Shown here: positions 1 to 64,000 of the stretch, in pieces
Layout of the letters: each line of letters opens with the position of its first letter
Numbering within the stretch: the first letter of the stretch is position 1
NCBI GenBank assembly: GCA_051294905.1
Contig: CM119373.1
Coordinates: forward strand, 5,210,001 to 5,274,000
Origin: Botryllus schlosseri
Taxonomy: Eukaryota
DNA: 64,000 nucleotides
Reading direction: 5' to 3'
Translations under genes and position numbers: made by a program
Notes under the pieces: model-generated
Databases searched by the model: none
Seen by the model: only the letters and a program-made list of their open reading frames with translations
What the model was told of the DNA's origin: nothing

Positions 1-540
1 ACGAACAATGAAGGCATGGTTGTAAATTACGTGTCTAAATCTTCGTGCTTGGCGCTACTCGACAGTAAATACACAGCGTATCCATATCTCATCAAAACTG
101 GGGAGGGGGGCGAAATGCTGTTTCGGTATTGGTTCTGTAGCTGCAATAACACGCTAACATAGTGTAAAGGTGGATGGCTATAGTTTCAGATCCAAATGTT
201 AGGTAAAAATTGCGACATAGCGATTGGTGCCCGTTTCCAGTATGGCCGTATGAAAATATAATGAGGGATTCATATACGTCTCTACTTAGAACCCACTTAA
301 TACGGCTATTCCGAACTGCCGTTATACGAATAACGGAAAATATTGGCTCGGTTATGATTCTTTATCAGCAGCCATTGGTTTTTAATGCTTCGCTATAGAA
401 ATTGTCAAGTTCAATTGGACGAGTAGGCCTACAGAATTGCAAATCCTTTTCCAGCGTATACGTAAATAGGCCTTGCTCGCAAATTAGCAACGGCCAACTA
501 CGTTTACCTTTAAGCATAAAAAAAACATCAATACTTACGT

Positions 541-1330
541 TATCATTCGAAATTAGGCAGAGTGGTGATTGTTTCCTGTCGCGAGGTAGTGGCGTCTGGA
601 GTGTATTGATAACCCGATATAAGGCAGGGTTACCATACGTCCTCCCTTGACCTCCTTTTTCAGGTTTTTGAAAATTTCCCCCGATGACACCTACATGTCC
701 AGCCTTTTCAGATTGTGTCCTCTTTTTTGAGAATTATTGTTAATTATAGGGAAAATTCGACTGTTCGACTGAGATTGAGTGATTCAGCACTGGAGTAACG
801 CTCCGGCGGCTATTTTGGGGGGCTGAGTCGGAAAGTTGACCTTTTTTCTATTTTTACTCAGCCTACCACGAGGTGGTAAAAATTTAACCATTTCTCAAGA
901 TTTTCCTCCGGTATTCTAAGTTTAAAAACTTCGATAAATTGTCCTTCTTTCCCGATTCCAAAGTATGGTAACCCTATAGAGGGTGTTCTTACACTCACAG
1001 TACTGGAGGTACTGCACATCGAATATCTATTTACTACATGCGGATAATTTGTTACGCAATGACGAACCAAGCTATTACTTGTGACTAAATAATCAGCCGT
1101 GGCGTTTGAAAATCCGACTTTTCTGCTATCGAAAATCTGTTTTAAATCGCTTTTTTCATTGTTCACGAATATTCAGTTTATGTCATAGTCATTGCAGAAA
1201 TGAAAAGTAATCGTTCTTTCACAAAGAACTCGATTAGATATGTGAAGTAGTCGATTACGATTACGATTACTTCGGATTTGTTTTCGAATGTTATCGATTA
1301 CGATTATTAATCACGATTACCCCATGTCTG
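541..1330. mobile_element. Right part of a GATTAC-array non-autonomous hAT-like element (family of 19377-22036), interrupted by a small MITE at 625-976
   Basis: Aligns by eye to 20900-21040 and 21700-22036; ends in (GATTAC)n plus CCCCATGTCTG. The nested MITE has CAGGGTTACCATAC/GTATGGTAACCCT termini. Confidence 0.75.
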
Positions 1331-1532
1331 GTTGGAATATATATACATAAGATAACGATCACAATAGACCCATACATGGGATGCTGCATGTACTGGATGA
1401 GGTTGGGGAACTGTAGCAACGGTAGCACCTACTTGAACCTTCTTGGACATCAAGTATGGCATATTGTCATTACAAAAATTCTCATATCGATTTTCGAGAA
1501 ACCGTCAGTAAAATATAACCTCATGTATACAG

Positions 1533-1604
1533 TCGAAGACGCAATCATGGAAATGAAAAGAACTTTGCTGTCAAATCACGATAGGATCGTCGCTATTGAC
1601 CACG
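1533..1604 (+). CDS. Lectin gene 1, internal linker exon (phase 1-1)
   Basis: tatacAG acceptor, 72-nt open exon (V)EDAIMEMKRTLLSNHDRIVAIDH, donor G|GTGAGC. The phase matches the acceptor at 1704 across a 100-nt intron. The first exon is presumably upstream of the window. Confidence 0.6.
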
Positions 1605-1704
1605 GTGAGCTGTAGTACGAAGCCCCAACGATCGGCAATATAGAATATAGATACTTTTTCCTTCAACACAAATATCGGATATTATGAAGATAATTCTTTC
1701 GCAG

Positions 1705-1813
1705 TGACAAGCATATTGGTGTGCGAACGTGGCATGATGGTGATTGACTGCGGAAGGTCACAGAAAATCAAGATTGAAAGTGCACTGTACGGTAGAATCA
1801 AAAGAAACCAAAC
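1705..1813 (+). CDS. Lectin gene 1, N-terminal half of SUEL/rhamnose-binding lectin domain
   Basis: ttctttcgcAG acceptor; TSILVCERGMMVIDCGRSQKIKIESALYGRIKRNQ contains the CE...C...I..A.YGR motif; phase-2 donor AC|GTGTGT. It is 109 nt, the same length as the paralogous exons at 45086 and 58316. Confidence 0.9.
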
Positions 1814-2030
1814 GTGTGTTCGTATAAAGCTTGGCAGGGTGGTAGTAATACTAGCATATATTGTAGATTTCGAGAAATCACGGCCTAATTCGTACGACTT
1901 TGTGGTATATATTGAATTTGAGTATGACCATCAGTCTGAGCTGTTCAGATCCTTCATCCGGTCACTTTAATAATCGATTTTCATAATATCTTGTCTTGCA
2001 ATATAGCCAACAGAGGTGGTCAGTAACGAA

Positions 2031-3302
2031 GTACTTCTACTTTTTGGAAGTACTCAAGTAGTTTTCCTCTACTTCTGGCATTTACTCAAGTAGATCTGAT
2101 TTTCTCTACTTCTACTTCTTAATATTTTGTGATCTACTTACTTACTTTTCGCTATTTTCAGTTTGTCAAGTAGAAGTAGCTCAATCCCCCTATACGGAAG
2201 ATAGCCTGAGGAATTTCGGGGGCTGTTTTCACGGAGTACCAACATTTAATATTCATAAAAGTCAAGTCAAGTCCAGAAACTTTGTTGCGCTTAGGGCATG
2301 GTAGTGATGAAGAGACAAATATATTTTCATGAAAGTATCAGTGAATATAATTTAGGTACCGGATTGCTTGGTTGCTCACACACCGCATTGTCGCCCATAT
2401 CAAATATTTCATCACAGTAAATATGACTCACCATAACGTTTGAAACTACCGTTTCGCAATCTAGAAATTACCTATCACATCGTAATCTAGCAGCCCATTA
2501 CGTGTTTTGCTAATCTGGCTAATCCAGCTTTTGTGAACGTTACACCTCTTTTAGCAGATCACCTTTGAAGCTTTATTGACAAAAGACATGCTTTTTAGGT
2601 CACCTTTAAAGCTTTATGGACAAAAGACACGCTTTTTTAAGTGGTATTTGTATTTCACTTTCAATTGCGAGTATCATACTCTGAGTTCTAATTACTTCCA
2701 GTTCTTTTGTCTGCAGAACATACATCTTGAAGCATAAAAGCAAGTGGTATAATGTCTCTATTTTCCGAAAATAAAGCTACACTAAATATAACGATCCACA
2801 ATATTTGTTATTAACGTATACTAATCGTGCAAAGTGATGAAACCGTATCCGATACAACTTCTACGTATTGCTCTTCGCCTAAACTTGGGGCCTTATAATA
2901 TGGGGTAGGGTGCCATGCCATGTTATGCTCTAAAACGGGGTATTCAAGTAAAAAAAGGTCGGTATCGCATTTTCATATCAATACTATAATGTGCATCCCA
3001 CGATGCGAATCAATGCTTATTCTGTCGAAAATTGATACCTCCTGGGATGCATCAATACGAATCAAGCTCTCTGCACCCGCCGCATAGCTCAATTCGCAGT
3101 TTTTGACAGTCCGTGCGAATAAATTAAAACTGTTTTCAAACCTACTTACTTACTTGAGTAGATTTTAAGTCAGTCAATTCTACTTCTACTTCAAGTAGTT
3201 TCAGGTGGCTTATTGAAGAAGTACTTCTACTTGTACTTGAGTAGACTTTTTCGTCGCTACTTCTACTTCAACTTGAGTAGCTTTCTTGACTACTTTGACC
3301 AC
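2031..3302. mobile_element. Non-autonomous DNA transposon with TACTT/AAGTA subterminal arrays, in the intron splitting the gene 1 SUEL domain
   Basis: Clusters of TACTTCTACTT / TACTCAAGTAG at both ends; GTGGTCA...TGACCAC terminal symmetry. Ends are approximate. Confidence 0.55.
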
Positions 3303-3374
3303 GCCAACATTGTCATATCATGTAATAACATGCGCCATGCCGAACGTGTCAACTAAATATGATTTTCTTTATAG

Positions 3375-3558
3375 GTGCCCTCATCATAAAATAACTGATT
3401 ACAACTGCCGTGCCGAAACAACTATTGACGTCTTATCAGCGGAATGCGATAGATATTCGAGTTGCCAAGTAGCCGCTAACAACACCGTGTTCGGTGACCC
3501 GTGCAAAGATACTTACAAGTATTTGCAGGTCGAATACCGGTGCATTCCTGATAATTGA
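3375..3558 (+). CDS. Lectin gene 1, terminal exon, C-terminal half of SUEL domain
   Basis: ttttctttatAG acceptor; CPHHKITDYNCRAETTIDVLSAECDRYSSCQVAANNTVFGDPCKDTYKYLQVEYRCIPDN* has the FGDPC..TYKYL motif. The two exons join in frame and give 8 Cys. Confidence 0.92.
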
Positions 3559-4034
3559 ACATTCATCGTTATCTGACCGCCATAACTATAATTTGTATAT
3601 GTAGTATACATGGACCGTTAAAATATAAAATGCATATTGTGATTTATTTCAAACTCGTATGATGACAATACATGATTAAATGTTTAATGTAAACAGATGG
3701 TGTATCTCAGATGAGTAACAGATCGACTGATTGGGATTTAGTTTAGAACGTCCAGTGAGATATCTTTACTTAACGCGTTTCAGAAAAATTCACGTGAATA
3801 CGGCTTATTCTGCATATGACGCGAAAAAAACGTCAATAGACGCGGAGACCGGTCTACCACCTCGCAAAAATGGACAATTTTTAGTAAATTCACCAACTAT
3901 CAAAGATAGACGAAGTTATCTCCCCTTTCTATGTCCTTCCTTTCGGATCCGGATTATGGTGAGTGAAAATTTGTGACGAGCTATACAAGGGGGCGATGAG
4001 TCGAAAAAGGTTGGATACCACTGATCTAGGATCT

Positions 4035-4195
4035 TTCTGATCATCTGATCCACGTAGGCGGTGTCATGTGTAAGCATAGAAGTGGGCCGTGCTACAAGTC
4101 GGCAGCTACAGAAAAAATGATGAAAATTTGTCTTGTGTATAAATACGATAGTAGTTGACAAACACCATGAATGCTACAAACAAACAAACAAACAC
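4035..4195 (+). mobile_element. 3' part of SINE family B
   Basis: GTGGGCCGTGCTACAAGTCGGCAGCTAC core shared with 15020-16225, 43515-43625, 62290-62590 (-) and 63535-63700 (-); (CAAA)n tail. Confidence 0.65.
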
Positions 4196-4440
4196 TTCGG
4201 ATAAATTATGATATTCTTCATTTCCCACAACCTGAAACCTCTCCAACAAATCATTCAAAATGCTCCCTCCGATAACATTTGTTGTGATTTTCTATAGTAA
4301 CGACTTGAAATTGGTGACTGTTAAGACACTCAAGAATTGACAGTGACGACCGATGAGAGAAAAACCAATTATTAAATCGTCGAGGTCGAGTTAGCTATGG
4401 TCGTACTTTGCTTTAACCTTATAGTCATATCGCTATATCA

Positions 4441-4795
4441 GGGGAAGCAAGTGACGCAGTGAGCTAAGCGACACCGCAGACACATCAATTGGTTGTTAGG
4501 TAAAGTCTCGTCTCCGCCATGTTTCTATGTGTCGGAGGTTTATTTTGGCTTCCGATCGCTGATCCTGTATTAAAGCAGCGTCCGAAAAAGCCAAGAGGAA
4601 GAATGAGGTCGAAAGTCGGTAACATAGAGCAGAAAGTGGACGCACGAAAGCGACAGAGTATAAAGAGGGGGAGTGAGCGTTGAAGAACGGTCGTCCCAAA
4701 AACCCACAGCAATGACACTGCAATTTACGAAATGTACCGTCGTGGCACACAAGGCCTGGACAGGCGATAAGCGCCACTGTCGTTGTGTACTAATA
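4441..4795 (+). mobile_element. tRNA-derived SINE family A, degenerate copy
   Basis: Collinear with 60078-60450: GGGAAGC(A/G)AGTG(A/G)CGCAGT head, TGTCGGAGGTTTAT, and a GGCGATAAGC(G/T)CCACTGT 3' block. Confidence 0.7.
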
Positions 4796-5244
4796 TATCA
4801 AACTTTTGGTTGGATGGACATGTATTTTCGCCGTTAAGTGCAATCAATATCTCTGTGACGTCTGGCAATAAATGTAAAGTCGCGTTTTACTGCAACATAA
4901 AACTTCTAATGTATCGGTATCCCGTAAAATTATTCGAAAGCGTTATTGCAAGTCAGTAATTTTGCGAAGAAATTCTGGTAACTTGACTTAGCAGCTAAAT
5001 TAAAGTAACATTACATAGCAAAATGTTAAATTACAAGGTACGCGCAGTTATTGGCTGCGACCGGTAATTCGTTGCAAAATGTACAGGTGATTTCTTTGCA
5101 AATCTACCAGATTTTTTACGGTGTAATAAGGTGACAAAACTAAGTTTTTGATTTATCTCCTAAGCCGGAAATTCCTCCGTGGTATACAAGAGGGTCATGT
5201 GGGACCAGTGACAATGATATATCTAAAGCACGCAATATCATAAT

Positions 5245-5762
5245 TAGGGCTGGGCACAATGATTCGAGTACTCGAATCTGAATCGAGTATTAATTTTAAT
5301 GATTCGAGTCGAGTAGTAAAAGACGATTTTTTCGAGTACTGAAATTGCACGCTCCTCGCAACTGAAAGTTATTGAACCAGCGAGAATTACAGTTTTGATA
5401 ATATTTTCCACTGAGGAAGCCTTAAAACCTTGATTGGCTGTGTCGTAGCATGATAGAGATAGTACAAATAAGCTACGCACGTTACTGGAAATAACACATT
5501 TCCGAAGTCATGATCGTTCCACAACATTGTCAAGAAGTGCAATGAAGTCGGTATGGTCGAAAACATACCGAAGTATCAATAATGTGACGGGTAACAGGCA
5601 TTATGTTCTTCGCGGTGGCATAAAAGGTACATCTTTGAACTTTGACATAGTACATTCTGTTGTGACGTCATAATAGGTGATACTCGAATACTCGACTCGA
5701 CTCGAAGCATTTTAAGTGATTCAGAATCGAATCACTCAGGTACTCGATTTTGCCCAGCCCTA
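5245..5762. mobile_element. hAT-type MITE
   Basis: TIR TAGGGCTGGGCA/TGCCCAGCCCTA; 8-bp TSD ATCATAAT (5237-5244, 5763-5770); TCGAGTA arrays. The paralogous site near 29460 is empty. Confidence 0.9.
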
Positions 5763-6119
5763 ATCATAATACATGTTGGTGTAGGCTACTGCACTCGTGT
5801 GTAAGTAAATATATGTGTAACTTGTAGAATGAGTGAACTATTGTGAGATTTGCATTACGCATCTCGTCCTTGTTTTGGAATGGCTGTCTCTTCGGCGCGA
5901 GTGAAATTTGTCTTACAAGGAACAATGGCCTCAATTAGGCATATGACATTATACATGATCCAACCATTCCAATTTTGTCTTCAATTGAAATATGCAACAC
6001 ATCCATTGTAGCGAATATAGGCTTGTTTCTAATATGGTTACAAAATAGTCGCGTATTTTGGTTGGAGTGATTACAGGTATCGGTAAAATGTAATCTATAA
6101 ATTATATGTTACCTGTGTG

Positions 6120-8509
6120 CAGGGCCGTAACAGCACCTCGTCAGGCCCCCCCAAAAAAACTTTGGTCTTGGGCCCCCCATATGGTTATAGACCGAACGTC
6201 TGGGGGGCTTCGCCCCCCAGACCCTCCCTCCGGCGATACACTGTTTACCACTATTCATCATGATCATTGGGAGTTTGTTCGGTGAATCAGGTTTTGTCGC
6301 CTAAGCGCGCGACGCGCGGAAAATTTCTAGAATTCATGATTTCATCGGTCAGTATGATCGGGAATTGCGTATTTGTTATCAATTTTTATCTTATCTCTGC
6401 TGACGTAATCAGATTTGTCGGTAGAGCTGAGTGAGGTGTGTTTGAAAAGGTAGGACCACTCAATAATAACTAAACATCTTCGGGCGTATACCCGTTGGAA
6501 GGATGGAAACAGCACCTCGTCAGGCCCCCATCACGTTGTTCGCGTTTGTCACGAAATCATCTGTACTGTAATGTGAGCCGAGCCAGCGCGAAGCGCGAAA
6601 ATTTTCGATAATTTATGATAAAATCGGTCAATTAGATCGGCGATTGCATATATATTATGCTATCAATTTATTGTCTTCTCTACTCACGTAATTAGATTTA
6701 CCGGTAGAGCTGAGTGAAGTGTCTTGAAAACGGGAGGGCCCGTAAATATTGATTAAACATCTTCGGGCGGGCGGACCCGTTGATATGACTTCGTTACATG
6801 ATGTTATTTCGTGACTTCCAGTCTACTATATCAAAAAATATAGAATCGCCCAAACGTAGGCTTCTAAACTAAGAGACGCACACGATTTCAAATTGGTATT
6901 TCTTCACTGGCATAAAATTTTTCCCAGCGGGATGGTATCATCATTGGTTTATTAGCAATTTTATCAGTTCAATACACCACAAAAAATGCGATACAATGAA
7001 AAGACAGGAAGATGTCGAAGCGACAAGGAGTAGTCTATGGAATCTGACACTCACCTTGGCCTAGGCGATGTAAAGAGGAGGCATGCACACTGAATGAAAG
7101 TAAAGAAGATAGTATAGAAAAAGAATGCGACAAGAAATAGTGCGGCATGTCATGGGAAGCGAGATCGATAGGTCAGTCGTGGTCCGGTAATCTTGAGGAT
7201 GGACTGTATTTATTTAGTAGTAATTGCTTGTATTTCGACTTGAATGTGGACATGCTCGTCGACTGTCGGATGGCCGGCGGGATACTGTTCCACACATCAG
7301 GTCTGGCATATTTGATGGAGCGATGATCTTTTCGGTCGATCATATGATATTTGGACGACGTGGACGCGCGTGTGTTGTACTTGTGCGCTTTTGATTCAGA
7401 GGTAAAGAAGTCATTGAAATATTCGGGGCAACGACCGCAGTGAAACTGATACATAAACTTGGCGATTTCTATAGTTTCCGCATATCTTCTATGTTTAGGA
7501 CGCCAAATCTCTTCAGCAGCGACTTATTGGATGGGCAGCCAGGCCCCTTTGGAGCCCTAGCTATGATTCGGAGTACTTTATGCTGTAGTTTCTGCAGTGG
7601 CTTGAGTGCAGTTTTACTGGCAGCCCCCCAACAGAGGATGCCATAATGTAACTTCGATTGGATTAAGGATTTAAAGAGTATCAGAAGAACCCATGCTGGC
7701 ATGAAGCGCCCAAGGCTGTAGAACAGGCCGCACTTCGGTGATAATTTAGTTTCTAGGGACTGAATATGACTCTTCTAGGACATGTTCGAGTCCAGTAAAA
7801 CTCCGAGATATTTGGCATTATCTGTGTTGGAAACGGGCTGACCAGCGATATTAACGGTTAGGTTATTTTTTGAATTGACTGTCAGCAATTGCGATTTCGA
7901 GGCGTTTATGCAAAGGTTGTTCTGGGCCGTCCACTCATGGACTTTGAGCATTTGGTCACCAGTCAGGGCATCCAGCTCTGCCGTCGAAGATGCGGAAGTG
8001 GGGAGGTGAGTATCATCAGCGAACAGTGTGGTGTTCAATGAGGAGGTTTCAAAAATGTCGTTGACATATAAGGTATTTGTCTTGTGAGGTTCAGATTGCA
8101 AAGACAGGAACATTCGGCGCCAGTCATTCAGGCGCCTATGGACAATTAAACCTATATGTATTTTATATAGCCTATATAACGAAGTTTTCTGTCTGCAAGG
8201 GCATAGACCTTTTCGGCCAAGCTTTTCTCGCTGCCGATCGTTCTGGCACACTTCTTGGAGTCGCATATTATATGACCTAAAACTTGATTGTATGTGTTGG
8301 TGGGTCGTGGCTCGGTAATGGCCCAATACCCAATAATATAGAAAAATGGCTACTTGAACTCGCGCGTAGCGCGAAAAAATTTTGAAAAAATTGCATAAAT
8401 TTTCAAAAAATGCTCTATGATTTATGCTAATTCACGAAATAATTCTGGGCCCCTTTCGAGCTCGGGCCCCCCCAATTGGGGGGTTTGGGGTGCGGCAGTT
8501 ACGGTGCTG
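6120..8509. mobile_element. hAT-type non-autonomous element containing a nested LINE fragment
   Basis: Imperfect TIR CAGGGCCGTAAC/GTTACGGTGCTG; 8-bp TSD CCTGTGTG (6112-6119, 8510-8517). The body recurs inverted at about 30320-31180 and 39395-40330. Confidence 0.85.
6939..8071 (-). mobile_element. 5'-truncated CR1/L2-type LINE (RT C-terminal part plus 3' UTR), decayed
   Basis: Minus-strand peptides LYVNDIF..LFADDT, AKYLGVLLDSN, LHYGILCWG, HKYNTR, WNSIP; AATAAA plus a short ATG-repeat tail at the left end; 5-bp TSD GGTAT (6934-6938, 8072-8076). Confidence 0.85.
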
Positions 8510-10506
8510 CCTGTGTGCCATGGATTGTCAGAAATTTTCACGACCCAGCAAACACAGTACAGACCAAAGATGTAGAAAAGCCGAGCCGATATAGTAGATA
8601 TTAGATCTCGGCAGGTCGTAGAAAGGGGGATTTTGTGTCGACTCAATTCAACGTCTTTTCCATGTCCTTCAATAATGTAAATATTATGCAGATGCTACAG
8701 CCTTTAAACATGGTGAGTAGAATGTAGATCCTACGTTAGAAGAAGAAGATCCTGATATAATAACCTGTTTTCTACCACTATGGGCTTAACCTGATCACGG
8801 CTGCGTACACACACCACATTATTTACTACATATTAATCACATTTGTGATAATTTAATTTCAAACGAATTGGCAATAATGCCGTTGTAAAAAATAAAACGA
8901 ACAAACGAACGAATGTCTTTAGAAAGAAAGTGAAAACAGTCCTTATCATCAGGTTTCATCTTCTGATGAGCCAGTTAAATAACCAGCATGCGGCCTTTAT
9001 TTTCAACGTCCTGCAGAAATAAAATGAAAATGATGATTAATAGCTAAGACATTCGTACTGCGGAAATGGCAGAGGTGGCGACTAACGAATGACTCCTACA
9101 TTTTTTTCGCCCATACTTACTAAAATGGATTCGATTCTAAACTATTTCCACTCAAGTTTTCAAGTTTTATTATTATATTTTTTAATATTATATGACTAGA
9201 GAACTGACTTCAATCGTCACTTCTACTTGATTATTAAGATCAACGATGACTACTTCAGCACTCTTTGAAAACAGCCACTAACACAAAAAGAATTCTTGAC
9301 TAAAATTTCTTCACATTCTGTCCAAAATGATCAATTCAACAATCCAAATGAATCAGTTATTTGGCAGCTAGTTGGAGAGATATATACTCAAGTCTAGAAA
9401 GTGGAATGATACTCTGCCTGGAAAGCTGAAGACCTAACAATATTGTGTACAGAGAACAAAACATTTGAGTGGCGGCACTGGTATAGACATTAATAAATTA
9501 TTAAAATTGACAGCAAGATAACCAGCAAGACATTAAAATGAGAATTAGTGCAGTTTCTTAGGCTGTAGTGATACTCAGCCAGTAATTGACCTAGCAGAGA
9601 GCAAAACGTTGTAAATAAAGCGAGCGAAACCTCCGACAAATGATACGATAAAACATTAGAATCGACAGTCTTACTAGAAGCAGAATAACAATCATGAGGG
9701 GTTAGAGAACAGAAGCCCGAGAAGTGACCATCAGAAATTACTGCATACTGGCTGAACAAATCCATGACCACTAACAAACGGTCTTTCAATAGTCAATATT
9801 GATACCAAATGACACCACCCCTATTTCATAGCAACATTTAGCAAATACAGCGCTGGAGTCAACCTTATATAAGCCCTAACCAAACGCCCATTAGTTTTCC
9901 CACCTACTACTTCGCGGATGGAAATACGCATTAAAGCGAACGGACGCGACTTGTCACACTCTTGCTATTTCTGCTCCTTTTTTCTCTTCGTTCCTCTTCT
10001 CTGTCGCTTCCGCTTGAGGAGAGAAACAGTCGGCCGCGTTTACGGATCGTGAATTCCCGGTGGGTGATTCTTCCTCGAATGGTCAGCACCTTGAAAATTG
10101 AGAACAATGTTGTTGCAAAATGCATGACAATTTGAAAGTTACATCATTCTAATTATTCCAGTTATGGCCGTGAATCGTTACAAGTGCGGTAACCATAAGA
10201 ATTATTACTATACTTCAACTACAAATACAATATATTGTATAAAATGATTACCAATTCTTTTACGTTGATCGAGTCCCAAATAGATGAAATATGTCAAAGA
10301 ATTTGCTAAATTTTTGTATAATTTGACAGATTCCGAAATCTTCTCAAAGTGCACCTTTCAAAAATTTGATATCAAGACTCCTAACATTTTACAATTCGAA
10401 GTTGGATGGCTTCACCAATACAAGCAAACAGTTTGTATCGCAATTGACAATTATGTGGAGAACGCTGCGAGACATATGAGTAGGCCTACCCTAAAACGTT
10501 TCTCTG

Positions 10507-11198
10507 ACATGGACATTAGGGCTCTTAAAATATGACTTTTTTTCTCAAATCGTTCTGGCTACTTGGTAAAATTGTTAGGTTACCTAATTTAAGCCTAAAC
10601 ACAAAATTTGGTTCAATTCCAGCCAGTAACCGCTTTGCTACAGGAGAAGAAAGTTTCTATTCATTATATAAAAATAAATAGGTAATAAAAATTTGAAAAT
10701 TTTCTGTTCACCCCATGAAAGTGTTAGGCTGTCTATGGAAACGATGCTCACCAAATTTGGTTCAATTCCAACCAGTGGAAGCGGAGATATGGCCGTCGAA
10801 AAATTTGGATTTGAATAAAATAGTATTTACGGTGACCGATTCTTTGTTTACTTATTAAAGTTGTGCTCACCGTAAGTACTATTTTATTAAAATCCAAATT
10901 TTTCGACAGCAATAACTCCGCTTCCACTGGTTGGAATTGGACCAAATTTGGTGAGCATCGTTTCTATAGACAGCCTAACACTTTCATGGGGTTAACAGAA
11001 AATCTTCAAATTTTTTATTATTCATTTTTATATAATAAATAGGAACTTTCTTCTCTTGTAGCAAAGCGGATACTGGCTGGATTTGGAACCATATTTTGTT
11101 TCTAGGCTTAAATTAGGTAACCTAACAATTTTATCAAGTAGGCTAGCCAGTACGATTTGAGAAAAAAAGTCATTTTTGAAGAGCCCTACTGTTCATGA
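10507..11198. mobile_element. Foldback-type element with long (~300 bp) inverted arms
   Basis: About 10507-10815 is the reverse complement of about 10885-11198, e.g. TGTTAGGCTGTCTATGGAAACGATGCTCACCAAATTTGG versus CCAAATTTGGTGAGCATCGTTTCTATAGACAGCCTAACA. Confidence 0.85.
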
Positions 11199-11507
11199 CC
11201 GTCCACGTTTAGAGTTGCATCTCAAAGATGCTAAAATAAGCCTAAATATAATCCAAGCAATACGATCGTCCACTTTGACTGACTGAATTTCTAAAAACAC
11301 CTTGATAGCTTCCACATCTTACGTTTATATATACTGTCTGCTATCGGCACAACAAAGTAGGCCTATTTAAAAATACCAAAACAGATTCAACATACCACAT
11401 CTCTTGCAAACTTCTTTAAATCCTCCTTTGTGGTGAGTTGCTTTGGAATTCTTCTAGGATCAATTCCGATACTGTTTTATCATATACAATCTATGGCGGA
11501 ATAAAAG
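10952..11507 (+). repeat. Left copy of 556-bp direct duplication flanking the LINE
   Basis: Matches 14372-14927; the only difference seen is C at 11472 versus T at 14892. Confidence 0.95.
11300..11359. mobile_element. Tiny Penelope-like terminal fragment with 5' inversion (duplicated at 14720-14779)
   Basis: TCTTACGTTTATATATACTGTCTGCTATCGGCACAACAAAGTA resembles 21518-21560. The preceding CCTTGATAGCTTCCACA is the reverse complement of the TGTGGAAGCTACCAAGG motif near 21625-21640. Confidence 0.6.
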
Positions 11508-14371
11508 CTCAAAAAAATGCACAAGAGATGCACCGAGCAAAAACACCTCTTTGATGATGTGTACCATTACTGGGACTTCCTTAAAAACCAAATGAAGGTC
11601 CAAATAAAGAGATACGGCTACAAGAAAAAAGCAGCCGAAGGACAAAGAATTGAGTCGCTACAAAAACAAATCGTAGAACTCCAGAATAAAGATGATACAA
11701 AAGGAGACGTATACGAGCTAGCTAAAGAGCTCAAAAGCATTGAGCAATAAAAATTCACACGCCAATGTAAACTCCACAAAATCAGAGACATAGAAGAGAA
11801 CGAAAAGCCAACTAGGTACTTCTATCAGAAGCTAAAACAGAGGAAAGAGAAGGTTGCGCTAACCAGTGTGGTAGCACCTTCTGGAACAGCAACCAAGAAC
11901 AAAGCTGAAACGTTAGAAGCAGTCGAAAATTTCTACACTAAACTGTGGGCCAAATCACACCAGGCACAGACTCATGTCCAGAAAGACTACCTGAAAGAAG
12001 TAGAAGGACTAGAAATCACAGAGGAAGAAAAAAAACAGCTAGAATGTCAGGTAGACGAAAACGAGATTAAGAATATCCTCAACCAAATGGACAATGACAA
12101 GTCGCCAGGGTCTGACGGACTATCTAAGGAATTCTACCTGCAATACTGGAATATGATAAAACATGATTTATGTGAGGTAATAAACAATGCCTACCTTTTC
12201 GGTGGATTATGTAGCACCTGGAAAACGGGAATAACGACGATAATTTACAAAAAAGGCCAACCCACAGAATTAAAAAATTGGCGACCTATTACTTTACTAA
12301 ACACAGACTACAAAATACTCACCGGACTGATTGCTAATAGACTAAAACCAATACTACCAAACCTCATTCTTGAAACACAAAAATGTGCAATAAAAGATCG
12401 TCAAATCACGGATATTTTACGAAACACGCAAGCTGCAACAGAATACGCGAAAGAGAAAAAGAAGGAACTCCTGATAGTCAACTTAGATCAGGAAAAAGCT
12501 TTTGACCTGCTAAATCATGAATACCTTTTCAAAATTCTTGAAAGTTATCATATGCCGGAAACATTAATGCGGCTGATTAAACACATCTATAACACCGCAT
12601 CGAGTAGAATTCTGGTAAATGGCGCAATGACACACCCCATAAAACTGGGTAGAGGGATACGGCAGGGGTGTCCTCTGAGCATGGCGCTCTACGCCATTAG
12701 TTGTGACCCCCTAGCCAGGAAAATAACGAATAACGAAAAAATCCAACCCTTCAGAATCGGAAAAGCCACCATAAAAATCCAACAATATGCCGATGACATA
12801 ACTTGCTTCCTTACCAACGAAAAAGACATTGGCCGCATATTCCAGGAATTCAACAAATTCGAAAGAGCAACAGGACAGAAACTAAATGCGGAAAAAACCG
12901 AAATCTTGCATATCAACCAGAATAAGTATTCGAGCCGAAACCCGATTTACGATAATAAGAAAAAACGAAGCATAAAAATATTAGGTCAACACTACGGAAA
13001 AAATCAGATTGAAGAAACCTGGAGCGAGAAAATTGCGAAAATCAAACGAACACTATATGGCTACCGTGATAGAAAACTGACATGGGTAGGAAAGCTTACG
13101 ATCCTGAACTCCCTGGCATCAAGCCAGATCATATATAATGCGAGGGTAATAACAGCACCCAGAGAAATGAAAAAAGAGCTAGAAAAGCTATATTACAACT
13201 TCTTATGGCACCCCCAAAAGATGGAAGCAATAGCCAGACGAACGCTTATTGCAGAAAAAAAGAGAGGGGGGGTCGCAATGCCGGACGTGGAATCAAAGTT
13301 CAAAGCGTGTGAACTTGAAAAAATTGTCGCGCTGAAAAAATTGGATCAACCGAAGGAGATATGGCATCAACATGCCATATACGAAATCGGCACAAAATTG
13401 AAACAAATTAACCCCGTGCTCTATAATAACTCTGAGCCGCATAAATTCCCGACACCCAAAAACTGGGTGGAAAACCTGGAATTAACAAAAAAAATAAAAC
13501 TCACAAACGATGAATGGGAAGTCGCATCTCACAAAACGCTATACAAAGAAGTCAAGAAACTGAAAGAAAACAATCCAAATATTAGAACAAAAAACGGAGA
13601 CGAAATCAACTGGAAAAAAATTTGGCAATCGAAACATATGGGACATAAAGTAATTACCAACGAGGAAATAATTATAAACTACAAAGTAGTCCACGAAGGA
13701 TTCATATTTGGGGCAAAACGGAAAAGCAGAAACTTGACCCATGACAAAGATAATAAACCGCTCAATCTTAATTGCAAATTTTGCAATAACGAAAAAGATG
13801 ACATAAGACACATACTAACAGAATGTAAATATACAAACGAAATTAAACTCCATGTTGAAAGAGCGCTCGGAATAACAATAAACGAAAATAACATACTCTA
13901 CAACCATAAAACGGCGAAAATAATGTGGATAATACTATCCATATTAAAGAAGGTTGTGATAAAATTCAAAATCGCTCTAGATATTGATAATAGAAAAGCA
14001 GGAGAGGAAAAACTTGGAAGAAAGATCCTGGAAAAATTCATTACCAGAATGAAAAGAGTACCAGAAAATGAAAACATCAGCGAAATTATCGCAAAAACTG
14101 ACGGATACCTACAAATTCTGTAGAAATTTTTAAAAGTAAAACTATTGTGATTACAGTGGGGGGAGTAAAACATGAGTATAGCAGTAAAATAGAGAAGCTA
14201 AAAAGAATGAGAGAAACCGTTTTATCAAGTTGAACCATTTAATCACCTAAGTTGGAAAATATAAAAAAATAAAAAATAAAGTGTAATCAAGACCCCGAGC
14301 ACGCGACAGCCCTACACATACGAGAGGGCTGCCGAACGCCGGCGGATACGGGGAGCCGTATAAAAAAAAAA
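11508..14371 (+). mobile_element. 5'-truncated non-LTR retrotransposon, L1/Tx1 group
   Basis: ORF2 remnant, about 240-nt 3' UTR and A10 tail (14362-14371); no endonuclease domain or ORF1; bounded exactly by the 556-bp duplication. Confidence 0.92.
11517..14123 (+). pseudogene. LINE ORF2 reverse transcriptase, N-truncated, one in-frame stop at 11748-11750
   Basis: KSPGSDG, NWRPITLLNTDYKI, LDQEKAFD, GIRQGCPLS, QYADD and C-terminal CKFC-x8-H-x4-C motifs. ORFs 11517 and 11868 are in the same frame, and reading through the TAA gives ENEKPTRYFY. Confidence 0.92.
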
Positions 14372-14927
14372 TGAGCATCGTTTCTATAGACAGCCTAACA
14401 CTTTCATGGGGTTAACAGAAAATCTTCAAATTTTTTATTATTCATTTTTATATAATAAATAGGAACTTTCTTCTCTTGTAGCAAAGCGGATACTGGCTGG
14501 ATTTGGAACCATATTTTGTTTCTAGGCTTAAATTAGGTAACCTAACAATTTTATCAAGTAGGCTAGCCAGTACGATTTGAGAAAAAAAGTCATTTTTGAA
14601 GAGCCCTACTGTTCATGACCGTCCACGTTTAGAGTTGCATCTCAAAGATGCTAAAATAAGCCTAAATATAATCCAAGCAATACGATCGTCCACTTTGACT
14701 GACTGAATTTCTAAAAACACCTTGATAGCTTCCACATCTTACGTTTATATATACTGTCTGCTATCGGCACAACAAAGTAGGCCTATTTAAAAATACCAAA
14801 ACAGATTCAACATACCACATCTCTTGCAAACTTCTTTAAATCCTCCTTTGTGGTGAGTTGCTTTGGAATTCTTCTAGGATCAATTCCGATATTGTTTTAT
14901 CATATACAATCTATGGCGGAATAAAAG
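14372..14927 (+). repeat. Right copy of 556-bp direct duplication
   Basis: Starts immediately after the LINE poly(A) and matches 10952-11507. Confidence 0.95.
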
Positions 14928-15019
14928 TTTCGGATAAGTTCTAAAACGAACACAATTTTCCACACAAAAGTCAATTGCCACACGAAATGCCAAATGCTAC
15001 GGTCTCATTTTACAAGGTA

Positions 15020-16225
15020 TGGCGAGGAAACGTAGTGGTACGTTCCATTATAGCTAAACACCAATGAATTGCGGGTTCTAGCGTGACAAGTCGACTCCAT
15101 AATTCCTACCGAAGTGTTGGCCGTTTATCTAGGCTCCTCCTCGCCATCTGATTCGCATAGCCATGTCTTAAAAAGCCTAGGAGTGGGCCGTGCTGTAAGT
15201 GGGCAGATGGTTGCCGATGCACCCGGCACTTGGTGAATTCGGCCGCACAAACTCGGCACTTGGTGAATTCGGCCCTTGGGAAATTTTGAAATGAAGTGTA
15301 TTTACAGCTATTAATATGAATTATCAAACTAATAATAGTATTATCAAGTGATTCGTCAATCTTGTAAGGAGGTCAGGGCATCCGTAGATCGCGCAGTCAC
15401 GGCGTGATTAGATCACGGATTGCGTAGCCACGGGAAATAACACAGCGCTCATATACCGACCACGCGCGGTCTGCTTGGAATCGATGGCGTGAGCCACGGG
15501 CCTGTGTCGTGTAAGTTTTGAGAAGATGGATCTTGGCGTTGTATGTGAGATCAAAACTGTGGAACATCAAGCGGCGCTTCTTCGTTTATCGATCACGACA
15601 AGCCAGTGTTCCTCATCAACAAATGTTTCGCATGATCACGTCAAAATAAGTTATTTTTTGCCATTGGAGAGACGATTCCACTCTGGGATTAGGGTGTCTC
15701 GATAACACGGTTGAAGGATCCCAAGATTACGAGATCTACCACGAGCCACGACACGTTTAAATTTCCTTTTTGATACTGTTCATTCATACTAAATGCATTT
15801 CTAATGCGAAGGTGTTCTAGTGCCAATTCCTCCAAGGGCCGAGTTCACCAAGTGAAGAGCGTCGCGTTATTTCCCGCAATTACGCAATCTGTGATCTAAT
15901 CACGCCGTGACTGTGTGATCTACACATGCCCTGACCGCCGTACAACATTGACAACCACTCAAAGTGCCAAGTTCACCGGCAAACATTCCAGTAACCAATC
16001 ATGGTGACCGGTACCGCTACGAGATCTACCACGGCCGAATTCACCAAGTGCGGAGTTTGTGCGGCCGAATTCACCAAGTGCCGAGTTTGTGCGGCCGAAT
16101 TCACTAAGTGCCGAGTTCACTGGTAATCGGGCAGATACGGAATAATAATAAGAAGAACCGGCCTGGTGTAAAATGACCAGTGTAGTCGAACCACCACCAT
16201 GAACACCACAAACAAACAAATAAAC
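15020..16225 (+). mobile_element. SINE family B copy split by a DNA element
   Basis: Head ACACCAATGAATTGCGGGTTCTAGC and body match the reverse complement of 62290-62590; the body resumes at 16137 and ends in (CAAA)n. Confidence 0.7.
15209..16128. mobile_element. Non-autonomous DNA transposon with 30-bp subterminal tandem repeats and internal inverted repeat
   Basis: 8-bp TSD GGGCAGAT (15201-15208, 16129-16136); GGCACTTGGTGAATTCGGCC units on the left and their reverse complements on the right; inner IR at about 15345-15445 and 15865-15958. Confidence 0.8.
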
Positions 16226-17807
16226 ATCTAACAAGGAAAATAAATTACCTTTGCAGCCTTTGACAAACACAGTTACCATTGAAACCAGCAATTAAGGTCT
16301 TATTCGAAAGCAGAATAACAACTGTTTTAGTGGACATATCAAATCAAATGTTGGAAAGTTCATGTAAAATAGCCCAAAATATGATCTTACTGTGACCATA
16401 TTCCATCAATATGGTCTGGCTAGCCAAATTCTCTGGGCCAACATAATCAAGCTGCGTTTGGTTTCAACGATTAATAATCTTGTCACTGGATTCGAGGTAT
16501 AATTGCACTCAAATATCAAATTTTGCTCCATTAATCAACATCAAGTTGAAAATGTCCATTCTTGCACCAACTTTTATAAAATCATGAATCAGTGTTCTAC
16601 AGGAATGTATCTATATGACTTATATACCTAGAAAATTCAAGCATAAATATTATGATATACCGTAGGTATAGGTACCGGTAATTCAGATGTTTGAAGCGAA
16701 TTATAGTGGTCTAATTTCACTAAATTAGAGCGAAATGCCAGCAATATAATTGTAATCTAATTCGGAAAAACGGTTTAGCTCTAAATCTAACCTGGAAAAG
16801 CTGAAACTTTTCTATAGTTATCTACACCTGTTTTGCAGAAAGTCAAACAGCTCTAGGCGTCATATACTACAGGCAATTCGAAATACCCCATAAGCTATAT
16901 GCTACTGCATATATACCTTTAACCCGCTACCTCAGTCAGTCACAATTCCTATATATTTACGGCATTTACCATACAGAAAGAGCGAACTATGCCTGGCTGC
17001 GACCTGTTGCGTTTCAAATCTTTTTATGGCGCGATGACGTAAAATTTGAATCGCCGAAATATTCTAGAAGTCACGCATCGATAATCATATTCCTAAACGT
17101 ACAACATATCACTTATTTAGTTATTCTCTGAATAAAACTATTAACCATACTCGTTGAACATGCGAGATTACCGAAAGAGCGAATATATATATAATGAAGA
17201 TCATATATATCAGAGGAAAACAAAACTATTCGACCTTAGAGCAACAACACGAATATACAACACCGGTGACATCCTCACGCAATAAAACGAAGGGAGAACA
17301 TTGTTTTCTAATGGATAGAACGAAGCTACCGCGTGAGATCGAACAAAACCGGATAGAATTCATCGTGATTGAATGTACCGACAAAGTCATCCTTTCTGCG
17401 TATTTTAGTCGTACCCGCGAGAGATAGAAAATTTGCATTATTAGGTTAACTACCGGATATAACGAAGCCTAATGCATGAGATGGAAAAACACCGAGTATG
17501 AATTTATTCTGATTGAATATAACCACAAGACCATCCTACTACGTATTTTAGACATTCCCTCGACACTTAGAAAATCAGAACCTAATCGAGATGATCCCGG
17601 ATGATCCTTTTACGGTTTTGTGTTTGCTGGGGAGTATGAATTATAGAAATAGTACACTGCAGTCAGATATCATAAATAAGTATTGCTATTACAGAATATC
17701 GGTATATAGATTTGACCATATCACTCGCAAAGTTCCAGTTGGGCATATTCAACAACATTCGAAATCTCACTATTCAATTTGGTCATCGGCGACACTGAAT
17801 CAAAGCT

Positions 17808-17861
17808 ATTGACGCAGGTGGAGAATTAGATTGAATACAGAGCGCAACTATAAAGTATAAA
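17808..17861 (+). promoter_or_regulatory. Paralogous lectin promoter, copy A: conserved 21-mer plus double TATA
   Basis: ATTGACGCAGGTGGAGAATTA is identical to 33204-33224; TATAAAGTATAAA at 17849-17861. Confidence 0.6.
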
Positions 17862-17935
17862 CTGGAAATTATATTAACGGAAATCGCAAAAACCTCCCGG
17901 TTCTAGATCTAGAAATAGGAACATCGATAAGCAAG

Positions 17936-17999
17936 ATTTTGCAAACGGCTTGTTTCGTCAAAAACTCCTTATGGATATTGTTTATAATCCTAAACAACG
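17936..17999 (+). pseudogene. Orphan duplicate of lectin first (signal-peptide) exon with ATG changed to ATT
   Basis: 64 nt, collinear with 33332-33395; reads ILQTACFVKNSLWILFIILNN; phase-1 donor G|GTAGGT retained. No SUEL exons were found between 18 and 29 kb. Confidence 0.7.
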
Positions 18000-20900
18000 G
18001 TAGGTGAAGAGTGGTTTCTGGTCATGATTACGCAATTTAGACATTAATTCCAGTCCTAGTTTCGTTCTACTCATATATTGCTTCGTTCTTGCTTCATATA
18101 TTACGTGGATATCAACATTGGCACTTATTTAACCTACCTTTGGATGACATGTGACGTCACAATAGTTTACATGCCCAGCTTCCACCACAAAATCCCTCTC
18201 AACCTGCCGATCTCTCGCGCACACCGGCTGACTGCATGGCTCGGGGCTACTCAAGTGAGACCGTAGACACTTCAATACTGAATGCAATCGACGGCAGATG
18301 ATATCATCTGAGCTGACATACACATTGGACGACCTTTTCTGGTGATGTGTGCATATGTAGACATTCTGGGATCACTGAGAAGAATTATTTCGGCCAATTA
18401 TACGTGTTTGTCCAATATTGTGTATCTCAATGCGCAATGTGGTGTCTCAATGGACGATTTCGATTTAGAGCAGAGGTCTCAAACACGCGGCCCGCGGGCC
18501 GCATGCGGCCCGCGAGATCATTTTGAGCGGCCCGCGACGGCATTTTGGATTTCGAAGTATTCGACAATATTTTACCACCAATTCTTGAGAACTTAAAATT
18601 CGCTCTAAAACTACTCCAGAAGCCTGAAACTACTCATCAAACTTCACTATTACATCACTTTCAAAAGTTACCACTCAGTGGAAGATCAACTATTACGTGA
18701 CATTACTTGTTTAATATGGTAAAACATGACCCGTTGATGATTCGTGATTGAAAATTGTGATTTGGACTTGGGCGCGACCCTCTGTAGAATTACTCGTACT
18801 CGTCACGTCAAACGTTACAATCAGAGAAGATTTTGTGACTCGGAATGCCGTGACTTGGTACAACCACGCACGCAACAAACCATGGTGTCCTGTATGGTGT
18901 GGACACAAGCAAATCTCACGGCTCAGTGAAATTGGTTTACGTCACACTTTCCATTTGGTCGAAGGCAATTTGACAGTAATTTTTGTCCGGCTTGTCCTGT
19001 ATTAGCCTAAATTTTATAAAACGGCTATCAATCGAAAGCTACCGCGGTACTGATTGCGAAAATATAAATTTCTTCTGTTTGTGGCCCTGGAACTACCCAA
19101 AATAAGCCTAGAATGTTGCATTGTATGTGAGTTTGGTATTGTGATGCAGCAATGACGTCTGGCAGCAGGCGAGGAGCACCGCAAGCTGCAAGCGTATTGG
19201 CCATCGTTACGCAGGCGATTGAGCACTCTCACTCTCGTGCGCATTTGCTCCTGAGCTGCGCAGACGGCATGGTTGCGTCACAGTACCAAACTCACTTACA
19301 ATGCAACATTTGAGGCTTATTTTGGTGAGTTCCAGGGCCACGAACAGAATAAAATTTATATTTTCGCAATCAGTACCAGACATGGGGTGATTACTTTATG
19401 AATGTAATCGATTACGATTACGATTACTTCTGAATCACGCGATTACGATTACGATTACGATTACAGCAAAATCAGGAAGTAGTCGATTACGATTACGATT
19501 ACATTGGAAAAGTAATCACGATTACTCACGATTACATTTATTTCGCTTCGTAGAACTAGTCTTAGAATATATATTGAAGACAATAAGGATGCGATGAAAA
19601 TACCTAATGAGAGATGACAACTATCTTTATAAATGATACGTCAGTTGATTGTTACGTCATAATGTACCCATTGCCCAGCTCTATAGTGCTGGACGATTCA
19701 TCGCACCCAACGATTTGAATTCTTGCCAGGTTCGTAATTGCCGCACCCCAAACTCCCCAATGGAGTACGGAGCGAGGTCGTAGGAGAATTAAAAGTATTT
19801 CGTAAATCAACATTAATTATATGAAGTATTTCGAGAGATTTCATTCTTCTAGCTCCGCGATTTAATGTCTCTAGATAGCTTGATTTTGAAATGCATACCT
19901 GTCCCCTTAAGACAAGACGGGAATAATTTATAGGCATTTCGGTGCCGGTCATTAACGCGCCAGGACACACCAAAAGTCATATGCAGTTTCGGCCAACTTG
20001 CGACCTCACGAAGTGCGCTACCAAAGAAAGAACTTTACCGACATGTTGGGTACGCCTGTGTGTCCATTATCAATAGCCGCGCAGGGTGGGTGTGACGAAT
20101 ATATAGAGCGTTGTCCTTAGAATCTGAGCGCCACATTACAAATGTCACCCGGGGCCCCCACAGATGAATGAGACATGACAATTTGTGTGTGCGACGCACA
20201 TTGTTCGTCTCTCGTCTCAGGAAAGTTCTTCATTAGTCTTCTACGTTTGGACGACTACAATATACAATATGATTATAGGCTATACTACAGACGAGAGGTC
20301 ACGAATTAACAACATATATTAATTGTAGTTATAACAATATCAGATATTATAGCTATGAATTACGTGCCCCAGATCTACCAGTAAATCTAACCATCGGGGG
20401 CTGAGAGAGGATTATTATTGAATAATCAAAGACAAACGTTAGGAGTGGGGGGGGGGGGGGTGACTTGCCGTTTTGGTCCTGATTCTAGCTACAACCCACG
20501 CTGACATGGTGTATAAGCGTATATCTATGGCGACAGGTCCAAATGTTGACTGAAAAATTGCGAAATAACGATGACGCCCGTTTCAGCCAGACTCATATGA
20601 TAATAAGATAAAGTGAACATAAAATTTGGTGTTTCACTTAATACAGATACTGCAAGCTGCCGTTACGAGAAACGGCAAAGAACGGCTCGGTTATGATAAA
20701 TATCAGCAGCTGTTGATTTTTATTGTTTCGTCGTGGAAATCGTAATGTCTCATTTGACGAGTACAAAATTTCACATCTTTGTTCGATGTACGTACCTAAG
20801 TATGCCAACTTACATAGGCGAGGTCTACTGCTCGCCAAGCAGCAACGGTCAAACTGCTTCAGATAGGCATAACCAAACATAAATACAAATGTTAGTATTT

Positions 20901-21107
20901 GAAAATATAGGCAGAATGGTGATTATTATGCTGCTGCGAGGTAGTTGTGTGTGGAGTGTATTGATAACCTGATATACAGCATGACGGGTGTTCTCACAAC
21001 TACACTACAATGTAGGCCTACATCGAATATCTATATTTTACGTAAGACCTTAGTAGCTTTCACACTCTATTTAACGTCCACTTGCGAATGAATATAACTT
21101 TATTAGT

Positions 21108-21145
21108 TACACGAGCTTTCGGAGCGCTGCTCCTTCATCAGGTGT
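21108..21145 (-). ncRNA. Minimal type-I hammerhead ribozyme, minus-strand copy
   Basis: Reverse complement reads ACAC-CUGAUGA-A-GGAGC-AGC-GCUCC-GAAA-GC-UC-GUGU. Confidence 0.7.
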
Positions 21146-21418
21146 CAAAGCGAAAGTAACGCAAAAAGAGCAACGCAAAAATATTTTGAATTTGAACATA
21201 TGCGTATTATGACATCATAGCGAATGAGAAATTCTAGATACTGAAGTCGCGTACTCTATGACGTCATAGAGACAAATATCAAGTTTTGATTTGAAATGCA
21301 AATAGTGAGTTGTGTGCCTAAAATCGGATTGGATAAGGTGTTTATATGCTAATTTGAAAAGAACAAAAAGTGCTAAGTCAAGCATTCATGGTGTAGTGAG
21401 ACATACATCCTCTATCTA

Positions 21419-21457
21419 TGCACCTGATGAAGGAGCAGCGCTCCGAAAGCTCGTGTA
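21419..21457 (+). ncRNA. Minimal type-I hammerhead ribozyme
   Basis: Stem I UGCAC/GUGUA; core CUGAUGA 21424-21430; stem II GGAGC/GCUCC; GAAA 21445-21448; palindromic AGCU stem III; predicted cleavage after UC at 21452. Confidence 0.75.
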
Positions 21458-22320
21458 ACTAATAAAGTTATATTCATTCGCAAGTGGACGTTAAATAGAG
21501 TGTGAAAGCTACTAAGGTCTTACGTTTATATATATCGTCTGCTATCGGCGCAACCAAGTATATTTTACGTGTAACTAATAAAGTTATATTTATTCGCAAG
21601 TTGACGTTAAATAGGATGTGGATTGTGGAAGCTACCAAGGTATTAGTTTTATATATATCGTCTGCTATCGGCGCAACATAGCATTCATTCTATTTTATGT
21701 GTGTAGCTTACACAATGACGAACACAGCTAATACTTCTGACGTAATAATGAGCAGCGACGATTGGAAGTCAGACGTTTGTGCTATCACTGACCTCAACCT
21801 GGTATAATATCTCTTCCTTGTTCACGAATGTTCAGTTTATGTCATAGTTCTTGTACGTACAGATTAAAAGTAATCGTTCTTCCTCTAAGAAATCGATTAA
21901 ATATAGGAAGTAGTCGATTACGATTACGATTACTTCGGATTTTTCTCGAATGTAATCGATTGCGATTACGATTAATTGAAAATGCTGTAATCGTCGTAAT
22001 CGATTACGATTACTAATCGCGATTACCCCATGTCTGATCAGTACCGTGGTAGCTTTCCATTGATCAAAAATTACTGCCAAATTGCCTTTGACCAAATGGA
22101 AAGTGTGACAAAGACAAATTTCACTGAGCCGTGAGATTTACTTGTGTCCAAACCATATAGGACACTTTGAACAAACTATCAAACTGGTAGGAGAAATAGT
22201 AAAATATCAAAAGGTCGTAGCTTGCGTTGTGTAGCTTATTTAGATATCAAAGCATGTAGGTATGGCAACCGACATTGGCATTATGTCGCCCCTTTGATGT
22301 ATAGTTGGTTACATCCCGTG

Positions 22321-23410
22321 CAGTAACGTGCGGTCCAATGAGGCAGGTGAGGCAGTGCCTCACCTGTCGTCAGAGCGAGTAAGTTAAAATTGTGAAAACC
22401 CTTCATGAGTCGATGATTATTGATATTTTACGTCGATGTTCATAAATAACTGAATTTGAACATTTTTTAACACCACATCATCAGTTTGCATGATTATTAT
22501 TCAAAAATAAAGCGCGAAAGGAGAGTTGAGGCACAGGTGAGGCATGGGCGGGTCGTGCCTCACCTGCGACAAAACAATTCATCATAAATAGCTCGAAATT
22601 CATAACAACCGGTATGAATCAAATGATATCGTCACAATGATTCCGAAAATCCAAATATTAACAGTGTCAGACCACCAGAACCCCCTCAAAATCGCCAAGG
22701 AAGGTGACATTCGGCTTTATTACAGACAATGCCATCGCTGAGAAACAATGGCCAGGCGAGGCACAAACGAATCTGCCTCATGCACTATTCGCTAACAATT
22801 GGACAATTGCAGCACAGTGAAACGCGCTATCGATTTCGGTATACAACAGTTTTGACTGTCTTCTAGGAAATATATAGTAGCGACGGCCAATACGCAATGC
22901 GGAGCAAATACATTCCCTTACTTATGTAGCTCTTATTTATTTAACGTTAAATTGTGGTATGTGATAGCTACTTGCATAGGCGGCATTGTCGTTGCTTTAT
23001 GCTTCGAATAATCTATACCGGTATTTGAAGAGATAGCAATTATTATCCGTCCAAACTTGCCCATTTAGCACAATAGCGACCATATATATATATATATCGG
23101 CTTTCAATTAAATAAAAGGGCAAAAGAAAACAGGAAACAAAGGAACACCAAGATATCAGTTTTGGGCCCTTATCAAGCGCCTCCAGCGTGGGCGGTCGTG
23201 GGCGTCCAGTCCTACATGTATTATTGTATTGTATAATGTGTAATTGCAACAGCTATCAGTGTGCAAAGAAAATGCTCTCTATACCCTCTGCTGTTGTTAT
23301 TCACATTTAAGATCTCTACATCAGGTAGGCTACCGTACTTTACGTGCGTGCGTGTTTGTGTGTGTGTGTGTGGGGGGGGGGGTCCGTGCCTCACCAGCCG
23401 CACATCACTG
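22321..23410. mobile_element. hAT-type MITE with TGAGGCA/TGCCTCA motifs; contains a short RTE 3' end at about 23085-23210
   Basis: TIR CAGTAACGTGCGG/CCGCACATCACTG; 8-bp TSD ATCCCGTG (22313-22320, 23411-23418). Confidence 0.85.
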
Positions 23411-25047
23411 ATCCCGTGTCATCTTGAGTATCTTTATTTATGTTATTGTCGCCAATTTAATGCGTGGCGAGTATTAACTAGTCGTAGACTACGCTTCACA
23501 GCTGTAACACCAACGGATTCTTCACAGATTGCACATGTCTATTGTTATTGCACAGATCCATTATGTTCAAGTTGTTATTGATCTGTTCCAACATTCGAAG
23601 GTAAAATCAAACGCTGATTCTATTTGACTTCCGTAATGACATGTCAATATAGCCTAGTTATCAGGAGTAGACCTATGTTCGAAACCCGGAAATAAGGCCT
23701 ACTTTGAAATACATTGAATTCCCCTATTATTGGTGGTGCGGCCCGCGGCGCCATCAAAAATAGAAAATTGGCCCGCGAGCACATTTGAGTTTGAGACCTC
23801 TGTCTAAGACAATCAAAACGAAAATGAGTGAGTTTGGATCACAATTGTGATTTTAGAGTATGACTTTCAATGCTGTACTGGGAAAAAACGATTCGTGCGT
23901 ATGTTTGGTATCGTCCTCTATATGCGCAGTTAGTTGCAAATCATTCAGAACTTCGGTCTCTACTCATATAGTCCAAAGCAATACAAAAAGCGGAAAGTTG
24001 AAGATGAAAGCTGCTGCAATCAATAAATAATCAACTTACAGGTGTGCCTACTGCCGTTCCGGCGTCGATGGTAACGCAATACGTATTACTTGTCATAATA
24101 TGACATTATTGTTATGAATTCGTTGCTGCAATTCAAAACACCATTTGAATCCAGACATCCGAATTATAGACACAGCTTATCAAATTATGAGGTGCCAAAT
24201 AAATCAACGGAATTATGTTCGAGACAACAGGCAATTATGTTGATGTCGTCCTCACAAAAGAACGTGAAAAAGGCAAGTTGAATACAGTAAGCCCGACGGT
24301 GAAACTCATTCAAAGGTGACATGTTGGTGTCAGAACTGTGTGTTATTCTTAAGTTTAACCAGACGCAGAGTCAAGATATCTATAAGCCGAACGTTACTCA
24401 CGTATTCAAATTCCCATCCTATCAACCTTCTTTCATCCCTTATTTTGACAAATTGATTCAGGATGGCAAGTTTATGAAATCTTGGTAATATTTCTGACGC
24501 GCGTGCGTTATCATCAAATCAACATTTAAATTGTTTTAATATGCATTCATACGTACATTGTATATGCATTATCTCCACGTCTTCAGTTATAACTTTAAAT
24601 AAGGGGTCCTGAACGTATGGGTGGCGAAGGTTATAATTTTGGGTCGCTATGGCATCCGAGCGATCTTCTAATATGTAAAACTTGTTGAATTTCTTTTACC
24701 TACTTTAGGCCAATCAGCGAGACGCGTTGAAAAGTAATCACAACTACTTGGCTTGATCATATGAATGTGCCGACCGTTGTATTGGTTTGAATCCACCACA
24801 AGATTTGTCTGACCATGGTTTCTCCGAAAAACACTGTCGGGGCTGCTTTAGTGTAGGGTTATGTAGTGTGCAACAATCGGGTGCTGGTCTATGAGAGAGA
24901 GGACTTGCGAGGCCAACCCCTACAGCGCCAGAACACATGAAGACATTACGTTTTGGCCAGCATACCGATAGGTGAAGTACGGTGACAAAATATTGCCGGC
25001 GATAAAACCAAAATGACCGTCACTGATTGGCTAATACCTACGATATT

Positions 25048-25522
25048 AATATATATATATATATATATATAAATATCGACTTTCAATTAAATAATTACAT
25101 AAAAGGGCAAAAGAAAACAGGAAACAAAAGAACATCAAGATAATCCATTTTGGGCCCTTGTTAAGCGCCTCCACCGTGGGCGGTCGTGGGCGTCTTCGAG
25201 CGAAAGCCCTCGTTGCGCTAGCTCGGTCTCTATTGTCGAGCGCCATGTGGTTCTACTCCGGCCACCTCTGCGCCATGGCTCCGTCGGAGTGTGGTTGATG
25301 ATGGCGGCGGCTGGTTGATCGTCTTGATGCTGCACTAGATGACCGATTAGGCGGAAGCGTCGTTCAGCAGCCAGCAAACGGCATGGGACCGTTTTTGTAA
25401 GTTTGTGTAGAGCATTGGTGGATATGTGCTCCGGGTGGTGGATGCCGAGTGCGTATCGGAGGAGTGCATCGTAGTTGGCGTTGAGTGTCTTAGCCCTATT
25501 CTTAGTCTTAGTCTTAGTCTTA
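25048..25522 (-). mobile_element. RTE-clade LINE 3' fragment with (TA)n tail
   Basis: RRFRLIGHL...RRGGRSRTTW...AHDRPRWR resembles an RTE ORF C-terminus; the same 3' end occurs at 23085-23210; TATTAATAT at both flanks; (CTTAGT)n at the 5' junction. Confidence 0.7.
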
Positions 25523-26679
25523 TTAATATGACCGGTCGTCGAAATGGTTGGTACCGAATAGTCTGAGTAGAATGTCAGTACAAGTGCGACCCGTGGTCAA
25601 ATAATACACTCCAATTTGAAATCGTGTGAGTCAGACATGTTCAAGTTCATGGAGCTGCATTGCGTACGACTGCTGTCTGCGCGTTCTTTATATTGTATAC
25701 ATGCCTGTAAAAAGTAGCATAGTTGTATTTAAAATGCCTAAAATGTGATGTGTGAGGCTTGGGTCCCGAGAAGCGACTAAAACTCGGATTTATGTCTCAG
25801 TCAAAATGGTTGAAGAACCACTGCTTTATATCATCGCATAAAAGCTTGAGAACCACTGGTCTACGTCACAGTTTTTCAGACAATGGGCCGTTCACATCGG
25901 TAGGCCTATAAAGTAGGTTACAAAAGGTCAAATGTCAAATGATAAGTTCACCGACAATGCAAGCATCTATGGTACAAACGAAATGCAGGTTGCAAACTTT
26001 TTTTTGACTATGTGAACAAGTTAGACAAGTTTTACCTAACGCTACCATTTTGACAAAATTTTGACTTATTTTGACATCTCAAAAAGACATCACCGTACGC
26101 ATCACGAATCATATGTATGAGTTGAGTGTATGTCCTGAGTCTTGAGTTCCTGAAAACACCGTTTGAGAACCACTGATATACCTACTACGTGTGCATAATT
26201 CGCTATGCACCGACGAAGTAGGCTAATACTTGTCACAATGAGCAGCGGGGTTTGAAAACCCAACGTTTCTGCTATCAATAACCTGCTATAATATCGCATT
26301 ATATTTTATAGATTTTGTTTTATCATCTCCTAGTACTTCTTAAAGTTAAAAGTGATCGGTCTTTTACAAAGAAATCGATTAGATATGCGAAATATTCGAT
26401 TTGGATTACGATTACTTCGGATTCTTTCGAATATATTTGATTGATGTTACGATTACTTGAAATTGCTGTAATTGTCGTAATCGATCACGATTACTAATCA
26501 CGTCTACCCCATATCTGCTCGGTATATAACCTCTAATTTCCATATCCACTAAGCAGCATGTGATAACGATGTAATTCACTGCTTCCAATTCAGAAGTAAA
26601 ACTGTACGTCGCAGAATTCATTCCACATTTGTATTCTCAGCTCTAAATCAGTCTAGTTTAGTCGTCCAAATCTGTCGGC

Positions 26680-27261
26680 ACTGTCGTAGTCGCGTGTATG
26701 GCTTCGAAGTATCAAAAGTTGTTCACAAATATTTTTCCAATAGTCTGCCTACTGTGTTTGATGACTTTTTCATACCTGCTAAACATGTCCATTCCCATTA
26801 CACGAGATCCTCGTCTAAAAGAAACATCTACTTACCCCCACCCAATAGCAACCTAACTAAGAGATCTATCGACTACTCGGGACCTATCATCTGGAATGCA
26901 TTACCACCACATATCCGTGAATTGCCTTATAATAGATTCAAAAAAGCCCTACTTGATCACCTCTTGTCGTTACACTAACACTGTTGCCCTACCTCGCCCA
27001 GACATTGCTTCATTGATCATTTGCCACCATTGTTTGATTTTTTTTCTATTTTCCTTTAACTAAACATTTCTTTACAGCAAGACTGTTCAGAGTCAAGTGT
27101 ACCTGTTTGATGCTGGTGTGATCAGACTAGATGACCTTCACGGTCTTATCGATCATTAATATCTAATACCGAATACTGTGCACGCATATTTTCTGTACCA
27201 CCATCACTGCCGTTTGTTATGTATTTTAGTTCGATGAAAATAAAGACTCTCTCTCTCTCTC
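26680..27261 (+). mobile_element. CR1/L2-type LINE 3' fragment
   Basis: FDDFF...HSHYTRSS...SIDYSGPIIWNALP...FKK resembles the 7173-7454 peptide; 3' UTR ends AATAAA-G-A(CT)n. Confidence 0.8.
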
Positions 27262-28499
27262 ATTGACAGAAATAATAATAATGTAAACTCAACACTAAGC
27301 GGCACTTCATGTACTTGGAATTGTTTCAAGCAACTCCGTTGATGAGTGGAAATCTTAACCAGTCGTCCCTTAATGGGTATACATGAAATTCTGCCGTTTC
27401 ACGTAATGTGTTGCGGAGCTTACAATCTACAATATGTGAGGCGTACAGTAATATGAAACAGTCTAGCGGATGTTTCATTTAATATTCTCCGACACCCAGA
27501 TGTTATCCGGCGAACCTGGACACTCCAGAAAGTGTGGAAATGGCGACATAACAATGCTGTTATCTCTGAATGACTCTATTGCAGTTGTTGCGAGAACCGT
27601 GTACATACCAATTCATATCTAACCCCGCGTATACGCAATGCCACTTACGCTTATTATGTATTCATACTTACTATTATTTGTCTCCACGCACATGAATCCT
27701 AGCGCAAGCCATCGTTCGCTGAAAATCGGGGCTAATCACTTGCTACTCGATCATGCGGTAGCATACTGAACCAGGCAGGACATTACTCATAGCCTAGATT
27801 AAATATCTCAATTATAGTCACTATGCAATAACTACGGCAGTCATCCTGCAGTCAATAGTGATTTATCGACTAAGGTGAGAATGTCAGATGGTGACTTATT
27901 GTGTAGCGGAATTCTCATGTAGCGAATGCACATGAAATTATAATAAGCAGTCTACACAGGCAGGTGTCAGATTATCTGAAGATGAATACATAACACGTAC
28001 CTAACCGCTTTATACGTGATATGTACACTATTTGAATAAGAGGCGAGATACCAGAGATTGGCTGGGGAGACGCTATGGTCAATCAATTTATTTGGCTACG
28101 GGTACAGCAGGACAATATGACTTTCAACTTGCTATAATTCTAATCACATTTCATACGCGTAGTTATGAAGATAGTATTAAGAAAGCCCGTGCAGTTATCA
28201 ACCGCTCGAATTGGATTCATCAATTATGAATTCCAGCGGCGTACATAGTTACTTTATAATTACACCAGTCAAATCCATCAGACTCATCAATTCATCAACT
28301 CTAGACTCCAGCAGACCGGAGGTACCCGACGTCAACAGTATAACACAGTTGTTCTCAAACAGTTGGCACGCCCCCCTTGGGGGAGTGGAAGCATCTGAAG
28401 GGGGGCGCGGGCGCCGTCGTAAAGAAAGCTTTTTCGGATGTGGTGAAGTACAAAATGGAATGATATCCCTACATCAAATCATCTGCACCAGGTGGACCA

Positions 28500-29260
28500 T
28501 GGTGACAATTAAATTGATATTACGACCTTTGGTGCGAAAAGAATTCCAACAATTGGATTCCGTATCGAAAATCACAAATGTGTCTTCGATTTTAGCGGCG
28601 GTATAAGGTTATTTTACTACAAGAGGAGAAGAGATTACGCCTTAAATATATTAGCTAAAATAAGCCACAATGGTGACACTATAGCTTCACCGTCAATATG
28701 CCCATACAATATATTATTGAAACTAAATTATACGGAGCAAATTGCGGTTTTCATCAATTCAATGAAGATAGCCTACGAAAAAGAAGAGAGTAAAAGTGTG
28801 TTGTTATATATCATATCAGCGCAAATATTCCATGTCTCATTAAATAGCACGTTTGTGAAAAGGCTCTTTATGTCGAAAGAGCCTAGAAAATTATATGAAG
28901 CGCATAGCTGTGAACGTCGCATCTCATCAGCAAAAGTAAATAAATCGCGTATACGCAGTGGGGCCCGTACAATGCCCAAGCGGTACACTTAAGTCGATCA
29001 ACCACTTCGCTTTCTTATGTTGTGCTGACTGAGTCATGCTGATTATATGTGCGAATGGCTCATCGTCTTTATGCTATTTTGTAGTCCGTAATCCGTACAT
29101 CCGCGGTCGTTGAGGGCTAACAGACCTGACGGAGGTAAATGTTTCTGTCGATATTATATCGTCATTTTTCAACTTCCGAAGGCTTCGTTGTAACGCGCAT
29201 CAAATGTTGGGGTATTGTTATGCTCCTGTTATGGATTATATACCGTTTCAATAGCGAGAC
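28500..29260 (-). pseudogene. Decayed Penelope-like reverse transcriptase fragment
   Basis: Minus-strand remnants PRMYGL..K*HKD..P, SFDIKSLFTNV, FSFNN...IDGEAIVSPL...LANIF and EDTF, with stops and frameshifts. Confidence 0.75.
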
Positions 29261-30102
29261 ACACTCAGCGAAGATCGAAACAATTGTGGCGGTACTTTGA
29301 AAAACGAGATAAGTTTTTGCATTTTTTTTAAATATCTGGGACAGTAATAAGGTGACAAAAATAAGCTTTTGATTACTCTCCTAATTTGAAAAATACCTCC
29401 GTGGCATACCAGAAGGTCATGTGGGATCAGTGACAATGCTATATCTAAAGCGTGCAATATAATAATACACGTTGGTTTACTGCAGTGCTTTTCAACGTTT
29501 TTGAGCTCCATCCGCACTTTTTTTTGGAAAATAAATTTCATTCACACAAACCAACCGAAAATTGTTATAATAAAAAGAATATGAAGATACTTAACGATAT
29601 TGAGTTCGGATGTGCAACAAATATTACATACATATTAACAGACAGCCCTGCTACCGTGTCGACCTGAAATTATACCCTTTGCGGTCCATAGTTTAATGAT
29701 CCTTGAAGGAGTAAAAATTTGCGTTACAGTAACTTGCAAATGTGAGTCTTTTATGATGGGATTTACTACTATCCTTGTGCCTCACGCTAATCGAATTGTT
29801 ATTACAAAAATATGATGATTGTTCAGCGAAAGAATGCAGAAAGTCATTATGACGTCTCTTTCCCAGCCTGTCGCCGGCTCAAACGGGCTGATACACTGTA
29901 TGTCTGCTACTACACTCGCTTTCGAACCAGGCGTTTCGTTACGTAATATGCATAGTGTACGAATATTAATTCACTACGGTTTGTGAGCGACAAAGTTTAT
30001 TGTTAAAGCTACGGTCGGTGGTGAGTGGTAAGTCAAACAAGTTTTTAAAATTGCATCGCAACTACAAAAGTTGAAGACACGCTGCTTTTAGATATTCTAT
30101 AG

Positions 30103-31641
30103 CAGTGGTTCTTAACCTTGCCACCAGCGCCCCCCAGGGGGCGCTGGTGAACTTGAAGGGGGGCGGAAACGCTCAGGGGGCGATATGGGGGGCGCTGGGC
30201 TCAGGGGGGCGGTATGGGGGGGCGCTGGAGAAAAATGGCTTCGCAGTAGATGATGTGGTGATAGGACATATCCTTAATGAGTATTCAGAGCAAATTAACA
30301 CCGAAAACGTCGTTACATATAGCCTTCAAAATACATATAGGTTTAATTGTCCATGAACGCCTAAATGACTGACACCGAATGTTCCTGTCTTGGCAATCAG
30401 AACCCCAGAAGACGAATTCCATCTGGCAGGTAAAAATTATATGTCAGTAAGGAAATATCAATCTGAAATCGTTTGCGTCTTTTAGTTTAGTACGATTGGG
30501 CGACAGGTATATTCCTGTTGGACGATATCCCCGTTGAGCGATTCTATATTTTTTGATATTGCAGACAGGGGGTCACGAAATAACATCATGCAACGAAGTC
30601 ATACCAACGGGTTCGCCCGCCCGAATATGTTTAATTATTAGTAACGGGTCCTACAGTTTCCAAGAAACCTCACAATGTTCGCTTTAAGTTTTGATGAGTC
30701 TGCGCACACTCAACAACTCACTGCGCTGACCCTTGGACAACAGTGCGTAACGACTAAAATAAGGTAATAACTCCGGATTTGTTGTGCGCAACGTAGATTT
30801 TCTGTGTGCAGAGACCGTGTCAGCACTGCGCGCGTGCGCAGCTTGGAGGGAACATTGCACCTCACTTAGCTCTATACCGGTAAATGTGTTTACGTGAGCA
30901 GAGAGAGGATAAAAATTGATCTCAATTTACATGTAATTCCCGATGATATTGACCAATTCAATCATTAATTAGTGAAATTTTTCGCACTTCGCGCGAATAG
31001 GCGAGAATAGCTGCCTCAGTAAATGGACACGCAATGTAGATACCTAATAGGCTATCAGCAAATAGCGGACAGCCTAGTGGGGGTCTGGGAGGGAAGTCCC
31101 CCGGAAGTTTGGTTTATCACCCGATGGGGGCCCAGGACCAACGTCTTTTGTTTGGGGGGGGGGCTGTTACGGCCCTGGTAACGAATAATTGTACCTGCGA
31201 GCACGCCCGAATATGTTTAAATAATAATTACGTGCCCTGTATTTTCCTATACAACAGCTCACTCAGTGCTACTGGTAAATCTGATTACGTGGGCTGAGAG
31301 GATAAAAAGTTTATATGGCGACTTATATATGTAATTATCACCTATCCATTCATGTATTATGGAAAAGTTTGGTACTTAGGGCGACCAGGCCACACAAACT
31401 TTGCTGACCATCAAATCACGATATGGGGTTCGTGGGGCGAAGCCCTTAGAAGTTCGGTTTATCACGCTATGGGTGCGCAAGGCAATCGTTTTTAGGGGGG
31501 TTAACGAAGTGCTGTTACGGCCCTCCCTCTTACTCATTGTCTTTATTACATTCCTTGAAATATGAAGTTGGGGGGGGGGGGCGCTGGAGCACAATAATTT
31601 TTGAAAGGGGGCGCTGGAAGAAAAAAGGTTAAGAACCACTG
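30103..31641. mobile_element. hAT-type MITE with GGGGGCG arrays carrying captured sequence
   Basis: TIR CAGTGGTTCTTAACCTT/AAGGTTAAGAACCACTG; TSD TTCTATAG/TTCTGTAA (6 of 8 match); nested CAATGTTC MITE at about 30673-30857. Confidence 0.8.
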
Positions 31642-31957
31642 TTCTGTAAGGTTTATTTCAATTATTACACGTCAGAAAATTTAACAATTATTTACGATTT
31701 TCATCAGCACTCATCCCTGGATTTTCATTCGCACCGTTCGCACCACCTTCGTCATTGGCACTGCAATTTTTTTTCATTCGCACGAGTGCGAACCGTCACA
31801 CAGGCTCTGGTTTACTCCATTCGGGTGTAAGTGAATATATATAATTTCCATTCAACTTCTCTTACTTATGAGTGATCTATTGAGAGATTTGCATTATTGA
31901 TCTCGTCTTTGTGTTCGAATGGCCGTCCCTTCGGCGCAACTTAAATTTGTCTTACAG

Positions 31958-32634
31958 CAGTGTTTCCATTTTTTTGAGCTGCCGCCCCCTGGACAACGAA
32001 TAAAGCTTGATAATTGGAACAGTTCACGTGTGACAAAATTTCGTTGAAATACGGTGTCATTTTCGCCTTTATCAGGTTTCATCATTACTAAGAACGGATA
32101 TATATTCTACTCAATTTTTTTTGAAAATATGCCCGTCAAGTAGAAGATATATCGTTTGTCGCAACGTGAATGCCGTGTCGAAGGCAATGGTCGCAGCAAT
32201 GTGGAAAATCCATGATCGTCTGAAACAGAGATTAAAATGACGGAAGACAGTTTATTTTAAAAAGCCACCACACCTTACAGCGAGCCATCAACAACTGCTC
32301 AAATACTTCGTAGTTCTCACAGCACACACTTTTTTGCGATTCTGTCTACCGCTAAATTAGTCCAGTGATGAGCAGGATCAACGTTGTCAAGTAACAATGG
32401 ACTGTTTTGGTACAGCTGAATAAATATACGGACCCTATATACCCTAAATTGCCCTCATTGAATCGATTTTGCATTTTTACTGCATATTTAGCTGCTGTAT
32501 TTATCAATTGTTTCAACACTACGTAGCAGTTGCCTTCTTAACCTACACCACCCCCACTTTGTCTCAGCGCCCCCAATCGGCCAATTCATTGCCGAAGACC
32601 CTGGGGGTGCTGGCGCCCACTTCGGGAACCAATG
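31958..32634. mobile_element. hAT-type MITE
   Basis: CAGTGTTTCC/GGAACCAATG ends; TSD TCTTACAG/TCTTAGAT. The paralogous site near 5915 is empty. Confidence 0.7.
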
Positions 32635-33203
32635 TCTTAGATGAACAAGAGCCCCTGTTCGACAAATGACTAATAAATGTTCCAACCTTACTCATTCCAA
32701 TTCTGCCTTCAGTTAAAATATGCAACACATCCATTGTAGTGAAAGGGCTTTGTCAAATACGAATACGCGGAACAATTTCGTGTATAGTTGTGAGATGAGA
32801 GCATTATTTCAAGTAGGCTATGGTATTTCAGTAAAGATCGTCTGATAACTAGTACTCATTAGTTATAGTAGTTTTGTGTAATAGTGGAAGTTATGGTTCT
32901 AATATGATTATAAAATAGTTACATATTTTGGTTGCATTGATTACATGTTTGGTAAAATGTAATATATTCCTGAAACATCAATTATATATGATCTGCGATA
33001 TGGCATGTGCCATATAGGGTCAGGAATTGTTGCGAATGTGACGTATAGAAATAGTTCACTGCTGTCAGATATCATACACTAATATTACTGTTATGTGTTA
33101 TGGAATAGCAGTATAGAGACTCGTAAAGTTCTGGTTAGGTAGATTCAACAATATTCGAAATCTCTCGATCCATTTTGCTCATCGACTACACTGAATTAAA
33201 GCA

Positions 33204-33257
33204 ATTGACGCAGGTGGAGAATTATATTCACTATGGACGCAACTATAAAGTATAAAA
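33204..33257 (+). promoter_or_regulatory. Lectin gene 2 promoter: conserved TGACGCAGGTG block and double TATA
   Basis: TATAAAGTATAAAA at 33244-33257, about 75-90 nt upstream of the ATG; the block is conserved in the duplicate at 17808. Confidence 0.65.
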
Positions 33258-33331
33258 TGAGAAATGTATAAACTGAAATTGCAACAAATCTTTCAGTTCT
33301 AGATCTAAAAATAGGAAGATCGATAAGCAAG

Positions 33332-33395
33332 ATGTTGGAAACGGCTTTTGTCGTCACTAATTTCTTATGGATGTTGTTTATTTTCCGATACGCCG
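33332..33395 (+). CDS. Lectin gene 2 exon 1 (signal peptide)
   Basis: AAGATG start; hydrophobic MLETAFVVTNFLWMLFIFRYA; consensus phase-1 donor G|GTAAGT. It joins exon 2 in frame to give RYAGVEG, a plausible cleavage site. Linkage across the ~10.9-kb intron is inferred. Confidence 0.7.
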
Positions 33396-36300
33396 GTAAG
33401 TGAAGAGTGGTTTCTGGTCATTATTAATCGTCACCTAACTTTTTTGTATATAAATTACTGTCCTAGTCCTGAGGTTGGTAGCGTATAAAGATAGCGATGT
33501 TGACTTTTCGAGAAAACTGTAATTAATAGCAATAGCATAGCTTATATGACCATTGTCCATGTGTGCAAATCAACTTTAGTCACTTAATTGTCGGAGATGA
33601 CATGTTTGCTATATATTTTTAACCGTAGGCCTATGTCTGAAATAGTCGGGGAGTATCTAAATATTCGTTCTGTATTCGAATAGCGCTTTGATCCACGAAT
33701 CTTAGCTAGATAGTTAGATTATCGCGTTTAATTACATCGCCTGTTTAATCTACAGATTGCGTGATTTCATCAGATGCAAATGAAAATCAATGCTTTGTAA
33801 GTACAATTCGATTTCCAATTTTGCAGTCAACGATACAGCAGCAGCATTGCACATGAATGCGGAGATTAGTGATACTATAAAGCACGTGGCGAATAACATA
33901 AATTAAAGTTCAGATATCCAAAATTTTATGTCGTAGGTGGTGGCAATAATCGCAATTTTAGAGATTTTATAGGTTCAAAGGCGTTTTTCGTTGCATTCGT
34001 GATGGCGATAGTTCCGAAATTGCAACTTATTGTCCTGAACTATAATCGGGGAGCGGTGAGATACTACATTATATTAGGCGACGCAATTAGATACTCGGAT
34101 GCAGATCTATATTATGAAAGATCCGATTTATGTCCGAATTTCCGATTGACGAAGAATTAACAAAATTATATCCAACAGAAAAACCAACCTATATTTTTCA
34201 ACATTACATATTTAGGTTTGGCCAATTTGTTTTAGATAAATGACGTTGTTAAGCACCTAATCTTCAAATGTGTTACTTGTAACAGGATATATCAAGTAAG
34301 TTCATTGCCGTTTCGTTTGACTATTCAGTTGGAAAGTGAGATGACCACAGCCTGCATGATTCTTTATAAGTTCCGTCAATTATTTTGCTGTTGCCTGGTA
34401 GCCTAATGCTGATTGACGTACATGAAAAAAAAACTTCATTTTAACGAAATCTCCACTTATGAAGAATTCAAGTAATTATTACGCATCATTGTACAAATAA
34501 TTAAAATTTATTATCTACTCTAAAACGTCCGTCACATTCCACGAATTGACTACACAAGAATCAAAACAGTTAACTTAACCATTTGGGTGTCTGCGAAACT
34601 CTCTCGGAAACTCTCATTAGTCATTAGTCATTTTATGTAAATCGCGGAGATGCATATAGCCACCTACGATTAACCGTTAAACGTATGCGAGTCCTCGAAC
34701 AGTATACTTTCAAAACCATCAATAAAAATCAGTGTTCACTTTCGACTTCCACATGAACTAAAGTCTTGACATTTCTTTTAAATCTCCTACGTATAACCAA
34801 CTATACATTTATTGCAATATTTGCATTACCTCATCCACTTACGTTGCAACACTGACTACTTTGACCATCTAGGTTGTCCATGAAATGTTCATTCATTGTC
34901 ACACGCCCGCTTCACTATCGGCATAGACCAGGACTCGGCCCGCGACTGGATTTTGGGCGGCGCGCAGATAGTTTCCGTACATACGTGATAATGTGGCCCA
35001 CGCCCAGAGTCTGCCACAATTCCCCACTATTTGCTTACGACGTCAAAATATAGTGCCGGTAGGTCATTTTTGAGTCCTTTGTTTTCTTTCTGTTCTTTGA
35101 TTCTTTATTTCCGGTTTTAGTCACGTGACAAGCATGTTATGTTCCGTCACAATAGGCCTTTAAGATTTTTCCTTCAATCTCATGCCTTGCCTCAAGCTGG
35201 TAAAATAGAGCAAAGTGAAATTCGGGTGCATTAGCAAGGGCAGAAGTGACAAAAGTAATAGTGATTGTTTAATGTTCTTCAGTTCTTCGTTTACTCTGTG
35301 TGTGTACTGTGTACATTCTTTGTTTACAGGTAAAATTGACTAGGAATTGACATTAACAAGACAAAGCTGTGTTCCAATCTGATGTTGATTGATGTTCACA
35401 TGCAGTCTATATAAAGGGTTACTACGTCGTAGATGCAGCCAGAGTTCAAAGAACTTGTTGACAACTTTGATGGACCACATAGATGCCTCATTGACTTCGA
35501 ATAGTATTGACTTACATTACGCTACCAAATTACATAAATACTGTTTTTGGTCTCTATGTTATAAACCTAAGGTTTACATTAAATACGATGTATTCCTTGT
35601 ATGGCAGATAAATACCCGATTAATGTATCGATTCAGGAAAGCGGCCCGCCAAGTAATTCATTTTCTTATATCTAGCCCGCTGACAGGAGAAGTTGCCCGC
35701 CCGTAACGTAGACGCCCTTTTCAAAATGGTCCGGCATGAATTTGAGTTTGTTTAATACGCGTGCACAATGACTCGAGTACAAGTCGATTCAACACAAAAA
35801 TTGATTCGAGTCGAGTCAAGTGATTCATCGCATTTGAAAAAATGACTCGAGTCAAGTCGAGTCACCATGAAATCGCGACTCGAGTCACTTAAAACCCGGA
35901 AAGAAGGCCCGAGGAATCAAAATCCATGCAAATAGACACACAAAAAAAATTTACCTCGATTTACCGCGAAATGTCTGGAAGCAGGGTGGCCAGCCACTTG
36001 GCAGTAATATAACATTACCGTCACTCAATGTAAATTCAACTTACACCCGTCCGGCAATCCAGCTTTACATACCAGACGGTAATGTTACAGTCACATCTGG
36101 TATATTCAATCTACATTCTCTCCTGTACATTTACGAGCGAGACTGTAATTTTACCGCCTACCTAGTATCTACAACCCTACATGCTGTCCTTTGTAAATCA
36201 GATTACATGACAGCTTATAAATTCACATGCATCCATTCCATACCTATCCCAAAGCAACGCGATGCCAATATCCCGCAAAAGTTTCTTCACGCTCTAAAAA

Positions 36301-36715
36301 CGACATTGGGGCAACTGTATAATATATAACAGTGTATATTCATTCATGATTCATGATGAAAAAGTATTGCTGCTGGAGGTCTAATTCTTCTTTAGGAGGA
36401 ATGCAAATATAGCACAAGTGGTCCCAAGAAAAGGTGAATTAATTCCACCACCGGATAAACTTCCAATTGTGTCTTTTTCTCGTCTTCATTCCTTCTGTGT
36501 GACTAGTATCTTGCAGTTCCACTAAAAAGAACTCATGCGTAAGTCGCTATATTAAGCAAAGTTCCTAACCTAGACATGACATTACAATAACTACTAAGAC
36601 AAATAGGCTAACAAAAATATACAAATTTTTGAAGTACCGGTACTGGTACATTGTGTGATAACGGCTCCGCCTTTTACATGATATAGCAGAGATTCATGAC
36701 TTACTTTATCTAATG

Positions 36716-37231
36716 CAGCGGTTCTCAACCTTTTGGACATGCGCCACCCTCGGCGATGGCCAAAAAGTTTGCGTCCCCCTGCACTTATCGTCACGTCAAA
36801 AACAGCACATCATCTAAAACAGAGATGGGCAACCTTTTTGCTAATCACGGTCACATTTCAATTACTTAAGTAGGGCAAGGTCGCATTACAGGGCATAGCT
36901 GCCGCATAGCAACCTATATTGCATCTAAGTCTGTCTTAAGCAGTGCAGTTCGCCAGCTATTACCAACAGCTACCCAGCGCACTGAGCTTCAGGATACTGC
37001 CAAATCTATGAAGTAATGAATGACTTACACGCGTGAATTGCTCTAAATCTTAAAAGAATATCAAAAATTTGCTCAAATGAAGTTGAGTGCGACTGCTGGA
37101 GTTTGAATTTGGCGAGCGTTCTTAAATACGAAATAGGTTTCTTCTTCTGAAAATGGTTGTGAAACACATGTTTAGTCAGAATTCAAACAGACTTAGTCAA
37201 TTTCTCGCGCCCCGCAGGTTGAGAACCACTG
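36716..37231. mobile_element. hAT-type MITE
   Basis: TIR CAGCGGTTCTCAACC/GGTTGAGAACCACTG; TSD ATCTAATG on both sides. Confidence 0.9.
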
Positions 37232-39175
37232 ATCTAATGTATTGAAGCAAAATGTTTCTCATTTGAGGTGGCATGTGTGCCAAACAAATCCAGCAGTGAA
37301 TGGAAACATCCCTATACTACCGTATGGCCCGAAAATTACATGAACAAGCCAGCAGTTTCAACTCATCTGTGGCGGAGTATGTGGTGTCACAGGTCACTAT
37401 GTGAGTCGACTAATATCCCAAAATAGAACAGAGAATGCGGCGAATGAAATATTTCAATAATGAAATCAAAGTCGGTGGTGTGCAGTGTGCACAGTCGCAT
37501 ATATGCACGGTAACAAATACTATGCAGTACTGTACCTTTTACGATGCGTATCCCATTCAGAATTCATAGGAATCTTTAACGATCCACTTTCTTCAAGCAC
37601 AACAAGCTTCGCTCCACCCGGGTTGGAATCCCGGTACGTTTAGCGAGACACCGATTCCATATTGGCGCTCCAGCCTTTGCTCAAATCTCAATAATGGCCA
37701 GACGACGATACGACACTCGAACGATTTCAAAATGAGTGGTATTCATCCGCTGACATGCTACGAATAATATTTACTGGCCATGTTATAATGTTTGATTTAG
37801 GTCGTATTTTTTCATACAAAAACATTTATCATTACATATAGTCCCTTTCTTTTCCATCTAATCTCGTATAAATTGATATATATTCCACGTGATGTTACTA
37901 CTTACTGTACTTACGTAACCAGACGCTGCTTGTGATGTCACAGTTGTGCGTTGGTTGTTTACTACGAAACTCAGAAAAAGCAGTAACGCGTAACCCTAAC
38001 CTACTGTAACCTATGACAGATCGCCATGTCCGCCATTAACAAATGGTCAACTGAGAACGCGGTGCTGACATTTCTAGTTTCCCGAACAATATTATGCATC
38101 CTAAACTGATATTTTAACTTATCAGTCCTATCTGTGGTAACCAACGAGACCGGCCATTAGCCATAGCCTTATAATATAATATAATGGCTATGGTGCACCA
38201 CATTAGCTACGATTGTCAGTTGTTTCTTTTACCCTAGTATGTACTTTACTGAAATTGGTACTAGGGCCAACAATTAGCGTATGATAGACCCCAGTCTCGC
38301 GAACGTGGTTGAATCAGGTCAAATCACCACAAAAATGATATCAGTAACATTCAGTTCCACGTATGACATTGGCCGCAGCGATTTTCAAGCTAATCAATTT
38401 TACCAATAGCCTGATAAACTCCAGGAACGAGTAACTGCATGTAATTCTGCGAAGAAATTCTGGTAACTTGACTTTACAGCTAAATTAAGGTAATATTACA
38501 TATCAATATGTAAAATTACATGCTACTTACAGTTATTGGCTGCGACTGGTAATTCGTTGCAAAATTTACAGAGATTTCCCGGTAAATCTACCAGATTTTT
38601 TTCAGTGTACCGGCTGATCTATATCACACTATGGGCAGTGATGATCCCGTGTGTAACGTCGCCGTGACAATGAATTGTTACAAGAACTTATTATTATATA
38701 AACTAGTGGTTTATAACCTTTTTAGTGCAGTGCCCCCTTTCGGAAATTGCCTGGGTCTGGCACCCCGCATATTTTAAGGACGGTAGTAAAACAAGGGATA
38801 AGAGTTTGAAGTACAGTCTGTCATTTTGGATTAGGACTTCACTATTGGAAATAGCATGAATCGCGCCCGAGGACCACTCGACTAATTAACGCTATGATAA
38901 TCGTATGTGATATATTGGGATAAAATCAAGGTTGTTATAACACCTGTCGGATACTGGCTCATATCACCTGGTCGATTAACTTTAACATGAATGTATTCCA
39001 AGCGAAGCAATCCACATGTTATATAACGTTCTTGAAAGGTTGCGGGTAACAACTCTAAACAGTATCATCCTTTGTGATACGACGAAGAAATATTTTGAAG
39101 ATTTAATTTCGTGGCTCTCATATACAAATATATTTAGTTAATCATTTTGAGCAAAAAGCTGCAAAGCATCTATAA

Positions 39176-40412
39176 CAGTGGTTCCCAACGTGGGCGATAT
39201 CGCCCCCCAGGGGGCGATTTGGCAGTCTAGGGGGGCGAAAATAACGAAGGGGGCGATAAGGGGGCGAAAACGGACGAGGGGGGCGATAGGGGGCGAAAGC
39301 AACGAAGGGGGCGATAGGGGCGATGGCGCGTTAAAACGGCTATATTGGAGTCGGGAGCGTAACTACCGCATCCCAAACTCCTCAATTTAGTGTGGGGGCC
39401 CGAACTCGAGGGGGGCCAGAATTATTTCGTGAATTAACAATAATTCTACAGTAATCTTTTATAAATTCATGCAACTTTTTCAGAAATTTTTCGCGCTGCG
39501 CGCGATTTAATAATATCATATATCTTGATTTTGGGGTACCCATCACCTAACAAAAATACGCATGATTTATGGAAATGGGAGACTTCGGCGTCGATCATTA
39601 CTGCGCCACGACGTACCAATACATATGAAGTTAGAGGCCATATAACATGCGACTCCGAGAAGTGTGCCAGAACGATCAGCAGCGAGAAGGCCTTGGCCGA
39701 AAAGGAATGCCCTTGTGCTGACAGGAAACTTCGATATACATATATGTTTAATTGTCCATAGGCGCCTCAATGGCTGGCGTCGAATGTTCCTGTCCTGGCG
39801 ACCTTAACCCTACAGGACAAATGCCATCCCGCAAGGAAAAAATTATTTGCCAGTACGGAAATACCAATTTGAAATCATGTGCGTCTTTTAGTATGGTACG
39901 TTTTAACGATTTCCATATCTTCTGACATAGCAGATATAGGAGGTCACGAAATAGCATCATGTAACGAAGTCAATATAACAACGATTCCGACCGAAGATGT
40001 TTAATTATTATTTAGAGGTCCTACCTTTTCCAATACACCACACTCAGTTCTACCGGTAAATCTGATTACGCGAGCAGAAAAAGGATAAAAAATTGATAGC
40101 GATATATATGCAATTCCCGACCATATTGACCGATTCAAACAGGAGTTATATAAATTTATCGCGCTTCGCGCGTTTAGGCGACATACGGTGACTCACCAAA
40201 CAGTACATGAAATCGGGTATAGCTGATATGTAGCGACAAAAGGCCCACTGGCTGAGGGGGGTCTGCGGTTTGGTTTATCAACTTATGGGACCAAAGACCA
40301 ATGTTTTTGGGGCTGACGAAGTGCTGTTTTTAGTTTCCCAATATTTGGGGGGCGATGATCGGTGTGGAGCTTCAAAAGGGGGCGATGAGCCGAAAAAGGT
40401 TGGGAACCACTG
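39176..40412. mobile_element. hAT-type MITE with GGGGGCGA arrays carrying the body of the 6120-8509 family
   Basis: TIR CAGTGGTTCCCAAC/GTTGGGAACCACTG; TSD ATCTATAA on both sides. Confidence 0.9.
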
Positions 40413-42242
40413 ATCTATAATGTACAAAGGGCTCTCACTCTTAAAATTGGTACAGTGCCTTCTTCAATTTCGACACGCTGTTTGCTGTGGGATAAAACAC
40501 CGAGTTCGAAACATTTTGTGGAAAATAACCCGAGGTTATAGCGTGATGGGAGTATGTTAACGTGTAATTTACGATCTAAAAGAACGCGCAAATAATTCCA
40601 CAAGAATTATCACTGCATACATGGAAACATGTTGCTAACATTGTCTGCAAATATTTCGCGAAAACATCCGAGATGTTACACTTATGTCGAATGTTGATTT
40701 GCAATGAGAACTCAGGGATATATTGAACCGTTGTTCTACTATATTATTATCTGTCTCTACTGCACCCTCTGCTTAGACGCCCCATATACCGCCCACTGAG
40801 CCCGGCACCCCATATTGCCTGCTGAGTGTTTCCGCACCTTCAAAATCTAAATCTTCCCTTGAGGGGAAGACGACGGCGCTGACGACAAGATTTAGAAACA
40901 CTGATATGAACAAAGCTATTATTGCCAGTCACAGCGCTCCCATATGACTTATATCTTGGGCAAAGAAAAATCTAGTACCTAAATCATTTCATTATGAATA
41001 GGATATTTTAAACTTCGGGCCGAGCGATAATTCAAGTATCACTCATTTGCGCTTCATGACAGTATAAAAAACGTGGAAAGGTAAAATACTCAAATGCACC
41101 TTTTATTCTATCACAAACAGTAAAATGCCACCTCACATTAAATATAATTTGGTATATTTTCAACCATGCCTATTTCATTACACTTTGCGGCAATGATTTG
41201 GGTCGTTCACGAATTCACAGATATGTCATTACCAGTAACGTTTATAGCTTTTTTACTACGTATTTCGTATGCTACGACACGACCAATCGGAGTTTCGATG
41301 CTCTTAGAGTGGAACAAATTATATTGGGTTACCTTCCATATCTGGGAATACGGAAAGTAGGACACCTTTTACAAATCATAAAAGTTAAATACCGAAATTG
41401 AAAACAGCTGATTTTAGAATTTTTACTGGAGATTTTGTTGTGTGGACTATAAAAAGGTCATCATTTCAACTCGACTCCCGAGTTACACAATTTTTACCGA
41501 TACTACCATGGTATTGACTAACAAAATTGGAAATAAAATCATTTTTCAGTCCTACTCCCGAATGAACTGCACGAACGTCCGCTCTACATATTACGCGTCA
41601 TTTATGGTGTTTTTAGTTCTGCCTGTCCATTAGCATGGCTGTCAAAACTGCAAAACAGGACGAATTTCCAACAAGTAGGACATTTAGGCGTCCTCGGAGG
41701 ATAATTTCATTATCCTGAAAAGGGAGGACAAGCCTCCCGAAGAAGGACATCTAGGGTTGTGGTTGAAACAAAAATCAATTTAAAACAAACATGTTTAAAA
41801 CAAGGCCCTTGTTTAGAACATGTTTTTAATATTTTTTTCCAAGGCATGACGTCACACATATTCAATGGGACTTCATAGTGGATTGATATTCAAAATTGAA
41901 AATATAGGGTAAATATAGCTCCTTCGACGGAATAGGCTTTCAACCCCGGTCATAATACGGACGAAAAGGACTACATCGTAGCATTCTTACGGTCGGCGGT
42001 CATCATCATCATCAGCAGAACATTCATTCCGTATCAATGTTCTATATTTACTTACTAGAGCTGTTTAACCGACTATTTAGAGGGTTCCAACCATCCCATA
42101 TCGTATACGTCGGCTATATCAGTGGGTAAGCGTCATCCAAAGGCTCATATACTACATGTTTTTGGGAAGTATTTACACAATCATGGCATAAGTTTACAAC
42201 TTGAAAAAAAAAAAACGCTTTTGTTTAATACAACGTTTAAAA

Positions 42243-43246
42243 CAGGGGTCACCAACACGCGGCCCGCATGCGGCCCGTCAGGTCATATTTTGCGGCCCGC
42301 GACATGGTTTGAGATTTCGGAAGAATGCTAAAAAAAGATTTTGAAATGCTGAAATTGGCGTGCAGTGGCCCAAACACTGCCAATACCGAGACGCTTAGAA
42401 AACGGCTTAAGGCAGTGGCTCTAAAACTGAGGGTGCGTCCGCCTATGGGGGCGTGAAAGCAGCTGAAGGGGAGCGGAGCTGCGATTTGCTTCGATTTCAT
42501 AGTTATAGTTACTCCAATGTTCCCTCTAATTTTTGACGAGTCTGTGCACACTCGCTAACTCACTGCGCGGACCATAGGAAAACAGTGCGTAACGACTAAA
42601 AAAAGGTCATCACTTCGGATTTTTTGTGCGCAACTTAGATTTTCTGTGCGCAGAGACCGTGAAAGCACTGCGCATTTGCGCACGTGGGCAGCTTAGAGGG
42701 AACATTGGTTACTACTCTGTGTATAATCCGGAATTCATATCATAGAATTCTCTCATCAACATTCATAACCTTCCATGCCATCAAACTACCTTTTCAAATA
42801 GCAAGCAGTGTGGATGCATTTTGTGATATGACGATAAGGAGGCTCGAGATTTTTCAGTATCATAAATGGGGGCATGTCTAAAAAGGTTTGATAACCACTG
42901 GCTTAAGGCTTATACCCACAAGATTAAGCATTAAGTGGGGATGGTCTTTCAACTAGTTAAGTATATCGCTAGCCCCAAAAAGCGTTTCCAGGTATCGTGC
43001 ACAGCTCGGAGTTCAAAATCAAATCAAATTGATGACAGTGATCCTTAGTTGTATTTTTATTCCTGTAATAAAATATTACTTTTTGGTCACTATACCCATC
43101 GCCTATGTTAGGTAGCACGGCGTTGTACTGACGTAGAGTTTTAAAATGTGGTTGCCCACTTTATATCGATATTGAATTAATGCGGCCCGCGGCCGCTACG
43201 AAATTTGAAAAGTGGCCCGCGACCCGTTTTGAGTTGACGACCCCTG
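42243..43246. mobile_element. hAT-Charlie-like MITE with two further nested MITEs (42413-42900; 42515-42707)
   Basis: Outer TIR CAGGGGTC/GACCCCTG with TSD GTTTAAAA; middle TSD GCTTAAGG; inner TIR CAATGTTCCCTCTAA/TTAGAGGGAACATTG. Confidence 0.9.
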
Positions 43247-44300
43247 GTTTAAAACATGTGACAATATGACCTGTTATAGAACAGCGATACATTGATATTA
43301 GATTTCTTTACTACTAGTTTTCGTCAACGTAGCTTAAGCTGTAACCTTCGATCACTGCGTTTGCGACCAACTTATTTGTGATATAGCAATGGAGTTTCGG
43401 TAAAACGTACAATCATGTGATTGGATGCTCTTACAGGTTACGCCAGCGTAATGCTAGCAATCCGAAGTTATTCCAGGAACATCGATTAAGTCGACACCAA
43501 TTAATTGATGACTTAATGTGGGCCGTGATACAATTCGGCAGCTATGGAATAAAAACGAAAAATTTTACCTAGTGTAAATGACCATAGTAGTCGACAACTA
43601 CCATGAATACCACAAACAAACTTGATGACTTGAAATTGACTCGTAAATCTTGCTTCGAGTCACGAGTCAATCAACATTTCAGAAGCGTCGAGTCAAGTCA
43701 AGTGAAGTCAAAAAGTTGACTCGAGTCATCCCAACCTTGATGCAGCATATATATTGCCTATCGACTACGCAGTATCGTCCTTATCTGACGAATGCGGTGT
43801 TAAAAAAAAACAGTCGAACATTATCTCTCGTAGCGCAGAAAATTCGACCTCTATCGCAATCGCTCAATGCATTTTCCGTGCATAGCTAGTCTCCTCAACA
43901 ATAGTTCAATGTATGGTCCCATACCGAGATATCGATCATGCCATAGGACTTCCATATAATTTTATACGAAGTATCAAAAGAATATCATAGATAGTAGTGA
44001 AAAAATTCAACATCAGAAGTAAGCATAACTATACACAAAATAGTATTACCAATGCAGGTAAATGATCCCAATAAACCACGCATAGCCCTAACTAAAGTGC
44101 TACAGTTCACCCTAAAACAAAAACGACTTTCTCTGATAGGTTAATGCCGTCACCGCCACTTCTACGGATATTTTGCATATTTATCAAAACCTTGATATAT
44201 GTTTAGAACCGACCATATGGTGGTCATAAGATTTTCTTCTTGACGGAATAAACGAGGCCGGTAGTTGTACGAGATATGTATTTATTGTGATGGATTTCAG

Positions 44301-44432
44301 GCGTGGAAGGCATTGATGAGATCAATGCACAAATAAAAGAACGGAATATCGTCTCTTTTCAAACTAATATTGAGCCTGGAATTGAGGTTGCAACTACCGC
44401 AACAAGTGACCATCACGTAATGACGGAGTCAG
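44301..44432 (+). CDS. Lectin gene 2 exon 2 (acidic/Thr-rich linker, phase 1-1)
   Basis: atttcAG acceptor; open frame GVEGIDEINAQIKERNIVSFQTNIEPGIEVATTATSDHHVMTES; donor G|GTACCA. An alternative in-phase donor at 44454 is possible. Confidence 0.65.
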
Positions 44433-45085
44433 GTACCAATCCAAATGAAGCAGGTGACGAATATTCAATTGTGACGTCATTTCGGATTGACATTGACAGT
44501 TGAAAATATATGGTAAATATAGCTCCTTTGGCGAAATATCTGTACTATTGCTGTTGAATTTACTATTTGGATGGTTCCAACCATCCCATGTCGATATACG
44601 TCGGCTATATCGAGTGCTGGCTGTCCGTAGACTCATACAACATGTTTTTTGGAAAGTATTTACACATTTATAGCATAATTTTATAACTGAAGAAAAACAC
44701 AATTTTTTTTAAGAAGGTCTTTGTTTAAAACACTGTTTAAAACATGTTTTAAACAAAGTGTTCTAAAACACCGTTTGTTTTTATTGCAACCCTATTTATA
44801 AACACGTTATTTTTAATTTGCAACATTTGTAGAATCTTCTTTGTTTCGTCCGGCATCCGAAATATTGCCAGTTTTTTAGGGATGTCGCTGGTGATCGTAT
44901 GCTGGTGCGAATACCACGAATATCTCATTGCTCAATGACAATCAGTCAACATGACTTGACGCAATAGTGATGACGTAATCCGCCCCTTGCCCACCTGTTT
45001 CTAACATTTTGCACATCGTAACTTATCGTTATGTTCAGCATTCGTAATGGAGATATTGCATATTTAAAGTGTGAATTCTTTGCAG

Positions 45086-45194
45086 CGGAAACGAAATTCG
45101 TCTGCGAAGGGAGGACGATGAGTCTAAATTGCCTGACTCCGAAGAAGATCAAAATCGAAAGTGCCACTTACGGTAGAAGTACGGGCGACCTACG
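45086..45194 (+). CDS. Lectin gene 2 exon 3, N-terminal half of SUEL domain
   Basis: ttctttgcAG; ETKFVCEGRTMSLNCLTPKKIKIESATYGRSTGDL; phase-2 donor CG|GTATGC; 109 nt. Confidence 0.92.
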
Positions 45195-45559
45195 GTATGC
45201 ATGGACGTTTGCGCGTTATTCAAGTTACGAAAATAGTTCTCACTAACACATCTCATTGAGTTGTTATCAACCGATTTTCCCTGTTGACACTTCTCGGGTT
45301 GAGTCTTATCATCACATCGTCATATAACATCACGGACATATAGTTGCTTGTAGTTAGATTTGTGCGGTAGCAAAAGCTCCAATACACCCATATTGATGGA
45401 ACACAATCACTATAGTTTCGTAAATCTCTAATTAGCCCATTATTCATATATTGCGATGCGTGACAATAGTTTCATCCCGTAATTATATATAAATCACGAT
45501 ACAGTGATGTAGAATCCACACCAAGAGTCATTGAATTAGAGAAATTCCTGATTACCAAC

Positions 45560-47013
45560 CAGAGTTGGATCAATTGTAATTTGTAATTGAGCTGAATGTA
45601 ATTAATTACATTTTTCAATGTAATTGTAATGTAATTGTAATTGAAGCATTTTTATTTTGTGTAATTGTAATTGTAATTGTAATTTGACAAAAATTTTGCC
45701 AAATTACAATTTCAATTACATTAAATTGCTATTGAGACCTGACAAGCACAACATAAAATAATTGACTTATAATTCATTCTCTTTAAATGTCGACAAGGAA
45801 TTTGGTGGATCCATTCGCGGAAGCCCTTGACTGCGCCCATGCGGGCGAAGTCTTTTATTTTTACCGCTATGCTGGCCTCGGCTGCCATTGTATACAATTA
45901 TTAGATTACTAACCAACGGATGGATTCGCAACACGTGACTCACGATTGAATACGCCGAGAAGCGAACTGCTGAGCCGGCTAAAAGCAGCAGAATTGATAA
46001 TCCCATAGCTGGCGATCCAAGCGTCGAAATTTGATATGTATGGTCCTAATCGAAAGCTAGTGTCGCACTGATTCCGCAATAAAAGTATATTTCCAGGCAA
46101 TGGCACCATCCCAAATAGTCGTGAAAGTCTGGGAATCGGCATTGTTCTGAACAATCGCTAGGCGTAATTAGTCATTGTTGTGGTCATGCTGCTGCGGCGC
46201 TCTCACTTTTCAGAACAGTCGGCCTTAAAGGGCTATTTTGGAGCAGTTACATTGCTCTGACGACATTTTAATTTGTATTTTCGGAATTAGTGCATCAATA
46301 ACTTACGATAAAGACCAGATGCATCAAATTTGGACGCTTGGATCGCCAGCTCTAGGACTACAAAGTTTGCTGCTTTTAGCCGGCTCTGCAGTACGTTTGT
46401 CAGTGCATTCATCCGGGACTCACATCTTGTGAATCCATCCGTGGGTTGGCAATCTACAATACGATTTCAGATCACGATGCTGCATCGTTACTTCGTCTGG
46501 CTAACTAACCATATCACTGGATATTATATAACGTCTTATCTGGCAAAGCACGGTTTTTTTTTACTCCTCATCCTAATTCCTACGTCCCTCGATAAAAATA
46601 ATATTATTTCATTAATTATATACTGTATACGCAAATCCAACACGTGAATATATTATAATACTTTTTTCAACGACATACTGCATACTGGAATAGTTCGAAA
46701 ACGTTTTTTCTTTTTATTAATAAACGGGTATTTGCGTATCATGCATGAAACATGAATACTTGAATTGTTGTTTATTACGACGCTACGGTTGTCAAGGAGC
46801 ACGGTTGAATTTATGATTATTCAATTACATGTTCAACAGCAGCAATTGTAATTGTAATTGTAATGTAATTGAAGCATGCAACGAGTAATTGTAATTGTAA
46901 TTGTAATTTGATATTTTCAGCATGGAGTAATTGTAAATGTAATGTAATTGAGACATGCATGAAAGTAATTGTAATTGTAATTGAACTGAAATAATGTAAT
47001 TGATCCAACTCTG
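45560..47013. mobile_element. hAT-type non-autonomous element with (GTAATT)n arrays, in gene 2 intron 3
   Basis: TIR CAGAGTTGGATCAATT/AATTGATCCAACTCTG; TSD TTACCAAC on both sides; inner IR at about 45903-46035 and 46322-46455. Confidence 0.9.
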
Positions 47014-47169
47014 TTACCAACAGAGGTTTTCAATAGAGGATTTGTGTGGCAAGATATATTTACATTTGTTTGTGTATTCAAGTAGGCACTTTACCGTACT
47101 TCATTGCGATACCTTCGTATCTGTCGATGAAGCGCAAATGTCACTAGAAAATCACATCCCCATTAACAG

Positions 47170-47344
47170 GTGCCCCCACGATAGGATCACGACAGACGGA
47201 TGCCATTCCCAGAAGAGTACAGAGATTGTATCTGAGGAATGCGACGGAAAGTTGCAATGCGACGTTCACGCTAAGAACAGTGTCTTTGGAGATCCGTGCG
47301 CCAATGTACATAAGTATTTGGAGGTTCACTATTATTGTATGTAA
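47170..47344 (+). CDS. Lectin gene 2 terminal exon, C-terminal half of SUEL domain
   Basis: taacAG acceptor; CPHDRITTDGCHSQKSTEIVSEECDGKLQCDVHAKNSVFGDPCANVHKYLEVHYYCM*. Confidence 0.92.
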
Positions 47345-50300
47345 AAAGTTACAAGACATGCATATGAATTGCTAAATTGGGAAATTGGCGACTTCGTTAT
47401 AGTCAGGTGAACTTGAAAAGTATGAATATAATATTTATTCGATATTGCATTGGATATGTGGGCGGCATAATATGTAGATGCCACTGTATTCGCAGAGATA
47501 AGTATAGCAGACTATGTTCGGATCAGAGCTTGTTTCAGGGGAAAAGCGTCAACGTGGAGGCTTACCATCGAAGTTATGCAACGCGTGTCCAAATGTTGTG
47601 ACAAGATTTGTTATTAGTAAGGCTCTATAAACTACTATGTTCACTGTTCAGCGTGTGACTTTCTTGCTTGGCGAAATGAATGAAGCGCAGTGACACATTT
47701 TTTGCAACGTGCGAATTGCACGCCAATGTGGTAACATTATAGTTGATTATGGACACATATAGTAGTTGAAGGACAAAGGTAAGTTTCTACGCCAGCAATA
47801 ATGATTCCAGGGTACAGAAATTTCTCATGGAACAGCAATTACGATTAATGTCCGGTACTACTAATCTTTTACCGCAGATTTTGGGAGTATGCAATAAAGA
47901 AGCGACTGTCGTTGTTGTTGTCGTTGTAACATAGTGTGCGACTATTACGGCTATAGCTATGGTGTACCATGACCCTGTAAACCAGACTGAATTAGTTTAA
48001 AGATGTGTTGTTGTGTACAAATCTTTCCAGGTAAGTATACCAGATTTTCCAACTGCCAGATCTCGGAGATATAATTCTGTACTTGTCAGCTTGGAAAGCC
48101 TGCATTAGTTCTATGTCCTCGTCATTGTATCACGTCTTACCGACAGGATGCCGTCAAGTACTTCAAATTTCCTCACCGTCTCATCTGAATGACAAGTGTA
48201 TACTGAGCCAGTGAGTCTCGGTTGAGAAATCTAATTATAAACAGACATATTACTTGCGTCACACATAAGTGGCATGCAATGCATACATATAATCTCCGAG
48301 ACGCGACTTGCCAATACCAACTACAGTAATTTTTTTTTCAATTTCGCAAGTTTTCGTGGCTTTATTTTCGGATTGTTCATGACATAACGGGAACGCGTAC
48401 GCGCAGATATGTGTCATTACTACGGATATTTTTTTACCAAAAAAACGAAAGATTTTGACCTAAAAAATCAAAATTTTGAATTTTTTCATCTTAAAAAACT
48501 GAATTTTTACCAAATTTCGACCTCACGTATGTAAATTAGGTGTTTTTCCACAAAGTCTAAGAAATGTACTACTTATCCTCATTTCTGGTTGGAACTGTCT
48601 GTCATTACGAAGTAGTTAGGCCTAACACTGATTGAATTTTTTCATGAAAAAGCTTATGTTAACTAAATATTGACCTAAGAAGAATTCCAATACTTACATA
48701 ACGCATTATGGGAGAACTAATCAAAATTTGCTGTAGTACAACGAAAGATACTTTCATACATTCTCGGGTAGAAAGTGTATGTCCTTATTAAGTAGCTTGC
48801 CAAGAATGGAGCAGCAGGAGTTGTTGACAGACAACACTGAAGTTTTGCGTGCGTACACTTCTGGAGACACAGCGTGTTGCTTCATCCTAACTATGGTGTT
48901 TGCATCATATTTTTTCATCACGCGCTTCTTTGTATCAGAACTAGGGATGATGTGAACCTCTGAAAGGTTCAGGTTTGTGTGAACGCAACGCTTTTTGAAA
49001 GGTTCTGTGTGAACGCGAACCTCATAAAGTCATATTGCTATTTTCAACCCTACATATCAGTGAAGTGATATATTATTGTACATGTACAATTGTAGGCCTA
49101 CATGATACATAGCGACGACTCGGGCCACATAACGCCACACAGTGCTGAAGTACTGACTTTTTAAACGTCGCCAAATGTATCAACTCGAACAATCAAATGA
49201 TACAATAATCCCAATGAATCAATATCTTCCGTCGCTTTGCCAATAATTTCGACGAGTAGGCCTACTTGCAAGGGAATATAAGCTTACGCCTTGCCGGTAG
49301 AGGCCAGACCGGACAAAGTATTCAGCGTCTGGGTGTTGCTACATTGATGTTGAGCAGAGCGTAAAACGATTTCACCCCATTAACAAGTTATACAGCAGTA
49401 GCCAACACCCCAATCGCACGGATTTGGTGTTCATGATACAATAAACACATGAAATCGAGACGTTATCCCGTACGCTTTATAGATTGTTTACATCAGACTG
49501 CGATTTCAATTTCATTGATAGGTTGACTAAGTATCATTCACTGACTACCTACATGTAGCGTATTTCGCTCTTAATGTTGTGTGATTGTGGGTCAAGCTCA
49601 CAGCAGACTGGAACACTAAATATTCACAACTAGCAGTTGTTGGCTGGCAACACTGAAGTACACTGCATGTCACACACCGTGTTGCTTCATTCTGACAAGG
49701 TTGTCTACGAACTGCATCACAATTTTTCATTATGCGCTTCTGGATATAAGAACCAATGCGGACGGAATCTTGCTTCAGGTAGCATATTGCAGTACGTTGC
49801 ACATAACACCGTGCCAACATATTTGTTTCATTTGGCCGTTTAGGATTCACCATGAACAGACAATGGGCCGCTTACAATGGTAGGCCGATAAATTTGTCTA
49901 CAAACTGTAGAATATCAATGATAACTTAAAGCATAGTGCAAACATCTACGATACAAACGAAATGCCGGTTGCAACAAATTTTTGACTTTGTAAAAATTTT
50001 GACATTTTTTGAGCTAACGCTACAATTTTGACAAATTTTTACTTTTTTTACATCACAAAAAATCGCCCTAGTGAATGGTACAATAATAGTATAGATTAGC
50101 CTCACTTTGAACAAGAAGTTTGCCGTTACCTAATCTCAGTAAGCCTCTACTGACATGCGTATGATGAGTCATTAAACGTCTGTGCGCTTCAGGATTTCGG
50201 GGATTTCCTAAATTCATTTTAACTCAGCTTTATTCCATTGTGTCGATGTGTTTAAATAGCCATACGTGATTGCTGCTATACAAAATTCAATTGAGTAAAA

Positions 50301-50806
50301 TTTATCAAAATTGATCTGCAGTTTGTAGCTACAACACGGTACTCATGAATCAAAGCACACCAATATCCTAACTACTTCTATATCAGTAATTTTCATACCT
50401 AACACAGATGTTGACTGTCATCAGGATATAGTATGGCGTCGTATCCATTACGTTGCGTCGACTTGAAATTGACTGTGTTATTTTTGACGGTTACAAGTTC
50501 AACCGGTAAGTACAGTGAAAGGACCGTGTTTTTTCAGATGATTATTGTGTATATCAGTTTATTATTCATATAGGCCGAAACACGCTACCTGTCTTCATAA
50601 TCATATTGTTATGGTGGGTATTGGTATGGTATACCATTGATATGGTACGGTAATTCCGCAGCACGTGAAGAAATTGTCAGATTTTCATTTGGTGTGTTAG
50701 TTAGTAATGGCAGCCTATAATTTCATCAGCCTGCTCAATCGTCAGTATTATTAGATTCTGTGTTCAAGTTCGGAAAAGCGATGATATATATGCGAAGGGT
50801 GATAAT

Positions 50807-51642
50807 TAGGGCAAGTTTTTACAACTTTTGCAACTTTTTTCACAGCTTCCGACAGCGTCCTAGATACTCAAAATCCATATACTATGATGTTTTAAGCTGT
50901 TGGGAGGGATTTTATAGTGCAAATTTTCCAACTTTTCTTATTTTTTTCATACCAATTTATACTGCAACTTTTGTTATTGCGTCAAAATGTGAAGTAGTGA
51001 TTTAAAACATGCTATATAATATTTCTAGTATGGTTTTATTCTCATTGATTTGCATAACCAAGAGCTACATGATGGATTAGCTGCATATCACTGTGATATC
51101 TATCACATAATGGCTTGCAAGCAAAAAGTTCAACTACCCCTGAGAATCACGACCGTGCCCGAACAATATGTAACTAAATCGCTTTAATAATTCTTCGTTT
51201 AAATTTGAGATAGTTTACCATTTCGCGAATACCCTGACGAGACCCCGAAAATTATATTTTCACTGCATCAACTTATCCAGGCTATTGAGTTTGTTAAAGT
51301 CACCAAGAGTGACGTTTTCTGCAGTGCCTTGGGTCAAGTTTGCAAACCTAGGGGTTTTATGGTGTGTAATTCGCCTTTTTTCATGGGAGGGGGTTATCGG
51401 TACGCTGTTTCTTTTTTTTTGGTGGGGGGGGGATTCGTCCCGCATTGTGAAATGTTCTCCATGTGTAACGGGAAAAATATATTTGATAAATGGCAAAGTA
51501 ACAGATTTGACAGCTCTGCAGTAATTAGGTTATACAACGGAACATTTTTAGTGTCTAATGCAATACTAATTCAACGACAATACAAAAATACAAGTTTTTA
51601 TTGCAACTTTTGTAAAAATTAAGTGCAACAAAACTTGCCCTA
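50807..51642. mobile_element. hAT-type MITE with CAACTTTT motifs
   Basis: TIR TAGGGCAAGTTTT/AAAACTTGCCCTA; TSD GTGATAAT/ATTATAAT. Confidence 0.8.
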
Positions 51643-54225
51643 ATTATAATAGATGCACAGACAGCATTTCTGTATGGGAAATACTATAGTTCACTGTCAG
51701 CAATTTAGTACCCTGCTATTCCTCACCGAACGCATGGCAAGCCCTACGATAGCTCGTATACAACAGAGGTGTCAATGCATAAGTAGTTTGCAAAAGTAGA
51801 TCTGGTCGAGGTATCTCACACAGTCAGCAAACCAGGTTAGCTGTATTAGAAATTGCAGAGTGAATTTTTGCGGCTAACAAATATAATGACAAACGGCAAT
51901 ACATAGTCGCAAATTTAGAAAACATAATACGTGAAAAAGACACGGGGGTCATTTTGTCCCCATTGCTATGGAAACTACACTCGTGAAAATAATACAAAGA
52001 TATCCGAAAACTACTTTTCAGCAAAACTACACAAAATCCACAATGTCAGAAGTAAGATTTTCGCTTAAAAAACGTTAAGTAGACGTGGAACAAGTCTATA
52101 AAAAAAACCAATTCAGTTGTTTATGCACCACTTGAACCACTTGAGTTGGTATGCATGCCCGAAAAACCTACGTGAGTATTCGAAAAAAGAAGAAGTTCTT
52201 CGTTACGGACATCATGTGGTCATTTATAATATGCAAAGCCGTGTTCAAAGCCGTCATTATGTTGGCATTTTTGTAGCTGAAAAGACTGGTGTACAGCCAT
52301 ATAACCTGGGATATGAATATTGCTCCCTGATGTGATTTATGCAAAAGTTATTGGGGAAGCAGATGATCTACTCTGTTCTGCCACGCATAATGTGGGGCGA
52401 AACTAACAATTACAGATTTATTTCCTCGACTGGTTATATTCAAGCAAATGTTGCGTTTTGCCGCTTTCGGACGTGGAGTCGAAACGTTCCCGCCTGTGAT
52501 ATGACCGACTGCTGTGAACGTTATGCCTTTTCGTAGTAGTTCCTTATTTCCGATGTAGATGTTGATTATCCTGCAGTAAAATATGAGGTTTTGGTGCCCA
52601 TAAAGGTTTTAATTGGTTCATTTCATTTCAAAACCATCATACAGACCACAAAAGATGGACGGTGTGCCTCCCGTTTGACATCCCCGGACTAAAATATCCA
52701 CGTTTAGGTTAAAAGACCCTCTCTCCGTCATTTCAAACAATATAAACGTTACAAAATTAGATATTGAATTGAATGATAAGCTCGTGAATCGAGATCGACG
52801 CAACATAACTCAAGATTTCGAGTGATACTATTCGACCTGCCGGTCACTAAAACACGAAATCCGTGATTCCAAAAGTGGGCGCTAGCACCCCCTGAGATGG
52901 TAATCGTCTGCGTTAATATTTCGCCGATTGTTCGTGTGTTAGAATTTGTCAGGAGTTTTTACGATGACCTAACGATCATCGTACATCCTATGAATTAGTT
53001 TAACCATAAAATGTCATGCTACAATGTAGTTCGTGCGTGATGTGCATTAACGTACAGGATATTTGGTACTTCGTTCTCCTCACAGCTCGTGGTGAATGGA
53101 AACACTGCTCTAAATTTGTCAATGTGCAACCTAAGAGTTTGATCTTGATGCAGCAGACCTATGATGTGATCGACCTATCATCACACAAGATAGCATATAC
53201 TAACTTGATGCACTGGAACAGAGTAAACTTGCCATCACTGCCTCCTTCCTGGTCCGCCAGAAGCAAGGCGTGAGTGAGCCCCACATTTCTTCTCAGTCTT
53301 GCTATATTAACGCTGTAGCCTTGTTCAACAAGACAAGAAGCATAGGGGTAAAATGTTTTCTTGAATATCGATGCTAATCCTTATTACATCACGAAGACCT
53401 GGTGAAAGAAGGCGCTATTGACTTCCAAAAGCGATGCCGTAGTATGAATCGGACAGGTGGTATATACACCATGCAGTGCAGAGAGAATGCATTCCCTTAT
53501 ACTGATGTAGCTGCTATGTTATTTCCATCTATGTCAACTGTATATATGTAATATAACTTCTCGCGTATGGCAGGTCTGAAGAGTGCTAATGTGATAAAAA
53601 AGACGCCAACTGAATCAGCTAACCATATGAGTACTTCCTAATCTAACTCTAAATGGAACGGTGACTCACCTACCATTAACCTCCCCGCACGTCACTGCAA
53701 CTAATACTATATATACTCCTATACACTGATATACGTACTACACAACAAATATTCAATATGATGATTTTTTGTGGAACTCATTTTAATGGTTTAACACTGT
53801 GTTGGTGCGCAGTTCATTTTTTTCATCAGCACTGTCTAGTATTAGGCCTGTTGGAGTATCGTTAGATGTGTAGATTGTTGTTGATTGTTGTTTTTATAAA
53901 TCAGGAAATATGTATGACTCCCAAAGTCTTGTACATTAGCGTTAGTGTTCTCACGGTTAGTAGGTTGATAAAGTGTATAAGCTCTTTCCTTGAGATTTAC
54001 TTCAATCTACATTGCTTTCTGGTGTGCGCTAGGATTACATTTCGCTTCGTAGGGTCAAATCAATCTGCACCAGAACCTTCGGTGCCACATTGGAAGTGAT
54101 AAAAAATTTGGATAGTGTGATTTATCAGTATCACTATAAATGCCATCACACGGTTACCGTCAGTTATTAACGGGTGAAAGTTGGATATCCGTTTGAGACC
54201 CTTACACACTGCTCCCGGATTCTTC

Positions 54226-54700
54226 ATCATCATCACCATTTATTAAAACTTTTATCAAATCAATGCACCATTATAATACCATAGAACGAAGATATAGGAG
54301 GGTGACGAAACGACTTGGAGCGGTCTTTTAATCAGACACCCACTGTGGCTATAGCATGTAAATAAGAGGCATTCACACTGGATTTGGGAAAGGATAACAT
54401 AAAACGAAGTGACAAAAAACAAATGCTGCATGTGTAACGTGGGCGAGGTCGATAATGTCAGATTGTGGCCAAGGATCTTGAGGGCTGACTAGCATTGATC
54501 ACTGCTAGAGAGGCACTTACGACGAAGCTCCATTTCAGGTCAATTTTGCACCAGAAACTTCAATAATGGCCGTTGGACTACTGCTGGGAATTGTGCCGTA
54601 AGTGTATGATGGATATGACGTATTATCCCCAATGTTTTCGACAAGGAAGAACGTTGCATGGTAGTGTTATTGAATTCGTCACTTCGTCATTATTCCTTTA
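54226..54700 (-). mobile_element. Possible highly decayed CR1/L2 3' end
   Basis: (CAT)n plus TTTATT tail like 6939-6953; weak remnants HIHHT and IEVSGAK..*N. Confidence 0.35.
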
Positions 54701-54971
54701 CACACAAAAGCTCTTAGTTGAATTCGTCGCTTTATGCTTACCAACAACATAACTCAAAACGCTGACCATGGTCGATGACCAGTCGATATTTTCCCAGAAG
54801 TAAAGAGAATTTATTTCTGCTTGATACTTCTCGCTATCGATTTCGTATTATAGCGACTGACTTCCATTTTATAATGTGCAGAATATGTCTCAATGAGGTT
54901 GGGTTCTCCCCGAAAGAACGAGATTTAAATTGGCCTTATTTCATTTTGATCGAGCTTACTCAAATTTTCAG

Positions 54972-55050
54972 GACGCATCATTTCTCCAAACTATTATGAG
55001 TGACTTGAAAATACTTTCGGAAAAGGAAAATATTGAAGCTACCCAGTCAG
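54972..55050 (+). CDS. Possible linker exon of lectin gene 3
   Basis: ttttcAG acceptor; DASFLQTIMSDLKILSEKENIEATQS; the end ACCCAGTCAG|GTGCTA resembles the gene 2 exon 2 end ACGGAGTCAG|GTACCA. The acceptor phase (0) differs from gene 2, so the 5' boundary is doubtful. Confidence 0.35.
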
Positions 55051-56636
55051 GTGCTATTCCACCTAATTACTGTAATATATATGTATCTTTACCAACCATG
55101 ATACGAAGGCAACATATTCCAAGTCAGCGGACTCAAACGTGCTCGCGGGCCAATTTGCTGGTTTTTGATGACGCCGCGGGCCGCAGCATCAATATTAGGG
55201 GTATCAAATGTATTTCCAAGTCGGTCTTATTTGAGGGGTCCTGTATAGACTTACATTCCACACACATCGTGAAAATGTTATATACTATCGTAATATTCAC
55301 GCCCGGAACGAAAAAAATACACTTGCCGATTTCATAATAAATCTGCGTTAGATTAACCTTCGAATATTGGAACAGATAAATTACAACTTAATATAAAATT
55401 TATGTGTCATAGTATGGAAATGTCAATCACCTGACAAACCATTGGTGCTACAACTGTGGAGCGTACCACATTGTTACTCGTATTCTTCAATTGGCGATAG
55501 TAACATGGATAGAGAGACCCACGATGTAACTAACTAGTAACTATACATCAAGGAGGCAACAGAATGCCAATGGTTGACATACCAACCGGCTTAGAGCGAA
55601 ATCCGCTATATCCTAGGCAACGACCGCTACGACCTTTTGATATATTAGTGTTGTGATATTGAGGTTTGATGAGTAGTTTAAGGTTTGACGTCTGTTTGGA
55701 GTGAATGTCAAGTCATAAAAGCTAAAAAAAAGATATGTGACAGTTAAATATTGTCGAAAACTCGAAAATCTGAAATGCCGACGCGAGCGGCACAAAATGT
55801 TATCGCGGGCCGCGTGTGTTAGACCCTTGTTCTAAGTTCTACGCGAAGTGTATCAGTAGCATATTCGACAACCTACTGACACACTCATCAAGCAGAATTG
55901 AAAAATTGTAGATTAATAAATGATATACAGAGGAAATAATAAGCGATTTCCAAATGACTACGGTAAAATATCTGAAATGCTGAAAATGGAAACAATAATG
56001 GGGTCTACTTCCATTTGTGACACATATAGATATGTATTTGTCTAGTAAAATATTTCAATCGATTTCGAAAAAAAATCTCAAAGTATTTAATGGAACATTC
56101 TTTCTTCGTTTGGGTTTCAAGTTTCATTTCAAATTTATTTGTTTATCATGCAACTAATAAACCAACGTAGAAATATAGCATCGTGGGTGCTATCACATTT
56201 GCGACATTACTCCACGAACTATGCCTCTTCATCCATTCACTATACTGATGGCTATTATCATATCTTTTCTTCTGTTCGAAAGGTATTCGTACCACCGCAG
56301 CTAAAAATGACCTGGCTTTGAAGTCAAAGCCAATGGGAAGCGGTAATTATCTTGTGATAGTTTTTCGTTCGGGTAATTATGGTGTAATAGGTCTATTTAT
56401 TTCCTACGGTAAACAAATTTACCAAGAAGTTGTGTAGTAAAATAAAGTATAGTAGAGTCCGTGGTTGAAGCTTCTGCGACCGTAAGATAAGACTAGCCGC
56501 GCCACTCTTAATCCTAAAATATTTCTATTTGAATTCATGGAAGAATACCCTCGTATAAAAGTGAATGGTATTTTTTTAAACTATATGATTTTGCTATGTA
56601 ATTCATATTTATTGCAAAGATATTATGCGTGATGAC

Positions 56637-58042
56637 CAGGCCGTGTTATTTTTGGCATTTCAGGAGCCAGATACCAAAACTGCCAAAAATAAAAAATTGA
56701 AAATGCCAAAACTAAGCAATTTTGGCATATGCCAAAAATAACACGGCCTGCCAAATAGTGTATTTCGTTCATGGTGTTGTGTTAACAGGACCGCGTTACA
56801 AGCGAGAAGAGCGTTTGTGAAAGGCAGGTTTCTTAATCTGGGTCCAGCCCACCGATTAGGGGTGAAAGCATGGTGTCCTAAATCGTGTGGGCAGAGCGAG
56901 ATTGAACGGCTGACTGCATTTGGTTTATTTCATACTTTCCATTTGTTCAGAGGCAATTTTACGACCATTTTTGATCGGCTTGTCGAGCACTAAATTTAAT
57001 AAAACGGGTATCAATGAGAAGCTGTCGCAGTACTCATTATTAAAATATAAATTATATTCTGCTCATGGAACTGAAACCCCAAAAATCAGCCACGATTTTT
57101 GCATTGTGATCGAGTTGAACATTGTGACGCAACAAACTGTCTGGCTATTTCTGAGCTGGATAGTCTCGTTTTGCCAGACAGTCTTGTTCTTGTTGGGTCA
57201 ATGTTCCTAAACAAGCTAACCTTCCCTGGACTCTTGCATGCGAGTTGGTAATGTTGGGTCAATGTTCCTAAACAAGCTAACCTTCCCTGGACTCTTGCAT
57301 GCGAGTTGGTAATGTTAAAGCCCCCTGTAGTGACAAAAGTCCTCCGAAAATATATCGGTAGAGTGAAGGAGAAATGATAGTCGGGCTACTAAATAGAATG
57401 TGTTGAGAGACAACACAGGAAACTCCTGGAAAAGGATCGGGAAGAAAATTCTTTCCACGATGAGATAGATGGCTCTGGCGAAGTGATCTCTTTTCATGAT
57501 GCATGGAAGCCGGTTCGGCCCTCCAAAGATTTTGAAGCTCTGAAAACCTTTTGTGGACATTCTTTCCCTCAACGGCTACTGTTGAAGCCGATATTTCCCA
57601 TATTCGCTTGGCGAGAAATGAATTTAGGACAAACTTAGCTGACCTGAGTTTGGAAGCACTGTTACAGTGCAAACGATTTAAGTCTATTCAACAGCTGTAA
57701 CACTCAGCTGTTGAGCGTGTTTGTTATGCGTTTCTCTTTTTTGCTTATTGGCACCGATTCCGGTGGATACTGCACACTTTGTGGTTTCGTTTGATATTAT
57801 TATCCTATGAAATCGTTAGATTTTTTCTTCTACTTATTGTTTGTTGGCACTGATTATACGTGGATGCTGCACATTTTGGTCATTTGACAAACTAGCCCAA
57901 ATAAAACGTTTTTGTGACTAATTCGAGGCTGAAACTATGTATTTAGAGGACGATGCCAAAACTGCCAAAAATAAAAATTGAAAAATGCCAAAAATAAGTT
58001 ATTTTTGGCAGTTTTGGCATATGCCAAAAATAACACGGCCTG
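56637..58042 (+). mobile_element. Deleted hAT-like transposon with an internal extra right end and a transposase remnant
   Basis: TIR CAGGCCGTGTTATTTTTGGCA/TGCCAAAAATAACACGGCCTG; TSD GTGATGAC (56629-56636, 58043-58050); a second right TIR ends at 56750. Confidence 0.9.
57250..57700 (+). pseudogene. Frameshifted C-terminal fragment of a hAT-like transposase
   Basis: IECVERQHRKLLEKDREE...SFHDAWKPV...FEALKTFCG, frameshift, then FPSTATVEADISHIRLARNEFRTNLADLSLEALLQCK* resembles the hAT dimerization-domain pattern P.S....E..FS......R..L. A 61-bp tandem duplication spans 57191-57316. Confidence 0.65.
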
Positions 58043-58315
58043 GTGATGACTGATATACATACATTTGGTACATTTATAATTTTGATTTGCAGAGGGCTAT
58101 CAAACTATGTTGTTTTCATTGGTGAAATATTCTGAACTCAGTCTTCCATGGAGTCAAGCATCTACTCCGTATGTAGGCCTACATATCTCCTATGAGTACA
58201 CTCAGGCGCATACCTATGGTATTGCGTCTGTGATGGCTCATGTCCACATCACTTCTTTTTATTTTTATAAGTTACTGTAAATTCAAATCACGCTTGGAGA
58301 ACGTCTCATTTGCAG

Positions 58316-58424
58316 CCAAAACGATACTAGCATGTGAAAGGCGGAAGATAACCATAAGTTGCAAGGCTTTTAAAGCAATCAAAATTGAAAGTGAGAGTTA
58401 CGGTAGTAGCAGGGAGGACAAAAG
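58316..58424 (+). CDS. Lectin gene 3, N-terminal half of SUEL domain (partial or possible pseudogene)
   Basis: tttgcAG; KTILACERRKITISCKAFKAIKIESESYGSSREDK; phase-2 donor AG|GTATGT; 109 nt. The C-terminal exon was not found in the window. Confidence 0.8.
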
Positions 58425-60077
58425 GTATGTAAATCTGTTTCTAGGGTGCCTAAATGTTATAATACAGCGATTATTCATAAATGACATGAAATTCTCACAC
58501 AGATATTCTCATAACTATATATCGCATAACGTAAAAATTTTCTTTTGGATTCAAAAATACATGATTGGCTACGTGTTTGTATTGGCTACCATTCCGGTGA
58601 AAATGGATCTCATCTGTAACTGACTACAAGGAGGAATCCTTATACCATCACTCACAGCATCATGAAAATGGAAATGATGTCATCTATATCGTTTACATTT
58701 ACACGGGAAGTAATCCTCATATCGCGGGCCATAATCGGAAACCTCGTAGGTTGCACGTGGGCGTGTTTGAGAAACCATGATCACGGTATTATTACAATAA
58801 CTAGACTAAATAACCACGCACTTTTGTAAGCTGCTGAATCAATAACTATTTCCGACGATGAGCATCATGACGTAGCTATACATCATCAGACTTCGGACCT
58901 TATATGAATAAAACGGGTTTCCACCTACATATATTCCTGCCAGGCCTATACATAATTAAAATATACATTAATCGTGATAGGACCTATTTACTAGTAAAAT
59001 AAATAAAGTAATGACATTAATGGTATATTGTGATGTAATGTTGTTCGAACACCAACCGTAGCAACAATCAAAAATATTCCTCGCATCAAACTCAAAATAT
59101 ATCAGTGGTGCACAAACTGTGGGTCGTGAGACCATGCGAGGTCGCTGATACAGCAGATAAACTGCGCAGCGACGTAATAATTCGATGTAATGCAAGTTAA
59201 GGATTCATCGGACGTAAGACACCTATTTGCTTACTGTAATTTTACTATAAACAATCTCAAATACTTCTTAGGTACACGAGTAAACAACACTTGCTACAGA
59301 TCTAATGTGTTTATTATTTACGTGCTAATTTTGATAGTTGAAGAAAGTCGAAAGTGCCAAAGTGATAAACGCAAAATTAAGGCGCCAACCAATATGAATA
59401 TGTGTCAAAATTCCGATATTTGGCACCCAAATATACCAAATGTCAATACTTGTATTGACTGCTATCACGTGTCCTGTTCGTACACGGTGGAGATTTCCGA
59501 ACACCTGATCCCGATTCCATTACTTCTCTTTCTTTCGGCTGTGACGTATTTCTCTCGGGCGGAAACATTCTCTCCAACTTTGCAATATAAACCCATCGGA
59601 AGCGTTCCACACATGTGAATTTTAAAACCACAGCTACCAACAAGATGTCAGAATTGCTTCGAAACGACAAAATTTACCGATTCACTGTACTCCTATTAAG
59701 TTTATTTTAATTATTTCAATTCAGAAAAGGGAGAAATAATGGCAATTTCATCCGCACTCAATCGCACCACGCTTGTCCTTTGCCCTGAATTTGATTATCT
59801 TCCGTATGTGCCATCCCACTGGTTAAACAGCACTGGCCTCATCATGTATTTGGTGAATTACATTCAGTATGTTTCCCCATTGCCGTGCATTTGATTGAAA
59901 TACCTTGTTTCGTAACTTTTCATTATCACGAACTCGTTGAACAATGTTCGCTTTACAGATCTCCCTTCCGTGGACCAGGAAGAAACGAGGCCATGCCGCA
60001 AATAGTAAAGAAGTTGTTTCTAAAATCTGCGACGGAAACATATGTTGTGAACTTGGAGTTAATAATAAGATGTTTGA

Positions 60078-60450
60078 GGGAAGCGAGTGGCGCAGTTGGT
60101 TAAACACTGTGTGACACCAATGGCGCTGGTTCGAATCCCGGTTCTGACCAACGTCTACGTGTCGGAGGTTTATCTGGGCTCCTCATCGCTGACCTCACTA
60201 CTATGGTGGTTCATTGAAAAGCCCAGGCTGAAAGTGAGCCGTGCTAGAAGTCGGCAGCAGAGACCACGATGGGGAGGCATGGGAGCGAGAGCCAATGAAG
60301 ATGACTGCGAGAGAGAATGAAAAAGACGTTCCCAACAAGACGAAAAAGCAAAGACCAATGAACTTTATGAAATTCATGTCGTGGAGCACAAGACCTAGAA
60401 AGGCGATAAGCTCCACTGTGGTGTGCCGAATAATACGATACAATACAATA
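60078..60450 (+). mobile_element. tRNA-derived SINE family A with intact Pol III boxes
   Basis: A box TGGCGCAGTTGG 60088-60099; B box GGTTCGAATCCC 60128-60139; ATACAATACAATA tail; second copy at 4441. Confidence 0.8.
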
Positions 60451-61295
60451 TGGTGTTCGGCGATTCCGGCGGCAGCGTATACAAGTATAGGTCGACTATC
60501 ATTGCCTGTTAAACGTGAAGCGTTGGACAACTTGCGCAAACTACAGAGGATCTTACATTAAAAATAAAATGGTGTGGGTTTATAGTTCAATTCGTAAATT
60601 TTATCATGGTGTTTCTCGCTTTATATGTTGCTTTTGATTTATACATTCATGATGTCGATATTTACCTGCAAGGATAAGGTGTTACCGCGTAAGCGTAAGT
60701 CAGAAAAGATGTTGTGGAAGTGAGAATCATCCGTTATGAATACCACCCTTGGCGTTGGACCAGACCTGGGCAAAGTGCGGCCCGCGGAGCTATTCTTATC
60801 ATCAACAGTGCCACAAATGAAAATATTTAATCTCGTGACAAACTGATATAACTGGTTCCAAGCATCGGTATCAATTGGAGTGCAAAAACGTGGAAACGGA
60901 TTTCCCTCCGTTATTTTATTTACGAAAATTGTACTTTCGATACTGTCTTCCTAACGATATTGCCTTGCAACGTCATCTGAATGTATCACAGAATCCGAAA
61001 CGTTTAGCAGAAGGATACGTATTTTCGTAGAATTGATATTTCTGTGAATTAGTCCTCCACCAGACACGTTTTCAAAAATTACTATGAAATAGGTATGGTC
61101 AGGAATCCCAAATTTATTTTAGTGTGATGATAGTTGCACTAGTTTCTATATGATTGTATAGAAGGTAGGCTACATATCTTAAAATTTTAACATCATTCTG
61201 TGACGTCCTATTGACTGGTATTCGTAGACTGGTCGCGTAACGTGCAATCGAATCACTCAGGCATAGCCGTAGAGCCGTAACCATATGATCTAAAC

Positions 61296-61610
61296 CAGTG
61301 GTTTTCAAACTGGGGGCGGGGCCCCTTGGTGGGCGTGAATGCCTCTGAAGGGGGCGCGAAGCTGAGCTCTACCGAAAAAATTTGTAACGTTCTGCGCCAT
61401 TTACCTCTATATCATAGTTACTGATCTGTGTGTAGTCCGAATTTCATATTTGAGAATTCACTCTTCAACAGCCATAACCTTTCATGCCTTCATACGGTCT
61501 GTAGGGATTACCAGTATTCTGGTTGCAGTTGGTTATAAGGCAATAATTGGGAGCGAAATCTTTCACTATCATAAACGGGGGCGTCTCTAAAAAAAGTTTG
61601 AGAACCACTG
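61296..61610. mobile_element. hAT-type MITE, uninterrupted relative of 42413-42900
   Basis: TIR CAGTGGTTTTCAAAC/GTTTGAGAACCACTG; TSD ATCTAAAC/ATGTAAAC. Confidence 0.85.
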
Positions 61611-62289
61611 ATGTAAACTAATATTAGCAGGTTTAAATCAGGACATAGCCTACGCTTCTGCTGTGTGATCATGTCATGTGACCCTTATTCTGCACTCCTG
61701 ACGGAAGCAATCTGTCATACGTGACGGAACATCCAGTTTGAGAGTCTCTTCACACCGTTTGCTCGGACAGTAATACCACGGAATAGCCATTCGTTAGACA
61801 GGCCTTGGTAAAGGCAATGATGCAGATATTGATAACAAACACCGGAAACGATGTGAATCATCGACGATTTACCGCATGTGGTGGGTAGGCCTACAGCCCT
61901 ACACATTACCAGGAGTTACATTTACAGTGCTTCCAATGTGGTATCATTCTCTGAAATTGAGGAATGACAGATACCAAAGTCAACAAGTCAACAAAGCAGG
62001 CGTGTTGATTGCGGCAGTGATCATCACACTTGTCCAATCTGCTTCCGCGTAACCATATACCAACTGCTGATTGAATGGCATGAAAAGTTGTTATTGTTGT
62101 ACATCTACATTGTACACACATGGCATTGTAGTTTACATTATTTTGCGAATTAGTTGAGGTCTAGTGATTTAAAGCTAATCAAATCGCTGCGTGAGTACAT
62201 GGACAAGCCCGATTGCAGCAACCTTGCTTGCATCACGATTTGAAATCACACCCGGATGATCTCCTGTGTCATTTACGTTAATTGGTTAT

Positions 62290-62590
62290 CACGGGTGGTG
62301 GGTTTTGCTTGTTGGTTTGTCAACTAGTATGGTCATTGGTCATTTACACCTGGCCAAATTTCTTTATTTATTATTCCGTAGCTGCCGGCTTGTAGCACGG
62401 GCCACTTCTAGGCTTTTTAAAAGACACCGCTTACACGGATGACAAGGCCACGAGTAGCCTAGATATAGCCCTACCGCCAACACTTAGGTAGAGATTCTGG
62501 AGTCGACCTCGGACGGACTCGAACCCGCAAACCATTGGTGTTGCTGCCACAAAAAGCCCAGTAACGCTTATGATTGTCACGTATCGCGGA
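62290..62590 (-). mobile_element. tRNA-derived SINE family B
   Basis: Minus-strand B box GGTTCGAGTCC at about 62515-62526; body shared with the copies at 4035, 15020, 43515 and 63535. Confidence 0.7.
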
Positions 62591-64000
62591 AGTTTCACCC
62601 GACTCACTCATATATCTAAAATTGCGCAGCGTATCTCACTTACGAATAATACGACTGTAGGTGTCGACTAAGTACGAGTGCTGTGCGCATGCGAGTCACG
62701 TCATGTTGCGATCCAGGCGACTAACGTTGCGATAAAACTTTGTGACATTCTATTGTAGGTTTAGGACAGTAAGCGTCGCAGTCATTTAGTGCAATATTCC
62801 GGTGGTAAATGCAACACAAAATAAGTACTTGGCGATTTGAACTCTGCAGCGTCGCATTTTCAACAGTACGTCGGCGATGATCGGCAGGACAGCGATAAAA
62901 TATCAATTCGTCGCTTTGTTAATCTGCATTGGAGGTGAGCTCGTGATCTTCATGTTGCGAATCGCAATATTTCGGAATAAACAATTATTGCAATTATCTT
63001 AACTTAAACCTGATGCGTTATGCAAAGCAGGAAACCCTCTAGGAATATCTAATTTGTCGCTTCTAATGGAGATTTGAGTATAGCGTGAGACTGATTTGGC
63101 TTACGGGTCTGGTCGTTTGATAATGGTTACGAATTAGAATCTTCCTGCTCCCGATGGAGTCTTATCATACCTTTGTTAATGCTCAATTTGTGCGGGTGAT
63201 AGCTGATCATCGGATTATTTTCAAAGGTCTACAGTTGTAAGTAAAGCTTAGGTCCGGGTTATGTTTGTGTGTCTATGGTGTAAATTTCTATGGAGGGTTT
63301 ACAGCCCACGAATAATTATTGGCAACATTATCGGTATCGACATGCAAGCGACTATAACGATTCAAACTACGCGATTGCAATAGTAATCTGAAGCAAATTC
63401 TATCGCATATATCTGCACTAATGATGCACGCAGTTTCACTAATATTCATGGGCGATAAATTCGCGGTTATCTTTCGATTATCGCAAGAACACGGATTGTG
63501 TTGTGATGATTTCGCGAGTAATGGAAAATGAGTTGTTGTTACTGTTGTTGTTTTGTGGTATTCATGGTGTTTGTCGACTACTATGGTCATTTACACCAGG
63601 CCAATTTTTTCATTTTTATTCCATAGCTGCCGACTTGTAGCACGGTCCACATCTAGGCTTTTATAAGACACCGCTTACACGGATGAGATGACGAGGAGGA
63701 AAATGGCTCTTCACTATAATAGAACTGTCATCCTTGCTGTTTTGATCCTTTCTATACCCAGATTGAATATGGTGTCATATCCAGGAATACTTCCATTTGA
63801 TTTGCATTATCCATATTCGCTGAGCCGATCAAATTATCCCACGTTTACACCATCTGATATAAAGTAATTTAATACGAGGCATTTTTAATGTAGTGTGGAG
63901 ATTCAGCTGATTTATGTGTTAGCTTAGACCAGCGGTTCTGTACCTTTTTATATGTCGGAGCTGCGTTTCAAACTTCAGAACACGTATGATGTCGCATAAA

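Follow-up and report, generated by a model that had tools for sequence, protein, structure and literature searches.

Lying together in a 64,000-nucleotide stretch of one strand of the Botryllus schlosseri genome (GCA_051294905.1 CM119373.1:5210001-5274000; hereafter the window) are a foldback element, a truncated LINE and two direct copies of a 556-bp segment. The wider setting is one of lectin-like reading frames (1644-3555, 45046-47341 and 58297-60075), the SUEL_Lectin cut-off being passed by two of the four candidate frames scanned. The nearest lectin-like frame ends ~7.4 kb upstream of the duplication and the next begins ~30 kb downstream, so that, while an earlier note made from the sequence alone was right that lectin-like frames are near, its placing of the structure 'inside' a lectin gene cluster is loose. 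Its further thought, that this would be a means by which a retroelement duplicates host DNA within such a cluster, is not borne out for the lectin genes: the duplicated 556 bp are repeat-derived and without a lectin exon, the link is one of proximity only and, given the repeat origin of this DNA, there is no evident effect on lectin genes.

Table 1. Features in and around the duplicated target (positions counted from the first nucleotide of the window)
Feature	Position	Strand	Remarks and basis
Foldback, gene-less, MITE-like, struck in right arm	10508..11197	.	Probable core 10519-11186 with TA either side; self-complementarity; related contigs very numerous in each of 4 runs
Left copy of duplicated target	10952..11507	+	246 bp from the distal part of the foldback right arm and 310 bp of further repeat-derived DNA; high summed contig depth
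AG microhomology, 2 nt, between target end and LINE 5' truncation point	11506..11507	+	Alignment begins at 11506 in X2 record 29 and in X17 record 12
5'-truncated LINE, L1/Tx1 group, 2864 bp	11508..14371	+	Family contig extends 2019 nt farther upstream; domain, relative and contig alignments
ORF2 remnant: RT domain, C-terminal CCHC-type knuckle, without endonuclease domain	11508..14123	+	Premature stop 11748-11750; translation, domain search, contigs
GC-rich 3'-terminal structure	14293..14361	+	Long hairpin 14293-14345, then 6-bp tetraloop hairpin 14346-14361 adjoining poly(A); folding
Poly(A), 10 nt	14362..14371	+	No extra bases before right copy; sequence
Right copy of duplicated target, continuous with original right flank	14372..14927	+	Self-match; X18 record 24 spans 14827-15194

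When the window is matched against itself, 10952-11507 and 14372-14927 align at an offset of 3420 with identity at 555 of 556 positions, the sole mismatch being C at 11472 and T at 14892. BLAST gives E=0.0 for this self-match at 99.8%, which puts a chance match far from plausible, and similarity at that offset is lost on either side of the two segments. The direct repeats adjoin the LINE base-exactly at either end, and the right copy follows the ten A's with zero extra nucleotides. In these respects the earlier note is borne out: it had described 556-bp direct copies with one mismatch, a 2864-bp 5'-truncated L1/Tx1-type LINE exactly between them (upheld by the RT domain, the start of homology at 11508 and the poly(A)), a right copy beginning directly after the poly(A), and a poly(A)-side nick within one arm, in fact the right arm, of the foldback. 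The length that it gave holds as the length of the match and is refined for the duplication itself to 554-556 bp once the AG microhomology is allowed for, family contigs aligning from 11506. A search around the structure for terminal repeats of some larger host element yielded only short chance matches.

One long frame, of 790 amino acids (11751-14123), occupies most of the space between the copies and contains an RT domain (PF00078, E=3e-36). ORF2 homology begins exactly at 11508 in four of the five relatives aligned back, and this position equates to residue 277-283 in three relatives of 1149-1166 amino acids (279 of 1153 and 277 of 1149 in the two closest). Those two, ~1150 amino acids long and 56-57% identical, have an APE endonuclease domain (PF03372) and RT only, and since the APE domain is upstream in them, the copy appears to have been truncated just behind the endonuclease. 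Among ten hits to solved structures in the PDB, human L1 ORF2p scored 186-188 bits versus 68-81 bits for R2 proteins; because of this ranking the LINE is, as judged from its sequence and at the level of the group only, assigned to L1/Tx1. The annotation 'Transposon TX1' is carried by a single relative, 31% identical. A C-x2-C-x7-H-x4-C in the translation was read by eye as a CCHC-type knuckle, and inspection by eye of the ~100 residues after it gave no PD dipeptide such as marks a second, restriction-like endonuclease. The folded structure at the 3' end has z = -3.6, with 1 of 200 shuffles equally stable; Rfam returned no match on the LINE 3' end, and the window has no SINE partner with a matching terminal hairpin.

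Contigs from four of 24 listed runs were aligned to the window. X1 (incompletely counted) and X2 share a sample, from which the assembly itself may have been made, so that they are not independent of it; X17 and X18 come from two other studies. An X2 contig of 4742 nt aligns to the 2723 nt of 11506-14228, differing at 11 of them, and has a further 2019 nt upstream; an X17 contig of 2454 nt likewise matches from 11506, with 355 nt upstream. That upstream sequence, read as LINE, is in both cases unlike the 556-bp segment, so the segment is not in the element's 5' side, and the common starting point at 11506 means that target and LINE have in common the two bases with which the left copy ends, a 2-nt microhomology. 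In all four runs the frame is open where the window has its stop codon (11748-11750), the family contigs end at 14228, before the LINE 3' end, and the family is young. Contig depth summed over the flanks and the duplicated segment is tens to thousands of times that of the LINE bins (a ratio which is not a copy number), from which it follows that the segment is repeat-derived DNA. With flanks of such high copy, none of the contig pieces listed from the four runs spans the structure or crosses an inner junction, which is no evidence either way, and an empty allele, which would show as a skip of 3420 bp, is not among the joints listed (15 of 15+164, from contigs only). Three long skips that are listed (10834-14541, 10941-14437 and 10946-14536), none being of 3420 bp, most likely represent foldback-family variants aligned across both copies. 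Some X1 and X17 contigs depart from the window at 14827-14830, inside the segment and where both copies are identical, a hint that both may carry one local variant of the host repeat. Other copies of the LINE with their flanks were sought in 63 candidate stretches, with just one distant locus resulting (34%, L001), and in 2 viral and 18 genome contigs, with none; the LINE 3'-end pattern had 0 matches in metagenome contigs.

Of the four junctions, the two outer ones look ancestral. That on the left (10951/10952) sits mid-arm in the foldback and is mirrored by the left arm; that on the right (14927/14928) is crossed, with 5 differences, by a contig from another study (X18, 14827-15194). Both inner junctions are LINE ends joined to host DNA, and they look new. 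From its sequence the original site would accordingly have been flank-copy-flank, as a target duplication demands. As to age, the LINE and the X2 family contig differ at 11 sites, nine of which are in coding sequence. Third codon positions account for 7 of the nine, for which a random spread has P=0.008, and 5 of the nine are silent; this suggests that many of the 11 were inherited from an active source. If between 1 and 8 of them are true post-insertion changes, 0.4-3.3 mismatches are expected between the copies and 1 is seen; were all 11 post-insertion, 4.5 would be expected (P=0.06 for one or fewer). By this test, which is of low power, insertion and duplication can be of one age, as a single recent event would have it.

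Very probably, then, the structure is a large TSD resulting from one LINE insertion, if variants invoking a family trait or a cruciform are counted in. Narrower, and still probable, is the reading that we prefer: one TPRT event with a host-assisted accident, in which the cDNA became linked to an end of host DNA ~555 bp off. The bottom strand would have been nicked opposite 10951/10952, priming reverse transcription at the poly(A); the first nick and priming are placed there because the intact tail joins the right copy directly. The sequence around this nick, TTTGG/TGAGC, is unlike the TT/AAAA cleavage motif of human L1, and the nick was presumably endonuclease-dependent. Synthesis of the cDNA would have ended ~2.9 kb in, where the copy is seen to stop just short of the endonuclease region. 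Its end, as the junction displays, was joined via the 2-nt microhomology (expected by chance in ~7% of cases) to a top-strand 3' end at 11505-11507, and this would have happened in place of joining to a nick 10-20 bp away. That end was most likely supplied by the host, be it from a distant nick with strand displacement, from a sister chromatid that had broken or from break-induced replication over a short stretch. Fill-in would then give flank-copy-LINE-copy-flank, and all three sources yield the same final sequence. Microhomology is described as the usual mark of 5'-truncated inserts in the relevant part of PMC4245944. TPRT with a second cleavage 556 bp away, as the earlier note proposed, thus stands in part: an insertion-associated long TSD fits the junctions, poly(A), truncation, ancestral outer junctions, ages and the absence of the segment from the element's 5' side. 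Rather than reflecting a programmed step, the duplication most likely befell this young, low-copy family once, as an accident.

The novelty that was implied for so long a TSD was set too high, similar sizes having been published for several LINEs (in the portions concerned of PMC5223499, PMC2666801, PMC9977147 and 10.1101/2024.12.14.628481). Engineered human L1 in cultured cells gave large TSDs (Gilbert et al. 2002 and 2005, as cited in PMC5223499 and PMC2912911), and Servant et al. (PMC5223499) report TSDs >100 bp for <10% of events in HeLa versus 57-91% in NER-deficient lines, the tabulated lengths including 503, 516 and up to 6765 bp. Those insertions are similarly 5'-truncated, with poly(A) and repeats of hundreds of bases, and a distant second nick is the explanation offered there; they differ in being reporters in HeLa or NER-deficient cells at T-rich sites, whereas here we have an endogenous invertebrate copy in an assembled genome at a G/TGAG site. 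In tumours, tandem duplications bridged by L1 have been attributed to joining of cDNA to a downstream sister-chromatid end, or to replication from the reciprocal end, and the small ones are called large TSDs (according to the passages on them in PMC7058536 and 10.1101/2024.12.14.628481). Their final structure is identical to the present one, though they are somatic, human and 1-10 kb up to 22.6 Mb in extent, and this one is 0.56 kb and presumably inherited. Zebrafish ZfL2-2 left a long TSD of 1228 bp in 1 of 25 cases in DT40 cells (PMC2666801, in the pertinent part), again a rare product of an APE-type LINE in wild-type cells, albeit one of the L2 clade in heterologous cultured cells; for the LINE here APE is known from its two closest relatives. 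Natural insertions with flanking duplications of similar size are those of Dualen-4b_cRei of Chlamydomonas, over half of which have a duplication exceeding 50 bp, the median being 900 bp, and of rotifer R9, with 126 bp (the account of Dualen, and the citation of R9, being in PMC9977147). With Dualen this is a family trait that its describers, in that account, tentatively link to two endonucleases, whereas no second endonuclease is evident here; by analogy, the present insertion would work like the long-TSD insertions of human L1 and would not be a Dualen. HERV-K sites with 111 and 250 bp are also recorded (in a section of PMC5488345). The literature search, with most subscription papers and supplements, possible homes of such cases, outside its coverage, brought up no tunicate or Tx1 long-TSD case, and 10.1101/522623 was a false lead in it.

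Might the LINE's own machinery routinely cut the second strand hundreds of bases off? The precedent of Dualen-4b, which does so in more than half of its new insertions, with R9 at 126 bp, and the youth of the family speak for such a trait, but with APE and RT only in the two closest relatives, no PD dipeptide seen after the knuckle, and long TSDs in so small a fraction of L1 events in HeLa and of ZfL2-2 events in wild-type DT40, we regard it as quite unlikely. A more specific form, which is a long shot, would be that a single-endonuclease Tx1-like family nicks splice-donor-like GG/TRAG, often in the abundant foldback, and regularly leaves duplications of hundreds of bases; were it true, the family would be the natural counterpart of Dualen in an animal, producing tandem duplications locally in the germ line, and could serve as a model of second-strand cutting. 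The foldback itself had been offered by the earlier note as a cause, via cruciform extrusion, and an extruded and cut foldback with LINE cDNA patching the staggered break, without the element's endonuclease, can claim that the poly(A)-side junction falls in a palindrome of 690 bp (88% self-complementary over 699 columns and folding at -299 kcal/mol as single-stranded DNA) and that the nick lacks the human L1 motif. That nick is, however, mid-stem, 100 bp from the palindrome centre in perfect pairing (the nearest arm mismatches being at 10940 and 10965), with no tip or bulge, and the second break, on the LINE 5' side, is 310 bp beyond the foldback. Foldback arms together make up 4.2% of the window, so that one of two ends would fall in such an arm by chance in ~8% of cases; moreover the atypical-site inserts in the relevant part of PMC5223499 are without poly(A), and the present LINE has one. 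A cruciform origin is on this evidence unsupported and very unlikely. Tx1-clade elements often prefer DNA transposons as targets by sequence, as with Tx1 in Tx1D and Tx1-Mar in Mariner-N4_AMi (PMC4494074, in its treatment of those two), and here too an L1/Tx1-group LINE is inside a high-copy non-autonomous DNA element, although at one site only and with the TSDs of co-mobilised SINEs there being ~10-16 bp. Such a sequence preference would be a simpler reason than a cruciform, if the overlap is not chance, and the foldback was most likely a bystander whose role, if any, was that of a sequence target. On the foldback Rfam gave only sub-threshold microRNA models, at the palindrome centre.

Other readings dispense with a long TSD. 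An assembler that repeated 556 bp, or joined two haplotypes through the LINE, is unlikely to be responsible: while no record among contigs of 4 of 24 runs spans a segment made of high-copy repeats, the one-base difference between the copies speaks against literal re-use, the inner junctions are base-exact with the hallmarks of a genuine insertion, a haplotype stitch demands one family inserted at two nearby sites, and the window is without N in an assembly that would seem highly contiguous (231 windows on 3 pieces). The identical final structure would arise if two alleles or chromatids had each been hit, one at 10952 and one near 11507, by insertion or by an endonuclease cut, and unequal crossover or an exchange of ends had then followed by way of the LINE; end exchange between L1-made breaks is described in the corresponding part of 10.1101/2024.12.14.628481. 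This course of two events is very improbable. It requires that a family of low depth should have struck twice in 556 bp, and 7-20 bp upstream of the 5' junction the best resemblance to the first nick site is 5/10, equalled at 64% of random places. Further, alleles 1-2% apart, an assumed heterozygosity, would bring 5.6-11 differences (P of one or fewer from 0.025 to 0.0002) and two paralogous host repeats ~10 (P=0.0003). Least credible of all is that the 556-bp segment belongs to the element or is a transduction travelling with it; the family contigs do end at 14228, short of the 3' flanks of other copies, but those from two studies run 5' of 11506 into sequence unlike the segment, which is moreover placed after the poly(A) and not before it, and begins mid-arm in a foldback whose other arm stands in place upstream.

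An oversized LINE target duplication by TPRT, as preferred here, is a known, uncommon accident, encountered in this case in a natural animal genome. Of all steps in LINE insertion, second-strand cutting and 5'-end joining are understood least and, with most long target duplications being known from cultured cells or tumours, a clean natural invertebrate case is an illustration that the long-TSD outcome can persist in a genome. Searches for TSDs limited to ~30 bp overlook such copies; a survey of primate L1 genome insertions covered those of 5-30 bp only and urged study of longer ones (PMC2912911, in the part concerned). Recombination between the two copies could excise the LINE and leave no trace. 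A single copy is insufficient to settle the mechanism, and the matter would gain in importance if the whole family behaves alike.

Separately, the context of the first nick resembles a splice donor cut after its first G, and GGTRAG is present 37 times in the window, counting both strands, which is mentioned as a lead only.

The 3' end of the LINE folds as a pair of GC-rich hairpins. The second, a perfect 6-bp stem closed by a four-base loop, lies immediately 5' of the poly(A). Rfam gave no match for these 3'-terminal hairpins and no second copy of the structure was found within the 64-kb window; the pair may be the 3' recognition signal of the element. At the poly(A)-side junction the sequence reads GG/TGAG (10947-10957, slash at the junction), which resembles a splice donor with the cut falling behind its first G.

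One contig from another study (X18) covers the left flank and runs on into the arm of the foldback (10000-10584, depth 106), and another covers the right flank (14827-15194, depth 93.5). Since these depths are similar, the LINE may have landed in a composite repeat that is larger and present in many copies, in which case the other copies could act as empty sites. Among other public runs, X5-X16, labelled as organisms B, C and D together with several metagenomes, contained 0.23-0.38 of the words sampled from 10000-16000, a sharing for which relatives, contamination or shared repeats may each account.

The TA at both edges of its probable core likens the foldback to a MITE. Four further foldback or MITE-like elements are present in the window, and one of them (21040-21525), given the full complementarity of its arms, is by sequence very young.

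Features of the window
Feature	Position	Strand	Detail
Two GC-rich hairpins, LINE 3' end	14293-14361	+	folding, z = -3.6
Foldback, probable core	10519-11186		TA on either side (10517-11188)
Foldback or MITE-like	15211-16126
Foldback or MITE-like	19046-19377
Foldback or MITE-like	21040-21525		arms 105 bp, 100% complementary
Foldback or MITE-like	45902-46456
Older LINE-like fragment	7173-8431	-	RT match below threshold (22.8 bits)
Older LINE-like fragment	25135-25596	-	no Pfam match
Older LINE-like fragment	26553-26978	+	no Pfam match
SUEL (rhamnose-binding) lectin-like exons, set 1	1644-3555	+
SUEL lectin-like exons, set 2	45046-47341	+
SUEL lectin-like exons, set 3	58297-60075	+

All three sets of lectin-like exons share one strand, and the third looks more diverged than the other two.

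Follow-up and report, generated by a model that had tools for sequence, protein, structure and literature searches.

Opposite-strand minimal hammerhead motifs in a probable Penelope-like element insertion of Botryllus schlosseri

The question raised by this locus is what a pair of hammerhead ribozyme motifs, carried on opposite strands by perfectly inverted arms, represents in the genome of Botryllus schlosseri, and whether it acts on the transcripts of its host. The window analyzed here is the whole 64,000-nucleotide stretch of contig CM119373.1 in which the locus lies, and all positions are those of the window.

Hammerhead motifs and their relatives

Two inverted arms of 105 nt each (21040-21144 and 21421-21525) are 100% complementary and separated by 276 nt, and each arm reads stem I - CUGAUGA - A - GGAGC(AGC)GCUCC - GAAA - GC - UC - stem I. 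The hammerhead cores lie at 21424 on the plus strand and at 21141 on the minus strand, within a left motif in its native context (21109..21145, minus strand) and a right motif (21419..21457, plus strand) whose two outer stem I pairs are made of junction bases. Stem I is 5 bp long in the right hammerhead and 4 bp in the left, stem II is 5 bp long and closed by a 3-nt loop, and in stem III two bases separate GAAA from UC, giving the palindrome AGCU. Each is a minimal type-I hammerhead with one extra A after the CUGAUGA box (after A9), predicted to cut after 21452 (plus) or after 21113 (minus). Set against the text and Fig. S3 of PMC4209133 as far as these are available, the characters of minimal hammerheads (min-HHRs) are present, namely the core CUGANGA...GAAA...UH with stems I and II intact, an extra base between 9 and 10.1, a G10.1-C11.1 pair and a palindromic 15.2-16.2; the left motif fits the consensus of that figure. 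An AATAAA, a putative poly(A) signal, stands behind each motif (21461..21466, plus strand; 21099..21104, minus strand, read from 21104) and starts 8 nt past the predicted cut on both strands. The initial annotation had claimed inverted arms with paired opposite-strand hammerheads and an AATAAA within 10 nt behind each, and this description proved exact.

A strict descriptor, requiring the core, a stem II of at least 4 bp and a stem I of at least 3 bp, matched twice in the 64 kb, at the two arm hammerheads with no third; as one sequence copied, these two hits are counted as one event. Across 150 dinucleotide shuffles, the three stringencies applied returned 0.047, 0.020 and 0.013 hits per window. 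A looser pattern, which had returned 19 overlapping matches with 3 of 100 shuffles equally high, was uninformative and was replaced by the strict descriptor. The covariance-model search that had been proposed as a check of the motif came back empty, with no hammerhead family of Rfam matching 18000-32000 at E<=5, and the fold of the 46-nt motif is unexceptional in stability (z -1.31). Both outcomes are expected because the motif is so small.

Metagenome contigs scanned for the core with stem II yielded 23 loci, and viral contigs yielded 0 matches. Three loci were left out before stem I was counted, two of them (L011 and L012) as chance matches in bacterial genes and one (L015) as cut by its contig end. 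Stem I forms at least 4 bp in 11 of the remaining 20 loci, most of which belong to one family, or in 13 of 22 when both copies of the window are counted as well, compared to a control mean of 0.58 and a maximum of 4 in 2000 draws. An AATAAA follows within 50 nt of the motif in 5 of the 23 loci, matches to proteins of Penelope-like elements (PLEs; tblastn, E<=1e-4) occur in 3 of the 23, and no second hammerhead copy was seen within any of them. Another hammerhead family, unrelated to this one, is dispersed in animal-like contigs (L002, L004-L006, L008-L010, L013, L014, L016, L017, L019-L023); its stem II is identical, its stem III is an AACGUU palindrome and its stem I is different.

The closest motif to that of the window is found in L007 and its twin L003, which have the same stem III. 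Formal pair counts over the window copies and these two loci (three distinct sequences) found compensation in 1 of 10 pairs, no more than shuffles give (195 of 500). In L007 the motif lies about 750 nt after a same-strand open reading frame (ORF) with a C-x4-C-x2-C linker and a GIY-YIG-type motif, which has a weak match to the C-terminal region of PLE proteins (E 3e-5 to 1e-4) and scores 0.97 in the atlas with eukaryotic GIY-YIG clusters, the family being present on 23-34% of cluster members. L003 carries a reverse transcriptase (RT) fragment head to head with the pLTR that it shares with L007 (E 1e-17). Pfam gave no relevant match for the ORFs of L007 and L015 or for the read-through RT pieces, and the PLE identity of the RT pieces and of L007 comes from homologues and the atlas. 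Outside the search pattern, L007 resembles the window element in its tail, in the downstream sequence and in an upstream 13-mer (9, 17 and 31 of 2000 shuffles as high, respectively), in the same order; continuous homology between the spacer and L007 was rejected, as global alignment shows none. For the linkage of the hammerhead to PLE genes, as initially annotated, the support is a relative with a GIY-YIG ORF or RT fragment, and the likeness of L007 to the window element outside the pattern is modest. From this relative, and not from an ORF of the family's own, the clade of the window family is probably Neptune-like.

Anatomy of the insertion and its family

Four public sequencing runs (X1, DNA; X13; X23 and X24, single-cell RNA with the same species label) were compared with 21146-21760. 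Summed contig depth in X1, which is a depth and not a copy number, is 2770-56197 over 21146-21565 and 200-300 at 21566-21628, a step that places spacer, arm and tail in one abundant family whose copies can roughly be put at hundreds to thousands. Loose ends at 21561 with mixed flanks (agreement 0.47) in 35 X1 contigs, together with loose ends in 12 X23 reads, fix the 3' end of the family at 21560/21561. Loose ends before 21421 in 39 X1 contigs read like the left end of the spacer on the other strand, and one X13 sequence (record 9, 1479 nt) contains tail, hammerhead and spacer as one run, with 0 differences over 134 nt and 5 over 274 nt, before departing from the reference at 21419 and extending about 1070 nt further. 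These sequences together indicate that the native copy is the minus strand of 21419-21040 and that the plus-strand 21421-21561 is a short inverted one, the 276-nt "spacer" between the arms being itself element sequence on the minus strand.

The insertion is therefore best described from its two copies. The long one, in native orientation, is a 380-nt copy of the element 3' end (pLTR; 21040..21419, minus strand) that is 5'-truncated at 21419 and has no tail and, by six-frame translation, no ORF. A single junction base (21420), to either side of which X13 record 9 aligns (to 21419 and from 21421), separates it from the short inverted copy (21421..21561, plus strand; 141 nt including the tail), which is 5'-truncated 3 nt before the hammerhead core. 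This right copy extends past the arm by 36 nt (21526..21561, plus strand), a PLE "tail" as defined in the available text of PMC8557442 and PMC3846280, present at one end only. An exact 12-mer, TATATTTTACGT, has just two occurrences in the window, 21032-21043 and 21559-21570. These are the left and right copies of a 12-bp target-site duplication (TSD; plus strand), the last 4 nt of the left copy being the end of the left arm and the first 3 nt of the right copy the end of the tail; a common 12-mer arose in 28 of 200,000 random pairs of 30-nt windows. A 5'-truncated copy with an adjoining inverted 5'-truncated copy, a tail at one end, a short TSD at an AT-rich site and a hammerhead in the pLTR are characters of an endonuclease-positive (EN+) PLE insertion, and all of them are present. 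The ATG inside the hammerhead core opens a reading frame closed by a stop after 11 codons, ruling out an ORF that starts at this ATG, as in the Anolis element PAc. An 18-bp palindrome around TGACGTCA (21254..21271), a 13-nt part of which is also found in L007 upstream of its hammerhead, is a possible internal promoter element.

At two spacer positions, 21204 and 21271, the locus has bases almost absent from other copies (about 0.7% private divergence), and with only these two near-private positions the insertion is young. Among the 40 variants listed for the family, four fall in the motif: 21437, 21438 and 21439, all in loop II (X1 depths 7497 of 12234 at 21437 and 3092 of 12286 at 21439), and a C to T at 21450 that leaves the stem III palindrome able to pair by wobble. 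None of those listed lies in the core, stem I or stem II, compared to 13 in 21459-21536, and none is compensatory within the family; the pattern is one of conservation, not covariation. Outside the locus, a 43-nt remnant of the family comprising little beyond the tail lies at 11317-11359 and 14737-14779, inside a 556-bp repeat, and reads or contigs with the flanks of this remnant occur in X13 and X24.

The young insertion sits at the 5' junction of an older, diverged family copy without a hammerhead core (21568..21684, plus strand; BLAST 86% over 110 columns, with 11 mismatches and a 7-nt insertion), whose own 5' junction falls inside a 5-nt microhomology spanning the predicted cleavage site. 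Both interrupt a host element of the GATTAC-repeat family that is whole at 1016-1330. Its left piece (21020..21031, plus strand) has a 15-mer in common with the uninterrupted copy at 1016, and its right piece (21685..22043, plus strand) is 75-79% like 1052-1306 and 26222-26524 and opens with a degenerate second target copy, representing an older duplication; loose ends before 21707 in all four runs match the left piece. Pairing 20450-21968 with 100-1306 as one segmental duplication, which would have supplied an empty site, was rejected, as what they have in common is two separate repeats. The host repeat, found at 1016-1330, 19377-19510, 21020-22043 and 26183-26524, is abundant and non-coding with internal (CGATTA)n arrays, has received two insertions of the PLE family at one spot, and is transcribed on both strands in X23 and X24.

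With this anatomy, the central claim of the initial annotation, that the inverted pLTR pieces and their minimal hammerheads make up a young, non-coding insertion of a PLE, is supported by the target duplication, the tail, the multi-copy family and the PLE-linked relative. Its outline of the element was right for the arms and hammerheads but included neither the 12-bp duplication nor the 36-nt tail on one side, and it overlooked both the older copy (21568-21684) and the element nature of the spacer. The decayed PLE RT that it had placed at 28.5-29.3 kb is real (28498..29193, minus strand; tblastn E 3e-41 to P0006, a protein with RVT_1 and GIY-YIG domains, at 46-59% identity), with stops and frameshifts that mark a separate, older insertion. 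It was rejected as the partner of the hammerhead insertion, being heavily decayed and 7 kb off, and P0006, its best full-length match, is without the Cys linker found in L007; the decayed RT is probably of Penelope/Poseidon type and unrelated to the hammerhead insertion.

Other elements lie elsewhere in the window. A 5'-truncated LINE has an RVT_1 and zf-RVT ORF at 11751-14123, with one in-frame stop just upstream, and ends in A10 at 14371. It is flanked, exactly at the TSD position, by the 556-bp direct repeat (10952-11507 and 14372-14927; 1 mismatch), which would be unusually long for a TSD, a tandem duplication or an assembly effect being alternatives. A fold-back element at 10508-11141 has several inverted arms nested in one another, among them one of 149 nt at 94%, and its right arm lies in the 556-bp duplication. 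Decayed non-LTR retrotransposon fragments occur at 7173-8431 (minus), 25135-25596 (minus) and 26553-26978 (plus), with an RVT_1 match for 7778-8431 and the others judged by eye.

Proposed insertion route, competing readings and possible effect on the host

We consider it very probable that the locus is a young, 5'-truncated, non-coding insertion of an endonuclease-positive PLE, probably Neptune-like, made in trans by an autonomous member. In the proposed mechanism, a model that rests on one locus, a GIY-YIG endonuclease would nick the top and bottom strands of an AT-rich target with a 12-nt stagger, and each target 3' end would then prime reverse transcription. Synthesis would start from either of two points that lie 36 nt apart at the element 3' end, one including the tail and the other excluding it. 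The tail-less end has 4 nt in common with the top-strand target end, and the tail end has 3 nt in common with the bottom-strand one. The two cDNAs would stop after 141 and 380 nt and be joined head to head, and two RNA templates, or the two pLTRs of one tandem RNA, would be needed because the copies overlap in sequence. The hammerheads would be passengers of the pLTR; in a tandem element that is active, they probably dimerize, or rely on the PLE protein, to process the transcript.

That the hammerhead pattern is instead a chance match within an unrelated repeat is barely conceivable. The silence of Rfam, the ordinary stability of the fold and the lack of covariation among the listed variants fit this reading, but the strict descriptor is seldom matched in shuffled windows, stem I, which lies outside the search pattern, forms in over half of the counted metagenome loci with differing sequences, and variation is confined to loop II, so that a chance match is largely refuted. 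It is also very unlikely that the two arms and the sequence between them form one fixed, non-autonomous unit of a MITE-like or retrozyme-like kind, which would move as a single piece and have the 105-bp arms for terminal inverted repeats. Perfect arms, the missing ORF and high copy number would suit such a unit, and PLE-derived non-autonomous hammerhead repeats are known (10.64898/2026.07.22.740005, available part); however, the arms are not terminal, as the right copy continues for 36 nt, X13 record 9 parts from the reference at the point of inversion with about 1070 nt still to run, depth along the unit is very uneven and rises toward the 3' end, and no tandem array of hammerhead units exists in the window. 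The 36 nt past the arm and X13 record 9 equally speak against classing the insertion as a MITE, which calls for terminal inverted repeats and a fixed unit. An appreciable though minor chance attaches to a different route for the same element, in which fold-back self-priming, switching on one template or a later local duplication-inversion takes the place of priming by the two nicked strands. Self-priming is the explanation given in the available text of PMC3846280 for head-to-head inversions whose junctions are palindromic, and the arms are 100% identical while the spacer has two near-private variants. Against this, the junction here is without a palindrome, each end of the element has 3-4 nt in common with a target 3' end, the whole insertion lies between the copies of a clean 12-bp duplication, and zero arm differences are unsurprising at about 0.7% private divergence. 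This alternative concerns the route only and is compatible with PLE identity.

With the element read as a PLE insertion, its possible effect on the host depends on folding and transcription. RNA reading through the locus on either strand is predicted to fold arm on arm into a 105-bp hairpin, with p 0.00 for stems I and II. Plus-strand RNA starting at 21300 is predicted to form stem II (p 0.97-0.98) and not stem I, and in a short local context stem I reaches p=0.72-0.75 and stem II p=0.98-0.99. No dimer can form in cis because the motifs are on opposite strands, and an intermolecular AGCU helix is worth only -2.5 kcal/mol, the predicted homodimer not being the active fold. In X23 and X24, of which 3-4 in 100 of each run's reads were examined, spacer reads are nearly all of one strand, the element sense, showing that the family is transcribed. 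Reads at least 99% alike to this locus number 2 of 129 and 1 of 104, the reads coming almost wholly from other copies. Read beginnings or ends do not pile up in either run, a weak test of cleavage; sense depth is level over the cut site (8 and 8 at 21450 and 21459 in X23, 10 and 11 in X24), and the loose ends listed for these runs include none with poly(A) behind AATAAA. Of the antisense reads that cover the hammerhead, the majority (23 of 29 in X23) trace to a single different genomic copy, which is changed at 21438 and 21450, has a foreign flank before 21423 and is embedded antisense in some host transcript.

The host sequence of interest is an orphan lectin first exon that had been noted about 3 kb upstream. 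This exon (about 17936-17999) is real as sequence, being 84% like the exon region at 33.3 kb, but it has ATT where its paralogue at 33332 has ATG, and no second exon partner was found between 1.9 and 45 kb. Three-exon SUEL lectin genes form a cluster on the plus strand that spans the regions 1698-3560, 17936-17999, 33332-47344 and 58309-60490, with exon 2 at 1698, 45079 and 58309, the last exon at 3367 and 47170, and a broken last exon at 59992-60488 split by an insertion.

The initial annotation had proposed that the insertion puts a potential self-cleavage and polyadenylation cassette on both strands, a claim that is not supported, with both motifs buried in the predicted hairpin, no dimer in cis, and neither RNA pile-ups nor poly(A) ends listed. 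We regard it as highly improbable that the insertion cuts and polyadenylates host transcripts, such as that of the lectin exon, in both directions. Both motifs and both AATAAA signals are intact, RNA from 21300 keeps stem II, an AATAAA also lies close behind the motif in some metagenome loci, and a related PLE hammerhead cleaves once protein is added (PMC11167929, available text). These points are outweighed by the read-through folds, by the absence of stem I even with a start at 21300, by the weak AGCU helix and inactive homodimer fold, by the lack of cleavage in min-HHR monomers and the little seen in dimers (PMC4209133, available text), by the level sense depth without read-end pile-ups, and by a lectin exon with neither ATG nor a nearby second exon. 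Judged by equilibrium folding, and with RNA reads mostly of other copies, the hammerheads at this locus are most likely inert because read-through RNA would form the 105-bp hairpin, and they probably do not act on the host.

Whether the DNA of the family keeps a record of cleavage elsewhere is a separate matter. It is doubtful, although conceivable, that family 5' junctions at the cut site record hammerhead cleavage in vivo, with the 3' product being reverse-transcribed and inserted. The cases behind this reading are n=2, the older copy at 21568 and one X1 contig in which 21421 is linked to 21568 of the opposite strand, an inverted copy that starts where the older one does. Against it, X1 depth climbs smoothly across the motif (12286 at 21439 to 41778 at 21478), no loose end at 21453 is among those listed, and microhomology alone can fix the 5' junction of the older copy. 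In the available sections of PMC4209133 and PMC11167929 no in vivo evidence of PLE hammerhead cleavage is reported, and searches of the open-licence literature listed no report of a 5'-junction peak as such evidence. A genome-wide 5'-junction peak at the cut base would be DNA evidence of PLE hammerhead cleavage in vivo, and in a family of such youth and abundance, with transcripts in public runs, a genome-wide 5'-junction count would be a cheap test. The locus alone matters little, as such fragments number thousands in animal genomes; it is a clean example that combines both RT start points, a 12-bp duplication with a 3-4 nt primer match per end, and re-insertion at an earlier copy.

Comparison with known systems

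The motif is closest in form to the min-HHRs of PMC4209133, which, according to the available text, number thousands per genome, include opposite-strand pairs 100-700 bp apart, and are inactive as monomers with low activity as dimers; dimer cleavage of PLE hammerheads is also the subject of a study summarized in the accessible part of PMC6765202. The window motif and these min-HHRs have in common the core CUGANGA, the extra base at 9/10.1, the G10.1-C11.1 pair, the order GAAA-N-palindrome-NU-H, a short stem I, U-rich upstream and AU-rich downstream sequence, and the two-base G-C stem III insert of several Fig. S3 rows, several of which also have AATAAA close behind the motif. The sequence of the window family falls outside their table as available, and its stem II of 5 bp with a 3-nt loop is within their range.

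In its arrangement the insertion resembles Pen2a of Adineta vaga, for which the available text of PMC3846280 describes an inverted pLTR, a 31-bp tail and a TSD of 9-10 bp; inverted truncated PLE copies with a one-sided tail of 30-40 bp are described in PMC8557442, and PLE insertion into or beside earlier copies in PMC6765202, as far as these sources are available. Head-to-head pLTR pieces, a one-end tail of 30-40 nt, a short TSD, an AT-rich target and a position beside an earlier copy are found in both (the scheme being that of PMC8557442), whereas the window copy has no ORF, a TSD of 12 bp rather than 8-10 bp, and no palindrome at the inversion junction. A Cys linker before GIY-YIG is the mark of Neptune in the accessible part of PMC8557442, and L007 and L003, through which the window family is compared to this clade, have nearly the same hammerhead with a similar tail and upstream 13-mer, the L007 ORF carrying the linker; the similarity is in short islands only, and the suggested clade of the window family comes from these two loci.

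The Anolis Poseidon element PAc provides the nearest biochemical parallel. In the available text of PMC11167929, both target strands are nicked and extended in vitro at AT-rich targets, two RT start sites bound the tail, and the PAc hammerhead cleaves only with protein, with no RNA-seq reads ending at the cut. The AT-rich target and the minimal hammerhead in the pLTR are common to PAc and the window insertion, and the two RT start sites and double nick of PAc mirror the route proposed here; unlike the window element, whose core ATG leads into an early stop, PAc has an ORF that starts inside the hammerhead, and it belongs to a different clade. Animal non-LTR retrozymes are likewise non-coding, PLE-derived and equipped with type-I hammerheads, but they consist of head-to-tail tandem units each with a hammerhead, whereas the window insertion is head to head and truncated. 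In the sense used in the available part of 10.64898/2026.07.22.740005, the window insertion is not a retrozyme, as tandem hammerhead units are absent and its only tandem neighbor is without a core. With no sign of a host job, the family is a further PLE case, and its arrangement is an ordinary one that has already been described.
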